Shown here: positions 1 through 64,000 of the stretch, piece after piece
Numbering within the stretch: the first letter of the stretch is position 1
Layout: each line of letters begins with the position of its first letter
IMG/VR virus record: IMGVR_UViG_3300010356_003454
Coordinates: 72,820 to 136,819 of that record
Direction: 5' to 3' (one strand)
Source of the DNA: a virus
Lineage: Duplodnaviria > Heunggongvirae > Uroviricota > Caudoviricetes
Length of the DNA: 64,000 bases
Made by a program: the position numbers and the translations under genes
Notes under the pieces: model-generated
What the model saw: only the letters and a program-made list of their open reading frames with translations
The model's database searches: none
Told to the model about the DNA's origin: nothing

Positions 1-22
1 GAGGGAAAACGTTTCTGAAGCT

Positions 23-445
23 ATGGATGACGAATCAGATGATACTTTTGATCCGGATCAAGATATTTACGATAGAAATCCTGATTATGATGTAGAGGGA
101 GATAGAGAGGAATTTGAAGAGGACGGGGAAACAGAAGATGATGATTCTCTTGAGGGTGATTATGTTTTCGCAGTCAAAGTTATAGACGGGGATGAGGAAG
201 AGGATATTATTGCTAAATTCTATAGGGATGAAGATGATGATTTCTGGAAGGCTAGAGTCGTTCAAGGATCTGAAGAACCTATCGAGAGTATGCAATTTGA
301 TCCGGAGATGGAGAAATTGGATATCATTGAGCACCTAGCGACAATATATGACGAAGTTGAAGAGATAGATACAGAGGATTATGAAGAGATGTTAGACGAT
401 AAAGAAGTTATCGATGATATTTTTTATGATGATATAGTAAAATAA
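23..445 (+). CDS. highly acidic (D/E-rich) hypothetical protein
   Basis: Complete ORF with a strong D/E bias. No recognisable motifs. Confidence 0.4.
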   Translation: MDDESDDTFDPDQDIYDRNPDYDVEGDREEFEEDGETEDDDSLEGDYVFAVKVIDGDEEEDIIAKFYRDEDDDFWKARVVQGSEEPIESMQFDPEMEKLDIIEHLATIYDEVEEIDTEDYEEMLDDKEVIDDIFYDDIVK

Positions 446-454
446 TTTTATAAA

Positions 455-718
455 ATGCCAGAGAAGAAGGAGACTAAGAGTCCATGGGGAGAATTTATGA
501 CAAAGTTTCGAGATATTGTTTTTATAATTCTATTCCTAGTGACATCAGCTGGATGGATAGTTACATCTACAGCTAATAAGACAAAGATGAAAGTAGTCTT
601 AGAGGAAACAACAAAAGCAGTTAATGATTTAAAAGAAGAGGTAAAAGAAATAAATAAAACTCTTCAGAAACAAGCTGAATTAAATGGTCAGATTATTCAA
701 TATATGAGAGAACAATGA
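455..718 (+). CDS. small membrane-anchored coiled-coil protein (possible i-spanin-like)
   Basis: One N-terminal TM helix (IVFIILFLVTSAGWIV) followed by a charged coiled-coil region. Its end overlaps the next gene by 4 nt (ATGA). Confidence 0.3.
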   Translation: MPEKKETKSPWGEFMTKFRDIVFIILFLVTSAGWIVTSTANKTKMKVVLEETTKAVNDLKEEVKEINKTLQKQAELNGQIIQYMREQ

Positions 719-1077
719 AAAAATTAATACTACTATCTTTTATAATATTTTTATGGGGATGCGGAAATTCTGCAAACAGAGAAGAACCCATAATGACAGA
801 TTCAACTTCTGTGTCATTAGAATTATCTGATACTACTCTTTATCCTGAAGAATATGTTGAATCACCTGCAGAAGAGAGCGTTGCTCAATTAGATTCTCAA
901 AGAAAATTATTAAGAGATACTATGAGAAGCGATTCTATTTCTGAAGAATCCGAATCTGAAAGGCCATTTCAGATATCTAAATTAGATACTATATCTTTGC
1001 TTCCGGAGATTAGAAGGAATAAAGAAATTATTAAGCAACAACAAGAAATTCTTGATTCTCTGATTAAGAAGAAATGA
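715..1077 (+). CDS. putative lipoprotein (possible o-spanin-like partner)
   Basis: Signal peptide ending LWGC (lipobox-like Cys). The start is embedded in the stop of the upstream TM/coiled-coil gene. S/E-rich. Confidence 0.3.
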   Translation: MKKLILLSFIIFLWGCGNSANREEPIMTDSTSVSLELSDTTLYPEEYVESPAEESVAQLDSQRKLLRDTMRSDSISEESESERPFQISKLDTISLLPEIRRNKEIIKQQQEILDSLIKKK

Positions 1078-1153
1078 TGTTATAAAAATCCTGCAAAAAT
1101 GTTAGTATTTATAGTGATATATAGACTATAAATCAAAAATTAATGTTATAATT

Positions 1154-2527
1154 ATGAAAAACTATGCTCCCGTAACTTTAGATCAGTATATCAATGAATC
1201 TAAATCAATTACGCTTAAGAGAGGATATGGTGCTAAACAACCGGTTGTAGTTGGTGCAAGTGCTCCAATTAGAAATCAGGTTCTAGCCTATGTTGCTGAG
1301 GGTCAGAGAGTTAAATCTGCTGATCTTAAAAGATTTGTTGCTGGCTTGAATGAGACTAATGCCAATCCAGCTGCTGCCGCTACAATGTGGCTTAGAAGAA
1401 ATGGAAAATTCTTCGTTACTGAAAGTCGTCAAGGAGTAACTTATTATAAGCTCTCTCCTTTAGGTCAAAGACTTGTTAATAGATTTGCTTCTCCTGCTGG
1501 GATATCCGAAGCTAAAAAATATGATTTCAAAGATCCTAAAACTAAGGAGCCTGGAATCGTTGATAAGGATAAAGAAGAACTTGAAGAATGCGGAGTTAAA
1601 GAAGCTCATGATCTAGGGGGAAGGCTAAGTTCAAAACTTCATAATCTCCTATCAAAAGATCAGGATAAGGATGATAAAGAATTTGATGGCTTTGAAGATG
1701 AGATTACTAAGAAAGGAAATCCGCTTGGAGTCCTTACTGAAGAGAGAAGGAAGAGAATCGAGCAGATTATAGAGAATATTAAGTCCCGTCAGGAAAAACC
1801 TCTTAATGAAGAGGAAGAAGAGGAAAAAGAGGAAAAAGAAGAAGGATCTGCTGATGAATTATCATTTGATGATCTAGATCTTGGAAGTGAGGAGAAGGAA
1901 GAAGGTGACGAGAAAGAAGCTGAAGGCGAAGAGGAAGAAGCTGAAGGTGAAGAAGAAAAGGAAGAAGGAGAAGAGGAAGAAGCTGAAGGTGAAGAAGAGA
2001 AGGAAGAAGGAGAAGAGGATAAGGTAGAAATTACCGAATTTATTCTTACCGTTGATGATGTTGATGCTGCTATTGAGGAGTTAGAAGAAAAAGGAGTAAC
2101 TGCTGAAAAAGTTGTTGATCCTGATGCAGAACCAGAAGAAGGTGAAGAAGAAGCATATAAGAAAGACGAGATTTCTGTTAAAGCAGAAGACTGGGACGAA
2201 CTTAAAGGCTGGCTCGAAGAAAAAGGCGTTGACGTTGAAGAAATGTTCGGCGGTGAAATAGAAGTTGAAGAGGTTGAAGATGAAGAAGAAGGTGAAGAAG
2301 GTGAAGAAGGCGATATGGATCTTGATCTCGGAGGCGAAGAAGGCGAAGGTGAAGAAGGCGAAGGCCTTGATCTTGATCTAGCTGGTGAAGATGATGAAGA
2401 ACTTGAACTCGATCTCGAAGGAGAAGGCGAAGAAGTTGAGGAGTCTCTTACCGGAATGGAAAATCACGAAGATGATACTAATAACCTAATAAAAGGTGCA
2501 AAACAGGTAATTATTAATTATAAATAA
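1154..2527 (+). CDS. acidic repeat protein (N-terminal globular region + long E/G/D low-complexity tail)
   Basis: ORF with tandem nucleotide repeats (gaagaggaagaagctgaaggtgaagaaga...) encoding EEEAEGEEEKEEG repeats. The C-terminal two-thirds are extremely acidic. Confidence 0.5.
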   Translation: MKNYAPVTLDQYINESKSITLKRGYGAKQPVVVGASAPIRNQVLAYVAEGQRVKSADLKRFVAGLNETNANPAAAATMWLRRNGKFFVTESRQGVTYYKLSPLGQRLVNRFASPAGISEAKKYDFKDPKTKEPGIVDKDKEELEECGVKEAHDLGGRLSSKLHNLLSKDQDKDDKEFDGFEDEITKKGNPLGVLTEERRKRIEQIIENIKSRQEKPLNEEEEEEKEEKEEGSADELSFDDLDLGSEEKEEGDEKEAEGEEEEAEGEEEKEEGEEEEAEGEEEKEEGEEDKVEITEFILTVDDVDAAIEELEEKGVTAEKVVDPDAEPEEGEEEAYKKDEISVKAEDWDELKGWLEEKGVDVEEMFGGEIEVEEVEDEEEGEEGEEGDMDLDLGGEEGEGEEGEGLDLDLAGEDDEELELDLEGEGEEVEESLTGMENHEDDTNNLIKGAKQVIINYK

Positions 2528-2549
2528 AAACCTATTTCTTAAATCTAGA

Positions 2550-2576
2550 GGGAAGTCATATCGGCTTCCCTTTTTT
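2550..2576 (+). terminator. rho-independent terminator
   Basis: gggaag-N9-cttccc hairpin followed by TTTTTT, directly after the stop at 2527. Confidence 0.5.
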
Positions 2577-2604
2577 ATTGATATATAAAGAAAAAGTATA
2601 CTTC

Positions 2605-3039
2605 ATGAGAGCTAAAACTGTAAATGAAGATCAAAATTTCGAAAGAGGTAGGACTGCTAAAGCAGCTTTAGGTATTGGTGGGATAAATCTCTATGATTTA
2701 TACCAGGAAAGAATGGAGGAATTGGAAAGAGAAATATCAATGTCTAAGATTAATGCAGATACAGAATGGGGAGAATATCTTAGAGAGAATTTTGTTGGAA
2801 AGAAGATTACAGCACATATGACTCGAATGGTTACATTTAATATAAAGACAAAACAAAAATCGATAGATTCAGAAACTAAATATGGGGAATTTACTATTGT
2901 GGTACAAGATATTAAACCAGGAGAATCATTTAGTGATGCTATAGGTAGAAATGTGGAGATATCTCCACAAGCTATTGTGGCTGATATGGAAGGAAAGATA
3001 TACACCATGAGACTACATCAAAAAATCTATGTTGAGTAA
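2605..3039 (+). CDS. MRAK/FERG-leader family protein
   Basis: N-terminus MRAKTVNEDQNFERGRTAKAALGIGG matches the leader shared by more than 20 paralogs. The ATG at 2605 lies inside the tracked ORF, which starts at a TTG. Confidence 0.6.
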   Translation: MRAKTVNEDQNFERGRTAKAALGIGGINLYDLYQERMEELEREISMSKINADTEWGEYLRENFVGKKITAHMTRMVTFNIKTKQKSIDSETKYGEFTIVVQDIKPGESFSDAIGRNVEISPQAIVADMEGKIYTMRLHQKIYVE

Positions 3040-3407
3040 TGAGGGCTAAATTTGTTAATGAAAAAATGGATTTTGAAAGAGGCATCCATCCTAAACAGGC
3101 TTTGGATGTTGGCGGGATTTGTTTGGGAGAGGAGAGATGGAAAATGAAGAAGAAATTGGAGGACGATTGGAAATTCTTATTATTAACTCTTCTAGATGGT
3201 AAGACCATTTCAGCTCAGATGAATAAGAGATCCGCAAATGGCGGGAAGCTAACTGGAAAAGATACTTGGGGTAATTATACAGTTACTATTGAAGACTGGG
3301 AGGTCCCCGATATTGATGATATGGGGATCAATATAATAGGAACGGATAAAGAATACTATATTCTTCCTATTGATGATAAAAAGATATACATACATAATGC
3401 GCGCTAA
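3039..3407 (+). CDS. MRAK/FERG-leader family protein
   Basis: N-terminus MRAKFVNEKMDFERGIHPKQALDVGG. Confidence 0.6.
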   Translation: MRAKFVNEKMDFERGIHPKQALDVGGICLGEERWKMKKKLEDDWKFLLLTLLDGKTISAQMNKRSANGGKLTGKDTWGNYTVTIEDWEVPDIDDMGINIIGTDKEYYILPIDDKKIYIHNAR

Positions 3408-3945
3408 ACGAGTTCCATATAAGGCATACATATTCGATTTTGATGACACGTTGGTAAAAACTGATGCAAAGGTTCATGTTCTTAGAGATGGAAAACGTAT
3501 AAAATCTCTAACTCCTACAGAATTTAATCACTATATCTCTCAACCAGGAGAAACATTGGATCTAGAAGATTTCGTGGATCCAAGAATAATTATGAATGCT
3601 AAAAAATATAAAATGTGGCCTGCTCTTCAGAATATAGATGCTGCTAGAAAAATGGGAAGATCATCTTCAGATATATTCATTCTTACAGCTAGATCTCATA
3701 GAGCTCAACAGGCAATACACAATTACTTAACGAATAATGGAATTGATATTCCCTTAGAAAATGTCATTACTATCGGAACTGATTCAGATGAAGGATATGA
3801 TATTGCAGAGGAGAAGGGTAAGGTTTTACAGGATCTCAAAGACAGATATGCTGATGTATTCTTCTATGATGATAGTCCTGATAATATAGAGCTTGCTTCT
3901 AAAATTGGTGGCATTAAAACCAGATTAATTGATTGGAAAAAATAA
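3397..3945 (+). CDS. HAD-superfamily hydrolase (phosphatase/nucleotidase-like) with MRAK N-terminus
   Basis: Starts MRAKRV. HAD motif I is FDFDDTL. A Thr/Ser motif (ILTARSH) and a DD motif (FYDDSPDN) follow. Confidence 0.5.
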   Translation: MRAKRVPYKAYIFDFDDTLVKTDAKVHVLRDGKRIKSLTPTEFNHYISQPGETLDLEDFVDPRIIMNAKKYKMWPALQNIDAARKMGRSSSDIFILTARSHRAQQAIHNYLTNNGIDIPLENVITIGTDSDEGYDIAEEKGKVLQDLKDRYADVFFYDDSPDNIELASKIGGIKTRLIDWKK

Positions 3946-3953
3946 AGAGATAT

Positions 3954-4739
3954 ATGAGAGCTAAATTTATAAATGAGGAAAGATTTATTAGGGGAAAGAA
4001 CCCTAAACATGCCTTAAATATAGGAATGGCTAATAAAGTCTTTCAGTCAACAGGAAAACCTTATGGTGAAGGAGGTGGATATTCCTTTAATTATTATGGT
4101 CCTGAAAACTGGATGGATATCATTCAGTGGCTTCTAGATCAGGGATATAATGCGGAAGAGACGGAAGAGGTTATGAGAAGCAAACTGATGAGATGGACTT
4201 CTGATGAGTCTGGAAAGGATGATGGTAATTGCACTCTCGAGGATTTTATAAAATTCAATAATAATGCTGGATATAAGAATAGAGGGAAAACTCAGATAGA
4301 CGATTTCCTGGATCAGTATTTTCCAGATCCTAGTAGGGCAGAAAGAGTTAAAAGACAGATTGATGAAGATGCTGTAGGCGGGGTAAGTGCTCCAATGGGA
4401 ACCCTTAACAATACTCCTGGAATGGGAAGTGCTCAACCTGCTCCATCAGCATCAACTGGAGCTCTTGGAACTGCTCCTTCCGGCTCTGGGGATAAATGGG
4501 ATGCTTCTATAGGACCTATTAATACTCAGGCCCCATCTAAAAAGGTCAATGAGATGAATATTAATCCTCATGATAAATTAGGGGTAGCAATGGCTAAGAA
4601 AATGGGGGTTCCTCTAGTTTTCAAGAAGGGCAAGGGGGATAAGGATGTTGAACAAGTAAAAGTGGATGAAGATATCGATTTATCAACAAGCCTAATGACT
4701 TTTGATGAATGGGCAGAAAAATTCAATAAAAAATTATGA
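3954..4739 (+). CDS. MRAK/FERG-leader family protein with G/S/P-rich linker
   Basis: MRAKFINEERFIRGKNPKHALNIG leader. A low-complexity G/S/P/A linker lies mid-protein. Confidence 0.55.
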   Translation: MRAKFINEERFIRGKNPKHALNIGMANKVFQSTGKPYGEGGGYSFNYYGPENWMDIIQWLLDQGYNAEETEEVMRSKLMRWTSDESGKDDGNCTLEDFIKFNNNAGYKNRGKTQIDDFLDQYFPDPSRAERVKRQIDEDAVGGVSAPMGTLNNTPGMGSAQPAPSASTGALGTAPSGSGDKWDASIGPINTQAPSKKVNEMNINPHDKLGVAMAKKMGVPLVFKKGKGDKDVEQVKVDEDIDLSTSLMTFDEWAEKFNKKL

Positions 4740-4945
4740 AAATCGTGAAAGAATCTCTAGATGGAAAATCAGATTTGGAAGAGGTTTCCGAATCAGGAGG
4801 ATTTAGGCTAAAAGGAGTTACTTATGATATATGGAGGACCCCCGCAGGAAAGGTCTATGCAGGGGAGCAAGGAATTCTTAGTCATAAAGATACTCTCATC
4901 CCATGGGCTGAGATAAAAGAGCTCATGAAAAAATATTCAGCATAA
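4736..4945 (+). CDS. hypothetical protein
   Basis: ORF overlapping the upstream stop by 4 nt. Confidence 0.35.
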   Translation: MKIVKESLDGKSDLEEVSESGGFRLKGVTYDIWRTPAGKVYAGEQGILSHKDTLIPWAEIKELMKKYSA

Positions 4946-4993
4946 TAAAAACCTTTTGGTGCCCTTTCTATATAAATTCTAAAAAGAATAGAA

Positions 4994-5647
4994 ATGGCAA
5001 AATCAACTATTAAATTTACAAGAATTAGGGATGTTAAACTACCTTCCCGTGGTCATAAATTAGATGCAGGAATCGATTTCTTCGTTCCTAAATTCGATAA
5101 AGTATTCATTAAAGACCTTTTAATCAAGAATCCTAGTCTCAGGCCGGAAGAAGTGCGTGATGGATGCTCATGTACAACTCTTACAATTTCAGGAGGCCAG
5201 AGAGAAGCTGAGGTCAAGTTCGATCTTCATGATTATAATGATTCTATCGTGAGATTTGATGATATAGAAGGACTTAATTATTTTATCTTACCTCCACTCT
5301 CAAGAGTTAATATTCCATCCGGAATTTATTGTCAAATGCAGGAGGAGGGTAGAGCCCTTATAGCTGCTAATAAATCAGGAGTAGCTTCTAAGCATGGATT
5401 AATCTTTGGAGCTCAGGTGGTTGACTTTGAATATCAGGGAGAAATACACATCAATGTCATAAACACATCCTCGAAAGTAGTTCGTATCTATGAGGATCAG
5501 AAGCTCATTCAATTTGTTGAGACTCCGGTATTTACTTCTGAAATAGAAGAAGTAGAAACCCTCCAGGACTTATATAAAGGAGCGACTTCTCGTGCTGACG
5601 GTGGATTTGGCTCAACCGATAAGAAGCCAGAACAACTCAATTCATAA
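4994..5647 (+). CDS. dUTPase / dCTP deaminase family protein
   Basis: dUTPase-like motifs: LDAGID (motif 1), VDFEYQGEI (resembles GxxDxDYRGE motif 3), KLIQFV (resembles the RIAQ motif). Confidence 0.5.
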   Translation: MAKSTIKFTRIRDVKLPSRGHKLDAGIDFFVPKFDKVFIKDLLIKNPSLRPEEVRDGCSCTTLTISGGQREAEVKFDLHDYNDSIVRFDDIEGLNYFILPPLSRVNIPSGIYCQMQEEGRALIAANKSGVASKHGLIFGAQVVDFEYQGEIHINVINTSSKVVRIYEDQKLIQFVETPVFTSEIEEVETLQDLYKGATSRADGGFGSTDKKPEQLNS

Positions 5648-5892
5648 TGGCAAAACCAATATTAGTTGTTAATTATTGTATTGATGGCCTTACACAAGAA
5701 CAGGTTGTCAGGAACTTTAAGGAGTTAAGAAATGTCGTTGAGAACTCAGGGATAAATGATGATTATTTCACATTCTTCCTTCCTGTAAAAACTGACTCAC
5801 ATATTCAGGTCTTTTATGAAAAAGATTTTGATGAAGAAAAATATGAGGAACTTAAAGAAATGATTAAACAGAAATTTGAGGAATTGAAATGA
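5647..5892 (+). CDS. hypothetical protein
   Basis: ORF whose start overlaps the upstream stop. Confidence 0.35.
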   Translation: MAKPILVVNYCIDGLTQEQVVRNFKELRNVVENSGINDDYFTFFLPVKTDSHIQVFYEKDFDEEKYEELKEMIKQKFEELK

Positions 5893-6266
5893 ATAACGGA
5901 ATAAAAATATACATAGCTTCTCCCTATAATGCTGGAGATAGAGAGAAGAATACAAAACTTCAGATTGATGCTTTTCATATTCTGAGAGATTTTGGATATC
6001 TTCCTATTGCACCTCTTTTAAGCCATTATGTTAATCTTGTTAGAGACAGGTCTCATAAAGACTGGCTGGAATATGATATTGAATTGCTTAAGGTATGCGA
6101 TATTGTAGTTAGGCTTAGGCCTAAAGATGAGAAAGGTGTCGAAATCCCATCGCCTGGAGCAGATATAGAAGAACAGAAAGCTAAAGAATTTGGGATTCCA
6201 TATTTCGAATTTGAAACTCTGGACCAGATGGCATTTTTCTTTCAATCAATGGAATTTAAATTATAA
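5889..6266 (+). CDS. nucleoside 2-deoxyribosyltransferase-like (Rossmann) protein
   Basis: N-terminal IYIASPY resembles the YxAGP(F) motif of the deoxyribosyltransferase/DUF4406 fold. Confidence 0.3.
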   Translation: MNNGIKIYIASPYNAGDREKNTKLQIDAFHILRDFGYLPIAPLLSHYVNLVRDRSHKDWLEYDIELLKVCDIVVRLRPKDEKGVEIPSPGADIEEQKAKEFGIPYFEFETLDQMAFFFQSMEFKL

Positions 6267-6270
6267 TATT

Positions 6271-6477
6271 ATGAGTGACGGGATAACAGAAGCCAGAAGA
6301 GGAACCTATTTTCTTGATAGATCAGAAAGTCAGGAGGAGAGGGAAAAGAGATATAATGAAGAAATGGAGAGATTGAAGCAAAAACGAATAGAAGTCGTTA
6401 AAATGATTCAAGCGGAAACAGATTTGGAAAAAGCTCAGGATATATTATTGAAATTTCTCTATAACCCAAGACCATAA
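6271..6477 (+). CDS. hypothetical protein
   Basis: ATG at 6271 directly after the upstream stop. Charged helical sequence. Confidence 0.3.
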   Translation: MSDGITEARRGTYFLDRSESQEEREKRYNEEMERLKQKRIEVVKMIQAETDLEKAQDILLKFLYNPRP

Positions 6478-6501
6478 TTTAAATATACGTTAATTTTAAG
6501 G

Positions 6502-6536
6502 GGTTTATTCTTTTAGAGTAAACCTCTTTCTTTTTT
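6502..6536 (+). terminator. rho-independent terminator
   Basis: ggtttattct/agagtaaacc 10-bp stem (one G-U pair) followed by a T-rich tract. Confidence 0.4.
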
Positions 6537-6563
6537 GACCATATAAATTAAAAAGAAGAGAAC

Positions 6564-8006
6564 ATGATTATTTCAATTGAGCAAAGACAGTCCAAATTAA
6601 TTGTTTCCCATATTAATAAAGAGGGAAATCTTGCTTATATGCAATTGAATATTCCTGTTTCCCATCAGTATTCCTATGTCTATTCAAAAAGTGCTGCAGG
6701 TGCTTTGCACGGAATTAAATCTTGGGATGGTAAACCTGTTAGAAAGGTTCCTGCTCCGTTTCTTTCCAGGCATCGTATTCAGGAATTTTTTATGGATGCG
6801 GGTGATCAATTAACGGCTCCTCTTTTCGAAAGAAATATGCCTAATCTATATTCTTGCGATATAGAGGTTGATGTAACTGATGATGGATTCGCAGAAGCTT
6901 CTGATGCTCGAAATAGAATTAATTCAATTGCTTGGTCTCATTATCCTGATGTAACAGTCTTTGGCCTGAAAGATTTATCAGGAGAACAATGTAACGAAGT
7001 CGAGACCGAAATAAACAATCACTTAAAACCTATTGGAAAGGAGTATAAGTTTGTTTATAAGAAGTATGAGAGCGAAAGCGATATGCTTTATGATTTTCTA
7101 TATAATTATGCTCGTCATGCTCCCCTAATTACTGGATGGCACTTTTGGAATTACGACTGGAGGTATATCTATAATAGGTGTAAGCGTCTTAATTTGGATA
7201 TTTCTTGGATGTCTCCGACTCGTCAGTGGTATAAGCATAAAATTATGGATCGGAACAACAGGGCTGATATATTTCTCCCCCAGCATAAGCTTATAGTTGA
7301 CTATATGGAGATTTATAAGAAGTGGGATAGGGTAATTGATCCAAAAGAGAATAACTCGTTAGACTTCGCTGCAGAGGCCGCATTAGGCATCACAAAAGTT
7401 AAGTATTCTGGAACATTTCAGGATCTCTATAGGGATTATCCTAAACATGTTTTCTACAACGCTATTGATACAATTCTTGTTGAGGAGATACACAATAAGC
7501 TAAAGACCATGGAGACATTCCTCGGTCTTGCTAATATCAATAGAGTTGAGGCAATGAATGCTTTTTCTCCTATTGCCATGCTCGAAGCAACGGCAACAAG
7601 ATATGCTTATAAAAGAGGCCTAGTTTTTCCAAAGGGCAATTTTGATAAAACTCGTGAGGATTATGAAGGGGCATTTGTATTTAAACCTACCCCCGATTTA
7701 TATGGTTGGGTGGCTGCTTTTGACTATGCTTCTCTTTATCCAAGTATTATGAGGCAGTTTAAGATTTCAATGGAAAATTTTGTGGGAAAGAATAAAGACT
7801 ATCAACCAAAACCTCATGAGATAAAATGTTCAAGCGGAGCTATTTTTGATGCTTCGGTAGAACCACTTCTTCCAGAGATACTTACTGATTACTATGCTCA
7901 GAGAAAGGAGGCTCAAATGATTGCCAAAAAAGCTGAGATTGAGGCTAATGAATTGAAAATGATCCTTAAAAAACGACTTAGTTCTGCACAAAAATCATTA
8001 TCTTAA
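6564..8006 (+). CDS. family B DNA polymerase, N-terminal part (3'-5' exonuclease + motif A only)
   Basis: Exo I is CDIEVDV, Exo II is WNYDWRYI and Exo III is YNAIDT. Pol motif A is FDYASLYPSIM, as in T4/RB69 gp43. The ORF ends about 95 aa after motif A and has no motif B (KxxxNSxYG) or motif C (YGDTDS). Confidence 0.75.
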   Translation: MIISIEQRQSKLIVSHINKEGNLAYMQLNIPVSHQYSYVYSKSAAGALHGIKSWDGKPVRKVPAPFLSRHRIQEFFMDAGDQLTAPLFERNMPNLYSCDIEVDVTDDGFAEASDARNRINSIAWSHYPDVTVFGLKDLSGEQCNEVETEINNHLKPIGKEYKFVYKKYESESDMLYDFLYNYARHAPLITGWHFWNYDWRYIYNRCKRLNLDISWMSPTRQWYKHKIMDRNNRADIFLPQHKLIVDYMEIYKKWDRVIDPKENNSLDFAAEAALGITKVKYSGTFQDLYRDYPKHVFYNAIDTILVEEIHNKLKTMETFLGLANINRVEAMNAFSPIAMLEATATRYAYKRGLVFPKGNFDKTREDYEGAFVFKPTPDLYGWVAAFDYASLYPSIMRQFKISMENFVGKNKDYQPKPHEIKCSSGAIFDASVEPLLPEILTDYYAQRKEAQMIAKKAEIEANELKMILKKRLSSAQKSLS

Positions 8007-8086
8007 ATCTTTGTTAAGAAATAATTAAGGGTCGTTAAAAGGGGATAAATAAGAGAGTAAAAATATAAAAATAATGTAAAATAAGT

Positions 8087-10684
8087 ATGGGTAAGTCATA
8101 TTCGGAGGCCCAATTGAGAGAGCAGGGCCTTCTCTATTTCAAAGGAGATATACTCGCAACGAATGTATGGATTAATAAATACGCACTAAAGACTAAAAGA
8201 GGAGATTACAAGGAATTAACGCCAGATGAAACAATAAAGAGATTAACAGCTGAAATAGAGAGAGCTGAAGCAAAATACCCAAACCCCCTTTCCCACAGAC
8301 AAATTTACGAAATGCTTAAGGGCTTCAAATATTTTATATTTGGAGGCTCTATTCTTTTTGGCCTGGGAAATGATGAGCAGGTTTCATCTTTAGGAAATTG
8401 TTTTTTTATTGATAATGGGTCAGATTCTTATGGAGGAATATTCCAGACAGAGGAGTCGATGGTTCAGCTGATGAAAAGAAGAGGTGGAGTCGGTATTACA
8501 TTAGAGCATTTAAGGCCCGAAACTTCTCTTGTCAATAATGCTGCTAAGACCTCTACAGGTGCAGTTTCATTTATGGATAGATTTTCTAATGGAACAAGAG
8601 AGGTTGCTCAAGACGGACGAAGAGGAGCTCTAATGATAACTATGCATGTGGATCATCCAGATATCATGAAATTTATCATGAAAAAAGATGATCTTACAAA
8701 AGTAACTGGAGCTAATATCTCTGTGAAGGTAACTGATAAATTCATGGAGGCTGTTGAAAGGGATGAAGACTATTATTTGTGCTGGCCTGTTAAGGATAAA
8801 AAACCAGAGATAAAAGAAAACCTTCCGTATAATTCTCTTCATATTCTTGAAGATGGATCCCATGTTAGGCGTGTTAGAGCGAAAGAGATATGGGATGCTA
8901 TAGTTAAGCAAGCTCATAAAAACGCTGAACCAGGTGTTCTATTCTGGGATAATGTCGTTAAGGAATCTCCTGCAGATTCTTATTCTCATTTAGGATTTAC
9001 AACGAAGGGAACTAATCCTTGTGGGGAAGTACCCCTATCCCCTTATGATTCATGTCGTTTGGGGTCTATTAATCTTTATCCTCTTGTTGATGATCCTTTT
9101 ACTCCAGATGCCCGGTTTAATTTTCAGAAATTAGCAAAACATGCCCGAATAGCTCAGAGATTTATGGATGATATTGTAGAGCTGGAAGAGGAAAAGGTGA
9201 TAAATATTATAGCTAAGATAAACAGCGATCCGGAGGATACGGAAATTAAAAGAAATGAATTAAGAACATGGGAAAGAGTCTTAGAAGTGTTGAGGAAGGG
9301 CCGAAGAACGGGGGTTGGCGAGCTAGGCTTAGGGGATGCGCTAGCTGCTCTGGGAATAAGGTTCGGAACGCCGGAAGCAACCAAACTGGCAGAGGAAATA
9401 CAAAAATGCATCGCCATTCACTCCTACAAGGAAAGCATTAATCTTGCTAAGGAGAGAGGAGCATTTCCAATTTGGAATCCTGATCTTGAATCTCCGAATC
9501 CATTTATCAGAAGAGTTATTGTTGATAATTTTGACAATAAAGAATATAAGGAATATGTTGATTCTGGCCGTAGAAATATAGCTAATATCAGTATTGCTCC
9601 GACCGGATCTCTTGCAATTCTTGGACAAACCACCTCTGGCATAGAACCTGTATTTAAAGTCTATTATCATAGAAGGAGAAAGGTTAATCCGGGGGAGAAA
9701 GATGTTAAAATTTCTCTGGTTGACCAAAATGGAGATTCATGGGAAGAATATAATGTTATCCATTATCCCTTTATTGATTGGTATATTCAACATCGTAAGG
9801 AAACATTTAAAGATTTAATTGAAAGGGGCGAGGAACTTCCAGAAGATTTATCATTTGAAGCAGTTTCCAAAGAATTAAAGGCTCTTCCTGTAGAAATATT
9901 GGACGAACTCGTTAAAGGCTCTCCCTGGGGTGGATCAGAATCCCACAATATCGATTATATCGAAAAGATAAAAATGCAAGGAGCTATTCAGAGATGGGTG
10001 GATCATTCTATTTCTGTAACTCATAATCTCCCAGCTGATATCTCTATTGATGAAGTTAATAAGATCTATTTCCAAGCGTGGAAAGCTGGTTGTAAGGGAC
10101 TTACTATTTATAGGGAAGGATCCAGAACGGGTGTTTTAATATCAAACAAGGAAAAAAAGGAGACTGAATTTAAGGAATCAACAGCCCCAAAAAGACCAGC
10201 TATATTAGAATCTGATTACTATGTTGCGAAGGCTAAAGGAAAGGAATTTGCTGTTATTGTAGGAAAATGGCCGGGAACAGAAAAACCATTTGAAGTCTTT
10301 GCCTTTGAAAATCCGCCAGCTAGCAAAAATACGAAAGGAAAGACCGTTAAAATTAAAAAGGGACATTATAAGTTCATTAATGGCGAATTTGAAATAGATA
10401 ATCTTCAGTTATCGGCCGAAAGGGTAGAGGAGAGAATGTTAACTCTGACAGCCTCTATGCTTTTGCGTCATGGTGCTCCAATTAAGCATGTAAATAATGT
10501 TATTCAAAAAATTGATGATAATATTTCATCATTTTCAACGGTAGTTCGAAGATATCTTTCTAGATATATTCCAGATGAAAAACTTGATGGGGAGGCATGT
10601 CCTCATTGCGGAGATAAATTAATAATGCAAGATGGATGTGTCAAATGTGTTAATCCCGAGTGCGGATATAGTAAGTGCGGATAA
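8087..10684 (+). CDS. nrdJ: class II (adenosylcobalamin-dependent) ribonucleotide reductase
   Basis: Active-site NPCGEV...CRLGSINL. Length 865 aa. C-terminal Zn ribbon CPHCG...CVKCVNPEC. Monomeric NrdJ-like architecture. Confidence 0.8.
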   Translation: MGKSYSEAQLREQGLLYFKGDILATNVWINKYALKTKRGDYKELTPDETIKRLTAEIERAEAKYPNPLSHRQIYEMLKGFKYFIFGGSILFGLGNDEQVSSLGNCFFIDNGSDSYGGIFQTEESMVQLMKRRGGVGITLEHLRPETSLVNNAAKTSTGAVSFMDRFSNGTREVAQDGRRGALMITMHVDHPDIMKFIMKKDDLTKVTGANISVKVTDKFMEAVERDEDYYLCWPVKDKKPEIKENLPYNSLHILEDGSHVRRVRAKEIWDAIVKQAHKNAEPGVLFWDNVVKESPADSYSHLGFTTKGTNPCGEVPLSPYDSCRLGSINLYPLVDDPFTPDARFNFQKLAKHARIAQRFMDDIVELEEEKVINIIAKINSDPEDTEIKRNELRTWERVLEVLRKGRRTGVGELGLGDALAALGIRFGTPEATKLAEEIQKCIAIHSYKESINLAKERGAFPIWNPDLESPNPFIRRVIVDNFDNKEYKEYVDSGRRNIANISIAPTGSLAILGQTTSGIEPVFKVYYHRRRKVNPGEKDVKISLVDQNGDSWEEYNVIHYPFIDWYIQHRKETFKDLIERGEELPEDLSFEAVSKELKALPVEILDELVKGSPWGGSESHNIDYIEKIKMQGAIQRWVDHSISVTHNLPADISIDEVNKIYFQAWKAGCKGLTIYREGSRTGVLISNKEKKETEFKESTAPKRPAILESDYYVAKAKGKEFAVIVGKWPGTEKPFEVFAFENPPASKNTKGKTVKIKKGHYKFINGEFEIDNLQLSAERVEERMLTLTASMLLRHGAPIKHVNNVIQKIDDNISSFSTVVRRYLSRYIPDEKLDGEACPHCGDKLIMQDGCVKCVNPECGYSKCG

Positions 10685-10692
10685 AAATAAAA

Positions 10693-10718
10693 GGCCTCGA
10701 AAAATCCGGGGCTTTTTT
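10693..10718 (+). terminator. rho-independent terminator
   Basis: ggcctcg-aaaaat-ccggggc hairpin followed by TTTTTT. Near-identical to the terminator at 63456. Confidence 0.55.
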
Positions 10719-10735
10719 GTGGGGATATATAATAT

Positions 10736-11164
10736 ATGAAAGCTAGATTTGTCTTTGAAAATATAGAATTTAATCGCGGAAGGGATCCAAAGGATTCTCT
10801 TTTTGGATTAAGGCCTGGACAAGTGGTTATCCCTAATAGGAAAAAAAATCCTGATAAGAAAGGATATCTTAGAAATGGAATTTATTATATTCAAAGAGTT
10901 TTTCATGATAAATTTGGGGAGATCGACGGATATAGTATTTCCGGACTTGGCGATGTAGTATATTATGGAAATATAGAAGGATATCCAAGATTTGAAAAGT
11001 TTGGTGGACAACATCATACTTCTGTAAGACCCGATGAAGTAATAGGAATATCCGGAACCGATAAAGAAGTTTTTGAAAAATGGTGGAATAGTGAAGAGGG
11101 CAAAAAGAAAAGAGAATATATCCAGAAATGGGATAAAGTTGTCCCTTTTATTTCTAAATTTTAA
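10736..11164 (+). CDS. FERG-leader family protein (variant leader MKARFVFENIEFNRGRDPKDSLFG)
   Basis: Leader variant of the family consensus. Confidence 0.5.
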   Translation: MKARFVFENIEFNRGRDPKDSLFGLRPGQVVIPNRKKNPDKKGYLRNGIYYIQRVFHDKFGEIDGYSISGLGDVVYYGNIEGYPRFEKFGGQHHTSVRPDEVIGISGTDKEVFEKWWNSEEGKKKREYIQKWDKVVPFISKF

Positions 11165-11192
11165 ATAGATATAAAGAATAAGAAGCTATATA

Positions 11193-12068
11193 ATGAAAGA
11201 AGGAACCATTAGAAATATATTAGCTGAAGAGCTTTTTGGAACTAGAATTTGTGAATCTGTCGAAGATCAAGAAATTCTAGAAACATTTTATAGCGGTCTA
11301 AAACCTGTATTTGAGAAGTTCTTATGGGGAGAGCCAATATCGGTCGAAGAGCTACGTAAACTTCTCCGAAAGAGTATTGTAAATTTTGAATTTATTAAAC
11401 TTGATGGCGAAGTGAGACCTGCAAGAGGAACAACCATGCTTAAATATATTCCTAAAGAGGATCAGCCTAAAGGAATTCGTCCGTCATCTGATGCGGTAGC
11501 TACTTTCTTTGATATGGATAAGGAGGCTTGGAGAAGCGTATCTAAAAAATCCAAAGAGATAGTTCTTAAGAAAGATCAAGAAAAAGATCGTCCGATAGTA
11601 GTTGTAAAAGATAAGGAAGAGGGCCTTAAGAAAAAAGGTAAAGAGATCGAAAAAATTGGTCCTGAACCGGAAGATGAACTTAACGTGGGAGATATCAGAT
11701 ATTATCTAAACAGAAATAATAGAGATATTGTTATTCGTATAACTAGAATGGATGACGATGGATCAGTTTATGCAGAGACATTTAGAGAGAAAACTCCATT
11801 TAAAATACCGGCTAATAGGATCAGAAATATAGGTGAAAAATTAACTCCTGAGGAACTTCAGAAATTGCAAAAGCCAAGACCTATTATTCCTCCAACCCCG
11901 ATTGCTAAACCCAAACCAGTAGCTCCCGAAATGAAGCCTGTAACTCCTACAACCCCTGAAGGAGAAGAGGGAGAGGTTATAGAGCTTAAACCTATTGAGG
12001 ATGTAGAGACTAAGGAGCCTCCTGAAGAAGTTGAGGATAGAGAAGACGCTGAAGAACTTCTTAAATAA
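11193..12068 (+). CDS. hypothetical protein with Pro-rich / acidic C-terminus
   Basis: ORF. C-terminal PxxP-rich region followed by an acidic tail. Confidence 0.4.
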   Translation: MKEGTIRNILAEELFGTRICESVEDQEILETFYSGLKPVFEKFLWGEPISVEELRKLLRKSIVNFEFIKLDGEVRPARGTTMLKYIPKEDQPKGIRPSSDAVATFFDMDKEAWRSVSKKSKEIVLKKDQEKDRPIVVVKDKEEGLKKKGKEIEKIGPEPEDELNVGDIRYYLNRNNRDIVIRITRMDDDGSVYAETFREKTPFKIPANRIRNIGEKLTPEELQKLQKPRPIIPPTPIAKPKPVAPEMKPVTPTTPEGEEGEVIELKPIEDVETKEPPEEVEDREDAEELLK

Positions 12069-12108
12069 TCTTAAAAACTTATTCCTCTTATCTTTTTATA
12101 AAGATTAT

Positions 12109-13170
12109 ATGAAAGCTATGGATAGAAAATTTGACTTGGATGATATAGCTATCATCCCGACAATTGTTAGTGAAATTAGGAGTAGATCAGAATGTAAGAT
12201 TTCTAGATCTTTTGAGAATGAAATTATGGTACTACCTCTTATGGCTTCTCCTATGGATACCGTGGTTTGTGAGAAGAACTATGAGAGGTATATTCTTGAG
12301 GGAATAATTCCCTGTATACCGCGGGGTCAAAAAGTACCGAAATCTAAATCTGAATTTTATTTTAAATCATATGGATTAAGTGAAATAGAATATCAGCTAG
12401 AATATGAAGGAAAGGGCCCAGAAGATTTTTATAATTTTCCTAATATTCTTATAGATATTGCCAATGGCCATATGAAGAGATTGGTAGAGGTAGTTAAGGA
12501 GATAAAGGAATTTTATCCGCACATAAAGATTATGGTTGGAAATGTGGCTCATCCTCTTACCTATAAAAATTTGGCTATGGCAGGAGCAGACTATGTTAGG
12601 TGCTCGATAGGAACGGGGGCTGGCTGTACCACAGCGGCAAATGTGGCTATTAATTATCCTATTGGCAGTTTGATACATGAATGCGCAAAAATCAAAAAAG
12701 AGTGTAATTTGACAGCAAAAATAGTTGCTGATGGAGGAGCAAAAGATTATTCTGATATTATAAAGGCTTTGGCACTTGGAGCAGACTATGTTATGATGGG
12801 ATCTATTTTTAACAGAAGCATGGAGAGTGCAGGATTTAATTATCTTAAGACCCCATTTGGAAAGATTCGGATTAAAAATTATGATCTTGCAAGAGCTCTA
12901 TGGAAATGGGATTTCCCCATATATAAAAAGTATAGGGGGATGAGCACTAAGGCCGTTCAGCGAAGCTGGGGAAAGGCTCAGCTAGTTACAGCTGAGGGAA
13001 TTACAAAATATCAGAAAGTTGCTTATACTCTTAAACAGTGGACTGAAAATTTTAGGGATTATCTTCGTTCCAATATGAGTTATTCTGGAAGTAGAACACT
13101 AGAAGAATTTATCGGAGATGCTGAATGGGTATTTATAACAGAGAGGGCCCGGAAGCGCTTTGAGAAGTAG
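12109..13170 (+). CDS. GMP reductase / IMP dehydrogenase family protein
   Basis: N-terminal FDLDDIAIIP. Catalytic Cys loop CSIGTGAGCTT. VADGGAK...LALGADYVMMGS matches the IMPDH/GuaC TIM barrel. The ATG at 12109 is inside a longer tracked ORF. Confidence 0.55.
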   Translation: MKAMDRKFDLDDIAIIPTIVSEIRSRSECKISRSFENEIMVLPLMASPMDTVVCEKNYERYILEGIIPCIPRGQKVPKSKSEFYFKSYGLSEIEYQLEYEGKGPEDFYNFPNILIDIANGHMKRLVEVVKEIKEFYPHIKIMVGNVAHPLTYKNLAMAGADYVRCSIGTGAGCTTAANVAINYPIGSLIHECAKIKKECNLTAKIVADGGAKDYSDIIKALALGADYVMMGSIFNRSMESAGFNYLKTPFGKIRIKNYDLARALWKWDFPIYKKYRGMSTKAVQRSWGKAQLVTAEGITKYQKVAYTLKQWTENFRDYLRSNMSYSGSRTLEEFIGDAEWVFITERARKRFEK

Positions 13171-13819
13171 ATTTTTTATAAGGACCTCTTTTTATTCCTT
13201 TTCTACTTTTTGACATTTTTTCTCTTGTTTCGATAGACATTTTTTTACCTAACCAAGGTTTATTTTTAGCATTATTTTGGCTTATTTTCTTTTTATGCTC
13301 TTCCGATAATTTTTTGCCTTTAAAGTTTTTACTAATTTGTTTTTTATGTTCTTCTGATAGATGACTTCCTTTCATTGCATTCTCTATTTCGCCATTTAAG
13401 TATTTTTTCTTTAATGTTTCGGAAATCTTCTTCTTTGTTTCCTCTGATTTAGCAATGGATTTATTTCTAGATATGCCCCTTCCATTTTTACTAATAGCTT
13501 CCTTACTTTTTTCGGAATGGGAAAACGATCCTTTAACCCCTAATCCCCCGGTAGGGCTTATATTATATCCATTTGGCTGTAAGGTATTGAATTTTTTTAT
13601 ATATTTTTTTTGAGCATTAAAAGCCTCTTCTTTAGTTTCAAAGAGTTCTAATATAGTTTTTTTAAAATTTTTCTTACCGTATTTTTTCAATGCTCTCTTG
13701 AATAATGGCCTTCCACTTCCGAGATATGGATCTTCTTCTGGATTACAATCACAAGATCGATCCCCAACATATTGAAGACCATTTATTTTGTTAGTTGTAA
13801 TGTAGGTATAGTGGAACAT
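13133..13819 (-). CDS. GIY-YIG homing endonuclease
   Basis: N-terminal HYTYITTNKINGLQYVG (GIY-YIG). C-terminal NUMOD3-like repeats (SEEHKKKIS, SEETKKKISE). It is the only convincing minus-strand gene and converges on the preceding + gene with a 38-nt overlap. Confidence 0.7.
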   Translation of the reverse strand: MFHYTYITTNKINGLQYVGDRSCDCNPEEDPYLGSGRPLFKRALKKYGKKNFKKTILELFETKEEAFNAQKKYIKKFNTLQPNGYNISPTGGLGVKGSFSHSEKSKEAISKNGRGISRNKSIAKSEETKKKISETLKKKYLNGEIENAMKGSHLSEEHKKQISKNFKGKKLSEEHKKKISQNNAKNKPWLGKKMSIETREKMSKSRKGIKRGPYKKSTSQSASGPSLL

Positions 13820-13892
13820 AAATCTTATTGGGCCTTATTTTATATAAAGATATATAGTATATATTAATGAAATTAATTACAGAAAGAGAAGG

Positions 13893-14690
13893 ATGGCTAT
13901 ATTATTATATGCGAATGGAATTACAGAAGAACTAAAATCTGCAGATCATACTTTTACTGATCAGGAGATTTATAATATATTTGAGGGCTTTGATAGGATA
14001 AGATCGTTTAGGCTTTATGAGGTCCCTAATACTTGGTGTGTCTGGGGTCAGAGAGAGCCTGTAAATAAGTCCCCGGATGAATTCAATCAGGTAGGAACTG
14101 ATATTCTGGATCAACCATGCTATTCTCCAGTTCTCTTTATTCATGATACAGAGATTAATCCTGGTTGGATGTTAACGGATGATGTTATTCTTTCTGGATA
14201 TGGTGATTTTCATAATGAGCTAACTAATTTTTTTAATGAAGTAGCTAAAGGAATATTAGAGGAGAGAGAAAGAATTAGGCAAGAAACGGGAGAACCTCCA
14301 AATCTACTTGTTATGGAACAGAAGGGGATATCAGAGGATAAGCGAATTATTTTTCAATTTGATATGGATAAGCAAGTTGAAGAATTCTTTTCAGAGCCAA
14401 ATCTTAGTGAATTTGCTAAAAAGGTTCACAATTTTCTTAAGTTCTCATATAAGGATGGAGATATATTCGCAATTTATGCAGATAAGAATATTATAATGGT
14501 TATGTCTGATAATCAGGTAAAACCATTTATTGAAAAAATCATAGCATATTTTCAGCATCATGAGAATTATGAGGCTTGTTCCATAATTAGGAATACTTAT
14601 GATAGATGGATAAAATATAAGGAATCTAAAAAAGAGAAATCCGCTCCAAAGAGAGGAAGACCTCGAAAAAATTCGGATTCACAAAAATAG
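13893..14690 (+). CDS. hypothetical protein with C-terminal AT-hook
   Basis: C-terminal PKRGRPRK motif (AT-hook). Confidence 0.4.
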   Translation: MAILLYANGITEELKSADHTFTDQEIYNIFEGFDRIRSFRLYEVPNTWCVWGQREPVNKSPDEFNQVGTDILDQPCYSPVLFIHDTEINPGWMLTDDVILSGYGDFHNELTNFFNEVAKGILEERERIRQETGEPPNLLVMEQKGISEDKRIIFQFDMDKQVEEFFSEPNLSEFAKKVHNFLKFSYKDGDIFAIYADKNIIMVMSDNQVKPFIEKIIAYFQHHENYEACSIIRNTYDRWIKYKESKKEKSAPKRGRPRKNSDSQK

Positions 14691-14696
14691 AAGAGG

Positions 14697-15485
14697 ATGT
14701 ATGATAAGGAAAATAAAAATATCCTTCTTCACCAGATTAATATAGAAGGCGGGAATCTTTCTTTTAGGGAGGTAATACCCGTTTTTGATTCTTCTACTAT
14801 TCCAGAACAAATTTTATCAATTGATTCAAGCGGAAATATATTCTGGCTTAGGTTTCCTGAGATACCAGAAATCCCTCAAATACCAGAAATCCCTAAAATA
14901 CCAGAATTTCACGTCGTTGAGAATAATAGAATAATCGAGACAGAGATCTTTTATAAAGATGGCCGTGTCGGGATATCTAGAATACCCCTTCTTAATTATA
15001 AATTTGATATAGGAGTTCCCAGAGATACCCTCATGACAGCTATCCATGTTGGTGATGGAAAATATGGGTTTTCTATGGGAAACGGGACCTCCCAGGGATT
15101 TATTCCAGAGATAATAGGAATGGGATCTGATGAGAATGATGCAGGCCTTTATTTTTTGGGAAAATCCGGTAATAATCTTCCTTCGAATATACCACTCATT
15201 ATTATAGATGGGCGTAATGCTGCTCATGAGAGCTTGACAAATAGACCAATTTTAGGGGTAACAAGCGGAGATTATTCTAAGTATAAACTTCTCTTGGATC
15301 ATGAGGGAAAGCTAGGATTAGGTAAATCACCAGAAATATATAAGATGGAGATCGCTGGGTCTGTTATGGCTGAAGATTTTATAGTAGGGGATCTGAGTAT
15401 GAAAGCTTTAATAGATGTAGTTAAGGAACTCAAAGAAGAGATAGATACATTAAGAAACAAGATAAATCTACTAGAACAAAAATAA
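14697..15485 (+). CDS. hypothetical protein with PEIP tandem repeats and C-terminal coiled coil
   Basis: 18-nt tandem repeats encode PEIPEIPQIPEIPKIPE. The last about 40 aa are a heptad-like coiled coil. Confidence 0.4.
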   Translation: MYDKENKNILLHQINIEGGNLSFREVIPVFDSSTIPEQILSIDSSGNIFWLRFPEIPEIPQIPEIPKIPEFHVVENNRIIETEIFYKDGRVGISRIPLLNYKFDIGVPRDTLMTAIHVGDGKYGFSMGNGTSQGFIPEIIGMGSDENDAGLYFLGKSGNNLPSNIPLIIIDGRNAAHESLTNRPILGVTSGDYSKYKLLLDHEGKLGLGKSPEIYKMEIAGSVMAEDFIVGDLSMKALIDVVKELKEEIDTLRNKINLLEQK

Positions 15486-15513
15486 TAAAATAAACAAAAA
15501 TTAAAGAGCATGG

Positions 15514-16008
15514 ATGATACAAAATTTATTGTTAGGGTCAATTCTCCTCTTATGCGTATTACTCATTATTTCCCTATTTCGAAAGCCTTTAGACCAAAGG
15601 ACTAAAAATCCTTGTGGGTTCAAAATATTTCCACCTAAATTTGATATTAGGGGTGATAAGAAAATCGCCTCTTTTAGCATTGGAGTTGAGAAGAAGCACA
15701 AGTATTTTATTAATTTTCCTCTAATGTTCAGATTCTACTCCAAAGATAAATTTAAAACGGATGTTAAAATTTACTATTCCACCCCAGGAGAGAATAGACA
15801 AATGATCTTAGACAAACAAATTGAATATACTTCTAAAACTAGAGAATTCATTACTTATATTACTGACGTTATTCTAGGCAAACTATCCATAGATATCGAA
15901 TTAGAAGTAATGGAAGGAAATCCGACAATACTCTTTGAGATTATGGAGAATAGCACTTGTAATCTTATGAAAGAACACAAGTTAGAGATAAAATTCCCAG
16001 AATCTTAA
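15514..16008 (+). CDS. membrane-anchored hypothetical protein
   Basis: N-terminal TM helix. Confidence 0.35.
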   Translation: MIQNLLLGSILLLCVLLIISLFRKPLDQRTKNPCGFKIFPPKFDIRGDKKIASFSIGVEKKHKYFINFPLMFRFYSKDKFKTDVKIYYSTPGENRQMILDKQIEYTSKTREFITYITDVILGKLSIDIELEVMEGNPTILFEIMENSTCNLMKEHKLEIKFPES

Positions 16009-16083
16009 CGATTTTTTAGCGATAATATTTTTTTATTAAGGATCTTTTTATTATATTTGTCCTATTAAAGGCAAAAAAGTAAT

Positions 16084-17970
16084 ATGATGGATCCAGACTT
16101 TAGACTTTTAGAAGACAGATATTTAAAAGCGAAAATCGCTTATTATGAGGGCAACCCAATTATGTCTGATGCAGAATTTGATGCATTAGAGGCTCATCTT
16201 AAATCATTGGGTTCTAAAGCTCCTGAACAAGTTGGAGCAAAGAGAAAGGACTTCGATTTCTCCCATCCCACGAAAATGCTCTCTCTGGCTAAACTTCAGA
16301 CTGAAGCAACTGAGGATGGAACAGATTATAAAGAAGAAGATTTTCGTAAGTGGGTGAATAAGAATAAAGCTATTCTTGGGGTTCTTCCCGAATTGGAGGC
16401 TTCTCCAAAATTTGACGGAAATGCTATTAATATAATATATCAGGGAACAAAACTTCATAACATCCTTACAAGAGGCGACGGTCTTACAGGTAAGGATATC
16501 ACAAAGAGAATGGCTCAGCACGTTCCCGATGAGCTTCTCCTCCTCGGACTGGATGTTCGGGATACTGATACGATCGAGATACGCGCGGAAGTAGTAATAG
16601 ATGTCCCTCTCTTTAATGAAAAATATGCTTCTGAATTTGCTAATGCTCGTAATTATGTTGCGGGAGTTATTGGAAAGGATGATGCAGATGAGATTAAGGC
16701 TTCAGAATTAACCGTAATTCCTCTTCATTTTCTTGTTAATGGAAAACACGTCGCATGGTCTCATTTCAAAAGAAATCTTTTTTCTTGTCAGAATTGGAAT
16801 TCATCTTTTATTCCTGACAATTATGTCTACACTATTCAGTCATTTGAGAAATTGAGAAAAACTCTCAACTACCAGCTTGACGGTGTCGTTATATCATTTC
16901 CAGCTCACGTCCGTGAAACTCTTGGTGAAAATGACCATGACCCTGAATGGGCTATAGCAATTAAATTCGTTCCGGTTGAGACGATTACAGAAGTTGATGG
17001 AATCGAATGGAATGTCTCAAAAAAAGGAGAAATAATGCCTACCGTTCTATTATCACCGGTATTTCTGGATGGATCTACAGTTCGCAGGGCCTCCGGATAT
17101 AATGCAGGCTATATTACTAATAAAGCTATAGGTGTTGGCGCTAAAGTATCTCTGGCTAAGGCGGGGGATATAATTCCTGAGATTCAGAAGGTTATAGCAG
17201 AAACCACAGAAACTTTCGTTCTTCCTTGCCAATGTCCTGCATGCGGATCCAAACTCACTTTTGATGGTATTCACCTTATGTGCACTAATAATATGTGCGA
17301 AGGCAAGATTGCTAAGCAATTGGCATCGGCTATTTCAATTTTGGATGTTAAGGGCGTAGGTGAAAAAACTATCGAACCATTCGCTAAGAAATTTGGAGAT
17401 ATTTATCAGGTGATGAAATGGGTCCTTTCCCAGCCAAATGCTCTTGGTGAATTTGGATTTGAAATAGGATCTAAGTCTCATCAGAATTTTGTAAATGCTT
17501 TTAAAAATATCAGATCCCTTACTTATGAGCAGGTTATTCAAATGCTCGGATATGAAAATGTTGGAAAGAAGCTCTCCGTTCAGCTCGCACGCGAGCACGC
17601 GGGATTAGAATATAATTATATGCACCTCGAAAAGGCCCTCGTTGCTAAACTTCGCTCTCCTGAAGTAAGCGGATATATCAAAGAGGTGGTTAAGGGATTA
17701 GAAGATCTTGGGATTTCAATTGATCGTCCCAAAGGGGAAACAGGGAATGGAACCAGCGTAGGCGTTTGCCTAACTGGTTCCCCCAAGGATTTTGGCTATG
17801 CTACAAAAGCTGAATTCCTTGCTAAATTCCCTAATGTTAAAGAGGTATCACTTACAGATTCCTCATGTAAATATCTTGTTACTGATTCTTATCAGTCTAC
17901 AAGCAGCAAGATGAAAACTGCAGAGAAGAAGGGAATAAAAATATTAACTTATGGAGATTTTAAAATATGA
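16084..17970 (+). CDS. ligA: NAD-dependent DNA ligase
   Basis: Ia domain (YYEGNPIMSDAEFDALE). Adenylation Lys in KFDG. Zn finger CPACGSKLTFDGIHLMC. C-terminal HhH and BRCT-like region. Length 628 aa. Confidence 0.8.
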   Translation: MMDPDFRLLEDRYLKAKIAYYEGNPIMSDAEFDALEAHLKSLGSKAPEQVGAKRKDFDFSHPTKMLSLAKLQTEATEDGTDYKEEDFRKWVNKNKAILGVLPELEASPKFDGNAINIIYQGTKLHNILTRGDGLTGKDITKRMAQHVPDELLLLGLDVRDTDTIEIRAEVVIDVPLFNEKYASEFANARNYVAGVIGKDDADEIKASELTVIPLHFLVNGKHVAWSHFKRNLFSCQNWNSSFIPDNYVYTIQSFEKLRKTLNYQLDGVVISFPAHVRETLGENDHDPEWAIAIKFVPVETITEVDGIEWNVSKKGEIMPTVLLSPVFLDGSTVRRASGYNAGYITNKAIGVGAKVSLAKAGDIIPEIQKVIAETTETFVLPCQCPACGSKLTFDGIHLMCTNNMCEGKIAKQLASAISILDVKGVGEKTIEPFAKKFGDIYQVMKWVLSQPNALGEFGFEIGSKSHQNFVNAFKNIRSLTYEQVIQMLGYENVGKKLSVQLAREHAGLEYNYMHLEKALVAKLRSPEVSGYIKEVVKGLEDLGISIDRPKGETGNGTSVGVCLTGSPKDFGYATKAEFLAKFPNVKEVSLTDSSCKYLVTDSYQSTSSKMKTAEKKGIKILTYGDFKI

Positions 17971-18030
17971 AAAATATTTTCAAAAGACTATTTTGTAGTC
18001 ATATTTTCAAAGAGGAAAAAAAAGGAATTC

Positions 18031-18168
18031 ATGGAAACAAAAAGAGAAATCCTTGGGAGCGAGGGTTTCATGCCAGTATTCTCGAACTATAGCTATTATG
18101 CAATATACAAAAAATGCATTAAGTGCGGGAAAGAAAAAATAGTTACTAAACGAGTTTTAAATCTCTAA
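18031..18168 (+). CDS. small CxxC ORF (45 aa)
   Basis: ATG-initiated 45-codon ORF in the 200-nt gap between the ligase and the next gene. Contains CIKCGKE. Not in the provided ORF track. Confidence 0.15.
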   Translation: METKREILGSEGFMPVFSNYSYYAIYKKCIKCGKEKIVTKRVLNL

Positions 18169-18170
18169 AA

Positions 18171-18680
18171 ATGCCTAAGTTGATAGAACTAGAAAAAATA
18201 AAAGGAAAAAGCGTTACCTTAACAGATGAGGAATACGCAATGTGTCAGAAATTTCTAAATGAGAGTAAAAATTCTCATAGATCCATGGGAAGAACTGATA
18301 CCAAGAAGGAAGCAGATATACTTAATGGAAAAATAGGGGAGATTGGCTTTCATAATCTTGCCAAAGCAATTTTCAGGGGCATGTCTGATGTTAATCTTCG
18401 AAATATGCCTTATGGCGATGGTAATTATGATTTCATCCTTAAAGATAATCTCAATACTGACGTTAAGTGTAATTATAATCCCGCTTATGATAAGGTATTT
18501 TTTAAGCCTGTTCTTGGATATGATATACTCTCTCTTGTTGATGTAAGGGGAAGGACCGTTACCTATATCGGGTCTATTTCCAGAGGAGATGCTATAGAGA
18601 ATATGTCAAGACTTTCAGGAGCGGTTGGAGATATGGGATATTATGTATACAGAAGCCTTTTTGAAAACTCAACATTTTAA
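18171..18680 (+). CDS. hypothetical protein
   Basis: ORF. No recognisable motifs. Confidence 0.35.
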   Translation: MPKLIELEKIKGKSVTLTDEEYAMCQKFLNESKNSHRSMGRTDTKKEADILNGKIGEIGFHNLAKAIFRGMSDVNLRNMPYGDGNYDFILKDNLNTDVKCNYNPAYDKVFFKPVLGYDILSLVDVRGRTVTYIGSISRGDAIENMSRLSGAVGDMGYYVYRSLFENSTF

Positions 18681-18684
18681 AATA

Positions 18685-18951
18685 ATGAAAAAACATCCTG
18701 ACCTTTACCAGAATGATCGTTCGGTTACCAGCAGATTCCTAAATCTCTTGAAACCTGAATATCATAAGAAGACTCTTCCGGAGTTAAAAGAAATAGCTCT
18801 AAATATTCTTAATGATCCTACAACTCATGTTTCGGATCACAAAAGAAAGGAATATCTTCTTAATATTGAAAGAATGAGATCATTGACCCAGTTTCAATTC
18901 TATCTGGCTAATATCTCAATGAAGGGAAGTAACTTATCATTAAATGATTAA
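18685..18951 (+). CDS. hypothetical protein
   Basis: ATG at 18685 directly after the upstream stop. Confidence 0.3.
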   Translation: MKKHPDLYQNDRSVTSRFLNLLKPEYHKKTLPELKEIALNILNDPTTHVSDHKRKEYLLNIERMRSLTQFQFYLANISMKGSNLSLND

Positions 18952-19029
18952 GTGGCAGTATATGGCAGAAATTAACAAATCTTAACGTTGATTATCAATA
19001 TATTAATAAAATAAGTGGCAGTATATGGC
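18949..19029 (+). repeat. 19-bp perfect direct repeat (TAAGTGGCAGTATATGGCA) x2 flanking a 43-bp spacer
   Basis: Copies at 18949-18967 and 19011-19029. The second copy contains the ATG of the downstream gene. The spacer contains TCTTAACG and the near-palindrome ttgattatcaa. Confidence 0.6.
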
Positions 19030-19357
19030 AAGTTTAAGAAGAATTAGAGATGGCGAAGGAGAGGTTGGAGCCCGATCCGAAGCCATCGCCTGGACAGAAG
19101 AGGGAAAATTTAAGGAAGTAGTCGGCTCCCGCCCGACAGTGGGGTGCTCCATGCTTGTTGGATCTGTTACCGCAAGATCTTATGCCAATAGGGACTATTG
19201 GCTTACAACCCCAGTTCTTGAGATCCTTGAAGAAGAGGAAACAGATGAGTATTACTACTGTAAATTCAGGACGGAAAATAGCGATTATGAATTCTGGGCT
19301 GGCAATGTTCCGAAGGAAAAATTTGACTGGTGGAAAGATGATCCTGATGAAAAATAA
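19025..19357 (+). CDS. hypothetical protein
   Basis: The start codon lies inside the second direct-repeat copy. Confidence 0.35.
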   Translation: MASLRRIRDGEGEVGARSEAIAWTEEGKFKEVVGSRPTVGCSMLVGSVTARSYANRDYWLTTPVLEILEEEETDEYYYCKFRTENSDYEFWAGNVPKEKFDWWKDDPDEK

Positions 19358-19362
19358 CCGTT

Positions 19363-19401
19363 AAAATATTTTTTTATCTCGGAAAGATTTCTTAAATTAG
19401 C
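19363..19401 (+). promoter_or_regulatory. conserved intergenic module copy (AAAATATTTTTTTATCTCGGAAAGATTTCTTAAATTAGC)
   Basis: One of four near-identical 40-nt copies (the others are at 26154, 35754 and 50442). A CCGTTAAAA element lies just upstream. Confidence 0.35.
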
Positions 19402-19426
19402 TGTGTAAACTAAAAAAACACAGAGA

Positions 19427-19780
19427 ATGAAAAGATCATCTAGCACAAGAAACTCCTATTTTTGGGTATTTGCAGTCCTGATATTGGTTGCCCTAATATC
19501 TGGAGCAGCTTATCAGTATGGGACCGCAAGAGAGGTAGAGATCACCGTCCAGGATAAGGAGAGAATCGTAAAGGGCTCAGGCGATGGACTTGAGAGCTAT
19601 TATCTGATCTTTACCAAAGATGCTACTTACAAGAATGAGGATACTTTTCTGTATTTGAAATTCCGCTCTTCTGATCTCCAGGGAAAATTCCAGATTGGTC
19701 AGACCTATAAGGTTAAGGTATATGGATGGAGAATAGGCTTTTTCTCAACTTATCCGAATATCGTAAAAATCGTGAAATAA
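19427..19780 (+). CDS. membrane-anchored hypothetical protein
   Basis: N-terminal TM helix or signal anchor. Confidence 0.35.
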   Translation: MKRSSSTRNSYFWVFAVLILVALISGAAYQYGTAREVEITVQDKERIVKGSGDGLESYYLIFTKDATYKNEDTFLYLKFRSSDLQGKFQIGQTYKVKVYGWRIGFFSTYPNIVKIVK

Positions 19781-20490
19781 TGGAAGGATTTATCTATAAT
19801 ATCGCGCTGAAGATTGTTGAAAGCCGTAAGGCTAAACAGGAATCTCTGAAAGCTTCTGATGAGGAAGCAGAGAAAAAGAGAAGGGAGAATTGGAAAAGAC
19901 ATTCTGAACTTATTGCTAAATTCAGGAATCAATTTATAGCTGATCTGGAAGCAGATTACGCTAAAAAGAATAAACCCAAATTTGAGGTTGGGCAAAAGGT
20001 CCTAATGAATCCTTATTCACCTGGGGATCATTGGGAAGGCAGCGTCAGATCTCTTCTATCTCATACCCCATTTAGAGGCCCCGTAGAAGTAATTATTGAT
20101 TCTGCGGGTCTGGATTCAGGATGCCTTTATGAGGCAATTGATAATTTGAGAGAACGAGGTCATCTGGAAAAAATCCAATTCGGAATGGATTATGAAAAGT
20201 TTATAGATATCGTTCTGAATAAGATTTTTAGCGATAGCACCTATCAATGGGTTATGTATACTTACAGGTTCCATAAAAAAGGAGAGGAAGGAAAATATTG
20301 GTGCTATCCACTTCGAGAGGATAAGTTTGTAAGTCTCCATTCTAAAGAGGGAAAGGCCATTTTGAAGCTTGGAAAACTCGAAGCTCAGGTCGAAGAGAAA
20401 AAAGAGGCTGCAAAAAGAGCAAGAGAGGAATACGAATCTCTTCAAAAAGACTTTCACAAGAAAATAGGTATTACTTATACTATAGCATAA
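19780..20490 (+). CDS. hypothetical protein
   Basis: ATG at 19780 overlaps the upstream stop (TAATG). Confidence 0.4.
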   Translation: MEGFIYNIALKIVESRKAKQESLKASDEEAEKKRRENWKRHSELIAKFRNQFIADLEADYAKKNKPKFEVGQKVLMNPYSPGDHWEGSVRSLLSHTPFRGPVEVIIDSAGLDSGCLYEAIDNLRERGHLEKIQFGMDYEKFIDIVLNKIFSDSTYQWVMYTYRFHKKGEEGKYWCYPLREDKFVSLHSKEGKAILKLGKLEAQVEEKKEAAKRAREEYESLQKDFHKKIGITYTIA

Positions 20491-20687
20491 TGAAAATATT
20501 AGGTTCAACTTGGTTTACTCAAATGGGAGGCACTCTCATTGGGATTGTTAAGACCCAGAACGAGGTCGGAGAAATTAAGTATTATATTGGTAGCTGTTTT
20601 GGCGATTGTCAGGAAGAAGACGAAAAGAGTATTGCTGAAAGAGGAGCAAAATTTCCTGAAACTGCTGGTAAAATACTGATACCGTAA
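20490..20687 (+). CDS. hypothetical protein
   Basis: Small ORF. Confidence 0.3.
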   Translation: MKILGSTWFTQMGGTLIGIVKTQNEVGEIKYYIGSCFGDCQEEDEKSIAERGAKFPETAGKILIP

Positions 20688-20729
20688 TCTACGAAACTTA
20701 CCGGGATATATAAATAAATTCCAATAAGT

Positions 20730-21332
20730 ATGATTATTTATAAAACTATCAATTTAATAAACGGAAAAATTTATGTGGGTCAGGATTCGAATAATAATCC
20801 TGATTATTTGGGCTCGGGATTATTATTAGAGAAGGCTTTTGAAAAATACGGAAAGGAAAATTTTAAAAAAGAAATTTTGGAAGAATGTTTTTCTAAGGAA
20901 GAATTAAATATAAGGGAAATATTTTGGATTAAAGAGCTAAATTCTAATAATAAAGATATCGGATACAATATAGCCAAAGGCGGATTGGGGGGAGATACAA
21001 TATCTAATAATCTTAAGAATAGGGAATTTAGAAAATTTTTATCAGACAGAAATAAAAAATTATATCAAGATAAATCAAATCATCCTATGTTTGGCAAATC
21101 ACAATCAAAAGAATCTAATGATAAAAGAAGAAATTCTTTATTGGGGATAAAAAGAAGCCAGATAACTAAGGATAAGCAATCAAAATCCGCGACCGGGAAA
21201 AATAATTCGGCTTTTGGAAAAAAATGGATTCATAATAAAGAATTAAAAATTCAGAAGCTGGTCCCAAAAGATGAATATAAAAGAATCATAAAAAATGCCG
21301 GCTGGATTTCAGGAATGCTTAAAAAGGGATAA
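20730..21332 (+). CDS. GIY-YIG homing endonuclease
   Basis: MIIYKTINLINGKIYVGQ (GIY-YIG). Basic C-terminal DNA-binding region with NUMOD-like repeats. Confidence 0.65.
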   Translation: MIIYKTINLINGKIYVGQDSNNNPDYLGSGLLLEKAFEKYGKENFKKEILEECFSKEELNIREIFWIKELNSNNKDIGYNIAKGGLGGDTISNNLKNREFRKFLSDRNKKLYQDKSNHPMFGKSQSKESNDKRRNSLLGIKRSQITKDKQSKSATGKNNSAFGKKWIHNKELKIQKLVPKDEYKRIIKNAGWISGMLKKG

Positions 21333-21334
21333 CC

Positions 21335-21799
21335 ATGATCAGAGATTACATAATTAAGATGTTTAAAAAGTCTTTTGAAAAAGAATATTACGAGACTTAT
21401 TGGGCTTTTGATCTTCATGGGACGATAATAAAACCAACCTATGACGAAACCATTAGAGTAGAATATTATCCATTTGCAAAGGAGTGTCTTCAGATCTTAA
21501 CGGAGAGAAAGGACATTATCATGATTCTCTGGACCTCATCATATCCGCAAGAGATAATTGATTATATCTATCTCATGGAAAAGGATGGGATAAAATTTGA
21601 TGATGTAAATAAGAATCCCGATATAAGTTCTAAAAATGGGAATTTTGGATATTATCAGGATAAGTTTTATTTTAATGTTCTTTTTGAGGATAAGGCGGGG
21701 TTTAACCCTGAGACCGAATGGGAAATGATTTATGAGTATTTGATTGATTGTGAAAATGCAGGATATCTCCCAAATTCCGAATGGACAACTAAATATTAA
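21335..21799 (+). CDS. hypothetical protein (weak HAD-like DxxGT motif)
   Basis: AFDLHGTII resembles HAD motif I. No other support. Confidence 0.3.
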   Translation: MIRDYIIKMFKKSFEKEYYETYWAFDLHGTIIKPTYDETIRVEYYPFAKECLQILTERKDIIMILWTSSYPQEIIDYIYLMEKDGIKFDDVNKNPDISSKNGNFGYYQDKFYFNVLFEDKAGFNPETEWEMIYEYLIDCENAGYLPNSEWTTKY

Positions 21800-21803
21800 A
21801 GAT

Positions 21804-22004
21804 ATGGAAGAGCAGATTAAAAAAATTGATCATTATGTCAGACTTCTTAATGATGCTATGGGCATAAGGATTTCAGTTCAGATCAAAGGCTCTCTTGGAG
21901 TAATTATGGAAGATGAGAGGGTTATCTTTACCACGTCGGCGATACAGCCTACCGGTATAATTGAGGCGTATTTAATGGGATTTGTTACAGCTTTAACACG
22001 ATAA
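21804..22004 (+). CDS. hypothetical protein
   Basis: ATG at 21804 just after the upstream stop. Confidence 0.25.
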   Translation: MEEQIKKIDHYVRLLNDAMGIRISVQIKGSLGVIMEDERVIFTTSAIQPTGIIEAYLMGFVTALTR

Positions 22005-22006
22005 AA

Positions 22007-22330
22007 ATGAAAAGTTACATTCATGAATTTCGCAAATGGGGACCAGTTTCTCGCTGCATCGTTCATATTAAAGAAGTAGGCGATTCTACTTGGATCGGAT
22101 TCGAAAACAGGAGGGATGGAACCTCGGTTACAAATGCTTCAGAAGATCTGGCTACGGGGATTGTTGCCAAAGAAGGCCTGGATCCAGCGAAATGCAGATT
22201 CTTCGAATTTTATCCAGAGTACGAAGGAGATGTAGATGAAATCACATATACCTGGGATTCAGAAGGAAAGGCAAGAAATCCCCAATGGAGACCATTTGTA
22301 AAAGCAGAAAATAATCCCTTTCTTGGATAA
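22007..22330 (+). CDS. hypothetical protein
   Basis: ORF. Confidence 0.35.
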   Translation: MKSYIHEFRKWGPVSRCIVHIKEVGDSTWIGFENRRDGTSVTNASEDLATGIVAKEGLDPAKCRFFEFYPEYEGDVDEITYTWDSEGKARNPQWRPFVKAENNPFLG

Positions 22331-22866
22331 TGGATTTTACGAGGGGCATAGAAGTTAAGCAGGCTATTGGAATAGGAAATCCAGATCGATTAGCTTTTAT
22401 AAAGGCATTTAATTCAGATCAATATACCGATCTTGCAGCTCTCCCGATAAACCATATTATTGATGGCGTAGGGATAGGTCTTATAACTATTGATGAGATA
22501 AAGATTTTTTTGGATAAGTTTGTTGAAAAATTTGATACTAATTCTAATTATCATAAGACCAGATGGGTTTTGGATGAATTTTTCAATACTTTTAATGTTA
22601 GTATAAGTGTTGAAAAACGTATCCCAAAAATTAAGATAAAATTTCAATTAGCTGAAAATAAATTTATTAGCTATAGGATGTGGAAAGAAGGCGATGAATA
22701 TTATGTAAGGGGTATTGGAACCTATTATTCTCCTAACTTTGATTCTAACCGGCCATTATTCAGATGTCCTGTGAACCAATCTTTTTTTGCAGGGATTCCC
22801 CCAATAACAATAATGTTTAGGGATATGGATAGAATAGTTAAAGATCTTATGTCATATAATAGGTGA
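22330..22866 (+). CDS. FERG-leader family protein (leader MDFTRGIEVKQAIGIGN, no MRAK)
   Basis: Truncated form of the leader. Confidence 0.45.
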   Translation: MDFTRGIEVKQAIGIGNPDRLAFIKAFNSDQYTDLAALPINHIIDGVGIGLITIDEIKIFLDKFVEKFDTNSNYHKTRWVLDEFFNTFNVSISVEKRIPKIKIKFQLAENKFISYRMWKEGDEYYVRGIGTYYSPNFDSNRPLFRCPVNQSFFAGIPPITIMFRDMDRIVKDLMSYNR

Positions 22867-22896
22867 AATTTTGAATAAATAGAATAAAAAGTAATC

Positions 22897-23448
22897 ATGA
22901 AGAAAAAGTGGGTGTGGATCATTATTGCAGCTATTATAGTCCTTGTAGGATTTATAATTTTTATAAATGTTCGTCAGAAAAAACTTGATGCTAGGCCTTT
23001 CAATGTCTATGAATATCCCGAGACAATAAAGATTATTAATGGAACAGAATTTTCTAAAGCAGATACTATAATATTATCTCTAGCTCACCAAGTTTTTAAA
23101 TTCGATTCTGTTCAAATTCTTTTATACTATATTCCAGATCATTTGAATTCAGGAGAAATGGAATTTTATGGTATAGTTCAGCAGACTCCTTTTGATAAGA
23201 ATAAATTTCTGATATTGGTCAATAGAAAATTAGATCTTACAGATCTTTTTACGACTCTTTCTCATGAATTTGTTCATATCGATCAGTATAAGAGAGGAGA
23301 CCTAGAAATTATAGGAAAATATGCTGTTTGGCAAGGAGACACTTTAGATATGACACAGGTTAAATATGAGACTAGACCATTTGAAAAAGAGGCGTTTGGA
23401 AACCAGAGAGTTATTGCTAAAGAAGTAAAAGAATTCCTATATGAATGA
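22897..23448 (+). CDS. membrane-anchored HExxH metallopeptidase-like protein
   Basis: N-terminal TM helix. HEFVH motif. Confidence 0.4.
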   Translation: MKKKWVWIIIAAIIVLVGFIIFINVRQKKLDARPFNVYEYPETIKIINGTEFSKADTIILSLAHQVFKFDSVQILLYYIPDHLNSGEMEFYGIVQQTPFDKNKFLILVNRKLDLTDLFTTLSHEFVHIDQYKRGDLEIIGKYAVWQGDTLDMTQVKYETRPFEKEAFGNQRVIAKEVKEFLYE

Positions 23449-23966
23449 GAGCTAAAACTGTAAATTTCCAGAGGGGATTAGATCCGAAGGAGGCCTTGGA
23501 AATAGGTAATGAAAATCTAAGGCAATTCCATAAAGATATGGATAATGGAAATTTTTTGGCTCCTCTTCATATTTTGATGGATGGGCTGGAAAGAGGATAT
23601 ATCTCGGATAAAGAAGCTGATGAGTTTATAATTGGAGCAGTCAGAACTAGTGCTCCCAGATATTGGGAATGGACTAAATGGTTTGAGGATACAAGAAATA
23701 TCTATTGGTCTGAATTTAATGAGTCTCTAAATATTAATTTTACGCTTCCCGATTTTAAGAGGATTAAAACATGGATAGGTAAAATAACAGAACATGATGG
23801 AGGTTATTGGTTTAAGATGAGAACTTCTTCCACTGATAAAAATGGAAATGGATATGGCATAGAGACGGAAAATGTTTTTTCGGATGATGATTATGCTTTT
23901 ACATCTAAATTTATCTTGAATCAAATTAATAGAGTATTTACAGAAACAGTTAGAAATATAGATTAA
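23445..23966 (+). CDS. MRAK/FERG-leader family protein
   Basis: Leader MRAKTVNFQRGLDPKEALEIGN. Confidence 0.55.
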   Translation: MRAKTVNFQRGLDPKEALEIGNENLRQFHKDMDNGNFLAPLHILMDGLERGYISDKEADEFIIGAVRTSAPRYWEWTKWFEDTRNIYWSEFNESLNINFTLPDFKRIKTWIGKITEHDGGYWFKMRTSSTDKNGNGYGIETENVFSDDDYAFTSKFILNQINRVFTETVRNID

Positions 23967-25183
23967 TGACTTTACCTAAACAATTAAATGATATTCTTGA
24001 TTTTCTTAGAGGACAAGACTGGATTCAGTCTCTGAATTCTATAGGGGATACTTATATGGTCGGAGGCTGTGTGAGGGATGCTTTCCGTGGCCAGAAGATT
24101 AAGGATATAGACCTTATTGTTGAAGGAACTACAATGGATCAGATCTTAGACGAATTGAGGCCTTATGGTAGAGTCGATCAGGTGGGCGAATCTTTTGCTG
24201 TAATTAAGTTTAGGCCTAAAGGTCATATTGGAGAAGATTATGATATTGCAGTTCCTAGAGTTGATAGAAAAATAGGATCTGGCCATAAGGGATTTGTTGT
24301 AGAGACTAAAGGAGTTAATCTTGTGGATGATTTGGAGAGAAGGGACTTTACCATAAATGCTATTGCCGTTAAAGTGGATAATGGAAGATTGGTAGATCCT
24401 TATTCTGGATTGGCGGATCTGAAAGCTGGAGTTCTTCGTGCGGTAGATGATATAGCATTTATTGAGGATCCTCTTAGAATTCTTAGAGGTATACAATTTG
24501 CGGCTCGCTTCGGATATAGGATCACGAATGGAACTATGAAATTAATGAGGGAAAATGCTCATTTAATTAAAGAGATTTCAGGAGAGAGAATATTTGAGGA
24601 ACTTATGAAGGTTCTGGATAAAGGAGGAGATACTCAGCTTGCTCTAGATCTTCTTCATCAGACTGATGTGGATGTAGCTCTATTTGATAAGAAGATGCTT
24701 AAATATGATCAGGGCTTTGAACATCTAGATCCCGCCTCTTTCTTCTATGTCTTGGGGCTCTTGGGAGATGTTAATCCTGCCGATTTCCTTAAAAAGAGGC
24801 TTAGGGGCGATAATAGACTTGAGAAGAATGTAAGAGTTCTCGATCGTATTTTTGAGATGCTTCCTCGAATGGTAGAGGACGAGGATCTAAAATACATGCT
24901 CTCTAAGGCCTTTACCGCTGCTCCTGAAGTTATGGATGCTGTAATTCTTCCTGATGAAGTCGATGAAATCGTTCTCCAGATGAGGACAATGAAAATTCCG
25001 ATGAACGAAGGAGATATAAAAATCGGAGGGGAGGATATTAAGAGAATAGGCCAGCTAAAAGAAGGACCTGAAATAGGATTCATCAAGGAGAAAATATTGA
25101 GGGATGCTCTAATGAATAGGTTTAATTGGAAAGACCGGGATAAGAGTTTAGAATATTTGCAGAATCTACTATATTCGAAATGA
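23966..25183 (+). CDS. cca: tRNA nucleotidyltransferase (CCA-adding enzyme) / poly(A) polymerase head-domain protein
   Basis: GGCVRDAFRGQKIKDIDLIVEG is the Pol-beta-like NTase head motif of CCA enzymes. Length 405 aa. Confidence 0.7.
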   Translation: MTLPKQLNDILDFLRGQDWIQSLNSIGDTYMVGGCVRDAFRGQKIKDIDLIVEGTTMDQILDELRPYGRVDQVGESFAVIKFRPKGHIGEDYDIAVPRVDRKIGSGHKGFVVETKGVNLVDDLERRDFTINAIAVKVDNGRLVDPYSGLADLKAGVLRAVDDIAFIEDPLRILRGIQFAARFGYRITNGTMKLMRENAHLIKEISGERIFEELMKVLDKGGDTQLALDLLHQTDVDVALFDKKMLKYDQGFEHLDPASFFYVLGLLGDVNPADFLKKRLRGDNRLEKNVRVLDRIFEMLPRMVEDEDLKYMLSKAFTAAPEVMDAVILPDEVDEIVLQMRTMKIPMNEGDIKIGGEDIKRIGQLKEGPEIGFIKEKILRDALMNRFNWKDRDKSLEYLQNLLYSK

Positions 25184-25614
25184 AATCTCTAATTCATAAT
25201 CTGGATAGGAAAAAGGTATTATTGATCCTTGAATGGTGTAAGAAGAACTTTGGGAGATCAAGATATCATCGAAAGTATCCAACATTGAGGGTCTATAAAT
25301 CTAAGGGAAATTCAGCCTTTGCTTATAGAGATGGAGGACTATTTGGAACTTATGATCACGGAGTAATTACAATTTATCTAGGCTCTCATGATAGTATGCG
25401 GGAACTATGTAAAACAGTAATACATGAATACAGGCATTATCTGATGAGCATTCGGGAATATAATTCTCTCTATAAAAAAATGGAAAGAGAAGGTTCTGAT
25501 CCTGAAGAGATATCTTATGAGCACCCTCATGAAAAAGATTGCGAGGATTTCGAGGATAAGTGGGGTGAATTATGTTTTAGTCAATTGAGAAAGAAACTCT
25601 ATAAAAAAGACTGA
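25180..25614 (+). CDS. HExxH metallohydrolase-like protein
   Basis: VIHEYRHYL motif. Resembles the C-terminal half of the 22897 protein. Confidence 0.35.
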   Translation: MKSLIHNLDRKKVLLILEWCKKNFGRSRYHRKYPTLRVYKSKGNSAFAYRDGGLFGTYDHGVITIYLGSHDSMRELCKTVIHEYRHYLMSIREYNSLYKKMEREGSDPEEISYEHPHEKDCEDFEDKWGELCFSQLRKKLYKKD

Positions 25615-25615
25615 T

Positions 25616-26134
25616 ATGAAAAGAATCCTTTTCTTTTTATTACTTATATTTATACCCTTAATAGCTCCAACTGGGTATTTAGAAATGACAGAGGAGAGGC
25701 TATTTGAAGCTGAAAAGATGGCATATTATATCTCTATTAGAGACCTTCCGTTTTCTCCGGATCTACTTGTTAAAGTTATAGAATATGAGAAGATTCTATA
25801 TCCAGATGTTGTTATTCTTCAGTCTCAACTTGAAACCGGATTTTATACTTCCGATATATTTAACAACGGAAAGAATCTCTTTGGCATGAAATTTCCTAAA
25901 TATAGGCCTACAGTTGCAATAGGAACTTATTCCGGGCATGCTCAATATGATCATTGGATAGAATCAGTCAGAGATTATAAGATATGGCAGGACTGGTATA
26001 TTACTAAAGGTTGGAGAATTTCAGTTAAAGAGGATAATTCTTTTTACATGGTCTTTCTTGATTGCATAAAATATGCGGAAGATCCCCACTATATCCCTAA
26101 ATTGATAAATCTCGCTTCTAGAGATAGGACGTAA
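25616..26134 (+). CDS. glucosaminidase-domain peptidoglycan hydrolase (endolysin candidate) with N-terminal signal anchor
   Basis: LQSQLETGFYTS...NNGKNLFGMK matches the ESGWG...NNLFGIK signature of mannosyl-glycoprotein endo-beta-N-acetylglucosaminidase. Hydrophobic N-terminus. Confidence 0.5.
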   Translation: MKRILFFLLLIFIPLIAPTGYLEMTEERLFEAEKMAYYISIRDLPFSPDLLVKVIEYEKILYPDVVILQSQLETGFYTSDIFNNGKNLFGMKFPKYRPTVAIGTYSGHAQYDHWIESVRDYKIWQDWYITKGWRISVKEDNSFYMVFLDCIKYAEDPHYIPKLINLASRDRT

Positions 26135-26153
26135 ATCTTAACGATTTTTTAAC

Positions 26154-26193
26154 AAAATTATTTTTTTATCTCGGAAATTATTCTTACATTAGC
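26154..26193 (+). promoter_or_regulatory. conserved intergenic module copy
   Basis: AAAATTATTTTTTTATCTCGGAAATTATTCTTACATTAGCC, preceded by CTTAACGATTTTTTAAC. Confidence 0.35.
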
Positions 26194-26212
26194 CTCTATA
26201 AAAGAATAGAGT

Positions 26213-26491
26213 ATGCTTGACATAGAAGCTTTTGATAAAATTCCAGCCGGATCCACTTTTGCAACAGGAGTTCTTCCTAATTCTCCAACAGGCATTTTTA
26301 TGACTAGGGACGGAGGAGATCTTCGTTGGGTAGCTGTAAAGGGATATGCTCATGATTGGGCAGTCTATTGTCATTGGGCTTATCACTCAGAAGACTTTGT
26401 AGCTTCTAGCGGAGATAAGGTACTTACTCCTGAATATGTTAAGAGGTGTGTTCCTTGCACAGAAGAAGTAATGGAAAGATATAGAATATGA
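26213..26491 (+). CDS. hypothetical protein
   Basis: ORF downstream of a module copy. Confidence 0.3.
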   Translation: MLDIEAFDKIPAGSTFATGVLPNSPTGIFMTRDGGDLRWVAVKGYAHDWAVYCHWAYHSEDFVASSGDKVLTPEYVKRCVPCTEEVMERYRI

Positions 26492-26778
26492 AAGTATATA
26501 GGATCCTTCATAAACCAACAGGTCTTTTTTTCACGCCTTCAAGGGGGTATGGGAATCTTTCTCGAACAGGAAAGCTCTATCCTAAAAAGCCCAGATTAGA
26601 ATGGGCTGGTGATTGTGTTCGAATCGAATTACGGATCTGGAGCAATAAAAAGCCTAACAAGCATCAACAGAAGATCATTGATTATTTTGGTCTTCAACCT
26701 GATAAGGATGGAGGATATTGGTTGGATAGGTATTTTCATAATCAGAAAGATAATTGGGAAATAATTGAAATAGAATAA
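26488..26778 (+). CDS. hypothetical protein
   Basis: ORF. 4-nt overlap with the upstream gene. Confidence 0.3.
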   Translation: MKVYRILHKPTGLFFTPSRGYGNLSRTGKLYPKKPRLEWAGDCVRIELRIWSNKKPNKHQQKIIDYFGLQPDKDGGYWLDRYFHNQKDNWEIIEIE

Positions 26779-26965
26779 ATTTATGAAAATATTTTTAAAT
26801 AGGTTAGCAGCTTTTTTTGTTTTACTTATTTTTGGCTATTTACTATTATCTTTATTTAACTGGAATATTGATTATTTTAACTGGAATGGGATATCTCAGT
26901 TTATATTTTGTTGCACGCTAGCTTTTTTATTATTATTTAGACCAGAATTTTCAAAAAAATAAATT

Positions 26966-27307
26966 ATGTCAGACATTACAAGAAGATTAGCAACAATTGA
27001 GAGGATATCAGCTATTAATCCTATACCGGATGCTGATGCAATTGAAAGGGCAACCATTCGAGGATGGAACGTAGTGGTTAAGAAGGGCGATCATAAAGTA
27101 GGAGATTTGGTTGTCTACTGCGAGATAGATTCTCTTATGCCCGAAAGGCCGGAATTCGAATTCCTTCGCCCGCGTGGGTTTAGAATAAAGACAATCAAAC
27201 TCAGAGGAACTTATAGTCAAGGTATAATTTTTTCATTAAATATTCTAAATTCGTCGGGAAATTTAATTGAAAAGGATGGAAAATTTTATCTGGAAATAGA
27301 TATATAA
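26966..27307 (+). CDS. hypothetical protein
   Basis: ORF. Confidence 0.3.
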   Translation: MSDITRRLATIERISAINPIPDADAIERATIRGWNVVVKKGDHKVGDLVVYCEIDSLMPERPEFEFLRPRGFRIKTIKLRGTYSQGIIFSLNILNSSGNLIEKDGKFYLEIDI

Positions 27308-27324
27308 ATTAAAACTATATATTT

Positions 27325-28164
27325 ATGGAGATAGGTTATATTTATGCGATAATTAATAAAAGGAATGGTAAATTTTATTTTGGCAAAACCTTTGATATTC
27401 AAAAAAGGTGGAAAAAACATGTTTTTAATGCTACTAAAAAAATAAATCGAAAACTTTATGATTCTATGAATTCATATGGTTATGATTATTTTTCTATTCA
27501 TCAAATTGGAATATACAAAGCAGAAAATAAAAATGAATTAACTAAGATACTAAATGAAAGGGAAAGATACTTTATAAATTTTTCTGATTCTGTTTTACTT
27601 GGCTATAATATGGCTCCTGGCGGGGATGGCGGATATTTAGGGGAGGAAGCTATACAAAAGATATCAAATAAAAAGAAGGGAATAAATTTAACAGAGGAAC
27701 ATAAAAAACATATTTCAGAAGGGAATAAAGGGATTTCAAAAATAGTATCGGAAAAAACAAAGAACAGGATTAGAAAAACTTGTAAAGAAAAAGGAATAAA
27801 ACCGCCGGCACAATATTGGGGAAGACCCGGATATAATGAACATCCGATGCTAAATAAGCATCATACAGAAGAAGCCAGAAATCTGATGAGTCAATATAGA
27901 TCCGGGAAATCCTATGAAGAAATTTACGGAAAAGAAAAAGCAAAGAAATTGAGGTTGGAAAAATCAAAAAGATGGATGGGAAATAAAATAAACTTTAAGG
28001 AAGTAGATTTAGAATTAGCAGAAAATCTTCTTCAGAAAGGAAAAAATTATAAAGAAGTCGCAAAATTTTTAGGAATTAGTTTAACAACATTTAATTATAA
28101 ATTTCGAGAAAAACATAACATAACACCGTATCAATATAGTTTAAATTTAAAAATAATGTCATGA
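27325..28164 (+). CDS. GIY-YIG homing endonuclease
   Basis: MEIGYIYAIINKRNGKFYFGKT (canonical GIY-YIG). NUMOD3-like LTEEHKKHIS. C-terminal HTH-like region. Confidence 0.75.
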   Translation: MEIGYIYAIINKRNGKFYFGKTFDIQKRWKKHVFNATKKINRKLYDSMNSYGYDYFSIHQIGIYKAENKNELTKILNERERYFINFSDSVLLGYNMAPGGDGGYLGEEAIQKISNKKKGINLTEEHKKHISEGNKGISKIVSEKTKNRIRKTCKEKGIKPPAQYWGRPGYNEHPMLNKHHTEEARNLMSQYRSGKSYEEIYGKEKAKKLRLEKSKRWMGNKINFKEVDLELAENLLQKGKNYKEVAKFLGISLTTFNYKFREKHNITPYQYSLNLKIMS

Positions 28165-28706
28165 AAAAATTATCCGCTATTTTTGTTTTTTTATTGTTTG
28201 CTTTTCTGAGCTTTGGCCAAATTCCATTATCTATTAACAATATAGATGAATTCAATGGATCTGTTAATAAAGTCACCAGAAGCTCATACTCTGTATTTAA
28301 AAGTGAAAATTCCATCGGAAATATAAGTTTATCTATGGGAAGGGTAGATAGCACATATTTTCTAATATTAAGAGTATCTACAGATCTTGGATGCCTATCT
28401 CAATATGACGGAAAATGTATGATAAAATTTTCGGATGGAACTATACTTAATTTTGCCCAGGGATCGGAAACAGATTGTTCGGAGTCCCCTGCAGCTCAAT
28501 ACTATTTAGTTGCTCGAGAAGAAATGAATCTGGAAAATGTTTTTCAAATAATGAAAATAAACCGAGAAAAAATAGAGTCTTCTTCTATTGATAAAATTCG
28601 GGTTTATGGATCAAAATATTATGCAGATTATATTCCAAATCCAAAATTTAGAGAGGATTTTAATGCAAAAGATGTTCTTATTTTTCACATTAAATCTTTA
28701 AAATAA
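28161..28706 (+). CDS. secreted hypothetical protein
   Basis: N-terminal signal peptide. Confidence 0.35.
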   Translation: MKKLSAIFVFLLFAFLSFGQIPLSINNIDEFNGSVNKVTRSSYSVFKSENSIGNISLSMGRVDSTYFLILRVSTDLGCLSQYDGKCMIKFSDGTILNFAQGSETDCSESPAAQYYLVAREEMNLENVFQIMKINREKIESSSIDKIRVYGSKYYADYIPNPKFREDFNAKDVLIFHIKSLK

Positions 28707-29464
28707 TGAAACAATTGATAGAGCTTTCTGAAGGAACGGACGTAACCGGACTTCTTGGGATTACTAAATGGGAGCCTCAGATTCCTGCTTGCCTTGCCGG
28801 TCTTGCTAAGGGAGCCTTTCCTTCTCATTCCATCAAGACGGATGAGGAAAGGGTTCAGAACCTTGTGGACATATATGAGGAATACCGTACCAGATACACC
28901 TGGATTGCTACGGAAAAACTTGATGGATCGTCCACGACTTATTCTATTGTCAATGACGAATTTGGAGTTTCTTCTCGCAATCTGGAACTTAAAGAGACCG
29001 AGGATAATACCTTCTGGAAGGTTGCAAGAGCTCTTGATGTTGAGGAAAAAATGAGGAAGTATATGACTGATCACGGTCTTAATGCTTTGACTCTTCAGGG
29101 TGAACTTCTTGGAGAAGGGATTCAGAAGAATAAGTATCATCTTAAAGGCCATACAGTGAGATTCTTCAGGGTCTTCGATCCTACCGCTTATTCTTTCTTC
29201 CCATATCATCAGGCTATAAAGGCTATTGCAGAAATGGGACTTGATTTTGTTCCTGTTATTGAGACTGATATGACTCTTCCCGACACAGTTGAAGAGATTA
29301 TTCGCTATGCAGATGGAAGATCAGCTCTTTATGAAACTGCAAGGGAAGGAGTGGTATTCGTTGCTGATCAGCTTATTGATAAGTCTGCGGATCTTAGCAG
29401 ATACCAAGGAAGGCTTTCATTTAAGGTTATTTCAAACAAATTCATACTAAAACACGAAGAATAA
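28706..29464 (+). CDS. ATP-dependent RNA ligase (Rnl/PF09414-like nucleotidyltransferase)
   Basis: KxDG adenylation motif in ATEKLDGSST. Length and motif spacing fit small RNA ligases. Confidence 0.6.
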   Translation: MKQLIELSEGTDVTGLLGITKWEPQIPACLAGLAKGAFPSHSIKTDEERVQNLVDIYEEYRTRYTWIATEKLDGSSTTYSIVNDEFGVSSRNLELKETEDNTFWKVARALDVEEKMRKYMTDHGLNALTLQGELLGEGIQKNKYHLKGHTVRFFRVFDPTAYSFFPYHQAIKAIAEMGLDFVPVIETDMTLPDTVEEIIRYADGRSALYETAREGVVFVADQLIDKSADLSRYQGRLSFKVISNKFILKHEE

Positions 29465-29916
29465 TGGACAAAAAAGTAGAAGAAGCAATTAATGAGTATC
29501 AGTGTCCTGGATGCTCTGTAGGCCCTTATCTAAAAAACGGGTGTACAGCATTCAAAAAGAGATCCTGGTCAGAATCATGCGATGCTCATAGTGCAGGAAC
29601 TTCTCTCGGCCTCTCTATTAAGATCTTTCTGGGAATGCCGAAGGGATTTAACCGAACTGGCGGAGGATTGGGTGATAAGCCCCGTCTGTCTTTGGATATC
29701 TTTAAATCTTTTGATGAGGTTTGGGATAAGGACGGAAAACCTTATGACGAATGGAATATCCCAGTCTGGAAGTATCTGAATGAGAATGGGCATACTCTTG
29801 TCAGAGGAATGTCCCCCAGAAACAATGCTCCCTTCCTTCATGTGATTCTCGAGAACTGCATGGATAGGATTGATTGCTTCGAAGTAACAAAGCAGATGGT
29901 TGAAGAAATGGACTAA
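29464..29916 (+). CDS. Cys-rich hypothetical protein
   Basis: ORF with CPGC...C...C N-terminus. Confidence 0.35.
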   Translation: MDKKVEEAINEYQCPGCSVGPYLKNGCTAFKKRSWSESCDAHSAGTSLGLSIKIFLGMPKGFNRTGGGLGDKPRLSLDIFKSFDEVWDKDGKPYDEWNIPVWKYLNENGHTLVRGMSPRNNAPFLHVILENCMDRIDCFEVTKQMVEEMD

Positions 29917-29931
29917 TTAATAAAACAAATT

Positions 29932-31059
29932 TTGATAATTCTAAATACTAAAACAATGAGTGAAAAAGCGAGTGTAAAACTCAGTACAAAGTCTTGGCAT
30001 TATAAACTGATAAAGTTTATTCTGGGATCGGCAGCACCTACGCCCTATAATATGAACAACCTCTGTCCGTATTTTTGGCTCTTGGTATTCAGCCTTTTGG
30101 TAGTTCCCTTTGTGGCTCCTATTAAAGGAATTGCGAAATTCTTAACCTGGTTTTTTAATGGATTTATTAATCTGTTAGAGAGCTCGATGATTTCTCCTAT
30201 CGCAGATAACTGGGAAAAGAGCTTAACTGATTTTGATGTCTATCAGATATGGACTTGGAATCAGGAAGTAAATAAATTTTTTAAATCTGTTCATAAGAAA
30301 GATGATCGTCCTATAGATCATTCAGATTTTGCCCGGGAATGGTGGACTAAGAAATATGGAGAGGATCCATTTAAGAACCAATACGAAGGAGGGTATACAG
30401 AAAAATTCCAAAAATGGCTTAATGAAATGAGGGAGAAGGATGCAGCGTTGAAAACTGCTGAGTATACAAAGGAGAAGGAAGAGCATGTTAAGAAACTTCA
30501 GAGGAAGGAGAAATTGGAGAAATTCGGTAAGGGCGTTGATAACATCTTCCAAAAAGTTGGTGATGAGTTTCGCTCATGGAAGAATCTTATCAAATGGACC
30601 AAGAGGGTGGTAGGCCTTATCATTACTCTTCTGGGACTGGTAGTTACTTTCTTTGTTGTTAACTTTATTGGTAAGGGAATTCTCCTTCTCATCATCAATT
30701 GGAGCTGGCCGGTATTCTTTGGTGTTTTAATAGTATTGGCAGTTATAGGATTAGGCGCTCTTTTTGTTCATTTCATTGGAATTCTTATAAAGTATATTGA
30801 GGCTAAAGGTCGAAAGGTATGGTGGATTAATATTCTTTATTATCTTTCCCTAGTGGTATTCTATCCCTTTAAATGGATCTTTTATAATTTCTTCTGGAAA
30901 ATCCTCTGTGTTGGCGGATGGTATCTTATAAAGAAAGGTGCTATTGGTCTCTGGGACGGCATCCTTGGATTCCTTGGAATCTTTGGTGAATATTTCGGAG
31001 CTTCCTATACAGATTATTGTCCTGGAATAGAATGGGATCAAGATGAACAAAAAAGATAG
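29932..31059 (+). CDS. multi-pass membrane protein
   Basis: Several predicted TM helices flank a charged central region. Confidence 0.4.
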   Translation: MIILNTKTMSEKASVKLSTKSWHYKLIKFILGSAAPTPYNMNNLCPYFWLLVFSLLVVPFVAPIKGIAKFLTWFFNGFINLLESSMISPIADNWEKSLTDFDVYQIWTWNQEVNKFFKSVHKKDDRPIDHSDFAREWWTKKYGEDPFKNQYEGGYTEKFQKWLNEMREKDAALKTAEYTKEKEEHVKKLQRKEKLEKFGKGVDNIFQKVGDEFRSWKNLIKWTKRVVGLIITLLGLVVTFFVVNFIGKGILLLIINWSWPVFFGVLIVLAVIGLGALFVHFIGILIKYIEAKGRKVWWINILYYLSLVVFYPFKWIFYNFFWKILCVGGWYLIKKGAIGLWDGILGFLGIFGEYFGASYTDYCPGIEWDQDEQKR

Positions 31060-31189
31060 AGAAGAACTAAACAAGGCCTTAGAGCTGGCTGAGAAGCACA
31101 AAGACTGCAAACACGAATTTGTGGTTAAGGAGTATCCCAGCCAGCCCTATGGCACCTGTCTCGTCTGCGGAAGAACAATTTTTAAATAA
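31043..31189 (+). CDS. small Zn-ribbon-like ORF (48 aa)
   Basis: ATG ORF with CKHEF...CLVCG. Overlaps the upstream gene end. Not in the ORF track. Confidence 0.2.
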   Translation: MNKKDREELNKALELAEKHKDCKHEFVVKEYPSQPYGTCLVCGRTIFK

Positions 31190-31200
31190 AAACAAAAAAC

Positions 31201-31788
31201 ATGTATACATTCATAATTTTAGCTATCGTATCCTTTCTTATTTCCGGAATAGTCTTCGGAAAGAGACTTAAAGAGAATCAGTTCTTTGTTGCCTTGATTG
31301 TTATATGTGGAACTCTCCTAGGATCCGTTATTATAAACGGAGTCGTCGGGCTAAAAATTCCGCTGAAAGAGGTTAAGGTTAAAGAATTTCCGCTGGATAG
31401 GGAATTATCCCAGATAATAACTCTAACGGATACAATAGAATTTATATCTTATCTGGAATATACCTATAAAATGAAATCCGATAGCTCTATTAAATATAAT
31501 TCTTTGGATTTCGATAATATTGAATATCTCCAGTCGAGCGAAACAGGAAGGATCTCTCGTTTTTCTATCAATTGGCTTCCGGAAGGAGATACAATTCCTA
31601 GATATGAAAGGTGGAAAGAGAAGAGAATTATAGGAGATAATAGATGGATATCTTCAATAGGCATTCCTAATGGGAGAAGACTCCATAAAGTCTTTATCCC
31701 TCAGGATTCAATTCATATAGTACTCGTAAATCATCTTAATGATAAATTCTTTAGAAATGAAGAAACAAAAATCGCTTTCGCTAATTAG
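31201..31788 (+). CDS. membrane protein
   Basis: Two N-terminal TM helices. Confidence 0.35.
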   Translation: MYTFIILAIVSFLISGIVFGKRLKENQFFVALIVICGTLLGSVIINGVVGLKIPLKEVKVKEFPLDRELSQIITLTDTIEFISYLEYTYKMKSDSSIKYNSLDFDNIEYLQSSETGRISRFSINWLPEGDTIPRYERWKEKRIIGDNRWISSIGIPNGRRLHKVFIPQDSIHIVLVNHLNDKFFRNEETKIAFAN

Positions 31789-32008
31789 GATCTTCCTTCT
31801 TAAAGAAGGAGTCTTCTGGAAGAGGACATGGAGCATGAGAAAGAAATCTGGATGGTTTGGATTTATAATTGCTCTTCCTTTTCTGACTTTGGCTCATTAT
31901 GCTTTTGCTCTGATGCACTTCTTATTTGAGTGTTTTCTCTGGATTGTAATGAGACCTCAGTTCAGAGCGAATCTTCGGAAACTTCAGCTACAAGTTCAAG
32001 TAGCTTAA
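31739..32008 (+). CDS. small membrane protein
   Basis: Hydrophobic segments. Overlaps the upstream gene. Confidence 0.25.
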   Translation: MINSLEMKKQKSLSLIRIFLLKEGVFWKRTWSMRKKSGWFGFIIALPFLTLAHYAFALMHFLFECFLWIVMRPQFRANLRKLQLQVQVA

Positions 32009-32064
32009 AATGAAAACTTAACTCCGAGAAGATTCTATAAATCTATAGACTAAAATAATATATC

Positions 32065-32271
32065 ATGGAAACTTTTTTAACACTTCTTATCGCTTACATT
32101 CTCGGAGTATCTTTTTATACAATGGCTGTTCGGTGGAACGGAACAAATAAGTATGTAAAGGATATTAAGATCTGGCCTATTGTTTGGGAAGGAGCAAAGG
32201 GCATGGCCATAGGATTTGCTGTTGTAGCAGCCCTTATATTTGTTATTTCAAAGATCTCTATGCTGCTATAA
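32065..32271 (+). CDS. small two-TM membrane protein
   Basis: Two TM helices in 68 aa. Confidence 0.25.
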   Translation: METFLTLLIAYILGVSFYTMAVRWNGTNKYVKDIKIWPIVWEGAKGMAIGFAVVAALIFVISKISMLL

Positions 32272-32281
32272 TTTTCAAATC

Positions 32282-32710
32282 ATGAAAAAGCTGATATTCC
32301 TACTATCGATAGCTCTTCTTTTTGCTTCATGCGAAAAAGAGCCGGAGCCTGAACCAGAACCGCAGACTCTAATAGAGTTTCTGGAAGGAGAGTGGACCTG
32401 CAATCGACAAACTGTTCAGGGCCATCAGGCAGATTTAACCCTGACATTTACAGAGGATAACTACACGTTATTTGTGGATTTTGCCGAGCATATTATTCCC
32501 AACTTTACAGCCACAAATAAGGGTTATCAAATTCTAAATGAAGACCGGAGAGTTCGATTAGATTATCCATATTCCCCAGAATCTTTCTTAGTAGAGTATG
32601 ATGTGGCTTGGACAGAGCTTAATCAGGAGAATATGACCTGGACTCCAAGACCAACTAATGAGAAGAATATAACGAGCAATCCTGTCATGCTAACCTGGAC
32701 AAGAAAATAA
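32282..32710 (+). CDS. putative lipoprotein
   Basis: MKKLIFLLSIALLFASCEKEPEP. Signal peptide plus lipobox Cys. Confidence 0.4.
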   Translation: MKKLIFLLSIALLFASCEKEPEPEPEPQTLIEFLEGEWTCNRQTVQGHQADLTLTFTEDNYTLFVDFAEHIIPNFTATNKGYQILNEDRRVRLDYPYSPESFLVEYDVAWTELNQENMTWTPRPTNEKNITSNPVMLTWTRK

Positions 32711-32731
32711 GTTAAACTTTTGTTAAAAAAG

Positions 32732-32765
32732 TTCCCGAGGTATCGTTGATATCTCGGGAATTTTT
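32732..32765 (+). terminator. rho-independent terminator fused to a -10-like TATATTAG
   Basis: ttcccgag/ctcgggaa 8-bp perfect stem followed by TTTTT, then TATTATATTAGCC. Confidence 0.5.
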
Positions 32766-32794
32766 ATTATATTAGCCCTATAAAACAAAAGATT

Positions 32795-33457
32795 ATGAAT
32801 TTCGAAAGAGGCAAAGATCCGCTTAGGTCAATGGGAATAGGTCATTCTCAGAAGAGAGAATTCGCCAGCATTAGAGAGGCCGCAGAATGGGCTCTTCTCT
32901 TCCCTGCTGAATACACCGATGGCCAGATTACTAAATGGTCCAGGGATATGATAAGCTCTGGCAGGCTGGAACTTCCTAATGGAGTTCATACCGGTTGGCT
33001 TCAGATGGTTAAATGGATGAAGGATAATATCCGTATTCCCTCTCTTTTCGGGAATGAAAAAATTGGTCTTAAGGAGGCTAAAAATGTGATAGACCTTATG
33101 AGAGAAATGATCCCAGTCTATCTGATGAAGGGGGATAACCTGATGGCTAATTATAATACAGCTCTTAAGGAACTATACGATCATGTAGGATTCAAAGAGG
33201 ATTGGGTGGTATATCCCGTTGATGATAGAACAGATATGTTCTGGTCTCTTGATGGCGATTCTGCTGTAAGATATTCTGAGACCGAAGAAAAGCTTAAGGA
33301 CGAAGCTGCTGGTGAATACTACGAAGATGAAATTTACAAGCAGAGGTTCTATTCCAAATGGATCTATGAAGGCCAGGATCTCACCATGATTTTTGTCGAT
33401 ACTCATGTTGATGGCATGAGATACTTTGCAATATTTAGTAATTCAAAAAAGATATGA
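32795..33457 (+). CDS. FERG-leader family protein
   Basis: MNFERGKDPLRSMGIGH. Confidence 0.55.
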   Translation: MNFERGKDPLRSMGIGHSQKREFASIREAAEWALLFPAEYTDGQITKWSRDMISSGRLELPNGVHTGWLQMVKWMKDNIRIPSLFGNEKIGLKEAKNVIDLMREMIPVYLMKGDNLMANYNTALKELYDHVGFKEDWVVYPVDDRTDMFWSLDGDSAVRYSETEEKLKDEAAGEYYEDEIYKQRFYSKWIYEGQDLTMIFVDTHVDGMRYFAIFSNSKKI

Positions 33458-33756
33458 AGCTAAATCCTGCAGGATACGGAAATCATAATAACCTCTGGTG
33501 CACAGCACGCAAATGGGGCATCACCTTTAAAATCATGGTCTTCTTCAATTCCGGAAATGCTTATATCATGAAGAGCACTAAGAAGAATTTTGATTCGACT
33601 CGGGATTACAATAAACTCTACAAAGAATTAAAGGAGTCATTAGCAGATATGGATTTTGTTCTCCAAACACCAAGAAAAAGGTATTTACACTGTAATATTA
33701 GAACTACCGCTAATCTCATGCATCATCTCAAACAAATGGGAATAAATGAACTTTGA
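33454..33756 (+). CDS. hypothetical protein
   Basis: ORF inside the tandem FERG array with no leader. Confidence 0.3.
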   Translation: MKLNPAGYGNHNNLWCTARKWGITFKIMVFFNSGNAYIMKSTKKNFDSTRDYNKLYKELKESLADMDFVLQTPRKRYLHCNIRTTANLMHHLKQMGINEL

Positions 33757-34081
33757 CAGGGATTCAGATATTAAAACTCGTCTTGGTATAGGAAGATATA
33801 CAGAAGAGAATCTGATTAGAATTATATCAGAAGCTCTTCGAAAATCTCATTCTTTTAGTGAATATGTTCTATCAAATATGCCGGTCTTGATATCTAGTCA
33901 TGTTGCTGAATGGATTCACCCTAAGACTGGCGGATATTTCAATCTTATAAAACCAGAAAAATTATCTATGGAATCTCATAATAAATTCCCTGGATATTTT
34001 ATTACTTATGACGATGGGGGATTTTCCTATGGTAATTTATCCCTATCAGCTTTTTTTAAAGATTTTAATATAGAGCTATGA
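33746..34081 (+). CDS. FERG-leader family protein
   Basis: MNFDRDSDIKTRLGIGR. Confidence 0.5.
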   Translation: MNFDRDSDIKTRLGIGRYTEENLIRIISEALRKSHSFSEYVLSNMPVLISSHVAEWIHPKTGGYFNLIKPEKLSMESHNKFPGYFITYDDGGFSYGNLSLSAFFKDFNIEL

Positions 34082-34410
34082 ATTTCGAAAGAGGTATAAG
34101 TCCTAAAAAATCAATGCGAATAGGCATTGGAAGTCAGGCTCTTCATTTAAGAGGCATTTATAATAGAAATATAATTTTCAGTACTTTACCTGATACCGAT
34201 GATACTGCGGTTGAATTTAGAGTAATCAATGGACCTGATGGACATAGGATTTTCAAAGAAATACAGGAAAATGGGATTCAATCGAAACATGAAAAGTATT
34301 GGGTTCATACAGGAGGGAGTCAAGGACATCTTCCTATTGATTGGATAGCTGGACGATGGATTGAGTATCTAAAGAGCTATTATAAAATACCAGAAAGAGA
34401 TGAATTTTGA
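34078..34410 (+). CDS. FERG-leader family protein
   Basis: MNFERGISPKKSMRIGIG. Confidence 0.55.
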   Translation: MNFERGISPKKSMRIGIGSQALHLRGIYNRNIIFSTLPDTDDTAVEFRVINGPDGHRIFKEIQENGIQSKHEKYWVHTGGSQGHLPIDWIAGRWIEYLKSYYKIPERDEF

Positions 34411-34678
34411 AAGAGGAAAAGACCCGAAAGAGGCTTTAGGAATAGGAATAGAACGAGCTGTTCTAAACATTATTCGGAGAAATATTTCGGATGCTGTTAT
34501 TTCTGTTGACGGGGAAATGAGAAAACATATAATAAGAGAAATAGAAAAATTTACTGGATGGAGAGAGGCAAAACATTGGACTTCTATGGATCAAAATAAG
34601 GTTTTTAGATTTATTAATCCGAAAGATGAAGCTAAAATAATTGTCATTAATTTAGATTATAGAAAAGACTATGCCTAA
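34400..34678 (+). CDS. FERG-leader family protein
   Basis: MNFERGKDPKEALGIGI. Confidence 0.55.
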   Translation: MNFERGKDPKEALGIGIERAVLNIIRRNISDAVISVDGEMRKHIIREIEKFTGWREAKHWTSMDQNKVFRFINPKDEAKIIVINLDYRKDYA

Positions 34679-34997
34679 TTTTGAAAGAGGAAAAAATCCA
34701 AAAGAAGCCTTAGGAATAGGCTTATTCTCAAAGAGATGTTTTGATTCAGTACTAGCTGCTAGAAAATGGCTAGTTCAAAATCATGTGGATATTTTAGGAT
34801 TGAATGGCCTTTGCGATCCATATCCTACTGAAGAGCAATTTGCAAATCTTCGAGCTTATGTTGAAAAATATATTTCCTATAGCGATGATGAATCTTGGAC
34901 ATCAGATAGCCTTGTTAATGGGGTAGCTCAGCTCTATAGGGAACTACATGAAGTAAGAAATTCTATTGGAAATATAATGAACGGTAATAATAGATAA
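34671..34997 (+). CDS. FERG-leader family protein
   Basis: MPNFERGKNPKEALGIGL. Confidence 0.55.
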   Translation: MPNFERGKNPKEALGIGLFSKRCFDSVLAARKWLVQNHVDILGLNGLCDPYPTEEQFANLRAYVEKYISYSDDESWTSDSLVNGVAQLYRELHEVRNSIGNIMNGNNR

Positions 34998-34999
34998 TT

Positions 35000-35755
35000 A
35001 TGAAAGAAGAATTTTCACCACTGACAATTGAGAAATTAGAGCATTATGTCTATACACTTTCTGATTCTCGGACCGGCCAGGTTTTCTATGTAGGTAAGGG
35101 AGTTGGAAACAGAGTATTTTCTCATGTGAATGATGCTCTGGAAACAGAATCAGAATCAGATAAACTGGATCATATTAGATATCTGATAGCTAAAGGATTC
35201 CCGCCAAAACATACTATAGTCCGCCATGGAATGGACAAGGATACGGCATTTGAGGTTGAAGGAGCTCTTATTGATGCATTTCAATTAGAAGGCCTTAAGA
35301 ATGAGGTAAATGGCCATCATAACAATCAGAGAGGACGTCGGGATTGGCAGGATATAGAAATCGAGTATGGAGCCGTTTCAGCGACCATAGACGATCCTGT
35401 TATCATACTTAAGACATCAGATTGGAGTTGGGATAAAGTGTCTAATACGGTCATATATGATAATATACGCAAAGGCTGGTGGGTCTCAGGTGATAAGAGG
35501 AAGAAGATCAAGTATGCATTGGCTATAAAGTCAGGTATTGTTAGAGAGGTCTATGCTATAGACCATTGGGACGATAACTGGGGAATTACTAACAAGAAGG
35601 GAACTGCATGTAAGAAGGATTTTGTTGGAACTGTGGCTCCTGTAGAGATCAGGGATAAGTATATCTATAAGGATGTTTCGGCATATTTTGCTATTCCGAG
35701 ATTACAGAAAGCATATGTTAATGTAGATGACAAAAAGAAGGAAAAAAATCCATAA
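35000..35755 (+). CDS. GIY-YIG nuclease-like protein
   Basis: HYVYTLSDSRTGQVFYVGKGVGNRVFSH has the GIY-YIG core plus a conserved Arg. Confidence 0.5.
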   Translation: MKEEFSPLTIEKLEHYVYTLSDSRTGQVFYVGKGVGNRVFSHVNDALETESESDKLDHIRYLIAKGFPPKHTIVRHGMDKDTAFEVEGALIDAFQLEGLKNEVNGHHNNQRGRRDWQDIEIEYGAVSATIDDPVIILKTSDWSWDKVSNTVIYDNIRKGWWVSGDKRKKIKYALAIKSGIVREVYAIDHWDDNWGITNKKGTACKKDFVGTVAPVEIRDKYIYKDVSAYFAIPRLQKAYVNVDDKKKEKNP

Positions 35756-35794
35756 AATATTTTTTTATCTCGGAAAGTTTGTTTATATTTAGAG
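35754..35794 (+). promoter_or_regulatory. conserved intergenic module copy
   Basis: AAAATATTTTTTTATCTCGGAAAGTTTGTTTATATTTAGAGG followed by GTAATTAAAAA and the ATG at 35813. Confidence 0.35.
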
Positions 35795-35812
35795 GTAATT
35801 AAAAACAAAAAA

Positions 35813-36070
35813 ATGGAAACACTTAAAGTAAGAATGGGAGACGAAGTTGAAAATTTCTCAAAAGAAGAATTCAACAATGTAATAAATGCTCTTTTCGGAA
35901 CAGAGGACAAGCATATTCATATCGACGATTCCGAGCATCCTTTTATGCAGCATGTTCACCTGTATCAGAGCTCTCTTTTTGATGATCTTCAGAAAATGAT
36001 TTATGGGGATCATCAGATAGAGATCCTGGACGCTGACGAGAATACGGTTTTAGTAGTTAGCAAAGTTTGA
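35813..36070 (+). CDS. hypothetical protein
   Basis: ORF. Confidence 0.3.
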   Translation: METLKVRMGDEVENFSKEEFNNVINALFGTEDKHIHIDDSEHPFMQHVHLYQSSLFDDLQKMIYGDHQIEILDADENTVLVVSKV

Positions 36071-36139
36071 GTGCGGATAAATAAAGAAAATGACCTTTAA
36101 TTAGCTGGATAAAGAATAAAAAACTTAAAAATTAAAATT

Positions 36140-36613
36140 ATGAAAAGATTAGGTATTTTTATTATTGGATTATTAATTTCAATAGGTGTTTGGGGCCAGG
36201 AAAATATTTCTTATATAAAAATCATTGAAGTTCCTAATACTTCTTCTAATGAATTATATGTAAAATGTAATGAATGGTTTGTAAGAACATTTAATTCTGC
36301 AGAATCTGTTATTGAGTTTAGTGATAAAGATAATGGAAAAATAATAGGAAAATATGTATTTCAGGCTACTATGATTTCTCGAATTAAATCAACAATAACT
36401 GTGGATATAAAAAATAATAAAATTAGGGTTAAATGTGATACACCAACAGTCATTTCTTTATCCCCGGATTTGCAAGAAGATCTTGTATTAACAGAAGAAT
36501 ATATTCAATATAAGTCATGGAGAAAGACTCTTTCTAAAATAAATTTAGAATGGGAAAATCTTGTAAAGAATTTGGAATCAAGCTTAATCGAAGATGAAGA
36601 AGATGAATGGTAA
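36140..36613 (+). CDS. secreted hypothetical protein
   Basis: Signal peptide. Confidence 0.35.
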   Translation: MKRLGIFIIGLLISIGVWGQENISYIKIIEVPNTSSNELYVKCNEWFVRTFNSAESVIEFSDKDNGKIIGKYVFQATMISRIKSTITVDIKNNKIRVKCDTPTVISLSPDLQEDLVLTEEYIQYKSWRKTLSKINLEWENLVKNLESSLIEDEEDEW

Positions 36614-36694
36614 TGAATTAAATTTTATAATTAATAAATAATTTAAATTTAATTTCTTAAAGTTTCCTTTTTCGCGAATAAATAAAATACTGTT

Positions 36695-37093
36695 ATGAGA
36701 GCTAAAAAAGTAAATCAGTTATCTATGGATTTTGATTACAGGGATGAGGATCAATTTCCAGATGCTCAAGGGGAGGATCTTGATTTCTTAGAAAAATTAG
36801 CCTGGCAATTTGAAGAAAGATTTCCGATGGGAACTTATGCTTTTAGTTTTTGGCGTCCTGAAGAAGATGGTCCAGCTGTTTTTGAAGTTATAACAAGTGA
36901 AAATCCAGATAAGAAGTTTTTTGATGCTATGTATTTTAAGGCTGAAGGAGGATTTGGATTTAGTATTGGCGAAGGCCCAGTTAGAAAACCCATGTATCCT
37001 GAATTGCTGAAGCTAAAAAATAAAGGGATAGAGGTTAAAAAATATTTAATATCTAATGATCGCTGGTCTGAATTTGAAAAAATGAATTCTTAA
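36695..37093 (+). CDS. MRAK-start family protein (diverged leader)
   Basis: MRAKKVNQLSMDFDYRDED. Confidence 0.4.
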   Translation: MRAKKVNQLSMDFDYRDEDQFPDAQGEDLDFLEKLAWQFEERFPMGTYAFSFWRPEEDGPAVFEVITSENPDKKFFDAMYFKAEGGFGFSIGEGPVRKPMYPELLKLKNKGIEVKKYLISNDRWSEFEKMNS

Positions 37094-37095
37094 TT

Positions 37096-37611
37096 ATGAG
37101 AGCAAAAACTGTTAATGAGAATAATCAATTTGAAAGAGGACAGGATCCTAAAGATGCTATGGATATAGGAAGATACAAAGATCTTAAGGATAAAGATTTT
37201 GATATATGGAATTTTTTTCGATTTCTTCAGTTTAAAGAACATTCTGAAAGTAATGGAGTAACTTTTTATTCAAGAGGTGGGGGACAAGATGAATGCTATG
37301 ATTTTAAAAGAATTTATTATTTCGATGAATATAACTGGATTTCTGATGAAGAAATAATGGATATATTTAGTAGTATTAATAAAAAAGAGCTTCTTAAAAT
37401 TTCGGATAATATAGAGTTATTAGCTTTTAAAGGATCTACTCAACAGAGCACATATTCTTTCCAAGTAGTATTTAAGGGCGATTATCAAGATTATATGGAT
37501 AGGGGGGAGGAAGAGACTATTGAAAAAATAGAAGAATATATTTCAGAATACTTCACTGAAAATTCCGAAGAATTTATTAATTTTGAGGATGAAGAATATG
37601 AAGATGAATAA
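37096..37611 (+). CDS. MRAK/FERG-leader family protein
   Basis: MRAKTVNENNQFERGQDPKDAMDIGR. Confidence 0.55.
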   Translation: MRAKTVNENNQFERGQDPKDAMDIGRYKDLKDKDFDIWNFFRFLQFKEHSESNGVTFYSRGGGQDECYDFKRIYYFDEYNWISDEEIMDIFSSINKKELLKISDNIELLAFKGSTQQSTYSFQVVFKGDYQDYMDRGEEETIEKIEEYISEYFTENSEEFINFEDEEYEDE

Positions 37612-37627
37612 AAATAAAAAAGAGGAA

Positions 37628-38128
37628 ATGAAACTAGTTGCTGAATCCCTAAATGAAATAAAAAATAGGGAAAAATTGATTAAAAGAAGGGAAAAATTAT
37701 TATCCGACTTAGAAAAAGCAAGATCTAATCATAAAAAAGCAGTGGATAGAAAGTCAGAATTTATTGAAAAATATGGAGAGGACGCTTGGTGGAATAATCT
37801 AAGCTATTACAAAGATGGGTATAATGCTTGGAAATATGAGAGAATGAGATATCCCGGAAAGGCTGCTTGGAATGGGGAAGGGCCCATACAGAGAGCGATA
37901 AATAATACATTTATTAAGAAATCCAATATTGAGGAGGAACTTAAAGAAATAGAGGCTAAATTATCTGGGGAGCAGGGGGAGACTGAATTAATGAATGATA
38001 AAGATGTATATATACCTGGGGTTTCGGAATATGACCCAGATCTGGATTATAAATATGCAATGACACATCCGGGCTATAAAGGACCCCCTGGAGGACCATA
38101 TACAAATTATTATAACGATCTGGATTAA
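37628..38128 (+). CDS. MKLVAESLNE-leader family protein
   Basis: Starts MKLVAESLNE, a second leader type shared with the genes at 47297 and 47948. AGAGGA lies upstream of the ATG. Confidence 0.45.
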   Translation: MKLVAESLNEIKNREKLIKRREKLLSDLEKARSNHKKAVDRKSEFIEKYGEDAWWNNLSYYKDGYNAWKYERMRYPGKAAWNGEGPIQRAINNTFIKKSNIEEELKEIEAKLSGEQGETELMNDKDVYIPGVSEYDPDLDYKYAMTHPGYKGPPGGPYTNYYNDLD

Positions 38129-38157
38129 TTTTTTCTTAAATTTTAACGTTTTTTCTT

Positions 38158-38187
38158 CCCAAACATCGTTGGTGTTTGGGAATTTTT
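38158..38187 (+). terminator. rho-independent terminator in a conserved module
   Basis: cccaaaca/tgtttggg stem followed by T-run. Preceded by AATTTTTTCTTAAATTTTAACG, which is identical to the sequence at 49742. Confidence 0.5.
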
Positions 38188-38220
38188 GTTTATATTTATA
38201 GTGTAATTAAACTTAGTGAG

Positions 38221-40626
38221 ATGAAAAAATTATATTTAGTGATCTACATTTACACAGATTACAGGAATTACAAAATTGGAAAAGCTGCTAGATATGCATC
38301 TTCACCCGAAGAAGCAGCAAAAATTCGTATTTCGGAACAAACTACAGCAGCTACTTATGGTAATTGGAAATTAGTAGATGTATTGGTGATTTCCAGAGAA
38401 GGCCTAGATCCTTTATTTGTAGAAGCATATATTCATAATCGGATACAGGAATTGGGATATGAAAGACTTCATCGTAATGTCCAGTTTTCAGAAAAAGATA
38501 TTAAAGAAGGCCTTTCAGAATGGTTTAATTTTAGAAAACTTAATGAATTTAAGGTAAAGCGTCTTATACGCGAAATTTTTTCTGAGATTAATCATGCATC
38601 AGGCCAGAAATTTTATATCCCAAGATTTTATCAAGCTCTGGTAAAGGCTATTACTTTAGATAAAATAGAATCTGGATTAATGGAATCGGATTCGATAACA
38701 ATAGCATTGGAGCTTGCTCCGAGATTTGGAAAAACCCTATGGGCATTAGATCTATTTAATGAGTTAAGATATTTAGGAATTAATGTTTTGATCCTCCCAA
38801 CTTTTGTATTATCCTCGACTTCTTCTTTTACTAAAGAGATTACAAGTTTTGGTGATTTCGAACATTTTTATCTTTTGGATTCATCGGATTCAGAATTTGA
38901 TAAAAAACTTAAAGAATCGAAGGAATCAGGAAAGATAATGGTTATTGGGGTTTCTATGCATATGTCAGAGGATTCTTTGAAAAAATATAAAAAATCAATG
39001 AGCATCATTAGCAAAGATAGGATTATGTCTATTGTCGATGAGGCTGATTTTGGGGCTCATACAGAATCAAGCCGGGAAGTTTTGAATGCGGTAGATTCAA
39101 AAATAACGCTTTTGATGACGGGTACTGCTATTGAAAGAGCTATCAAAGGGCTTGTATTTATCCAAAATAATATAATTATTTGGACTCAGACAGATATGCA
39201 AATGGTTAAAAAGGGAACTCATCCTATTCTTCAATATATTGGGGATGGGGACAAACAATTTTCCAACAGGGTTAATTCAGTTTTGAAAAAATATACAATA
39301 GAAGAAGCAAAAAAAAGCTGTGCTAATCTTCCAGAAATAGAAATGCTTAAATTAAATCTTTCAAATATTTCTATTTTGCAAGAAATGCAGGATATTGAAT
39401 TAAGAGGTAAATGGACAAAAATTCTTACTGATGTTAATCAGAGCAAATCTATTATAAAAACAGTCTATAAGGGCCTTTTCGATTTCCCGAATATGGAATT
39501 TGATAATCCCGATCTAAAGAATATGAGCAAAATTTATCTTCGGAAAAAATGCAGGTTAGGAGTTACTATGATTTTTGGAGGATTTCCAAACAAAAAAGAG
39601 CAAAAAGCTTTTGTAAAATTCCTTCAAACCATACTAGGTGATAATTTTGAGGTTTATGAAATAAATGGAGATGTAACTACAAATAAAAAAGCGGAAGAAA
39701 AAGCAAAAAGAATTATCGCCAAAAATAAATTAAATAGGGAAGAAGGAGTGGATAGACAGATAATCTTTGTTTCCAAGGATATGGCTTCTCGAAGTTTTTC
39801 AATTTCCGAAATTGATACTGTAATACTTATGTATGACAGGGGAATGATCAATTCAACCGCCCAGAAAATCTCAAGGGCATTTACTCCTGGTAATAACTTA
39901 TATGACGAAGAGAAATTGGTTTCACACGTCGTTAGTTTAAGCCTGGATGCATCAAGAGAACACTGTCCTATTGATCTTTACATAATTCAGGAGGCAGCTA
40001 GAATTGGGGAATATGATCCAAATGGATCTATAGAGGGTCCAATTAAGAACGTAGCTTCCTGCTATAATATCTTCCAGAATACAGATAATGGATTTCTCCC
40101 AATAGAAATGGATGACTATTCCCAATTCTTGATTGAAGGAGCAGGATCTGATTTATTAAGAATTGCTAGCTCAACAGTAGATGTATCAGATCTCGGATCC
40201 ATAATTCTTTCGATGGATCAGGAAATGATAGATTTTTTGGATCTTGCATCTCCTAATGGGTCTAATAAACAAAAATCTAAAGGCAGAACGGAGATATCTG
40301 TTAATGAGGTGAAGACCTATTATAATAATCATAGAGGTCCAAATGATGAAAAAATAAAAACATTGGAAGAAAAATTATCAGAAGTTCTCAGAGATATTAA
40401 CTATTGTGTGCCAGATTTAGTTATGCTTGATGATTATAGACATGATAATATTTCGGATATAATTGGAAATCTCTATAATATGCCTGAAATATACAAAGAT
40501 ATTGAAGAGGATTTAGGTTTTTCTATAGTCCTTGCAAAATATTTACTTCCATATCTTAATCATAGACTTCTTAATACAGCAATAGAAATTTTTATTAAGG
40601 AAGAGGATAAATTTTTCATTATATAA
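38221..40626 (+). CDS. T5orf172/GIY-YIG-like N-terminal domain fused to SF2 DEAD-type helicase
   Basis: N-terminal YLVIYIYTDYRNYKIGKA...EWF is T5orf172-like. Walker A is APRFGKT. Motif II is VDEADF. Motif III is LLMTGTA. Motif VI is QKISRAF. Confidence 0.55.
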   Translation: MKKLYLVIYIYTDYRNYKIGKAARYASSPEEAAKIRISEQTTAATYGNWKLVDVLVISREGLDPLFVEAYIHNRIQELGYERLHRNVQFSEKDIKEGLSEWFNFRKLNEFKVKRLIREIFSEINHASGQKFYIPRFYQALVKAITLDKIESGLMESDSITIALELAPRFGKTLWALDLFNELRYLGINVLILPTFVLSSTSSFTKEITSFGDFEHFYLLDSSDSEFDKKLKESKESGKIMVIGVSMHMSEDSLKKYKKSMSIISKDRIMSIVDEADFGAHTESSREVLNAVDSKITLLMTGTAIERAIKGLVFIQNNIIIWTQTDMQMVKKGTHPILQYIGDGDKQFSNRVNSVLKKYTIEEAKKSCANLPEIEMLKLNLSNISILQEMQDIELRGKWTKILTDVNQSKSIIKTVYKGLFDFPNMEFDNPDLKNMSKIYLRKKCRLGVTMIFGGFPNKKEQKAFVKFLQTILGDNFEVYEINGDVTTNKKAEEKAKRIIAKNKLNREEGVDRQIIFVSKDMASRSFSISEIDTVILMYDRGMINSTAQKISRAFTPGNNLYDEEKLVSHVVSLSLDASREHCPIDLYIIQEAARIGEYDPNGSIEGPIKNVASCYNIFQNTDNGFLPIEMDDYSQFLIEGAGSDLLRIASSTVDVSDLGSIILSMDQEMIDFLDLASPNGSNKQKSKGRTEISVNEVKTYYNNHRGPNDEKIKTLEEKLSEVLRDINYCVPDLVMLDDYRHDNISDIIGNLYNMPEIYKDIEEDLGFSIVLAKYLLPYLNHRLLNTAIEIFIKEEDKFFII

Positions 40627-40676
40627 TCGTTAACTTTACGAAATATTTATTATATTTAAGTATAAATTATAACTAA

Positions 40677-41942
40677 GTGAGTAACTTTAATAAATATTGG
40701 ACTGCTAGGGGGAACTCAAAAAAAGCCGAGGTTTTTACCCCGTCTTTTTTAGTCAGAGAAATGCTTGATAAAATTCCTGCAGAAATTTGGAGGAGTTCAG
40801 AAACTATATTTTTAGATCCTTGCTTTGGATCCGGAACATTCATAAAATGCATCATTGAAAAGCTAAGGGAATATGGACATAGTGATGAGAATATTTCTAA
40901 AAGGATCTGGGGAGTAGAAATTAATAGAAAATGGTATAATAGGGTAAAACATTTCAGGATTGGCGAGTATAATATAAGAAACATCTATTGTGTAGATGCT
41001 CTAAATACAAATATTTTAGATGGTATGAAGTTTGATGTAGTATGTGGGAATCCGCCTTATCAGGGGAAAAAATTAGGGGGTGGAGCTGGATCTGGAAATG
41101 CTATATGGCATAAATTTGTAGTAAATGCTTTTAATGCTCTAAAGGAGAACGGATACCTTTGCTTAATTCATCCTATAGATTGGAGAACTAATCTTTCGCA
41201 GAAAAAGATTGAATCTGCTAGGAAAATTTTGATGACGAATCAAATAGAATATTTAAAATTAGCATCAGCCCCATTCCCTGGTATAGGAGCTTATGTTGAT
41301 TGGTATATTCTGAAAAAACGTGAGAAAAAAGAAAATACTTTAATAGATTTTCTGGATTGCCAAAAAAATGTTTTTTTAGATAATAAATTATTTCCTCTAT
41401 ATTCTTATAACAGCGATACTGTAAATTCAATAAAATCGAAAGTTTTAATGGATGCTACAAATAATCTAAATATGAGGAAACCATTTCACGGGTTAACTAT
41501 ATTAGATAGGTCTAAGCCAAAAGGAAAATATAAATTTGCTCATGGAACCGGATATACAAAAAATGAATGGAAATATTATGATTATCCGCATATTCATCAA
41601 TATCATAAAAAGGTTATAATGTCTTCCGTTAGGATACCTAGAGCTATTTATGATGATGGGAATATAGGGATCGGGGATCATGTTCATTATATTTTGGTTA
41701 ATAATAAGGAAGAGGGGGAATTTCTAACCTCTGTGATAAATAGCAAGCTTGGTATATTTCTGCAAAAGATTTTCGTTACTACCTTTTGGGATGGCGAATC
41801 CTCTCATTGGAATAATCCATATCCAATCTCTAAATTAAAAATAGACAATAGGAAATTCGAATCGGATATAGAGATCTATGATTATTTTGGATTAAGTAAG
41901 GAGGAGAGAGAATACATTGATAAAGAACTAAGAACCAAATAA
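40677..41942 (+). CDS. N6-adenine DNA methyltransferase (Eco57I/gamma-class-like)
   Basis: Motif I is LDPCFGSGTF. Motif IV is CGNPPYQG. GTG start. An in-frame TAA lies immediately upstream. Confidence 0.65.
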   Translation: MSNFNKYWTARGNSKKAEVFTPSFLVREMLDKIPAEIWRSSETIFLDPCFGSGTFIKCIIEKLREYGHSDENISKRIWGVEINRKWYNRVKHFRIGEYNIRNIYCVDALNTNILDGMKFDVVCGNPPYQGKKLGGGAGSGNAIWHKFVVNAFNALKENGYLCLIHPIDWRTNLSQKKIESARKILMTNQIEYLKLASAPFPGIGAYVDWYILKKREKKENTLIDFLDCQKNVFLDNKLFPLYSYNSDTVNSIKSKVLMDATNNLNMRKPFHGLTILDRSKPKGKYKFAHGTGYTKNEWKYYDYPHIHQYHKKVIMSSVRIPRAIYDDGNIGIGDHVHYILVNNKEEGEFLTSVINSKLGIFLQKIFVTTFWDGESSHWNNPYPISKLKIDNRKFESDIEIYDYFGLSKEEREYIDKELRTK

Positions 41943-41950
41943 TTAAATTT

Positions 41951-42817
41951 ATGAATATTTTCGAATTTTTACTAACATCTATTTTAAACTTCATGGTTGG
42001 AGTGTTAATTGCCTATTATTGCACACGATTTTGGGCTATTAAAACAAGTCCTGGCAAATCTTTATTGGATCAGCTAGCAAAAGATACATATTCTTTTTTT
42101 CAGGAAAATGGGGGAATGGAAGTTAGCGAAAATTATGTATTTTTTCATGTTCATAATAATTTTTTATTAGATTCGATTTATGATTATTATAGTAAGGATT
42201 TTTTTAAGAAGAGAGATGAGATTCAAAGAAATACCGGATATTTGAATAAAAAATATAAGGATTTTTTTTATTGCGTAGATAATTTATATAAAGGAATAAA
42301 CCAATTTTATATGAGCTATAAAGCTCAGTCAAAATTAGCAGATCATTACAGAGAAGAACTTATAAATTATTTTTCGGGACCTAGTAAATGGGATATAAAA
42401 GTTCCATATATTCTTTATTTTTTAGACAAAATGACTGGAGAAAATGAGATTTTTAAAAATTTTAGAGAGAATTTTTTAGATTATTATTTAAAATTAGGAA
42501 AATATAAAGATGTAAATACCGTTTCATTCCAATATGATCCTCATGAAATGAAACAGATTTTAAATTTATTTATTTTAAATAAGGATTTTTTTAAAAAGAC
42601 TATAAAAGAATTGGAATTAGGAGTTTCTACTATAACTAGCGAAAAATCCTGCAGAAAATATTATAGATCTGGTGAAATAATAAAATTATTGGAGGATTAT
42701 GAGGATTGCAAAAATAAACTAACTAATATTGAATTAGATAATAAGAAAGAAATAAAATATCTTATAGGGAAGATTCGAAACCATAAGTTATATCAATCAA
42801 TAAATAGTAAAAAATAG
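41951..42817 (+). CDS. membrane-anchored hypothetical protein
   Basis: N-terminal TM helix. K/Y/F-rich. Confidence 0.35.
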   Translation: MNIFEFLLTSILNFMVGVLIAYYCTRFWAIKTSPGKSLLDQLAKDTYSFFQENGGMEVSENYVFFHVHNNFLLDSIYDYYSKDFFKKRDEIQRNTGYLNKKYKDFFYCVDNLYKGINQFYMSYKAQSKLADHYREELINYFSGPSKWDIKVPYILYFLDKMTGENEIFKNFRENFLDYYLKLGKYKDVNTVSFQYDPHEMKQILNLFILNKDFFKKTIKELELGVSTITSEKSCRKYYRSGEIIKLLEDYEDCKNKLTNIELDNKKEIKYLIGKIRNHKLYQSINSKK

Positions 42818-42840
42818 TATAAATTTCTTGAATATATAAT

Positions 42841-43056
42841 ATGGAAGATCGATGGTACACATATAAAGAAATCCTCCAATTATTTGGGATCTGTAAGCAG
42901 ACTCTTTATAACTGGAGGAATAATGGTACTATCGAATACAAAGAAATTACTAAAAAGACTTTCTTGTATAAGCTTCCAAAAGAGAAAAATATTCAAAAAA
43001 ATGGATTACAAGAAGATTTACGAATCGATAATAGCGAAAGCAAAGAGCGAGAATAG
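42841..43056 (+). CDS. Xis/MerR-like HTH DNA-binding ORF
   Basis: YTYKEILQLFGICKQTLYNWRNNGTI is HTH_17-like. The last 56 nt overlap the HNH gene in the +1 frame across an A7 run. Confidence 0.4.
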   Translation: MEDRWYTYKEILQLFGICKQTLYNWRNNGTIEYKEITKKTFLYKLPKEKNIQKNGLQEDLRIDNSESKERE

Positions 43057-43696
43057 GAATAAGGGAAATGGAATTTATTATGAATCTCATCATATAGTTC
43101 CAAAATGTCTATGTGGATCAGATACTAAAGATAATAGAGTTCTTTTAACGGCTAAAGAGCATTTTGTTTGTCATAAGCTACTGGCAAGGATTTATCCAGA
43201 TAGTAATGGTATACGATTTTCGTTCTTTTTAATGTGTCAATCCAGCGATAATCAAGAAAGATATCAAATTTCCTCCAGAGATTATGAATATGCTTGTGAA
43301 TTAAATCGCCAAGCTTGTTTGGGAAATAGATGGAGAAGAGGAAAGAAAGCTCCTCATTCGGAGGAAACTAAAAAAATACTAAGCAAACATTTTTCGGAAC
43401 ATCTACCAAAATATGCTTTTAAAAAGGGAATGATTCCTTGGAATAAAAATACATTAACAGAGGATCAGAAGAAATATATTAAAGAGCATACATTATCGAT
43501 GGAATATATTTCTAAAAAATTTGGGATATCCAAAAGACAAGCAGGAGATTTAAAACATGGACATATAGATGGAAAAAGATTGGGAGTTACTGAAAAAGAT
43601 ATCCAATATATCAGAGAGCATACTCAAAATTGTGTTCAAATAGCTAATAAATTTAAAACAACTCAGAGAATTGTGAGTATAATTAAAAATAGTTAA
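43001..43696 (+). CDS. HNH homing endonuclease
   Basis: YESHHIVPKCLCGSDTKDNRVLLTAKEHFVCH is an HNH motif. Confidence 0.6.
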   Translation: MDYKKIYESIIAKAKSENRNKGNGIYYESHHIVPKCLCGSDTKDNRVLLTAKEHFVCHKLLARIYPDSNGIRFSFFLMCQSSDNQERYQISSRDYEYACELNRQACLGNRWRRGKKAPHSEETKKILSKHFSEHLPKYAFKKGMIPWNKNTLTEDQKKYIKEHTLSMEYISKKFGISKRQAGDLKHGHIDGKRLGVTEKDIQYIREHTQNCVQIANKFKTTQRIVSIIKNS

Positions 43697-44143
43697 ATGG
43701 ACGAGATAAAAAAGAAGGAATTAGAGGAGAGAAGAAAGGCCCGAAGAAAAATCAGCGCGGAAGATTTTACTCCGATTGAATTAGTTAATGAAATGCTCGA
43801 TAAGTTACCTGCTGAAGTATGGGCCGATCCTAATAAGACCTTTTTGGATAACAGTGGAGGAAATGGAAATTTTGTTGTTGAAGTATTAAGAAGAAAATTA
43901 GAAAGGGGCCACGATCCTCTTCAGGCTCTGTCCACAATATATTCTGTAGAACTAATGTATGATAACGTTGAAGAGATGCATCATCGCATGTACTCAATTG
44001 TTAAAGATTTTCTCCATACTCAAGAAGATAAAGACAAGGCATTCAAAATAATCAAGGAGAATCTGGTCTGCCACGACGCATTGACCTGGGATTACGAAAA
44101 CTGGTGCTCACCAAATACTCATCACGCAGTTCCTCTTTTTTAA
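43697..44143 (+). CDS. methyltransferase N-terminal-domain paralog (lacks catalytic NPPY half)
   Basis: FTPIELVNEMLDKLPAEVW...FLDNSGGNGNF aligns with residues of the 40677 MTase (FTPSFLVREMLDKIPAEIW...FLDPCFGSGTF). The ORF ends before motif IV. Confidence 0.45.
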   Translation: MDEIKKKELEERRKARRKISAEDFTPIELVNEMLDKLPAEVWADPNKTFLDNSGGNGNFVVEVLRRKLERGHDPLQALSTIYSVELMYDNVEEMHHRMYSIVKDFLHTQEDKDKAFKIIKENLVCHDALTWDYENWCSPNTHHAVPLF

Positions 44144-44225
44144 CTACTCCTTAACGATATATTCTATCTATTTTTAAAACTATTATTTTATATCTTATAA
44201 TAGGGATATAATTTAAACTAATAAA

Positions 44226-44741
44226 ATGGAAAAAGTAAAAGTATCGATTAATGTAATGGTTCATCCTAATCTTGTTCCTATGATTGAAAAATTCAATAAG
44301 ATCGGGGGAATCTATGATAACTTAAATTCAGGTCTTTTAAGCGAACCCTTAATGCCTCTATTTCTATCCGAACATTTTGGAGAGCCTGTGGAGTTTATTA
44401 ATGGTAATGGAATAGATTACAGAACATCAATAACTGGAAAAACTATTGAAAATAAGGCACTAACTATGTCTAAAGGATCTTCGGATTTAAAAAATTTCGG
44501 GGAGGTAAAAGAGAATTCTGATTATCTTTCTATTTTTCATCCGGACGAAAATAGGTTTTTTTTAATGCCTATGAAGGAAGCTCAAAAATTTCTTATAAAT
44601 GAGGATATTACAAATAACAAAGAGCATGTCCCTTTCTGCAAAAATCTGATTCCTTCAAGCCGAATATCTAAGGCCTCAATTAATACTATGCATCTTTTAA
44701 ATCATTCCGAAGAAATAAGTCTTTCTTTATTGGATAAATAA
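44226..44741 (+). CDS. hypothetical protein
   Basis: ORF. Confidence 0.35.
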   Translation: MEKVKVSINVMVHPNLVPMIEKFNKIGGIYDNLNSGLLSEPLMPLFLSEHFGEPVEFINGNGIDYRTSITGKTIENKALTMSKGSSDLKNFGEVKENSDYLSIFHPDENRFFLMPMKEAQKFLINEDITNNKEHVPFCKNLIPSSRISKASINTMHLLNHSEEISLSLLDK

Positions 44742-44758
44742 AGAAAAAGTATCCCTTA

Positions 44759-45988
44759 ATGAGAGCTCGATTTGTACTTTACGAATTCGCTAAAAACAAA
44801 GATTCTAAATATTATGCTCCTGATTATCTTATACAGGAGCTTATGGATGCTGTTAACAAGTATGTTCCTCTCCATGAGATAGATCATATAGTTGAACCAG
44901 CTTCTGGCGACGGAGCGCTAATACCTTTTATTGATAAGATAGCTAATGCCTATAATATTGATACCAGCTATTATGATCTAAAACCAGATCCAGGCAATCC
45001 TCGTATTGAACAGCAAAACTTCTTAGACTATTCTCCAGAACCATATTTCAGTCCATCTAGGCTTGTACTCACAGGACCACCTTATGGGGAACCTGGAGCT
45101 ACAGCCAAACTATGGAAGCAGTTCGCTCAGAAGGCTTCAGAGGTGGCAGGATATGTCGCTTTTATCTCTCCGGTTACTTGGCTTGATGTGAAACATCCTG
45201 TTCCTCATCTAGAACTTATCTATCAGAAGGACATGGGGTGGGTTAAATTCAGGGGCAGCGAAGCTTTCGGCGGTGAAGACCATCCTGTTAAGACTGCTAT
45301 ACTTATCTATAAAACTATCAAAGAGCCACAAACTGAAGACTTTTCATTTATAGATAACGATTTCATTATTCAGGAGATCTATGGTCGTGATAACTTCAGG
45401 AATAGAAAATACGATTATTATATTCTCTCCTGGGGCCGTGATTCAGGCAGAGTTAATACCTCAGGAAGGTATCCTGATGGCCGACTATTTTCTAAGGCAA
45501 TTGGAATAAAGGTCTTGGATGAGGCTCGTAGGGATGATTTAGAAGCGTTTTTAGAGACTTTCGAACAGGACTATAAGGATAAGATCGCCAGATACTCAAT
45601 TACAACAGCTAATGTCTTAAGTGTGCCTCGTTTTAAGAGATTTCTCGGAAACGCTCTATATTCGGGGATGAATGAATCTATAGACTTCGAAAGAGAAGGG
45701 AATCCATACGAGAAATTACGTATCGGTCGTAAGGTAACAAGGCCTTATCCTCAAATGAAGCCGAAAGAATTTTTTCAATGGTATCAGTCTGAGGCCTTTC
45801 CATATTATGATTCCGATGAGTTCTCTTTTTCTAGCGTGCTTTCAGATCTTGTTAATGACGAGGAGTCTACAGATGAAGAACTTCGAGAGGTATGGACTGA
45901 AGAACTTGATGTTCCAGAAGAAGTTATAGATAAACTATTACCTATGCGGGGTTATTTCTTAGATTTCCGCTATATTCAGAACATATGA
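44759..45988 (+). CDS. MRAR-leader protein with methyltransferase-like fold (non-canonical GPPY) and C-terminal FERG module
   Basis: Leader MRARFVLYEF. Motif-I-like EPASGDGAL. TGPPYGE sits where NPPY would be. A C-terminal FEREGNPYEKLRIGR...RPYPQM...MRGYF module is paralogous to the 46607 C-terminus. Confidence 0.5.
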   Translation: MRARFVLYEFAKNKDSKYYAPDYLIQELMDAVNKYVPLHEIDHIVEPASGDGALIPFIDKIANAYNIDTSYYDLKPDPGNPRIEQQNFLDYSPEPYFSPSRLVLTGPPYGEPGATAKLWKQFAQKASEVAGYVAFISPVTWLDVKHPVPHLELIYQKDMGWVKFRGSEAFGGEDHPVKTAILIYKTIKEPQTEDFSFIDNDFIIQEIYGRDNFRNRKYDYYILSWGRDSGRVNTSGRYPDGRLFSKAIGIKVLDEARRDDLEAFLETFEQDYKDKIARYSITTANVLSVPRFKRFLGNALYSGMNESIDFEREGNPYEKLRIGRKVTRPYPQMKPKEFFQWYQSEAFPYYDSDEFSFSSVLSDLVNDEESTDEELREVWTEELDVPEEVIDKLLPMRGYFLDFRYIQNI

Positions 45989-46617
45989 AACTAGTACCAG
46001 AACATATAGATGAGGTAATGGGCTTCCAAAGAGGAATAGATCCTAAGGAGGCTATTGGTATAGGAAGGCTAGCGAATATACCTAGCGAAAAGATCCGTAA
46101 TGCTTTTGCATGTGTCCGCAATTATTCTCTTGAAGATCTTGAGGATATGTATAGAAGGATTAGAGCTAAATCTAATATCTCTCTTGATGGAGTTCCTATA
46201 GAGAAATTATCTAATCATGAATGGATAGAATTTAATAATAAAGTTGTTAATGGTATTAAATCTCTTAGGAGAAGAAAGGTAAAAGCGGTCTCTCCATTTG
46301 GAGAAGGCGATATCCTAAAAGTAGTTCATCACGGAAGGACTTATTTTGGAGTTTATGATGGAATAGACAAACATGGGAGGATTAAGGCAAAGGGGAATAG
46401 GGCTAGATTAGCATTTGGCTTAGACAGATATACTCTCGCAACTCCGGAAGAGGCAGAAGCTTTTAGAAAAGAAGCAATTGAAAGAGAGAAACAGAGATGG
46501 GATTTGCAAATTCGCCGAGTTAAAATGCTGCTTTCAATGGGATCTGCTAAACCGGAAGATCTAGAAAGACTTATAAGAGACTATAAAAATACATTCCGAG
46601 AAGATTATGAGGGCTAG
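45985..46617 (+). CDS. FERG-leader family protein
   Basis: MGFQRGIDPKEAIGIGR. Confidence 0.5.
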   Translation: MKLVPEHIDEVMGFQRGIDPKEAIGIGRLANIPSEKIRNAFACVRNYSLEDLEDMYRRIRAKSNISLDGVPIEKLSNHEWIEFNNKVVNGIKSLRRRKVKAVSPFGEGDILKVVHHGRTYFGVYDGIDKHGRIKAKGNRARLAFGLDRYTLATPEEAEAFRKEAIEREKQRWDLQIRRVKMLLSMGSAKPEDLERLIRDYKNTFREDYEG

Positions 46618-47293
46618 AAGAGTCATAGAATCTATCAATTTCGAAAGGGGAAAGGATCCTAAAACAGTTATGGATATAGGAAGGACTAAATATGCGTTTC
46701 CTGTCGAAGATATTATTTTCAGAGGGGGAAATGTAATATCTCCTGAAGAGGGCGATAAGTATTTAAGGACAGTTTTACCTAGGAGATTGAAGAGCGTTAT
46801 ATCCAGGCCAGGTGCAGTTTGGAATTACCCAAGATTCAAAGATGGCCTTCATTATGCAGATGCTAAATGGATCATGAGACAAGGCTATAGCGGAATTAAA
46901 TATAAGGGAACTTTTTATCCATTTCCTAAAATAGAGGGATTTGATTTCCAAAGGAGCGGTGAAGAAGAAATCGATGAATCTGTAAATTTCGAAAGAGGAA
47001 AAGATCCTAAAAAGGTTTTACGTCTTGGAAGAGTTCGTCCGTATCCTGATATGACTGTGGAACAATTCCAGAGATGGTTTAGAGAAGAAATAGTTCCTTA
47101 TTTAGATGATGATGGTGAACAGGCTATTGTAGATAATCTATTGATGAATGATTGGGAGGCTGATTGGGAAGTAGCTGAATATTTAAGGGGAAGGCATCTG
47201 TCGCCGGAGATTGTTGACGATTTAATGTATATGAGGGGCTACTTTAATGACAGAGAATATATAAAGAGACTATTTGACGAAAAATTATTTTAA
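46607..47293 (+). CDS. MRAR/FERG-leader protein with two FERG modules
   Basis: N-terminal MRARRVIESINFERGKDPKTVMDIGR. Internal VNFERGKDPKKVLRLGRVRPYPDM...MRGYF. Confidence 0.5.
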   Translation: MRARRVIESINFERGKDPKTVMDIGRTKYAFPVEDIIFRGGNVISPEEGDKYLRTVLPRRLKSVISRPGAVWNYPRFKDGLHYADAKWIMRQGYSGIKYKGTFYPFPKIEGFDFQRSGEEEIDESVNFERGKDPKKVLRLGRVRPYPDMTVEQFQRWFREEIVPYLDDDGEQAIVDNLLMNDWEADWEVAEYLRGRHLSPEIVDDLMYMRGYFNDREYIKRLFDEKLF

Positions 47294-47296
47294 GAT

Positions 47297-47941
47297 ATGA
47301 AGCTAGTAGCAGAATCACTTAATGAGGCCTTAAATGAGGGAGCTCTTATAAAATTTGGAAGAAGCACGCAGAGTTTGAAAGAGGAGTATCCTATTTTCAA
47401 GAACTTATCTGTTGCAATGATACTTGAAGCTCTTCAGAGAGTGAATTCTACTCATTTTACAGGAGGAAAATTAGATTTATTCAAGTTCTATGACTTTATA
47501 AAGAAATTTAGGGGATATACTAAATCCTTTAATGATATGAAGGAGGTTATGACTGAAATCGCTCCGGTTTTAGGTATTGTGGATCAGATTCGCTTTTCTA
47601 GAGAGGAAAGGAGCGAGATTAAATTTAAAGAGAAAGCTCTAAATGGAGAGGTTCCTATAGAGTATTTTGATGAGGCTGAGATTCCAGAGGATACTATAGA
47701 AGATGAGGATTATGTTGTTAGAAGCATGGGCGGGGATACTGAACCCGCTTTCTATAGATTTGATAGAGAACTTAATCAGAGAGAGCGAAATCTATTAAGA
47801 GTATCTTATGCCCTTAATCATGGTAATCCTGAAGTTAGCACATGGAGAACTTATCTTGGTGCAGTTCCGGCTAAAGTAGGATTTGTTCGAAGAAATAATA
47901 GAAGTTTTGATTATACAGCAGGACTTGCAAAAAAGAGATGA
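47297..47941 (+). CDS. MKLVAESLNE-leader family protein
   Basis: MKLVAESLNEALNEG. Confidence 0.45.
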   Translation: MKLVAESLNEALNEGALIKFGRSTQSLKEEYPIFKNLSVAMILEALQRVNSTHFTGGKLDLFKFYDFIKKFRGYTKSFNDMKEVMTEIAPVLGIVDQIRFSREERSEIKFKEKALNGEVPIEYFDEAEIPEDTIEDEDYVVRSMGGDTEPAFYRFDRELNQRERNLLRVSYALNHGNPEVSTWRTYLGAVPAKVGFVRRNNRSFDYTAGLAKKR

Positions 47942-47947
47942 TAAAAT

Positions 47948-48571
47948 ATGAAATTAGTAGCAGAATCACTTAAGGAATTCTTAGGAATTAATAGGCTGGA
48001 CGAATTTGAGAGATCCGGAGATCCTCATAAGACTATGGGTATAGGACTCGAACCAGTTATTAAAGACTGGATGAGAAAGAATACTCATTATAATGTTGAT
48101 GAGAAGCCAGCCGAATACTCATGGAGAAAACCTCCTACAGTCTACAGTCTCTTATGGCTTTCTGTGAAGCATAATCATCCGCAGTGGGTTAAAGCTCTTT
48201 TGCAAAAGGGATATGATCCTAATGAGAACGGTGGTGCTGCTCTAAGATGGGCTTGCGGTCTTGGTTATAAAGATATAGTAGGTCTCCTTCTTGATGCTGG
48301 AGCTGATCCAGATGCTAAAGGACCAAGCGGTCCTCAGGAGGCTTATGAATGGGCAAGGCGAGAAGGTCATAGAGATATTATTAAAATGCTGGATATGAGT
48401 AAGGCGGGATATACTTTTACAGATAAAGGTCCGGATTTTGAACTACCAGAAGAGCCAGAAGAAGAGTCTAAAAAGACCCCCGAAGCTCCTCCCGTTCCGG
48501 CTAAGCCCGTAGAGCGACCCGAAGAGGAAGAGGAAGAGGAAGAGGAAGAAGAAAAAGGAGGCTGGTTTTAA
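47948..48571 (+). CDS. MKLVAESL/FERSGDP-leader ankyrin-repeat protein
   Basis: Leader MKLVAESLKEF...FERSGDPHKTMGIGL. Ankyrin repeats (NGGAALRWACGLGYKDIVGLLLDAGADPDAKG). C-terminal poly-E tail. Confidence 0.55.
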   Translation: MKLVAESLKEFLGINRLDEFERSGDPHKTMGIGLEPVIKDWMRKNTHYNVDEKPAEYSWRKPPTVYSLLWLSVKHNHPQWVKALLQKGYDPNENGGAALRWACGLGYKDIVGLLLDAGADPDAKGPSGPQEAYEWARREGHRDIIKMLDMSKAGYTFTDKGPDFELPEEPEEESKKTPEAPPVPAKPVERPEEEEEEEEEEEKGGWF

Positions 48572-49455
48572 TGAAGGCTATGAGAGTCATAGAATCGGTA
48601 GAATTTCAGAGAGGAGCAGATCCATATACTTCTTTAGGTATAGGAAAGTCTACTCAAAGGGATTTTTCTGGTGGTAAAGAACTCATAGAATGGGCTTATA
48701 ATTTTCCTGCAGTATGGTCTAAGGGGGAGATCCCGGAATGGAATGATTCTGATTACATAATTAGAAAACCATTCGGCGGATACCTCGAAGAAGTCTATAT
48801 ACAGAGAATGAGGAATATAAAGCTTATAGTAATAAAATGGATTAAAGATAATATTACTATTAATGGAGAGCCTTTAAGCCTTAAAGAAGCTATGAATATG
48901 TTTGAAGAAATTCAGAAGTTCGTTATTAAGAATCTAGAAAGGGAACGGGGAATTAGAGAGAGCATAGATTTTCATAAAGGAGGTAATCCGCTGGATACGC
49001 TAGAGGTTGGCAGAATAGAGGAAAGAAAGGATGCAGCATATAGATCTTTTATGGATTGGCTTTCTACATACTCATTTAAGGAGGCAGATGTTATTGAAGA
49101 GACTTATGATCAACCTTATGGATTCTTTGGTGATGATGAAAAGGAGGCTTTGATATTTAATGGATTAACTGTTGATGAAGTTTCTAAGAAAACTCCAGAA
49201 GAAATGGAGAGATATTTCAAAATTGTAGAAGAGGTTTTCGGCCTCACTTTTTGGGCCGCTGAAATAGCTAAATTGGAATATGAAGAATATAAAACTATGC
49301 CAGAGGAGGATAAAGAGGAGCTGGAGCAAAAGATAGAAGATGATTTTGGAACATATAATTTTTTGGAATATCTTGTAAAGTATTTCATTAATAAATGGCC
49401 AGGAAAGGTAAAAATAAAAGATCCATATGAGAGCAAAAAGCGTAAACGAAGCTAA
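48571..49455 (+). CDS. FERG-leader protein with two modules
   Basis: N-terminal MKAMRVIESVEFQRGADPYTSLGIGK. Internal IDFHKGGNPLDTLEVGR. Confidence 0.5.
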   Translation: MKAMRVIESVEFQRGADPYTSLGIGKSTQRDFSGGKELIEWAYNFPAVWSKGEIPEWNDSDYIIRKPFGGYLEEVYIQRMRNIKLIVIKWIKDNITINGEPLSLKEAMNMFEEIQKFVIKNLERERGIRESIDFHKGGNPLDTLEVGRIEERKDAAYRSFMDWLSTYSFKEADVIEETYDQPYGFFGDDEKEALIFNGLTVDEVSKKTPEEMERYFKIVEEVFGLTFWAAEIAKLEYEEYKTMPEEDKEELEQKIEDDFGTYNFLEYLVKYFINKWPGKVKIKDPYESKKRKRS

Positions 49456-49744
49456 TTTCGAGAAGGGACAAGATCCTAAGGATGCTCTGGGTATTGGAGT
49501 TGGCGAAAAACTCCGAATGGAGGGTATAGATGCTCTTACTCATTTCCTATATTATGCTAATGCAAAGGATATGATAAAAAAAGTCTGGAATGACTGGGAT
49601 CATATGTGGGATAAGCTAAAGAACAAAGTCGGGGATGGATATATGGATCCGAATGCTCTTATGAGTTTTATAAGAGATTTAGATGTGGAGAATCAGAAAA
49701 AGCTATATGATTATATTATAAAGAACCATTCGAATAAATGGTAA
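49427..49744 (+). CDS. MRAK/FERG-leader family protein
   Basis: MRAKSVNEANFEKGQDPKDALGIGV. Confidence 0.55.
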   Translation: MRAKSVNEANFEKGQDPKDALGIGVGEKLRMEGIDALTHFLYYANAKDMIKKVWNDWDHMWDKLKNKVGDGYMDPNALMSFIRDLDVENQKKLYDYIIKNHSNKW

Positions 49745-49773
49745 TTTTTTCTTAAATTTTAACGAAATTCCAG

Positions 49774-49802
49774 CCGTAATATTTTTTTATTACGGTTTTT
49801 TT
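49774..49802 (+). terminator. rho-independent terminator in a conserved module
   Basis: ccgtaata/tattacgg perfect 8-bp stem followed by a 7-T run, then TTGTTTATATTAGC and GTAATTAAAA. Preceded by AATTTTTTCTTAAATTTTAACG. Confidence 0.55.
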
Positions 49803-49835
49803 GTTTATATTAGCTCTGTAATTAAAATTAATTTT

Positions 49836-50432
49836 ATGCCACAAGGAGATCTGGTCAGTGTTTATAATATTAAGGATACCGAAATTTACGAAGATAATAA
49901 CTGGGACCTTAATGAGGGGTTTAATGATAGGGACTGCAATTTCTACGAGAAGAAAGAGGAGAAGGGTATAAGACCTAATCGCGATAAGGACGGGAAAATT
50001 CCGTTGAATCTTGGATGCGGAGTTCGAATGAGAGATAAGTATGGACAATTCCTCTATACTGATAAAGAGAAAGCTGAAGGATATGATCGGGAGGTAACTC
50101 TCAACGTCACTTCATGGATTGGTACATCTCCTGGAGCTATTCACTATTATGGAAATATGCATTTCAGAACTTGCACTGTTCATCCAGAGGGCCAGCCAAC
50201 TTGCTCTACCTCTTGCTGGGATATTCCTCTATTTGGATCTGGAAATATTCAGCTTACCAGAGAACTCGAAGCTTGGGAGTTTAAGAGGTATCCCAAGACT
50301 TATGACGGCTGGTATCCTGGAGATAGCTATTCCGGATTCTATACCCCGGAGGATGTTATAGCCAGAGGTAAACAGGTCTTTAAAGATCTCTTCGGAAAGG
50401 GATGGAAACTTAAAATTGATCGAAGGTATTAA
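49836..50432 (+). CDS. Cys-containing hypothetical protein
   Basis: ORF downstream of a module. Confidence 0.4.
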   Translation: MPQGDLVSVYNIKDTEIYEDNNWDLNEGFNDRDCNFYEKKEEKGIRPNRDKDGKIPLNLGCGVRMRDKYGQFLYTDKEKAEGYDREVTLNVTSWIGTSPGAIHYYGNMHFRTCTVHPEGQPTCSTSCWDIPLFGSGNIQLTRELEAWEFKRYPKTYDGWYPGDSYSGFYTPEDVIARGKQVFKDLFGKGWKLKIDRRY

Positions 50433-50441
50433 ATTTATCCC

Positions 50442-50480
50442 AAAATATTTTTTTATCTCGGAAAGATTCATTATATTAGC
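50442..50480 (+). promoter_or_regulatory. conserved intergenic module copy
   Basis: AAAATATTTTTTTATCTCGGAAAGATTCATTATATTAGC, 17 nt before the ATG at 50497. Confidence 0.35.
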
Positions 50481-50496
50481 ATATAAATTATCACCA

Positions 50497-50733
50497 ATGG
50501 CAGCTAAGATAGACTTAACCACAAAAAAGAGATTTCTGGAAATTCCAGAAAGAAAGAGATTTGGCTGGTCTCCCTATATGCAGGAAATTCTTAAAATCCA
50601 GTTTCCCCGTAATGCTGTTAAAGTAATGGCGCAGAAATCTGTTATTAGGGGAAAAAAATTATGCCTCTTTGGGAAGTTCATTTGGGATTATCAGATCGAA
50701 GTTGTTGATTACAAAGAATTTGTAAGGGAATAA
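50497..50733 (+). CDS. hypothetical protein
   Basis: ATG at 50497 downstream of the module. The tracked ORF begins earlier inside the module. Confidence 0.3.
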   Translation: MAAKIDLTTKKRFLEIPERKRFGWSPYMQEILKIQFPRNAVKVMAQKSVIRGKKLCLFGKFIWDYQIEVVDYKEFVRE

Positions 50734-50798
50734 TGGAAAAAAATCTTATCATAGTAAGGGGTTTGCCGGGCTCAGGATTTGGATATATAAAATAAAAA

Positions 50799-51617
50799 AT
50801 GCTTAAAAGAAATTGTCCATATTGTGATGCTGAAATTAAATATAGGAATGAAAAATCCTATAAATTTGCTATTAAGAATGAATCTGTTTGCAGGAGCTGC
50901 TCCGGGAAAATCAATACGTGGAATATTAGATTAAAGAACGGGGAAGCTAAAAATCCTTTTTTAGATAAAAACCACTCTAAAGAAGCTATTCAAAAAATGA
51001 GAGATTCACGGGCATCCAGGTCTGAAAAATATAAAACAGATGAATTTAGAAAAAATGTTTCTAAAGTAACTTCCGGAGAAAGAAATCCAATGTATGGAAA
51101 GAATTTAATGGATACTTGGATAGAAAAATATGGATTAGAAGAAGCATTAAAAAAGGAGAAAAGACGGAAACAAAAATTATCAAAAGCTTTTTCGGGGGAT
51201 AAAAATCCAATGTACGGTAGGGAAACCCCTAAAAAATCAGGTAAAGGAATTTCTGGCTGGTATGGAAGTTTTTATTTTAGAAGTTTGCATGAATTGAAAT
51301 TCATAATTTCCTGCGAACGATTCGGGTTAGAAATTTTATCTGCGGAGGACTTAAAAATACCATATAAAAATTATGATGGAACGGATAGAACATATTCTCC
51401 AGACTTTATTGTAGATAATAATTTTTTAGTTGAGGTCAAACCAAAAAAACTTTTCAAAACACCCTCTAATTTATTGAAATTTGATTCCGCAAAAAAATAC
51501 GCTTTAGAAAATAATTTAATCTTTAAAGTATTGGATTTTGGAATAATACTCAAAGATGAACTTAATAGATTGATAGAGTCGCAAGCAGTAAAATTAAATG
51601 TTGAATATGACTTATAA
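50799..51617 (+). CDS. putative homing-endonuclease-like nuclease (Zn finger + NUMOD3 repeats + C-terminal PD-(D/E)xK-like)
   Basis: CPYCD...CRSCSG Zn finger. Repeated NPMYGK/NPMYGR (NUMOD3). C-terminal SPDFIVDNNFLVEVK is PD...ExK-like. Confidence 0.4.
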   Translation: MLKRNCPYCDAEIKYRNEKSYKFAIKNESVCRSCSGKINTWNIRLKNGEAKNPFLDKNHSKEAIQKMRDSRASRSEKYKTDEFRKNVSKVTSGERNPMYGKNLMDTWIEKYGLEEALKKEKRRKQKLSKAFSGDKNPMYGRETPKKSGKGISGWYGSFYFRSLHELKFIISCERFGLEILSAEDLKIPYKNYDGTDRTYSPDFIVDNNFLVEVKPKKLFKTPSNLLKFDSAKKYALENNLIFKVLDFGIILKDELNRLIESQAVKLNVEYDL

Positions 51618-52032
51618 AAATGAAAATGGATCCCGCGAAAGATCTTTGATCATCGTTCGCGGGATCCCGTAACTGGGTTCGGGAAAAAGTACCTTTGCTA
51701 AGCTATTAGGTCGTGCAGTCTGTACCGCAGATGATTTTCATACTGATCGAGACGGAAATTATAACTGGAAGCCTGAAAATGTTGGCAGAGCTCATGAGTG
51801 GTGTAAGCGTAAGTGCAAGAGATTTATGAAGGCCGGAATTGAGACCATAATTATAGCTAACACTTCAACGACTGAGGATGAAATACGTCCATATATAATG
51901 ATAGCTAAAAATCATGGATATAGAGTGTTTTCGATTGTTGTTGAGAATAGACACGGGGGAGTAAATGAACACAATGTTCCTGAGGCCACTCTGGAAAAAA
52001 TGAAGAATAGATTTTCAATAAAACTGATATAA
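51607..52032 (+). pseudogene. polynucleotide-kinase-like P-loop kinase (AAA_33/Pnk-type) interrupted by in-frame TAA within the Walker A motif
   Basis: The reading frame gives ...SLIIVRGIP-TAA-LGSGKSTFAKLLGRAV...DDFHTDRDG...; the canonical form is hhhhRGxPGSGKST. The interruption behaves as a 6-nt insertion (TAACTG). The only ATG-initiated piece in the track (51826-52032) is the C-terminal third. Confidence 0.45.
51628..51667 (+). repeat. perfect 12-bp GC-rich inverted repeat (GGATCCCGCGAA / TTCGCGGGATCC) with 16-nt loop
   Basis: Arms at 51628-51639 and 51656-51667. The loop contains a TTG that could serve as a start codon (51646). An in-frame TAA follows 3 nt after the right arm. Confidence 0.7.
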
Positions 52033-52045
52033 AAATAATCTAAAA

Positions 52046-52261
52046 TTGATGGAAATGAAAAATAACACTTTTGTTCAGGAGAATGGAATGGTAATTGAAG
52101 AAGGGAAAAGATACAGATCTCTTGTTAGAGACCTTGTTTGGGTGAAGGAGATAAATCTTGAAAAGAACGAAATGCATTGTTACAATATTTCAGAATCCTG
52201 CAATTCCTGGCATAGGATATCTTCAGCTATTAAAGATAATAAATTCCGCAGTCAGGTATAA
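52046..52261 (+). CDS. hypothetical protein
   Basis: ORF. Confidence 0.3.
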   Translation: MMEMKNNTFVQENGMVIEEGKRYRSLVRDLVWVKEINLEKNEMHCYNISESCNSWHRISSAIKDNKFRSQV

Positions 52262-52263
52262 AA

Positions 52264-52803
52264 ATGAGTACAAAGATTTATAATGCATATTTATGGGATG
52301 GCACAGTTGAAGAACTGATGTCATTCCTTAAAGAGCTTCGAAAAAAGTATGCAGAAGAGGCAACTCTTCATCTTGTTCAATTTTCTGGATGGCTTAAGCA
52401 TAAGGAGGAGGAATATAAATCTGAAGGAAAATACTTCAGCCTTTCGATATATCTCAGGAGTTGCATAAATGCAGGACTTAATGAACCGGATAATCTTGAT
52501 GCTTCGGCTGCAGTGTATTTTCATCGCGGAAAAATTGCTCTTCAATTTTTTGGTTTTGAACTATTCTCTAGAGATGGTAAAAGACCTATGATGGAGCTGC
52601 TTCGTAGCGAGCCCAAACTCATCGAGTATGATTTCTGGAATAATGTTGATCAGCCGGAAGAACTAACAGAGGAACAATGGGACGATAGAAAAGACTTCTG
52701 GGATTTTCTTCAAGTTCCCTGCGAGGACGGTCTCATTTACGAATTCTCCTCACGAAATACACTATGGGAAATTATAAGCAACTATAGAGAAAAAACTCGG
52801 TAA
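52264..52803 (+). CDS. hypothetical protein
   Basis: ORF. Confidence 0.35.
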   Translation: MSTKIYNAYLWDGTVEELMSFLKELRKKYAEEATLHLVQFSGWLKHKEEEYKSEGKYFSLSIYLRSCINAGLNEPDNLDASAAVYFHRGKIALQFFGFELFSRDGKRPMMELLRSEPKLIEYDFWNNVDQPEELTEEQWDDRKDFWDFLQVPCEDGLIYEFSSRNTLWEIISNYREKTR

Positions 52804-52857
52804 GCATCATTGTAATTGCGAAAGATTTATTATATTTGAACATTAATATATGAAGCT

Positions 52858-53049
52858 ATGGTAAAGTTCTTAGTAAATATTCTCTCCTGGGTGCTTCTGC
52901 TTGCCGCCCTTGTATTTTTCATAGGTATCTTCTACTTCGTGATCGAGAAAGATTCCGATAATGCTTTTATTTGCGTCCTTTTAGGATGGACCAGCTACTT
53001 TTTAGGCTGGGGAGCTAGAAATTATTATCTCTTACTTAAAAACAAGTAA
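52858..53049 (+). CDS. small two-TM membrane protein (holin-like topology)
   Basis: 63 aa. Two TM helices. Charged C-terminus. Confidence 0.3.
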   Translation: MVKFLVNILSWVLLLAALVFFIGIFYFVIEKDSDNAFICVLLGWTSYFLGWGARNYYLLLKNK

Positions 53050-53050
53050 T

Positions 53051-53308
53051 ATGAATAACGATCTTAAAAAACTTTCTGACCACGAGATCAAGATACGAAA
53101 AGATGATCTCATCAGGGCTGAATCCGGTATCAAAATTCTTCTTGCCGAAAAAAGGGCTGTTTATAACAAGAAGATACAGAAGAGGTGGACGAATCCTGTT
53201 AAAATACTGGATCTCAAGAGGGAAATGGATGATCTGGAAAAGGCACTCTACTTGCTTAATGAATATTCCCGGACATTGACCGATGAAAGTAATTCCAGGA
53301 TGAAATAA
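53051..53308 (+). CDS. hypothetical coiled-coil protein
   Basis: ORF. Confidence 0.3.
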   Translation: MNNDLKKLSDHEIKIRKDDLIRAESGIKILLAEKRAVYNKKIQKRWTNPVKILDLKREMDDLEKALYLLNEYSRTLTDESNSRMK

Positions 53309-53357
53309 TCACAAAACTCTTAACAATATTTTAACTATAAATTCTAAATAGAAAGAA

Positions 53358-53987
53358 ATGTCAGACGAACAAACTCCCATCCAGAAGCTCTACTCAGATC
53401 CCAAAGCTAAAGGATTCGTTAATCACTTAATTGGAGCTTATCTCCCTATCCATAAAATCGAAAAGGTCTGGAACTTTAAATCCACTCAAAAACATCGCTG
53501 TAATGTCTGCGGCCAGAAGCTCTTCGATATTCAGACCGTTTGGGATAACATGCACAAAAATGATGAGAAGCTCCGGGCAGAATTCATGCCTCATCTTCAA
53601 AAACAGCTGGCAGGGGAAGAGACCAAACTCGAAGAGCATCCCATGTATAAGTATGTTACCCAGGGAGCGGTCCAGGCCTGGACTGGTAAGAAAACTGATA
53701 CCTGTCTCTGCAACAAATGTATTTCAGATCTTCTTGATATGGTCCAGACTGGCCTTTTAATGGATGATAAAAATATTGTTTGGCTTATCAACAAAATGAG
53801 AAGATCGGAAGTATTTGATGTATTCAAGGCCAGCGAAAAACTAACACCCACCGATAAAGAAGAGGTGGAACGAATAGAGAAAAAAGTCGAGAGATCGCCA
53901 GATAAGAAAGTTGCTACGTTTGGCGACCTTGAAGTCTTACAGCAACTTAAAGCAAAAATGGAGGCTGAAGAAAATGGCAAAGAATAA
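53358..53987 (+). CDS. Cys-rich (Zn-binding-like) hypothetical protein
   Basis: CNVCGQK and CLCNKC pairs. Confidence 0.4.
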   Translation: MSDEQTPIQKLYSDPKAKGFVNHLIGAYLPIHKIEKVWNFKSTQKHRCNVCGQKLFDIQTVWDNMHKNDEKLRAEFMPHLQKQLAGEETKLEEHPMYKYVTQGAVQAWTGKKTDTCLCNKCISDLLDMVQTGLLMDDKNIVWLINKMRRSEVFDVFKASEKLTPTDKEEVERIEKKVERSPDKKVATFGDLEVLQQLKAKMEAEENGKE

Positions 53988-54204
53988 AGAAGAAATTAGG
54001 GTTGTCAGAAAGATCCGAAGGATTGAATTCTGGTATAAGGACGAATTCTATGTCTATGAATTCCGAAGTGAGAACAACACCGGGTACTCTTTCATCTGGA
54101 AGAATGGGGCAAGGATATATGGACCTATGATAAATCACTCTACAGAGGAGGGGATTGAGGTCTATAATGCGATCCAGCCTAAAATCGTAAATAAGGAAAT
54201 TTGA
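53974..54204 (+). CDS. hypothetical protein
   Basis: ATG at 53974 overlaps the upstream gene end. Confidence 0.3.
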   Translation: MAKNKEEIRVVRKIRRIEFWYKDEFYVYEFRSENNTGYSFIWKNGARIYGPMINHSTEEGIEVYNAIQPKIVNKEI

Positions 54205-54293
54205 TTTTTAACAAACTTTTAACGCTTAAAATTTTTTTAAAATTTAACTTTTTCTTATATTAAGGTGTAATAAATATAGAGAAATTACCTAAC

Positions 54294-55004
54294 ATGAAAA
54301 TAATACTTAATACTCAGAGCTCAGAATTACTTAATTATTTTATAAGGGCTTCGAAGAATTCTGCATCAGGACCAGAGAGTAAAAGAGCAGAAATCCAAGG
54401 ATCTAGAGTCGAATCCGGCCTTTTTGATCATATAGGAGTTCCTTCCGTTGATGCATATCTTATAGAAGTTCCGACATCTTATTCTAAAAGGGCCGTTGAC
54501 TTTATCAAAAAGAAAACTCCTTATGTTCCCGTAATTCTGTTTGGCTCGCCTGAATCCCTGATTGAGGTTTCCGGTGCAGATATTTACATTCCACTTTGCA
54601 ATTATTCAGAAGAATTCTTTGCAAGTTTCTACCAGTTAGCTATTTGGAATGCTTCGAATTATATTCGTAATTTCGAAAAGCTTCGTAAATTAACCACGAA
54701 GATGAGTGATGTTATCGAATTCAATAATTGTAAGTATGATCCTACCCGCAGGACTCTATTCTATAAAGGGAGCGAGTTAAAGAGGCTATCGGCTAAAGAG
54801 GGCGGAATTATAGAAGTTCTTGCTTCTAATTTTGGGGAGGTGGTTAAGAAAGAAATCATCTTGGAGAAGGTATGGCATAAATCAGACTATTTCTCCGGTC
54901 GCTCAATGGATGTCTATGTCACGCATCTAAGGACCTTATTTAAGGAGAACGATGTTGATGTTAATATAAAGAATATCTCCGGTGTTGGACTAATACTTGA
55001 ATAA
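54294..55004 (+). CDS. OmpR/PhoB-type winged-helix transcriptional regulator-like protein
   Basis: The C-terminal LKRLSAKEGGIIEVLASNFGEVVKKEIILEKVWHKSDYFSGRSMDVYVTHLRTLFKE matches the trans_reg_C winged-helix pattern. The N-terminal region is not clearly a receiver domain. Confidence 0.5.
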   Translation: MKIILNTQSSELLNYFIRASKNSASGPESKRAEIQGSRVESGLFDHIGVPSVDAYLIEVPTSYSKRAVDFIKKKTPYVPVILFGSPESLIEVSGADIYIPLCNYSEEFFASFYQLAIWNASNYIRNFEKLRKLTTKMSDVIEFNNCKYDPTRRTLFYKGSELKRLSAKEGGIIEVLASNFGEVVKKEIILEKVWHKSDYFSGRSMDVYVTHLRTLFKENDVDVNIKNISGVGLILE

Positions 55005-55257
55005 TATGAGTGTTTTTCGAAAATTTCAGAATACCCGAATCGATCTGGAAAAAGTTATGGTCTATAGGCCATATACAAATTCCGTCAGAAGAGAAGATGC
55101 ATGGGATAAAATAATTTTCTATACTTCTCGATATCCCGAATGTTTTGAGGTCTATTATAATAGTGTTGAGGAAAGGGAGATTCTTTTGAAGGACCTTAAA
55201 TTTTTAGATGATTACTTTGCGATAAAATCTCCGGAGGAAGAGCGAATATTGCCATAA
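54997..55257 (+). CDS. hypothetical protein
   Basis: ORF. Confidence 0.3.
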   Translation: MNNMSVFRKFQNTRIDLEKVMVYRPYTNSVRREDAWDKIIFYTSRYPECFEVYYNSVEEREILLKDLKFLDDYFAIKSPEEERILP

Positions 55258-55359
55258 ATCTAACGTTTTTTAACGTTTCATAAGTCATTTAGATCCTCAA
55301 ATATTTTTTTATTTGGGGATTTTTTCTTACATTTACTTAGTAATTAAAACTATAAGACA

Positions 55360-55962
55360 ATGAAACGCTTAATTATCCTCTGGACACTCTTACTTCTCCC
55401 GCTTTTTGCAGGTGCCCAGTTTTCGATAGATTCCGTAGGCTTTCAGGTTTATCGGGCTGATATCTATCAGGGGCAGGATACAGAAGAAGGCTTTTTCGCT
55501 AACAAGAGGAATTCTTACAATGTAGACGTTTTAGTCTATATTGAAGATGGCAAGATGACAAATAAGAATATGAGGGGTCAGCTTAAGTCTATGAGATTTC
55601 AAAAAGAGCCCAAGTATTTTTCTAACCTGGCTGAAGGAGTCCCTGGATATGAAATAGAGAGTAAAGACTTTGGAGGGTTCAATTGCGTTATCAGCATATT
55701 TTATCTTCAGGAGTCAAACTCATATAGGATTAGAATGGATTATTCAAATCTTCGAATCTTTTTATATGCTAATCCTACAAATGAAAGACCTTGGGATGAT
55801 CAAACAGATTTAATGCTGGTAAAAGATGCTCAGTCCTGGCCTAATGATCCTGATTATACGGATGAAGAAGTTATAGAGTATTTTAAAAAGCTGATGAACG
55901 GAGACGAGGTTTCAAAGGCTATTGCTAAAGCTCTTATTTTTGATGCAGTAAACGAATTTTAA
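55360..55962 (+). CDS. secreted hypothetical protein
   Basis: Signal peptide MKRLIILWTLLLLPLFAGAQ. Confidence 0.35.
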   Translation: MKRLIILWTLLLLPLFAGAQFSIDSVGFQVYRADIYQGQDTEEGFFANKRNSYNVDVLVYIEDGKMTNKNMRGQLKSMRFQKEPKYFSNLAEGVPGYEIESKDFGGFNCVISIFYLQESNSYRIRMDYSNLRIFLYANPTNERPWDDQTDLMLVKDAQSWPNDPDYTDEEVIEYFKKLMNGDEVSKAIAKALIFDAVNEF

Positions 55963-55970
55963 AAAAGAAT

Positions 55971-57074
55971 ATGAATTACACACTTGATTTTATCAGAAAG
56001 AATAATCTCATTATTTTTGAAGCAATAATGGGATCGCATGCATACGGAACCAATATTGAGACTTCGGATAAGGATATCCGAGGGGTCTTCATTCAGCCTC
56101 TTGAAGACATTCTTAAGTATGGATATAAGGATCAGGTTGCTGATAAGACCAACGATATTGTCTTTTATGAACTGAAGAGATTTCTCGGACTGGTTAAGAC
56201 TAATAATCCTAACATCCTTGAGCTCCTTAATGCTCCTGCAGATTGTATTATCTATAAGAATTCTCTTTATGATCTTATCGCTCAGAATGCTCGTCATTTT
56301 GTTACGAAGAAGTGCCGCTGGACTTTCGCTGGTTATGCTATCGAGCAGATTAGGAAGGCAAGGGGATACAACAAGATGATGAACTGGGAAGAATCTAAGA
56401 TGACCCGAAAGGGTGTTCTGGATTTCTGCTACATTATTGAAGGGGGAGAGACCATACTCCTTGAGGAATGGATCAGAAGAACCGGTAGAAATACAGAAGG
56501 ATCCCTCTTCAGCGATCAGAGAATGCTTGCTCTTGCAAAGATCGATCACGCTCATGACATTTATGCAGTTTATGATCTTAGTAATTTCAAGGGTCTTTAT
56601 GGAGTTGTTGGAAAGGAGAATGCAAATGATGTTCAGCTTACCTCTATCCCTAAGGGACAAAAGGTCGTTGCTATCCTTACTTTCAATAAGGACGCATACT
56701 CAACTCATTGCAAGAATTATCTGGCTTACCAGACTTGGCTGAAGGAGAGGAATGAGGATCGTTTCAAGATGAACAAGGCTCATGGTAAGAACTATGACTC
56801 GAAGAATATGATGCATACCTTCCGTCTTCTTAACATGGCTCTTGAGATTGCAGCTACCGGAGAGATAAGAGTTCGTAGATCAGATGAAGAAAGAGAAAAG
56901 CTTCTTAAGATCCGTCATGGCGAATACGATTATGATCTTCTTATCGAAGAAGCAGAAGATATGATCAAGGATCTTGATCGTGCATTCGATCAGTCTTCTC
57001 TTCCTGATAAAATTCACGATAGCTTTATCGCTAATCTTGAATATGAAATCAGAGAAAAAAGATATGGTCTTTAA
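55971..57074 (+). CDS. Pol-beta-superfamily nucleotidyltransferase (PF10127-like 'predicted NTase')
   Basis: MGSHAYGTNIETSDKDIRGVF matches the G[SG]...D.D NTase-fold signature. Confidence 0.5.
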   Translation: MNYTLDFIRKNNLIIFEAIMGSHAYGTNIETSDKDIRGVFIQPLEDILKYGYKDQVADKTNDIVFYELKRFLGLVKTNNPNILELLNAPADCIIYKNSLYDLIAQNARHFVTKKCRWTFAGYAIEQIRKARGYNKMMNWEESKMTRKGVLDFCYIIEGGETILLEEWIRRTGRNTEGSLFSDQRMLALAKIDHAHDIYAVYDLSNFKGLYGVVGKENANDVQLTSIPKGQKVVAILTFNKDAYSTHCKNYLAYQTWLKERNEDRFKMNKAHGKNYDSKNMMHTFRLLNMALEIAATGEIRVRRSDEEREKLLKIRHGEYDYDLLIEEAEDMIKDLDRAFDQSSLPDKIHDSFIANLEYEIREKRYGL

Positions 57075-57088
57075 CACACTTTTAACAC

Positions 57089-57116
57089 CCGGGATTTTTT
57101 AATCTCGGGTTTTTTC
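57089..57116 (+). terminator. rho-independent terminator in a conserved module
   Basis: cccgggat/atctcggg stem followed by TTTTTT, then CTTTATATTAGC. Confidence 0.5.
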
Positions 57117-57145
57117 TTTATATTAGCAAAATAAAATACAATCTT

Positions 57146-57733
57146 ATGAAATTCAATAACAGACCTAACATAGCTCATAAAGTTGGAGATCGAATTGTCT
57201 GGGAATCTCGCTCAGTAGCCGTCAATGGAGTAGTAATACTCTATGTCCCCGGTGAAAAGGTTCCTTATGTTCTTGTTTCAAAGAGGGGTCCAAAATCAGC
57301 CGATTATCAGGGATATATGAATCTTATTGCAGGCTATATGGACTGGGACGAATCAGGTCCTGAAGCCCTTTACAGGGAAGCATGGGAAGAAGTAGGTCTG
57401 GATCTTAGAGAATTCGCTTATCCGGAAAAGGATGGTCAGGACTCTCCATTCTGGAAGGATGTTATAAGCAATGATCTTGAACAACCTTGGCATGTTAAAA
57501 CAGAGCCAGACGAAAATCGTCAAAATATTTCCTTAAGGTATGGATTAGCAGTTAGGATGAAAGCTAATATTCTGCCTGCTCTATCTCTGGAAAATAATGA
57601 GGTCGAGGGAGAAGTCGAACATGCTGGATGGCTTCCAGTTAATGAATTAGATCATTATCAGTGGGCCTTTGATCATGATAAAGTTATTAAAGAATATCTC
57701 GTCAGAATAGGCGATCATATTTGTAATTATTAA
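57146..57733 (+). CDS. Nudix hydrolase
   Basis: Nudix box GYMDWDESGPEALYREAWEEVGL (Gx5Ex7REuxEExGu). Confidence 0.65.
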   Translation: MKFNNRPNIAHKVGDRIVWESRSVAVNGVVILYVPGEKVPYVLVSKRGPKSADYQGYMNLIAGYMDWDESGPEALYREAWEEVGLDLREFAYPEKDGQDSPFWKDVISNDLEQPWHVKTEPDENRQNISLRYGLAVRMKANILPALSLENNEVEGEVEHAGWLPVNELDHYQWAFDHDKVIKEYLVRIGDHICNY

Positions 57734-57775
57734 AACTTCTTCGTGGGTTCCTTCTAAAATATACAAAAATACTTT

Positions 57776-58729
57776 ATGAGTGCTATAAATGAACTCTTTA
57801 CCGAGAAGTTTCGTCCTAAAAATCTGAGCCAATTAATTGTTCCGGAGAGGATCAAAGCCCAATTGAATAAAGGTCTGATTCAGAATTTACTTCTTCATGG
57901 ATCTGCTGGAACCGGGAAAACTTCAACTCTTTTTATACTTGCTGAAGGTCATCCGACTCTCTATATTAATGCCTCTTCAGAAAGGGGCATCGATACTATT
58001 CGAGAGAAGATATCCAGCTTTTGCTCGACTATCTCATTAGAGGGCGGTAGAGAAAATCTTAAATGTGTTATACTTGATGAGCTTGATGGAGCTACAGAGG
58101 AATTCTTTAAAGCTCTTCGTGCTGTTATGGAGAGATATTCCGCAACGGCTAGATTCATAGCTTCCTGCAATTATCTTCAGAAGATTCCAGAGCCTATAAG
58201 AGAATCGCGATTCCATTCAATATCTTATGATCCTGTTAATAAGGAGGAAGAGGATTATTTGGTAAAGGAATATGCTAAACGAATTGCTGCTATACTTCAG
58301 GCTGCGAAAATTGAATATAAGCCAGAAGTTCTTCTTAAATTCATTAAGAATGATTTCCCCGATTTAAGAGCTCTCATGAATAAGATTCAGGCTCTTTATC
58401 TAAGAGGAGTCAAGACACTTGACGAGACTAATTTCAATACTAATTTCGATTTTAAAGATCTTTTCGATCTATGCCTGAATACATCTTCAAAACCATATGA
58501 TAATTATAAATTTATAGTTAATCAGTATGGATCTAGAATTGATGATTCCCTTGCAGCACTAGGAACTGATTTTCCCGAATATCTCAAGAGTGTTGCTCCA
58601 GCTAAAGAGGATAAGCTTCCACTTGTTCTAATAGCAGTGGCTGAATATCAATATCAGAAACCCTTTGTTATTGATCCTTTGATAACGTTGCTAGCAGCAG
58701 TTATGAAGATTCAAATGATACTAAAATAA
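57776..58729 (+). CDS. clamp-loader AAA+ ATPase (RFC small subunit / T4 gp44-like)
   Basis: Walker A is HGSAGTGKTS. DExD box is ILDELDG. SRC-like ESRFH. Confidence 0.65.
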   Translation: MSAINELFTEKFRPKNLSQLIVPERIKAQLNKGLIQNLLLHGSAGTGKTSTLFILAEGHPTLYINASSERGIDTIREKISSFCSTISLEGGRENLKCVILDELDGATEEFFKALRAVMERYSATARFIASCNYLQKIPEPIRESRFHSISYDPVNKEEEDYLVKEYAKRIAAILQAAKIEYKPEVLLKFIKNDFPDLRALMNKIQALYLRGVKTLDETNFNTNFDFKDLFDLCLNTSSKPYDNYKFIVNQYGSRIDDSLAALGTDFPEYLKSVAPAKEDKLPLVLIAVAEYQYQKPFVIDPLITLLAAVMKIQMILK

Positions 58730-58780
58730 AACCCATAGGTGCTAACTTTAAACATATCTTTTTGGATATATAGAATAAAA

Positions 58781-59539
58781 ATGTATTACGTATATCAGTT
58801 AAGCTCTAAAAAATATGGAATTTTTTATATCGGAAAAGGAAAAGGTTCTAGAATGTATCAGCATGTCTCATTAGCTAAGGGAAAATCGAATCGAAAAAAT
58901 AATAATCCCCATCTTTATAATAGGATTATTAAAATACTAAATGATGGTGAAAAAATACAATATAAAAAACTTTTTGAGTCTGATATTGAAAAAAAATGTT
59001 TAGATAAGGAAAAAGAATATATCTCAGATATTGGAACATTTCATAAAATCGAAGGAATAAAACGGGGTCCGCTATTAAATCTAACAGCCGGTGGGGAAGG
59101 GTCCTCTGGATATATTCACTCTTCATTATCAAAGAAAAAAATTAGTGATTCTTTGAAAGGAAAATTAAAGGGTAGAATATTTCATAAGGATTCTTTAAAA
59201 AGAATGAGTTTAGCTAAGAAGGGAAAACCCTCAGGGAACAAAGGAATTTCTCATCTCGAAAGATTAATTAATGTTTATGGGGAGAAAGAAGGACACAAAA
59301 AATATTTCTTATTTTTGGAGAAACAACGAAAATCCCATCTAGGAAAAAAAATGAAAGGAAAAGTCTGGAATAAGGGCTCTAGCATTTCGGAAGAAACAAG
59401 GAAAAAGATACAAAATTCTTTATTAGGTAAAAAACATAAAATGAATATAGTTAAATGTCCTCATTGTGGATTAGAAGGATCCGGCGGAAATATGACTAGA
59501 TATCATTTTAATAACTGCAAATCTTTAACAAAAATTTAA
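58781..59539 (+). CDS. GIY-YIG homing endonuclease
   Basis: MYYVYQLSSKKYGIFYIGKGKGSR. NUMOD3-like repeats. C-terminal CPHCG...NNC Zn finger. Confidence 0.7.
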   Translation: MYYVYQLSSKKYGIFYIGKGKGSRMYQHVSLAKGKSNRKNNNPHLYNRIIKILNDGEKIQYKKLFESDIEKKCLDKEKEYISDIGTFHKIEGIKRGPLLNLTAGGEGSSGYIHSSLSKKKISDSLKGKLKGRIFHKDSLKRMSLAKKGKPSGNKGISHLERLINVYGEKEGHKKYFLFLEKQRKSHLGKKMKGKVWNKGSSISEETRKKIQNSLLGKKHKMNIVKCPHCGLEGSGGNMTRYHFNNCKSLTKI

Positions 59540-59602
59540 CAATATTCTTATGAATTTGATTTCTCTTTTAATTATATTTGGGAACTTATAAAAATAATTT
59601 CT

Positions 59603-60757
59603 ATGACTAATGCGATATTTGATTTAAGTAACATGTTTTTCCGCTCGCTTTTTATCGTGGGCGGATACGGAAAGAAGCAATATACTTTTGATTCACAAAG
59701 AGAGCAAGACCAGCTCATGCGTAAAGTCGCTACTGATATAACATCCGTTATCAGATCCATAAATCCCTCTCGTGTTATCTTTGCTCTTGATTCCAAATCT
59801 TGGAGAAAGAGTATTTCGATTGATGAGAATGAGGGATATAAAGGTCATCGTAAAAAATCAGAGGTTATTAATTGGGACAATATCTATAAGATAATGGCCG
59901 AATTTGCTGAAATAGTTAAGACCAATGGTTTTATCGTCTCTCAGATTGATAATGCGGAGGCGGATGATCTAATGGCTCTATGGAGGGATGAATTACTCTA
60001 TAATCAGAATCAGCATGTTGTTTTGGTATCTGCGGATGAAGACGTTCGCCAATTAGCTGATTCTATTTCTTCCCCCAAAAAAGCTTTCTCTATAATATAC
60101 AATCCTTTTACCCAGGGTAAGAATTCGTCTAAAAAACTCTTTGTACCAGATGGATTTAGGGATTGGCTTAATGATGAAGATGATATTGGGGACATTTTCA
60201 ACAGATCCATTGATGTTGATAAGGAAGATTTTAAGAGGATATTGAATGATAAGGTGAATCTGGAAGAAGTTGATGGAAAGGAAATTGCTTTGCGTAAGAT
60301 CTTCTGCGGAGACGATGGTGATAATGTCCCCTCTATTTACACCTGGCTCAATGATAAGGGTAAAGAGGTTCGTATCACTAACAAGCCATATCAAAAAATC
60401 ATTGATTATATTGGGGCTAAGGATTGGAAGGATCTCATGGAGAAATCAGAGATCATATTTGACCAACTTATCGAGGTATCCGGTCAGAAGCCATCTTTTA
60501 AAATGGATAAGAGACTCGAAAGACAGGCAAAATTGGTTGTCTTGGATAAATCACTATTTCCATCTGAAATCGTAAATGCTTTTGCTGAGCATATTAGAGA
60601 GGATTATGCAGGGAATCATATTAGTCCTCAGACTTGGAATATGATCTCAATGCTCGAAGGAACTCGTTATGTTGATCCCAAAGGTAGGGTATCCTCAGGT
60701 AATGAGGCATCTATATTTGGCCAAATCGATCGTATATCCAATAAAGAACTCTTCTAA
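59603..60757 (+). CDS. rnh: 5'-3' exonuclease / flap endonuclease (T4 RNase H-like)
   Basis: NAEADDLMA acidic cluster and overall FEN/53EXO organisation. Length 384 aa. Confidence 0.7.
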   Translation: MTNAIFDLSNMFFRSLFIVGGYGKKQYTFDSQREQDQLMRKVATDITSVIRSINPSRVIFALDSKSWRKSISIDENEGYKGHRKKSEVINWDNIYKIMAEFAEIVKTNGFIVSQIDNAEADDLMALWRDELLYNQNQHVVLVSADEDVRQLADSISSPKKAFSIIYNPFTQGKNSSKKLFVPDGFRDWLNDEDDIGDIFNRSIDVDKEDFKRILNDKVNLEEVDGKEIALRKIFCGDDGDNVPSIYTWLNDKGKEVRITNKPYQKIIDYIGAKDWKDLMEKSEIIFDQLIEVSGQKPSFKMDKRLERQAKLVVLDKSLFPSEIVNAFAEHIREDYAGNHISPQTWNMISMLEGTRYVDPKGRVSSGNEASIFGQIDRISNKELF

Positions 60758-61245
60758 TGGCAAGTATGGATCTATATTTAGATAGATTAGAGGTCTTTGC
60801 GAATACTGCAAAAGAACTTCATGAGAAACATAAAAACAATCAGAGAATGAAAAACGAATACAAAGTTCTTAAACTGAATGAGCTCGGCCCTCAATTAGGT
60901 CTTCCCTCTAGTAAGGGATATAAGACTTCTGATTATCTGGAGCTAGTCATTCAGAAAATTGAGGCAAGTGGATATGCCTTTGTTCAATTTCTTCAGCTTA
61001 TTGATGTCTTATATGTCATAATTAATACAGCGGGAAAACTCAATTATGTTAATCTTCCCCCCGAAGAATTTAATCCGGAGAAGGAGATCAGAGACCATTA
61101 TAATCCAAAGCCTTCATCTGGTAAGAAGAAAAAAGAAGAGCCTGTTGAGGTTCATGAAGAATTCCAAAAGGCAATGGAGGTTGTTAAGGATCGCGAAACT
61201 CTTCAAAAGAATATGCATGGAGTGAAGCTCCCCTGGAAAAAATAA
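60757..61245 (+). CDS. hypothetical protein
   Basis: The start overlaps the upstream stop. Confidence 0.35.
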   Translation: MASMDLYLDRLEVFANTAKELHEKHKNNQRMKNEYKVLKLNELGPQLGLPSSKGYKTSDYLELVIQKIEASGYAFVQFLQLIDVLYVIINTAGKLNYVNLPPEEFNPEKEIRDHYNPKPSSGKKKKEEPVEVHEEFQKAMEVVKDRETLQKNMHGVKLPWKK

Positions 61246-61271
61246 TTATCAACATCTAAATACAAATAACA

Positions 61272-61796
61272 ATGATTAAAATCTATTTTGTTTTCTTAAT
61301 TATCGGTTTTCTTGGCCTGCTCTCCTCGATGATATTCGGAGGAGATCATGATGCTGATTTAGCCGATGGATCTCTGGACTCTGGAGACACCTTCGACGAT
61401 AGTCCGAAGGTATTCTCTCTTAGAGTCATCTTCTCGTTCCTCATGGCTTTTGGCATTGGAGGAAGCGCAGTCTATTTGGGAGAGGGAAATATCTTTACTC
61501 AAATACTTGTGGGACTTGCAGCCGGTTTGGCAACAGGGGCTTTTACCTGGTGGCTTACTAAGATCCTTTATAAGCTTCAAGGAGCTAGCAATGTTGACTC
61601 TGATTCCTTTATAGGAATGAAGGGAGATATTGTTGTAGGAACTACGGAAAGCGGGAAATCAAAAGTTAGGTTAAATACCTCTTCCGGTCCTATGGAGTTT
61701 CTTTGCAAAGAGTCTAAGGGTAAAAAGCTGAAAATCGGAGATATTGTAGAGATTTCAGAAAAAGCAGGAACTCTTCTTGTCGTATCCAAGAAATAA
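61272..61796 (+). CDS. NfeD-like membrane protein (YuaF-like)
   Basis: Three TM helices plus a C-terminal OB-like beta domain (GMKGDIVVG...KVRL...GDIVEI...VV). 174 aa. Confidence 0.5.
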   Translation: MIKIYFVFLIIGFLGLLSSMIFGGDHDADLADGSLDSGDTFDDSPKVFSLRVIFSFLMAFGIGGSAVYLGEGNIFTQILVGLAAGLATGAFTWWLTKILYKLQGASNVDSDSFIGMKGDIVVGTTESGKSKVRLNTSSGPMEFLCKESKGKKLKIGDIVEISEKAGTLLVVSKK

Positions 61797-61834
61797 AATT
61801 AATGAACATTTATAAACATTTAAACACTTAAATT

Positions 61835-63433
61835 ATGGAATTTTTTCTTTTAGGAGTAATCGTTTTCGGCGGTATCGTACTAATTGGTTCTTTGCTAGCA
61901 TTCGTGTCTAAGAACTATATCAAGATCCCGCCCAACACAGCAGCCGTTATTTTCGGTCGCAAGAAAAATGTCGAGGTTAAGAATCCCGACGGAACTGTAA
62001 CTAAGGTAGCAAAGGGCTATCGTGTCATCGCTGGAGGTGGGGTATTTAAGATCCCTGTTATAGAGAGTGTAGAATTTATGAACCTCTCAAACAGATCTCT
62101 GGTGGTTAATGTTAAAAATGCACCTAATAAAGATGGGGTTATGACAACTATCGAAGGAGTTGCCAACGTGAAATTCTCATCGGAATCTAATCTACTTCGC
62201 GTAGGTGTTGAGAGATTCCTCGGTCGTCCGGACGATGAAGTTAATAAGATTATCCTCCAGAACCTCGAGGGTCACTTACGTGCCGTTGTTGGTCGTATGA
62301 CTATGGAACAACTTATCGGTGATAAAACCGCTCTAAACTCTGCTGTACTTGACGAGGCAAATGAGGACTTCAGCAAGATGGGTATAGAGATCGACTTTAT
62401 CAATATCCAGGATATTTCCGATAACGATAGCTATATTATTAACCTCGGTCGTAAAAGAGCAGCTGAAATCGCAAGAGATGCTGATATTGGAGAGGCAGAA
62501 GCGAAGAGGGATGCTCTGAAGAAGACTTCAGAAGCTGAAAAAGCGGGTATTGAGGTTGCTAACACGAACCAGGAAAGGATTTATGAATCCAATAAGGCAA
62601 GGGACGTAAAAGAGGCAGAAATGAAAGCTCTGACCGATACTCAGCGAGAAATTGCTAATCAGGCTGGACCTCTTTCTCAAGCTCAGGCTCTGAAAAACGT
62701 TGTTGAGGCTCAGGCTGCAACAGAAGCTGCTCAGGAAAAGGCCTTGGTACAGGTTGAAATAAACCGTGCTGAAAAAGAAGAGAAGAGATATATTGCTGAG
62801 GTTGTTGTACCTGCTGAAGCTCGCAAGAGGGAAAAAGTTATTCAGGCAGAAGCGCAGAAAGACGCTCTTGTTATCGAAGCTGATGGTATTCAGGCTGCTA
62901 CTGTTAAAAAGGCAGCCGGCGAAGCTGATGCAGTTCTTTTGGCTAAGAAAGCAGAAGCAGAAGGCCAGGCTGCTATCGTAAGAGAAGCTGGTCTTGCAGA
63001 AGCTGATGCTATTAAGGCTAAGCTACTTGCTGAAGCAGAAGGTATCAAGGAAAAAGCTAAGGCTTATGCTGCTCTTGACCAGACTGGTAAATTCCTTGAA
63101 GTACTTAACGCTCTTCAGACACTTGGTCCTAATGTTATCAAAGAATTCGCAGGAGTTATGTCAGCTGCTACTGCTCACCTTGGAAACATCAAGGATGTCA
63201 AGGTCATCGACTTTGGCGGAAATGGTGCTGGCGGAGGATCAAGCGTTGGTAAGTTCGGAACCATCCCGGTGGAAGTTCTTACTAAAATGTTCGAAGGACT
63301 TGGCGGCGCAGGATTTGATGCATCAAAGCTCTTCAGCTTCCTCGGAATCAAGCCGGAAGATCTTCTTAAGAAAGATTCTCCTGCTACAGATTCAAAGGAG
63401 ACCCCATCTCCAAAGGAAACTCCTAAGAAGTAG
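61835..63433 (+). CDS. SPFH/Band-7 flotillin-like protein
   Basis: N-terminal TM plus SPFH domain. Long A/E-rich coiled coil (EA repeats). Flotillin/YqiK-like architecture. 532 aa. Confidence 0.75.
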   Translation: MEFFLLGVIVFGGIVLIGSLLAFVSKNYIKIPPNTAAVIFGRKKNVEVKNPDGTVTKVAKGYRVIAGGGVFKIPVIESVEFMNLSNRSLVVNVKNAPNKDGVMTTIEGVANVKFSSESNLLRVGVERFLGRPDDEVNKIILQNLEGHLRAVVGRMTMEQLIGDKTALNSAVLDEANEDFSKMGIEIDFINIQDISDNDSYIINLGRKRAAEIARDADIGEAEAKRDALKKTSEAEKAGIEVANTNQERIYESNKARDVKEAEMKALTDTQREIANQAGPLSQAQALKNVVEAQAATEAAQEKALVQVEINRAEKEEKRYIAEVVVPAEARKREKVIQAEAQKDALVIEADGIQAATVKKAAGEADAVLLAKKAEAEGQAAIVREAGLAEADAIKAKLLAEAEGIKEKAKAYAALDQTGKFLEVLNALQTLGPNVIKEFAGVMSAATAHLGNIKDVKVIDFGGNGAGGGSSVGKFGTIPVEVLTKMFEGLGGAGFDASKLFSFLGIKPEDLLKKDSPATDSKETPSPKETPKK

Positions 63434-63455
63434 TTTTATAATCCGTTTATCTAAA

Positions 63456-63482
63456 GCCTCGGAGAAATCCGGGGCTTTTTTT
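63456..63482 (+). terminator. rho-independent terminator
   Basis: gcctcgg-agaaat-ccggggc hairpin followed by TTTTTTT. Near-identical to the terminator at 10693. Confidence 0.55.
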
Positions 63483-63568
63483 AACGGTTTTTTAACAAAT
63501 AATTTAACCAAGATAAAGGTTTTTTTATTAAATTAGAACTCTAAAGTTATATCTGTGTATAAGATAAT

Positions 63569-63979
63569 ATGGAATTATTCGACCTTATAAAAACGATATT
63601 CGAGGATCCAGATGGATATAAAGAAGCTTCTAAGATCGATAAGAGGAAGAATTTCTTTATGATCAATCGTAGATTCGCTATTGGTCATCCTATGCAAGCT
63701 AATGCCCTTAATAGTCTTAAGATCAATCAGGAACAGGCTATTGATGTATGGCAGAAGTTTATGAGAAAGACCTACAATAAAACCCCGTTTTGGCTCTACA
63801 TTAAAGGGGTGAAGAAGGCAAAAGAAGAAAAAGAAAAAAAGATAAATATATCCACTGCGACTATAGAGGAATATGCTCGTAGACATAATTATGACAGAAA
63901 AACTGTTTTAGAAGCTCTGAATCTATTTCCAAAAGAGATGATTCATGAGCTTCAAACATTTGAAAAGATTGAGAAATGA
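63569..63979 (+). CDS. hypothetical protein
   Basis: ORF. Confidence 0.35.
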   Translation: MELFDLIKTIFEDPDGYKEASKIDKRKNFFMINRRFAIGHPMQANALNSLKINQEQAIDVWQKFMRKTYNKTPFWLYIKGVKKAKEEKEKKINISTATIEEYARRHNYDRKTVLEALNLFPKEMIHELQTFEKIEK

Positions 63980-64000
63980 AAGAGGCTAGAGTTAATGATC

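Follow-up and report, generated by a model that had tools for sequence, protein, structure and literature searches.

Programmed bypassing by the ribosome has so far rested on one phage case, gene 60 of phage T4. In this system, the endonuclease gene mobA and the gene 60 coding gap move as a single element, the gap preventing self-cleavage; Manning and Atkins 2022 (10.1101/2022.08.31.505936) cite Bonocora et al. 2011 for this cassette. Manning and Atkins also describe the 5' stem-loop of gene 60 as poorly conserved (10.1101/2022.08.31.505936), and the T4 gene 60 cassette is called unique in a 2022 survey. Forward bypassing has been proposed to be driven by the pairing of mRNA that is exiting the ribosome (10.1101/2024.12.09.627546). 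Synthetic stop-hops have been documented, while a 2016 review states that no natural in-frame stop-hop is known (Atkins et al., PMC5009743).

The locus discussed here lies in a window of 64,000 nucleotides of DNA from a tailed phage (Caudoviricetes; IMG/VR record IMGVR_UViG_3300010356_003454). The explanation favored for it, considered reasonably probable, is a mobile endonuclease cassette in which the gap at the junction guards against self-cleavage and is passed by ribosomes in a short programmed hop. The element contains, from 5' to 3', an AT-rich leader, the endonuclease gene, a hairpin-bearing replacement N-terminus and a 6-nt gap. The features are as follows, in window coordinates:

50733 to 50795, plus strand: stranded native 5' end of the kinase gene, reading MEKNLIIVRGLPGSG, followed by the element-derived tail FGYIK and TAA.

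50778 to 51675, no strand assigned: inserted mobile element of 898 nt, which splits an AAA_33 kinase gene.

50781 to 50798, plus strand: conserved, AT-rich left end of the element, with GATATATAAAATAAAAA preceding the endonuclease ATG.

50799 to 51617, plus strand: homing endonuclease gene (272 aa), with an N-terminal Cys4 motif, NUMOD3 motifs and a TnsA-like PD-(D/E)xK domain.

51607 to 51669, plus strand: replacement kinase N-terminus, MTYKNENGSRERSLIIVRGIP, borne by the element and overlapping the 3' end of the endonuclease gene.

51628 to 51667, plus strand: GC-rich hairpin with arms at 51628-51643 and 51652-51667 and an 8-nt loop, 15/16 bp paired; its perfect 12-bp core, GGATCCCGCGAA (51628-39) and TTCGCGGGATCC (51656-67), ends 2 nt before TAA.

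51667 to 51669, plus strand: proposed take-off codon CCG (Pro), predicted to occupy the P site while the stop occupies the A site.

51670 to 51675, plus strand: coding gap TAACTG, made up of the TAA stop (51670-72) and the proposed landing triplet CTG (51673-75).

51676 to 52032, plus strand: remainder of the kinase gene, GSGKSTFAKLLG... to IKLI, with its stop at 52030-32, derived from the recipient phage.

Read from the ATG at 51607 (with another in-frame ATG at 51598), the kinase frame gives MTYKNENGSRERSLIIVRGIP-TAA(51670-72)-CTG(51673-75)-GSGKSTFAKLLGRAV... and ends with the TAA at 52030-32. A contiguous Walker A motif, GxxxxGK[ST], is not encoded, TAA-CTG splitting Pro from Gly, and skipping the 6 nt restores it. 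With these 6 nt removed, the kinase matches Pfam AAA_33 at E = 2e-12 (47.9 bits versus a cutoff of 27) and PHROG 2071 'ATPase' at 1.7e-44, and the closest of its 3850 homologues is 93% identical. Homologues read ...RG[LI]PGSGKST without interruption, so that TAACTG represents a 6-nt insert exactly inside Walker A. The initial annotation, made from the letters of this DNA, had described precisely this, namely a kinase of the AAA_33 type with an in-frame TAA in its Walker A motif, produced by a 6-nt in-frame insertion. It had also proposed a comparison with orthologous kinases: intact ones without TAACTG do exist, whereas the dead copy that it had envisaged beside them is disfavored by the comparative data. 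Gene callers either cut such kinases short, to a 68-aa fragment, or assign an alternative genetic code and translate TGA as Trp.

The native 5' end of the kinase gene sits approximately 900 nt upstream of the rest of the gene. As in endonuclease-free relatives, its ATG shares bases with the stop of the preceding gene (TAATG), and its DNA matches the beginning of the intact kinase gene in L016, L020 and L023 almost exactly. The fragment ends with the TAA at 50793-95 and is a 20-aa remnant, the native codons cut off being the first 15. As its stop lies 3 nt ahead of the endonuclease ATG, translational coupling is suggested, and the 15 native codons now appear to act only as a lead-in for translation of the endonuclease gene. 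A promoter of that gene, or signals for initiating its translation, may be present in the AT-rich left end of the element; an almost identical left-end motif, GATATATAAAAATAAAAC-ATG, is found in L197, whose endonuclease gene is 59% identical. An intein was considered and rejected, as TAA 50793-95 closes the 5' fragment and the endonuclease has an ORF of its own.

The boundaries of the element can be read from relatives without it. In blastn, endonuclease-free L016, L017, L020, L021 and L023 align to 50776/50777 and resume exactly at 51676, the two segments overlapping by 8-9 nt in the relatives' own coordinates. The element lies between the imperfect copies of an 8-9 nt repeat (left, GGCTCAGGA; right, GGTTCGGGA), and the empty target site in L016-type sequence is GTAAGGGGTTTACCAGGTTCGGGTAAAAGCAC. 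TAACTG forms the final 6 nt of the element, at the right-hand junction. Relatives with an uninterrupted 130-aa kinase (91-93% identical) have no endonuclease gene at this position, and the gene order of the endonuclease-free relatives is 78 aa - kinase - 70 aa - 179 aa; the part of the kinase encoded at 51676 to 52032 has 92-96% protein identity to endonuclease-free alleles. The site is thus polymorphic for presence and absence among close relatives, with L016-L024 lacking the element, which is mobile and built as listed above. Samples of the ERZ272xxxxx and JGI sets contain both the occupied and the empty allele.

In Pfam, the endonuclease matches NUMOD3 (3e-11, DNA-binding) and Tn7_TnsA-like_N (1e-9, nuclease), and its dN/dS is 0.12-0.4. 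A total of 108 homologues were found, and interrupted AAA_33 kinase genes adjoin homologues in 24 other loci, with the endonuclease gene oriented in either direction among the cassettes. The element is better conserved than its surrounding genes, indicating horizontal spread; endonuclease identity is 85% versus 66% for the kinase in L113-L117, and 89% versus 63% in L032-L041. Searches of cultured phages yielded no full-length homologue of the endonuclease protein and, at near-identity, no match to the DNA of 50700-52900, so that no experimentally tractable host was identified.

Comparison was extended to 25 distinct cassettes including that of the window, drawn from IMG/VR, JGI/ENA metagenomes and one Saprospirales-binned contig. 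All 25 share a common design, consisting of a covarying hairpin in a fixed register, a codon before the stop (Pro in 24/25), the stop, the gap and the P-loop. The AAA_33 kinases that they target differ widely and include a kinase-CPDase fusion; the hairpin-stop-gap module abuts the P-loop in every case, and in nine loci a native 5' fragment lies beyond the endonuclease gene as seen from the module. Beside other endonuclease homologues (146 loci), a search for hairpin-plus-stop modules gave only chance matches or terminators; the hairpin-stop-gap module is specific to AAA_33 kinase P-loops.

The stop and its surroundings are distinctive. The codon before the stop is CCG in 10 cassettes, CCT in 14 and TCC in 1, whereas the last sense codon is Pro in only 1/69 long ORFs of the window, and the base after the stop is C in 20/25 cassettes versus 5/69 genuine window stops. 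The stop itself is TAA in 9, TGA in 13 and TAG in 3, a sense codon taking its place in 0/25, and its identity differs even between close relatives (L113 TAA and L117 TGA; L110 TAA and L042 TAG; L033 TAG, L035 TAA and L037 TGA). Judged from these comparisons, the stop is selected. The gap measures 5 nt in 4 cassettes, 6 nt in 18 and 7 nt in 3, and in those with 5 or 7 nt the frame of the downstream kinase ORF follows the Gly codon, not the frame of the N-terminus. This ORF is intact in the window and in every other cassette with a contig long enough to include its stop. The gap of about 6 nt has taken at least four indel events, compared with none in the downstream ORFs of the 25 cassettes (approximately 117- to 273-codon), so the cassettes combine a conserved stop and a gap of variable length with intact downstream reading frames.

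The landing triplet is CCN in 8 cassettes, CUN in 11, UCA in 1 and ACA or ACU in 5. With G.U allowed, 20/25 can pair with a Pro anticodon NGG, which may not be that of the host. In the window, the landing triplet CUG and the take-off codon CCG are mismatched at the middle base. All four cassettes with a 5-nt gap are among the five with ACA or ACU, where the departing tRNA can make no more than two pairs, so that a hop leaves their landing frame unaccounted for. Neither a suppressor nor any other tRNA was found in the window.

The replacement N-terminus and the native 5' end both encode beta1-RGxP, with a nucleotide match of approximately 59% by manual count. Across the cassettes, beta1 and RGxP are retained through synonymous and conservative changes, and in the L042 clade all 37-39 aa of the native N-terminus are duplicated in the replacement; on this pattern, the replacement N-terminus would be a real part of the protein. 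The intact kinases P0028 and P0036 have a similar N-terminal extension, with neither an endonuclease gene nor a hairpin, and may be donors or derivatives of it.

The perfect 12-bp GC-rich inverted repeat noted beside the stop in the initial annotation is present and extends to 15/16 bp, and the RNA folding that it had proposed as a check gives a stable hairpin of -25 kcal/mol (z = -4.95; 0/200 shuffles as stable). Its suggestion that a TTG start is sequestered did not hold, as the in-frame TTG (51646-48) is located in the loop, not in the stem. The 3' arm encodes VRGI, its last base being the first base of the Pro codon, and the region uses codons that are rare in this phage of 35% GC (CGC, 4% of Arg; GGG, 13% of Gly; CCG, 14% of Pro). 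The window contains no second repeat of this kind, and the exact arms were not found in IMG/VR. The cluster of GATC in the hairpin (BamHI, BglII and BclI-type sites) was set aside as a special feature, given that GATC is over-represented throughout the window and an equally dense cluster occurs elsewhere.

Across the cassettes, the register of the hairpin relative to the take-off codon is fixed in 25/25, with compensatory changes of stem pairs at positions -1, -3, -4 and -7. An alignment of 24 modules by MAFFT with RNAalifold did not recover the stem, because loop lengths vary and the 5' arms were misaligned; covariation was instead assessed by an arm-swap test and a register-anchored pair count. 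In the arm-swap test, own arms pair at -19.3 kcal/mol versus -10.5 kcal/mol for foreign arms, and 23/24 cassettes have no equally good foreign partner. The hairpin is a genuine feature of the cassettes, whose mean MFE is -23.3 kcal/mol versus -5.7 kcal/mol for native ungapped alleles; L107 and L132, which are endonuclease-adjacent kinases without a gap, have no strong hairpin.

Compared with the systems introduced above, the window system is analogous to T4 mobA/gene 60, not homologous to it. In both, the endonuclease gene and a non-coding gap travel as one element, enter a single fixed spot in a conserved enzyme gene and deliver a recoded replacement stretch of the target gene; in both, a stop directly after the take-off codon opens the gap, the gap module may outlast a decaying endonuclease gene, and the gap is proposed to act in immunity to self-cleavage. 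The differences are equally clear. The target is the P-loop of an AAA_33 kinase rather than a topoisomerase, without sequence homology, and the endonuclease is NUMOD3/TnsA-like, whereas MobA is an HNH enzyme. The gap is 5-7 nt long, unlike that of gene 60, which is approximately 50 nt and has an internal Shine-Dalgarno sequence; take-off is from Pro (CCN) rather than Gly (GGA), the landing codon is often only partly matched, and the bypass would come after about 21 codons of the ORF. Here an N-terminal duplicate rebuilds the gene, while the T4 gene is left as two subunits. The key stem-loop of gene 60 includes or follows the take-off codon, whereas the stem here lies 5' of it and ends on its first base. 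For a stem placed wholly 5' of that codon, a stimulating effect on bypassing is less well established.

Other described systems resemble parts of the locus. As in synthetic stop-hops of E. coli (PMC5009743), a codon, a stop and a similar codon would be read as one amino acid, and eight cassettes have Pro-stop-Pro; unlike the engineered versions (PMC5009743), the cassettes have a conserved hairpin, their gaps may also be 5 or 7 nt, and landing is often on CUN or ACA. The 'byp' elements of Magnusiomyces capitatus mitochondria differ in being 27-55 nt long, with relaxed decoding, no link to an endonuclease and no conserved 5' hairpin (PMC5009743). The mobE-split nrdA of Aeromonas phage Aeh1 likewise has a free-standing endonuclease gene inside a conserved enzyme gene whose function is thought to be kept; as summarised in 10.1101/2022.08.31.505936, its halves are translated separately and reassemble, whereas the present element comes with a second N-terminus and leaves a first fragment of only 20 aa.

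The favored explanation can be laid out as a sequence of steps. The element has inserted within the Walker A (P-loop) codons and supplies a recoded replacement for the severed N-terminus (beta-strand 1 plus R-G-I-P), separated from the G-S-G-K-S-T codons of the recipient by a 6-nt gap that opens with a stop. Because the gap at the junction of element and target would keep the rebuilt gene from recreating the endonuclease target, it would confer self-immunity. During translation, peptidyl-tRNA-Pro would occupy CCG while the A site of the ribosome meets TAA-C, Pro followed by a stop and C being a poor context for termination. The tRNA-Pro may then let go of the mRNA, which would move 6 nt forward, aided by the GC-rich hairpin re-zipping as the stem leaves the mRNA exit channel. 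The tRNA would land on CUG, with two G-C pairs and one G.U pair to an NGG anticodon, and decoding would restart at GGU to give ...VRGIPGSGKST..., a normal P-loop. Synthetic stop-hops are inefficient, at approximately 1%. Among the options raised in the initial annotation, a hop over the stop aided by the hairpin is the one best supported; that account missed that a homing endonuclease had split the gene, that the native 5' end lies upstream, that SLIIVRGIP is borne by the element and that TAACTG is the end of the element.

The best surviving alternative, although an unlikely one, is that the element simply kills the kinase gene, with real termination after 21 residues, invasions that are all recent, and a hairpin, stop and gap that serve the element alone, for example in target-site immunity, expression control or DNA-level recognition. 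It gains from the conservation of the cassette above that of the host kinase, which implies frequent horizontal homing, from the 92-96% identity that the window kinase still has to endonuclease-free alleles, from the probably accessory nature of the kinase gene and from the absence of a start codon after the stop. For the same reason, the low pairwise dN/dS of the kinase (0.12-0.22) was rejected as proof of selection after invasion: cassettes move between alleles, and as the cassette is usually more conserved than its kinase, most kinase divergence predates invasion. A further test was made within a single lineage, L025. Over 15 contigs, the 69-nt module is invariant, and the downstream 360 nt have five synonymous sites versus two amino-acid changes and no indel (only seven changes in total; binomial P of approximately 0.013), while about 267 nt are missing from the endonuclease gene in 5 of 10 contigs, and the stranded 5' fragment has degenerated. 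Gene killing leaves unexplained this mostly synonymous polymorphism beside a decaying endonuclease gene, as well as a constant stop of drifting identity (TAA, TGA, TAG), the protein-level retention of beta1-RGxP or of a full 39-aa native-like N-terminus, the confinement of indels to the gap with none in 25 downstream ORFs, and a termination context of the weakest type, unlike the phage's real stops. A fresh pseudogene, one of the possibilities listed at first, is disfavored by the same comparative data.

Conventional recoding is less likely still. It would comprise near-cognate readthrough for 6-nt gaps, a +1 frameshift for 7-nt gaps and a -1 frameshift for 5-nt gaps, the two extra P-loop residues being tolerated. 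Pro followed by a stop and C is leaky for readthrough too, and a two-residue insertion is possible in principle for each gap length, via different events. In prfB (RF2), a Shine-Dalgarno-like purine run lies 2-3 nt before the shift codon, the stop is a weak UGA-C and the P-site tRNA re-pairs forward. The cassette sequence AGGGGAG-NN-CCU-UGA-C resembles this site, AGGGGG-UAU-CUU-UGA-C, in its purine-rich run, its weak UGA-C stop and the prospect of forward re-pairing; unlike the cassettes, prfB has no hairpin, and a +1 shift would give the wrong frame for 6-nt and 5-nt gaps. Plain readthrough, also among the initial suggestions, cannot be the general mechanism, since gaps of 5 and 7 nt in homologous cassettes alter the frame; three separate mechanisms would be needed for homologous cassettes, and -1 slippage of tRNA-Pro from CCG to ACC or GCC is poor. 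The two-residue insert would put Pro in place of the first Gly of GxxxxGK[ST], and the best 120 homologues have no such insert, except P0060, in which the 'W' is TGA under an alternative genetic code. The window holds no suppressor tRNA, and the register of the hairpin is left unexplained.

Removal at the RNA level, in which splicing, as a group I/II intron or unknown ribozyme, takes out either the 898-nt element or the short gap and joins the native 5' fragment to GSGKST, is highly improbable. Exact excision of the element does give a perfect ORF, the native 5' fragment is kept in nine loci, and introns often carry endonuclease genes. Nevertheless, an Rfam scan of 50600-51900 found no intron or other RNA family even at E <= 10, the non-coding part of the element amounts to only about 80 nt, and no splice register has group I boundaries (U before the 5' site, G before the 3' site). 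The endonuclease gene is found in either orientation, the L025 lineage combines a degenerate native 5' fragment with an invariant replacement N-terminus, and a protein-conserved copy of the 5' exon would be needless for an intron.

Just as improbable is a two-piece kinase, in which a 21-aa peptide and a C-terminal piece initiated separately assemble noncovalently, despite published descriptions of endonuclease-split genes with reassembling pieces (Aeh1 nrdA, T4 genes 39/60). The regulated two-piece kinase proposed initially founders on the lack of a start codon for its second piece: in-frame ATG, GTG and TTG are absent in the window from the TAA up to 51826, that is, for 150 nt past the stop, and the post-stop codons CUG, CUA, CCA and ACA are unusable as starts. 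A free strand of 21 aa and a P-loop opened between Pro and Gly would also make an unlikely enzyme. A sequencing or assembly artefact, likewise raised at the outset, is excluded, since the sequence across the site is identical in five contigs (L011-L015) from different samples, assemblers and pipelines and the design recurs in 24 further, divergent cassettes.

The hop across a gap that confers self-immunity thus remains the favored explanation, and with confidence a little above even the cassettes are regarded as the first natural family of short stop-hop elements, a counterpart of gene 60 in which tRNA-Pro crosses 5-7 nt with the help of a re-zipping hairpin as part of an endonuclease package that targets P-loops. 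If the hop is true, this would be only the second natural family of such kind after phage T4 gene 60, unrelated to it and much simpler. The 25 natural variants, which differ in gap length, stop, landing codon and stem, provide a ready mutational series on mRNA release and landing, and the system would permit the testing of mRNA pairing in the exit channel as a driver of forward sliding. It would also suggest that endonuclease immunity repeatedly selects for translational bypassing, and a general rule would follow, by which selfish endonucleases protect themselves through inserts that the ribosome must skip.

Translation of window positions 51607–52032 gives MTYKNENGSRERSLIIVRGIP-TAA-CTG-GSGKSTFAKLLGRAV..., with the frame ending at a TAA at 52030–52032. 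When TAACTG (51670–51675) is removed, the kinase matches the Pfam family AAA_33 at 47.9 bits (cutoff 27) and also resembles hundreds of phage 'ATPase/polynucleotide kinase' genes in which RG[LI]PGSGKST is unbroken, bearing out the 6-nt insert in the Walker A motif proposed in the initial annotation. The perfect 12-bp inverted repeat described there, GGATCCCGCGAA (51628–51639) and TTCGCGGGATCC (51656–51667), was recovered as well; its arms extend to 15/16 bp around an 8-nt loop, its codons are rare for this phage (35% GC), and no other repeat of such kind occurs within the window. The predicted RNA fold reaches −25 kcal/mol (z = −4.95), with none of 200 shuffles as stable. The candidate TTG start supposed to be sequestered by the hairpin lies in its loop. 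Within 40 nt of the hairpin (window 51629–51666) there are also four palindromic hexamers containing GATC (GGATCC, AGATCT, TGATCA, and GGATCC), a cluster that looks incidental because GATC is over-represented window-wide (342 versus about 200 expected) and an equally dense cluster occurs at about 56963.

The nearest kinase homologues (130 aa, 91–93% identity) are unbroken; in the related phages that carry them, the kinase is preceded by a 78-aa gene and followed by genes of 70 aa and 179 aa, with the endonuclease gene absent. In blastn alignments with these endonuclease-free relatives, the match stops at 50776/7 and restarts exactly at 51676, the GGT of GSGK, the two segments overlapping by 8–9 nt in the relatives' own coordinates; the insert is therefore placed as follows, with TAACTG as its end.

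Features of the interrupted kinase locus (window coordinates)
50733–50795: stranded native kinase 5' end, ~900 nt upstream, from alignment of endonuclease-free relatives
50778–51675: insert, final six bases TAACTG, from blastn against endonuclease-free relatives
50799–51617: endonuclease gene, 272 aa, directly upstream of the kinase, with NUMOD3 motifs and a TnsA-like PD-(D/E)xK nuclease domain

The domain make-up of the 272-aa protein is that of a putative free-standing homing endonuclease. The native 5' end reads ATG GAA AAA AAT CTT ATC ATA GTA AGG GGT TTG CCG GGC TCA GGA and then diverges into FGYIK-stop, and the insert brings along, in SLIIVRGIP and the hairpin, another copy of the kinase N-terminus; this copy is recoded, matching the native one at ~59% of nucleotides while encoding the same protein segment. 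The interruption of the kinase first noticed is thus real, although it had been described without the context of the endonuclease insert and the stranded native 5' end. The left end of the element is a conserved AT-rich motif, GATATATAAAA(A)TAAAA(A/C)ATG, which abuts the endonuclease start codon and may be a promoter or translation signal; it is found in the window (50781–50801) and in another locus, L197 (~740–765), their endonucleases being only ~59% identical.

The same arrangement recurs in P0060, a kinase homologue with 60% identity to that of the window and an apparent 'WL' in its P-loop. In the contig DNA, the W is a TGA translated under another genetic code, and the site reads GCAACCCCC...GGGGGTTGC-CT-TGA-CTT-GGA AGT GGA AAA; the hairpin, the stop, and the next triplet all differ from those of the window, whereas the arrangement is the same, with an endonuclease gene just upstream. 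Public gene calls of P0060 and P0230–P0232 (loci L025 and L193–L196) read TGA as Trp and give a spurious intact product of 142 aa containing 'PWLGSGKS'; with other pipelines, the call is limited to a C-terminal ORF of 68 aa, the window equivalent of which would be 51826–52032. IMG/VR, JGI/ENA metagenomes, and GTDB genomes were scanned with an alignment of endonuclease homologues, and the pattern RGxP...GxGK[ST] was sought at a spacing of 0–9 nt; 25 distinct gapped cassettes were obtained, the window included, and in 146 other loci no comparable module was found beside the endonuclease homologue.

Junction composition of the 25 cassettes (number of cassettes)
Codon before stop: CCG 10, CCT 14, TCC 1
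Stop codon: TAA 9, TGA 13, TAG 3
Gap length, stop included: 5 nt 4, 6 nt 18, 7 nt 3
Nucleotide following the stop: C 20, G 3, T 1, A 1
Triplet preceding the first Gly codon: CCN 8, CUN 11, UCA 1, ACN 5

The cassette architecture is established. The N-terminal ORF of each cassette ends in a beta1-like strand and RG[VIL]P, immediately followed by the stop, and the downstream kinase ORF is unbroken over 117–273 codons in the frame of the Gly codon at all loci with a long enough contig, including those with 5-nt and 7-nt gaps, where this frame differs from the N-terminal one. The endonuclease gene may lie in tandem upstream or be divergent, the hairpin-stop-gap module always adjoins the P-loop, and in nine loci a stranded native 5' fragment remains beyond the endonuclease gene. 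Two endonuclease-adjacent kinases, at L107 and L132, are gap-less, both without a strong hairpin. In L107 (Ga0209344_10113090, positions ~153 and ~1065), the native fragment MNKNFLIIVRGLPG-stop and the endonuclease gene precede the duplicate N-terminus MNNNFLLVIRGLP, which is joined in frame straight to GSGKTT with neither hairpin nor stop, showing that such a duplicate could serve as a plain replacement; this form may be ancestral or derived. Additionally, two intact kinases, P0028 (L186) and P0036 (L189), carry a long N-terminal extension like that of the cassettes (MKKNIENSNERTLIVVRGIPGSGKST), with the codons CGT GGG ATT CCG and with hairpin, gap, and endonuclease gene all absent; they may represent the source of the replacement N-terminus or a product of cassette loss.

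Because loop lengths differ between cassettes, MAFFT with RNAalifold recovered no stem, and the stem analysis was anchored on the 3' arm, whose position relative to the stop is fixed, together with the minimum-energy fold of each sequence. In 25 of 25 cassettes, a 9-bp stem extends as far as base 1 of the Pro codon, with compensatory changes at stem positions −1, −3, −4, and −7 and up to four pair types per position. The 3' arm coincides with the codons for RGxP, and the 5' arm lies in an N-terminal extension absent from native kinases. When 3' arms were paired with their own upstream regions, the mean was −19.3 kcal/mol, versus −10.5 with foreign regions from cassettes with an arm different at 3 nt or more, and no equally good foreign partner existed for 23 of 24 cassettes. 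The mean minimum free energy was −23.3 kcal/mol for cassettes (n = 24) versus −5.7 for native ungapped alleles (n = 9). The hairpin is thus conserved as a structure.

Four lines of sequence evidence say that the downstream kinase is probably alive. Stop identity differs among close relatives (L113 TAA and L117 TGA; L110 TAA and L042 TAG; L033 TAG, L035 TAA, and L037 TGA), and a sense codon occupies this position in none of the 25 cassettes, although most single-base changes of a stop yield one. The termination context is unlike that of genuine terminators, since the cassette stop has Pro before it and C after it, whereas among the 69 long ORFs of the window C follows in five and Pro precedes in one; in E. 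coli, termination is weakest after a C-terminal Pro and at a stop followed by C. The gap has undergone at least four independent indels, versus none in the downstream ORFs. In the L025 lineage (15 contigs), the 69-nt module is invariant, and the downstream 360 nt vary at five synonymous sites with two amino-acid changes and no indels, a polymorphism that points to purifying selection on a test of only seven changes. In 5 of 10 contigs compared from this lineage, a deletion of ~267 nt has taken out the N-terminal part of the endonuclease; the native fragment left stranded is degenerate. The deletion (L193, L199, L202, L203, and L206, versus L197, L198, L200, L201, and L204) takes the left junction and the first ~80 endonuclease codons and occurs with two different upstream neighbourhoods, the kinase module being the same. 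Pairwise dN/dS of the kinases is 0.12–0.22; cassettes are usually more conserved than their host kinases, and this low value therefore mostly reflects history before the invasion.

The hairpin-aided hop, one of the options first listed, emerges from the 25-cassette comparison as the best-supported inference, in which a short forward bypass would carry ribosomes over the gap. Peptidyl-tRNA-Pro on CCN would meet a poorly recognised stop and unpair, the mRNA would move 5–7 nt, and tRNA-Pro would re-pair where possible, as CCN, CUN, and UCA fit an NGG anticodon with G·U pairs allowed; Gly-tRNA would then restart decoding into the native P-loop. The hairpin register supports such a bypass: with Pro in the P site, the stem would be wholly melted and ready to re-zip as the mRNA exits the channel. 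This agrees with a published proposal in which pairing of the exiting mRNA is the driver of forward bypassing (10.1101/2024.12.09.627546). The scheme leaves unexplained the ACA or ACU landing triplets of five cassettes, among them all four with 5-nt gaps.

A selfish insertion that simply kills the kinase gene is unlikely, as it would not account for a stop that is always kept, for a duplicate N-terminus conserved at the protein level, for indels that occur in the gap alone, or for the bias toward synonymous changes. Readthrough or frameshifting, giving a two-residue insert, would require three different mechanisms and disrupt the Walker A motif; gap length is variable, with 5-nt and 7-nt gaps shifting the frame, and simple readthrough, as initially suggested, is therefore excluded as a common mechanism. 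An intron is contradicted by the lack of an Rfam match, by a non-coding portion that is too small, and by the absence of canonical boundaries; moreover, the endonuclease gene occurs in either orientation and the 5' 'exon' is decaying. A two-piece enzyme, another early suggestion, would have no start for its second piece, with no in-frame ATG, GTG, or TTG between the TAA and 51826. A sequencing or assembly artefact, also initially considered, is refuted by the identity of the site in five contigs whose samples and assemblers differ.

The element has targeted a diverse set of AAA_33 kinases, one of them fused to a tRNA-ligase-type CPDase domain; in the clade of L042, L110, L113, and L117 the target protein is longer, L042 being the kinase joined to a fungal-tRNA-ligase-type CPDase domain. 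This points to RNA-repair enzymes as a common target class, with which neighbouring RNA ligase genes are consistent. One cassette (L207, CALAZP010000171.1) lies on a 23-kb contig binned to an uncultured Saprospirales (Bacteroidota) genome, a weak hint on phage host range. In cultured phages, matches to the nuclease domain are confined to the gene for the terminase large subunit in Krischvirus-type phages (L192, Shigella phage JK32, MK962753.1 89022–94324; similarly phiS, TB34, kaaroe, and G2494). This gene is annotated there as two CDS that overlap (583 and 459 aa), and it may be a further P-loop ATPase gene that a related nuclease has split or extended.

No published description of the kinase cassette was found in the literature searched. 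For natural in-frame stop-hopping, Atkins et al. (2016) state that 'no occurences are known'; synthetic stop-hops have been made (PMC5009743). Among known systems, the T4 mobA/gene 60 element comes closest, sharing the logic without homology and with a different geometry; its bypass cassette 'remains unique' according to Manning and Atkins (2022; 10.1101/2022.08.31.505936), where the gene 60 gap is also reported to block the site against MobA. In the kinase genes, a mobile endonuclease element sits in the P-loop codons. It brings a duplicate N-terminus that looks functional, and it is separated from the recipient gene by a 5–7 nt gap that starts with a stop after the conserved hairpin. Lying at the exact junction of element and target DNA, this gap would likewise keep the rebuilt gene from recreating the endonuclease site.

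Follow-up and report, generated by a model that had tools for sequence, protein, structure and literature searches.

A vertically inherited NfeD-flotillin gene pair in the replication module of uncultured huge phages

The 64-kb stretch of DNA analysed here (the window) comes from an uncultured huge phage and carries intact genes for a true flotillin of the SPFH2 type and for the NfeD2-type protein that partners it. This cassette has been inherited vertically since the ancestor of its phage clade, and purifying selection acts on it as strongly as on the replication genes. The pair itself is canonical and its genomic setting is new. Retained as faithfully as genes for DNA replication, it probably matters for infection, where we infer a role at the host membrane.

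As the preliminary description had assumed, the window is of phage origin. It constitutes a replication module (polB, RNR, NAD ligase, clamp loader, RNase H and several homing endonucleases), and the same synteny occurs on IMG/VR viral contigs of up to 405 kb, related contigs spanning 200–405 kb. The closest GenBank phages are the Lak megaphages (39% identity for polB, 47% for the clamp loader); megablast of positions 57000–64000 against INPHARED phages gave no match. No Lak phage was among the tblastn matches of the window flotillin, and thus huge genome size alone does not demand the cassette. Shine-Dalgarno sites were found in 4 of the 68 window genes. This near-absence and the Lak relationship, the two observations that bear on the host, suggest Bacteroidota. 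A DPANN or CPR host, suggested by a 'Nanoarchaeia' MAG label and by the nearest cellular flotillins, is unsupported because the contig so labelled has full phage synteny, these phages encode peptidoglycan glucosaminidases, Shine-Dalgarno sites are missing from their genes, as is the case in Bacteroidota, and the Lak phages, their nearest GenBank relatives, infect Prevotella.

The two encoded proteins

Both open reading frames lie where the preliminary description had placed them, on one strand and at the same lengths (Table 1). The larger product is laid out as a hydrophobic anchor (residues 1–27, KD up to 2.7), an SPFH domain from about residue 28 to 224, a long helix (residues 200–446) that includes the Flot domain, and a tail that is Gly-rich, then Ser/Pro/Lys-rich. 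The SPFH assignment had been left to profile searches, which bear it out. Band_7 (PF01145) scored 92.9 bits against a cut-off of 23.6 (E = 3.3e-26, residues 30–224), and Flot (PF15975, residues 388–470) exceeded its cut-off marginally, by 0.7 bits (27.7 against 27), with precomputed PF15975 matches present in many orthologs. PHROG 200 also matched the SPFH region (1.9e-10). The nearest characterised relatives are flotillins, and not stomatin, prohibitin or HflK/C: phmmer against PDB sequences matched flotillin-1/2 at E of about 1e-38, QmcA at 9e-5 and stomatin at 1e-3. Foldseek with the AF2 monomer model returned flotillin cage chains (9bq2/9l3g) at E of about 1e-21 and prohibitin/HflK at 1e-12, the closest structural matches being solved flotillin, HflK/C, prohibitin, stomatin and QmcA-YbbJ complexes. 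The NCBIfam FloT model NF058507 gave 208 bits, below its equivalog cut-off of 700; judged by its sequence, the window protein is a relative within the flotillin family and not an ortholog of B. subtilis FloT. What had been described as a long EA-repeat coiled coil corresponds to predicted helices at residues 200–302 and 306–446 (DSSP on the AF2 model), the region 200–446 comprising 23% Ala and 13% Glu with 27 EA/AE dipeptides. Conservation is even over the anchor, SPFH domain, coiled coil and C-terminal region. An exact-sequence look-up found the window flotillin not on record.

The smaller product has the architecture of short-form NfeD proteins (PMC2636767), with three N-terminal hydrophobic helices (predicted at residues 2–22, 50–69 and 74–106) followed by a soluble beta domain. 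Between helices 1 and 2 lies an acidic loop (residues 23–47; eight D/E and one K), which is Asp/His-rich in several relatives. Five strands are predicted in the C-terminal domain (117–122, 130–136, 139–147, 158–165 and 168–173), which superposes over 59–78 residues on 3wwv_A, 3cp0_A, 2k14_A and 2exd_A. Identification as NfeD is favored by this structure, by homology to the partners of cellular flotillins, and by orthologs that cover the full PF01957 profile at 22–24 bits (E 5e-5 to 1.5e-4), below the cut-off of 29.1. The earlier NfeD call therefore stands on these grounds, but no search with the sequence of the window protein gave a significant match: Pfam, NCBIfam and PHROG scans gave no NfeD (PF01957) match even at E<=10. 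A profile search of the 174-aa family against PDB sequences likewise returned no NfeD, only cutinase and TraT at chance level.

Table 1. Positions of the NfeD-flotillin pair, its domains and neighboring elements in the window
Feature	Position	Strand	Evidence
Upstream same-strand genes: NUDIX-like, clamp loader, GIY-YIG homing endonuclease, RNase H-type 5'-3' exonuclease, orf162	57146..61245	+	Pfam
NfeD2-type (YuaF/YqiJ-like) membrane protein, 174 aa	61272..61796	+	Predicted helices, beta domain, orthologs
NfeD C-terminal beta-barrel (OB-like) domain, aa 117-173	61620..61790	+	Predicted strands, structure superposition
Flotillin (SPFH2 / p-flotillin family), 532 aa	61835..63433	+	Pfam, NCBIfam, PDB, AF2 + Foldseek, hydropathy/conservation, dN/dS
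SPFH/Band 7 domain, aa 30-224	61922..62506	+	Pfam PF01145, profile positions 2-175 of 176
Ala/Glu-rich long helical (coiled-coil) region, aa 200-446	62432..63172	+	DSSP helices, composition
Intrinsic terminator, GC-rich hairpin + T7 run, closing the transcription unit	63453..63483	+	Pattern, fold
Twin terminator hairpin after RNR gene, outside the operon	10694..10717	+	Pattern search, fold

Linkage, transcription and age of the cassette

The NfeD-like gene precedes the flotillin gene by a spacer of 38 nt, and the same direct adjacency was found at 19 phage loci and 5 cellular loci. The likeness to bacterial nfeD-flotillin operons, recognized in the preliminary description, is thereby confirmed. 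Every sampled member of the phage clade keeps the pair. At loci L062–L069 it has been relocated as a two-gene unit, whereas orf162 (60757–61245) and orf136 (63569–63979) remain beside RNase H; both were rejected as parts of the module.

A gap of 26 nt lies upstream of the NfeD-like gene, and a search of positions 57110–63453 revealed no strong terminator separating the pair from the upstream replication genes, among which the NUDIX-like label derives from Pfam matches of orthologs. Downstream of the flotillin gene, a hairpin with a predicted fold of -19.5 kcal/mol (z -4.8) closes the unit. The pattern GCCTCG-N-CCGGGGCTTTT occurs twice in the 64 kb, at 10694–10716 after the RNR gene and at 63456–63479 after the flotillin gene, against 0 expected; a 1-nt indel sets the two hairpins apart. 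The hairpin at 63453 was established by pattern search and folding; in the terminator scan, an A-U extension of the stem consumes its T run. Near-identity to the RNR terminator had been reported correctly, but the pair is not flanked on both sides, this terminator lying downstream only. That placement, the 26-nt gap and the lack of a strong terminator upstream make it probable that one transcript spans the pair and the clamp-loader/RNase H block.

Phylogeny places the cassette in an ancient, vertically inherited phage lineage, one of the two origins raised at the outset, the other being recent acquisition from a host. The phage flotillins (101 sequences) are monophyletic, with an NJ bootstrap of 198/200; the displayed tree leaves out loci L019, L025 and L037, from which wrong ORFs had been extracted. 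Flotillin identity tracks that of the clamp loader (r 0.91), RNase H (r 0.94) and NfeD (r 0.91), and dN/dS is 0.04 for NfeD, 0.09 for flotillin and 0.09 for RNase H. The nearest cellular proteins, from CPR bacteria and DPANN-like archaea, are 42–47% identical to the phage flotillin. Two seemingly cellular matches at 70–75% are on contigs of 3–4 kb with phage synteny. Collectively, a single phage clade, co-divergence, purifying selection and no more than 42–47% identity to cells indicate an old core cassette and not a recent host capture.

Proposed role in infection

We favor the view, with a probability of roughly 0.55 for the reading as a whole, that the pair is an old phage cassette acting as a scaffold that is anchored in the membrane and expressed together with the replication genes. 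During infection, the two genes would be transcribed together with the clamp-loader/RNase H block. By analogy with solved SPFH complexes, the N-terminal hydrophobic segment of flotillin would enter the host cytoplasmic membrane, its SPFH and coiled-coil/Flot regions would oligomerize on the cytoplasmic side to give a ring or a dome-like cage, and NfeD, anchored by its three membrane helices, would dock its beta-barrel domain on flotillin. Cage formation by the SPFH family is known from solved complexes (PMC12624060), and bacterial flotillins influence membrane fluidity and envelope synthesis (PMC8581546). In the weakest step of the proposal, the phage scaffold would reorganize or stabilize the host membrane in its fluidity, its integrity and the clustering of membrane proteins. 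The membrane may then be kept energized and intact through the long cycle of a 200–400 kb genome, until programmed lysis. A bolder version, which we consider doubtful, makes the cassette an essential, lineage-defining part of an infection organelle, in which a virus-built membrane cage would anchor or compartmentalize a phage process at the host membrane, perhaps as a platform for replication or assembly or as a shield against membrane-targeting abortive-infection effectors. Chimalliviruses have a 'phage nucleus' made of protein; such a cage would be the membrane-based equivalent.

Foremost among the rival accounts, and unlikely in our judgment, is protease control: the phage cage would enclose or sequester a host membrane protease such as FtsH, after the manner of HflK/C-FtsH and of stomatin-NfeD protease pairs, and so protect phage proteins or retune the turnover of host membrane proteins. 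HflK/C-FtsH complexes are among the structural matches, JGI annotation labels orthologs of the 174-aa protein 'membrane protein implicated in regulation of membrane protease activity', and FtsH has functional links to the SPFH1/3/4 families (PMC2636767). However, the ties of SPFH2-type flotillins to proteases are weaker than those of HflK/C, and the window NfeD is the short form, without a ClpP-type protease domain. The pair has no linked protease gene; the papain-like peptidase that relatives encode some kb away does not move with it. Next in likelihood comes a part in conflict, either superinfection exclusion or protection of the membrane against permeabilizing abortive-infection effectors, as a membrane-repair counter-defence. 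The strong conservation across the clade implies a fitness effect, and SPFH proteins work with membrane-repair machinery, YdjI recruiting PspA (PMC8581546). The unrelated phage csAssE-Sib, moreover, has independently come to carry a TM-protein and flotillin pair beside replication genes. Yet rapid evolution and turnover are usual for conflict genes, but the window flotillin is as slow to evolve as the clamp loader and the pair is not in a variable island; PADLOC models gave no match at E<=0.01 for the two proteins and their two neighbors.

Less probable again is an accessory role in lysis or envelope remodelling, the scaffold organizing or timing nearby envelope enzymes, among them a membrane-anchored glucosaminidase. 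Relatives encode, 1–3 kb from the pair, a PF01832 glucosaminidase whose N terminus carries a hydrophobic anchor; in L065-type phages its gene lies immediately ahead of an HD-domain gene and the pair. In B. subtilis, peptidoglycan synthesis is disturbed when flotillin is lost, according to work cited in PMC8581546. Against this, the order and distance of the glucosaminidase relative to the pair vary, no holin was recognized, and the predicted transcription unit of the pair holds replication genes, with the terminator at 63453 intervening before the glucosaminidase. That the SPFH protein is part of the virion is the least credible account of all: mass spectrometry of virions prepared from some Erwinia jumbo phages detected SPFH-domain proteins (PMC7760394, PMC6034870), but tailed phage particles have no membrane to receive an anchored flotillin and its three-helix partner, and the genes sit in the replication module and not among structural genes. 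Very improbable, too, is recent capture from a host as a neutral passenger, a moron or auxiliary gene devoid of a phage-specific role. The operon organization is identical to that of cellular nfeD-flotillin operons (PMC2636767), but the single phage clade, the distance to cellular proteins, the co-divergence of flotillin with core genes at dN/dS below 0.1 and the phage synteny of the apparent cellular matches all speak for long residence in phages.

Retention of their own flotillin/NfeD system since the origin of a clade of 200–400 kb phages, under selection at the level of clamp loader and RNase H, argues for active re-engineering of the host membrane by these phages, an almost unexplored side of huge-phage biology. 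To our knowledge, flotillin/NfeD systems are universal and poorly understood membrane organizers. The phage cassette offers a natural, minimal and self-contained two-gene version, in about 100 diverged variants, for structural and functional work on SPFH-NfeD assemblies. A practical outcome is that huge-phage contigs were flagged as mis-binned in archaeal and bacterial MAGs.

Comparison with known systems

The cassette had been called unusual for a phage. This holds for cultured phages, but there are precedents: RaK2-like and Erwinia jumbo phages are reported to have SPFH proteins (PMC7760394, PMC6034870), and flotillins are annotated in the GenBank phages Vibrio phage KIT04 and csAssE-Sib. 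In csAssE-Sib, a small TM protein is encoded directly upstream of flotillin with replication genes alongside, as in the window, and this partner is weakly NfeD-like (hhalign probability 26%); in KIT04, an 82-aa ORF lies upstream. These recorded phage flotillins are only 24–26% identical to the window protein, which points to independent acquisitions. Our literature search on phage-encoded flotillin yielded no published clade-wide analysis or function, only incidental mentions, among them SPFH entries in genome papers on jumbo phages and a prophage that integrates into a host floA gene (PMC13245101).

Eukaryotic flotillin-1 and flotillin-2 (PDB 9bq2, 9l3g), which form a 44-subunit cage, are the best solved matches in both sequence and structure. 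They share with the window flotillin the SPFH domain, the long helical wall and the C-terminal cap region, at about 25–29% identity. Eukaryotic flotillins attach through lipidation and a hydrophobic SPFH face and have neither an N-terminal transmembrane segment nor an NfeD partner (PMC12624060). E. coli QmcA-YbbJ (PDB 8z5g) is likewise an SPFH-NfeD complex, but QmcA, at about 300 aa, belongs to the stomatin-type SPFH1 proteins and is not a flotillin, and YbbJ matches the window NfeD more weakly than do isolated NfeD C-domains. The nearest cellular relatives of both proteins are CPR/DPANN-like nfeD-flotillin pairs (L004, L005, L008, L012). These have the same adjacency, with 42–47% identity for flotillin and 26–34% for NfeD, but they lie on cellular chromosomes, by ribosomal-protein operons, FtsZ/FtsA or L19, and fall outside the phage clade in the tree.

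The operon partnership of NfeD and SPFH proteins has been described (PMC2636767), and its closest counterparts in kind are B. subtilis yuaF-floT (yuaG) and E. coli yqiJ-yqiK, each an SPFH2 p-flotillin with an NfeD2 partner (Hinderhofer et al. 2009, PMC2636767). Compared with these, the window flotillin is not a FloT equivalog, and the window NfeD is too diverged for PF01957 and differs in the acidic loop that joins helices 1 and 2. Above all, the window pair sits in the replication module of a lytic-type huge phage.

Genomic setting and probable transcription unit

The NfeD-like and flotillin genes (the pair) belong to a huge phage. The window also has genes for a split family-B DNA polymerase, ribonucleotide reductase (RNR), an NAD-dependent ligase, a CCA/poly(A) polymerase-type enzyme, an RlaP nucleotidyltransferase, a clamp loader, RNase H, methyltransferases and several homing endonucleases; almost all of the genes share one strand. 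The polymerase ORF includes the exonuclease domain and no more than the first part of the polymerase domain, so the enzyme appears to be split or interrupted, like that of some T4-like and Lak-like phages. None of 50,697 GenBank phage records was a close DNA match to the window; the nearest phages by protein are Lak megaphages of Prevotella (approximately 540-550 kb; polB 39%, clamp loader 47%). Flotillins at least 54% identical to that of the window lie on contigs of 199, 263, 316, 323, 343 and 405 kb, and one lies on a 376-kb contig. Gene order in all contigs examined is RlaP, NUDIX, clamp loader, RNase H, a small ORF, NfeD, flotillin and orf136, leading to a glucosaminidase. In relatives, this glucosaminidase and a papain-family protein, possible envelope or lysis enzymes, are encoded within a few kb of the pair, just past the position of the window's end. 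Locus L072 also has the endonuclease gene that separates clamp loader from RNase H, but L001, L003 and L006 lack it at that site; relatives have endonuclease genes elsewhere, and in L065 one directly follows the flotillin gene.

Shine-Dalgarno-like motifs precede 4 of the 68 plus-strand ORFs of the window (scored, for example, upstream of 57146, 57776, 59603, 61272, 61835 and 63569), and A makes up 49% of the 20 nt ahead of start codons. Such a pattern of few Shine-Dalgarno sites and A-rich upstream regions is typical of Bacteroidota and their phages and, along with the Lak relationship, suggests a Bacteroidota host.

Coordinates and lengths of both ORFs are exactly those of the preliminary description. 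An AT-rich spacer of 38 nt separates them, and only 26 nt lie between the preceding gene and the NfeD-like ORF. The hairpin downstream of the flotillin gene folds at -19.5 kcal/mol (z -4.8; 0 of 200 shuffles fold as well). Its core, GCCTCG-N-CCGGGGCTTTT (63456-63479), occurs exactly twice in 64 kb against an expectation of zero, which upholds its reported near-identity to the terminator after the RNR gene; the pair had been described as flanked by this element, but it is bounded on the 3' side only. The two copies are 53 kb apart, with none elsewhere in the window, and the shared hairpin may represent a terminator type that the phage uses genome-wide to end highly expressed units. No comparably strong terminator was found between one at 57087-57110 and that of the flotillin gene. 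The pair thus probably closes a transcription unit, which starts at the NUDIX-like gene and also takes in the clamp loader, GIY-YIG homing endonuclease, RNase H and orf162, the small ORF preceding the pair.

Coordinates of the pair and associated features in the window, related loci (L numbers) and GenBank phages
Feature	Position	Remark
NfeD-like ORF, 174 aa	window 61272-61796	same strand as flotillin ORF
Flotillin ORF, 532 aa	window 61835-63433	same strand as NfeD-like ORF
Terminator	window 63453-63483	GC-rich hairpin then seven T; downstream of flotillin gene
Second copy of terminator core	window 10694-10717	after RNR gene
Family-B DNA polymerase ORF, 480 aa	window 6564-8006	
Homing-endonuclease genes	window 58739-59539, 27325-28164, 42884-43696, 50799-51617	GIY-YIG/NUMOD3 and others
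Glucosaminidase and papain-family (Peptidase_C1) protein	L001 13008-13826; L065 4060-4731, 9035-9811; L002 12955-14647; L072 12749-13540	glucosaminidase: PF01832, N-terminal hydrophobic anchor
csAssE-Sib transmembrane protein and flotillin	2423-4650	L071, OR575929.1
Vibrio phage KIT04 flotillin	2686-4356	L070, LC487410.1

Identity of the two proteins

Profile searches support the SPFH/flotillin assignment made in the preliminary description. The 532-aa protein matches Pfam Band_7 over residues 30-224 (E 3.3e-26) and the PF15975 Flotillin domain over residues 388-470 (27.7 bits, barely over the cut-off of 27). Alignment to the NCBIfam FloT equivalog model spans almost the full length but scores 208 bits, versus a cut-off of 700. 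By sequence, the protein is classed as a member of the flotillin family and not as a FloT ortholog. Its best sequence matches among solved structures are flotillin-1 and flotillin-2 (E about 1e-38), with QmcA and stomatin far weaker. An AlphaFold2 (AF2) model (47-sequence alignment, pLDDT 72) consists of an N-terminal helix (2-27), an alpha/beta SPFH domain and a near-unbroken helix (200-446), and Foldseek ranks flotillin cage chains 9bq2 and 9l3g at the top (E about 1e-21), followed by prohibitin, HflK/C, stomatin, QmcA, erlin and vault. The first 27 residues are strongly hydrophobic, and the long helix contains 23% Ala, 13% Glu and 27 EA/AE dipeptides, in agreement with the long EA-repeat coiled coil noted previously.

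The 174-aa protein received no NfeD call from Pfam (even at E<=10), NCBIfam, PHROGs or a profile search against PDB sequences, and its assignment as NfeD is made on predicted structure rather than sequence profile. The three transmembrane helices and beta domain expected of it recur in the AF2 model (pLDDT 74) as helices 2-22, 50-69 and 74-106 and five strands within 117-173. This architecture is shared with the SPFH-associated NfeD proteins of Hinderhofer et al., which have three hydrophobic segments ahead of an all-beta domain (PMC2636767). The same authors describe YuaF and YqiJ, partners of p-flotillins, as NfeD homologs conserved in structure and poorly so in sequence (PMC2636767). Furthermore, the family (22-sequence alignment A1) aligns end to end with proteins whose genes immediately precede those of cellular flotillins (hhalign probability 99.1-99.4%). 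PF01957 matches orthologs in other phage genomes over its full 57 positions (E 5e-5 to 1.5e-4) and an archaeal counterpart at E 0.028, and several orthologs carry the JGI name 'membrane protein implicated in regulation of membrane protease activity'. The loop between helices 1 and 2 (residues 23-47, window 61338-61412; 8 D/E, 1 K), a low-confidence part of the prediction, is strongly acidic in the phage proteins. Several phage and cellular relatives have an Asp/His-rich loop here, for example DHDFDTHFDFHHDFDGHADTDTD (L005, 7386-7940; L065, 5423-5947), which resembles a metal- or cation-binding segment.

Evolution of the cassette and its cellular relatives

The pair is a long-standing core cassette and was not captured recently. 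In 19 phage loci, the flotillin gene directly follows the NfeD-like gene, the same two-gene arrangement as in bacterial nfeD-flotillin operons, as had been proposed. In more distant phages (loci L062-L069, including a 405-kb contig), the pair is about 3.5 kb further from RNase H and is preceded by genes for a membrane-anchored glucosaminidase and an HD-domain protein, while orf136 and an orf162-like gene still adjoin RNase H. Thus, the mobile, conserved unit is exactly the NfeD and flotillin genes.

Across loci, flotillin identity to the window protein drops from 90 to 54% in step with neighbour genes (correlation with clamp loader, r 0.91, n 7; RNase H, r 0.94, n 13; NfeD, r 0.91, n 15). Conservation about equals that of the clamp loader, exceeds that of RNase H, and is even over the anchor, SPFH domain, coiled coil and C-terminal region. 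In comparison with L059, the nearest relative at the nucleotide level, NfeD has a dN/dS of 0.04, and flotillin and RNase H each have 0.09. The phylogeny proposed earlier to distinguish recent host acquisition from an ancient phage lineage points to the latter: neighbour joining of 143 sequences placed the 101 phage-type sequences in a single bipartition in 198 of 200 bootstrap replicates. Identities are also separated by a gap, with phage-type flotillins at 52% or above and all others at most 47%.

The nearest outside flotillins sit on cellular contigs, and candidates for the sister group are DPANN-like archaea and several bacteria. The gene adjoins L21e/S13/S4/S11/RpoD operons in DPANN-like archaea and lies beside FtsZ/FtsA/NrdD in one bacterium. 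A Saccharibacteria MAG contig with a relative carries ribosomal protein L19; further examples come from Nomurabacteria, SR1 and others. Two DPANN-like archaeal loci (L004 and L008) share an nfeD-flotillin neighbourhood of about 4-8 kb with a DUF87 (HerA-like) ATPase and the S13-S4-S11-RpoD operon alongside, and one of these contigs also has LemA and TPM-domain genes nearby.

Eudoraea, Firmicutes and 'Nanoarchaeia' MAG contigs are mis-binned phage fragments. Eudoraea and Firmicutes MAG matches (70-75%) were ruled out as bacterial flotillins, being 3-4 kb contigs with phage synteny. Full huge-phage-clade synteny was seen in three public MAGs, on a contig labelled Candidatus Nanoarchaeia archaeon (L006; GCA_028717785.1, JAQUND010000001.1, 198,935 bp) and on L009 (CBDTVZ010000292.1) and L010 (MWEH01000017.1), under labels including Eudoraea sp. 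and Firmicutes bacterium.

Proposed function and known phage flotillins

The pair constitutes a complete SPFH2-NfeD2 system (p-flotillin and its YuaF/YqiJ-type partner) under selection, with all architectural elements of cellular systems present. Solved SPFH complexes (flotillin, HflK/C, prohibitin, stomatin, erlin and QmcA-YbbJ) are ring or dome cages against the membrane (PMC12624060); hence the phage flotillin is expected to anchor via residues 1-27 and to oligomerise at the inner face of the host membrane. Its bulk would be cytoplasmic, since Lys/Arg residues come after the anchor, and NfeD would be embedded beneath or beside the assembly. Gene position suggests that both are produced together with replication proteins.

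We favor a role in which the phage would keep the host membrane organised, fluid and intact during a long infection, because bacterial flotillins affect membrane fluidity and envelope synthesis and SPFH proteins work with membrane-repair systems (PMC8581546). This is the weakest step of the proposal. The pair might instead control a host membrane protease, exclude other phages or act in counter-defence, or coordinate with the nearby anchored glucosaminidase; a virion role is the least likely. Demonstration of a phage-specific membrane function would sharply raise the value of the finding.

Both proteins are canonical; the novelty lies in their setting and evolutionary pattern. Published work on RaK2-like and Erwinia jumbo phages lists SPFH proteins and notes that what they do in phages is poorly understood (PMC7760394, PMC6034870). 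PHROG 200 matches the SPFH region of the window flotillin, and 'flotillin family protein' is annotated in GenBank for Vibrio phage KIT04 and phage csAssE-Sib. Matches to the window flotillin came from 10 of the 50,697 phage records, several very short and unannotated, none above 31% identity and none from a Lak phage. A literature search found no paper analysing a phage nfeD-flotillin operon, and the huge-phage papers checked make no mention of flotillin. In csAssE-Sib, a 164-aa transmembrane protein that is weakly NfeD-like precedes a flotillin 26% identical to that of the window, with a DnaB helicase and an exonuclease alongside. csAssE-Sib and KIT04 are unrelated phages that carry their flotillin genes independently. 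The csAssE-Sib arrangement echoes that of the window and suggests that phages have recruited the flotillin system repeatedly.
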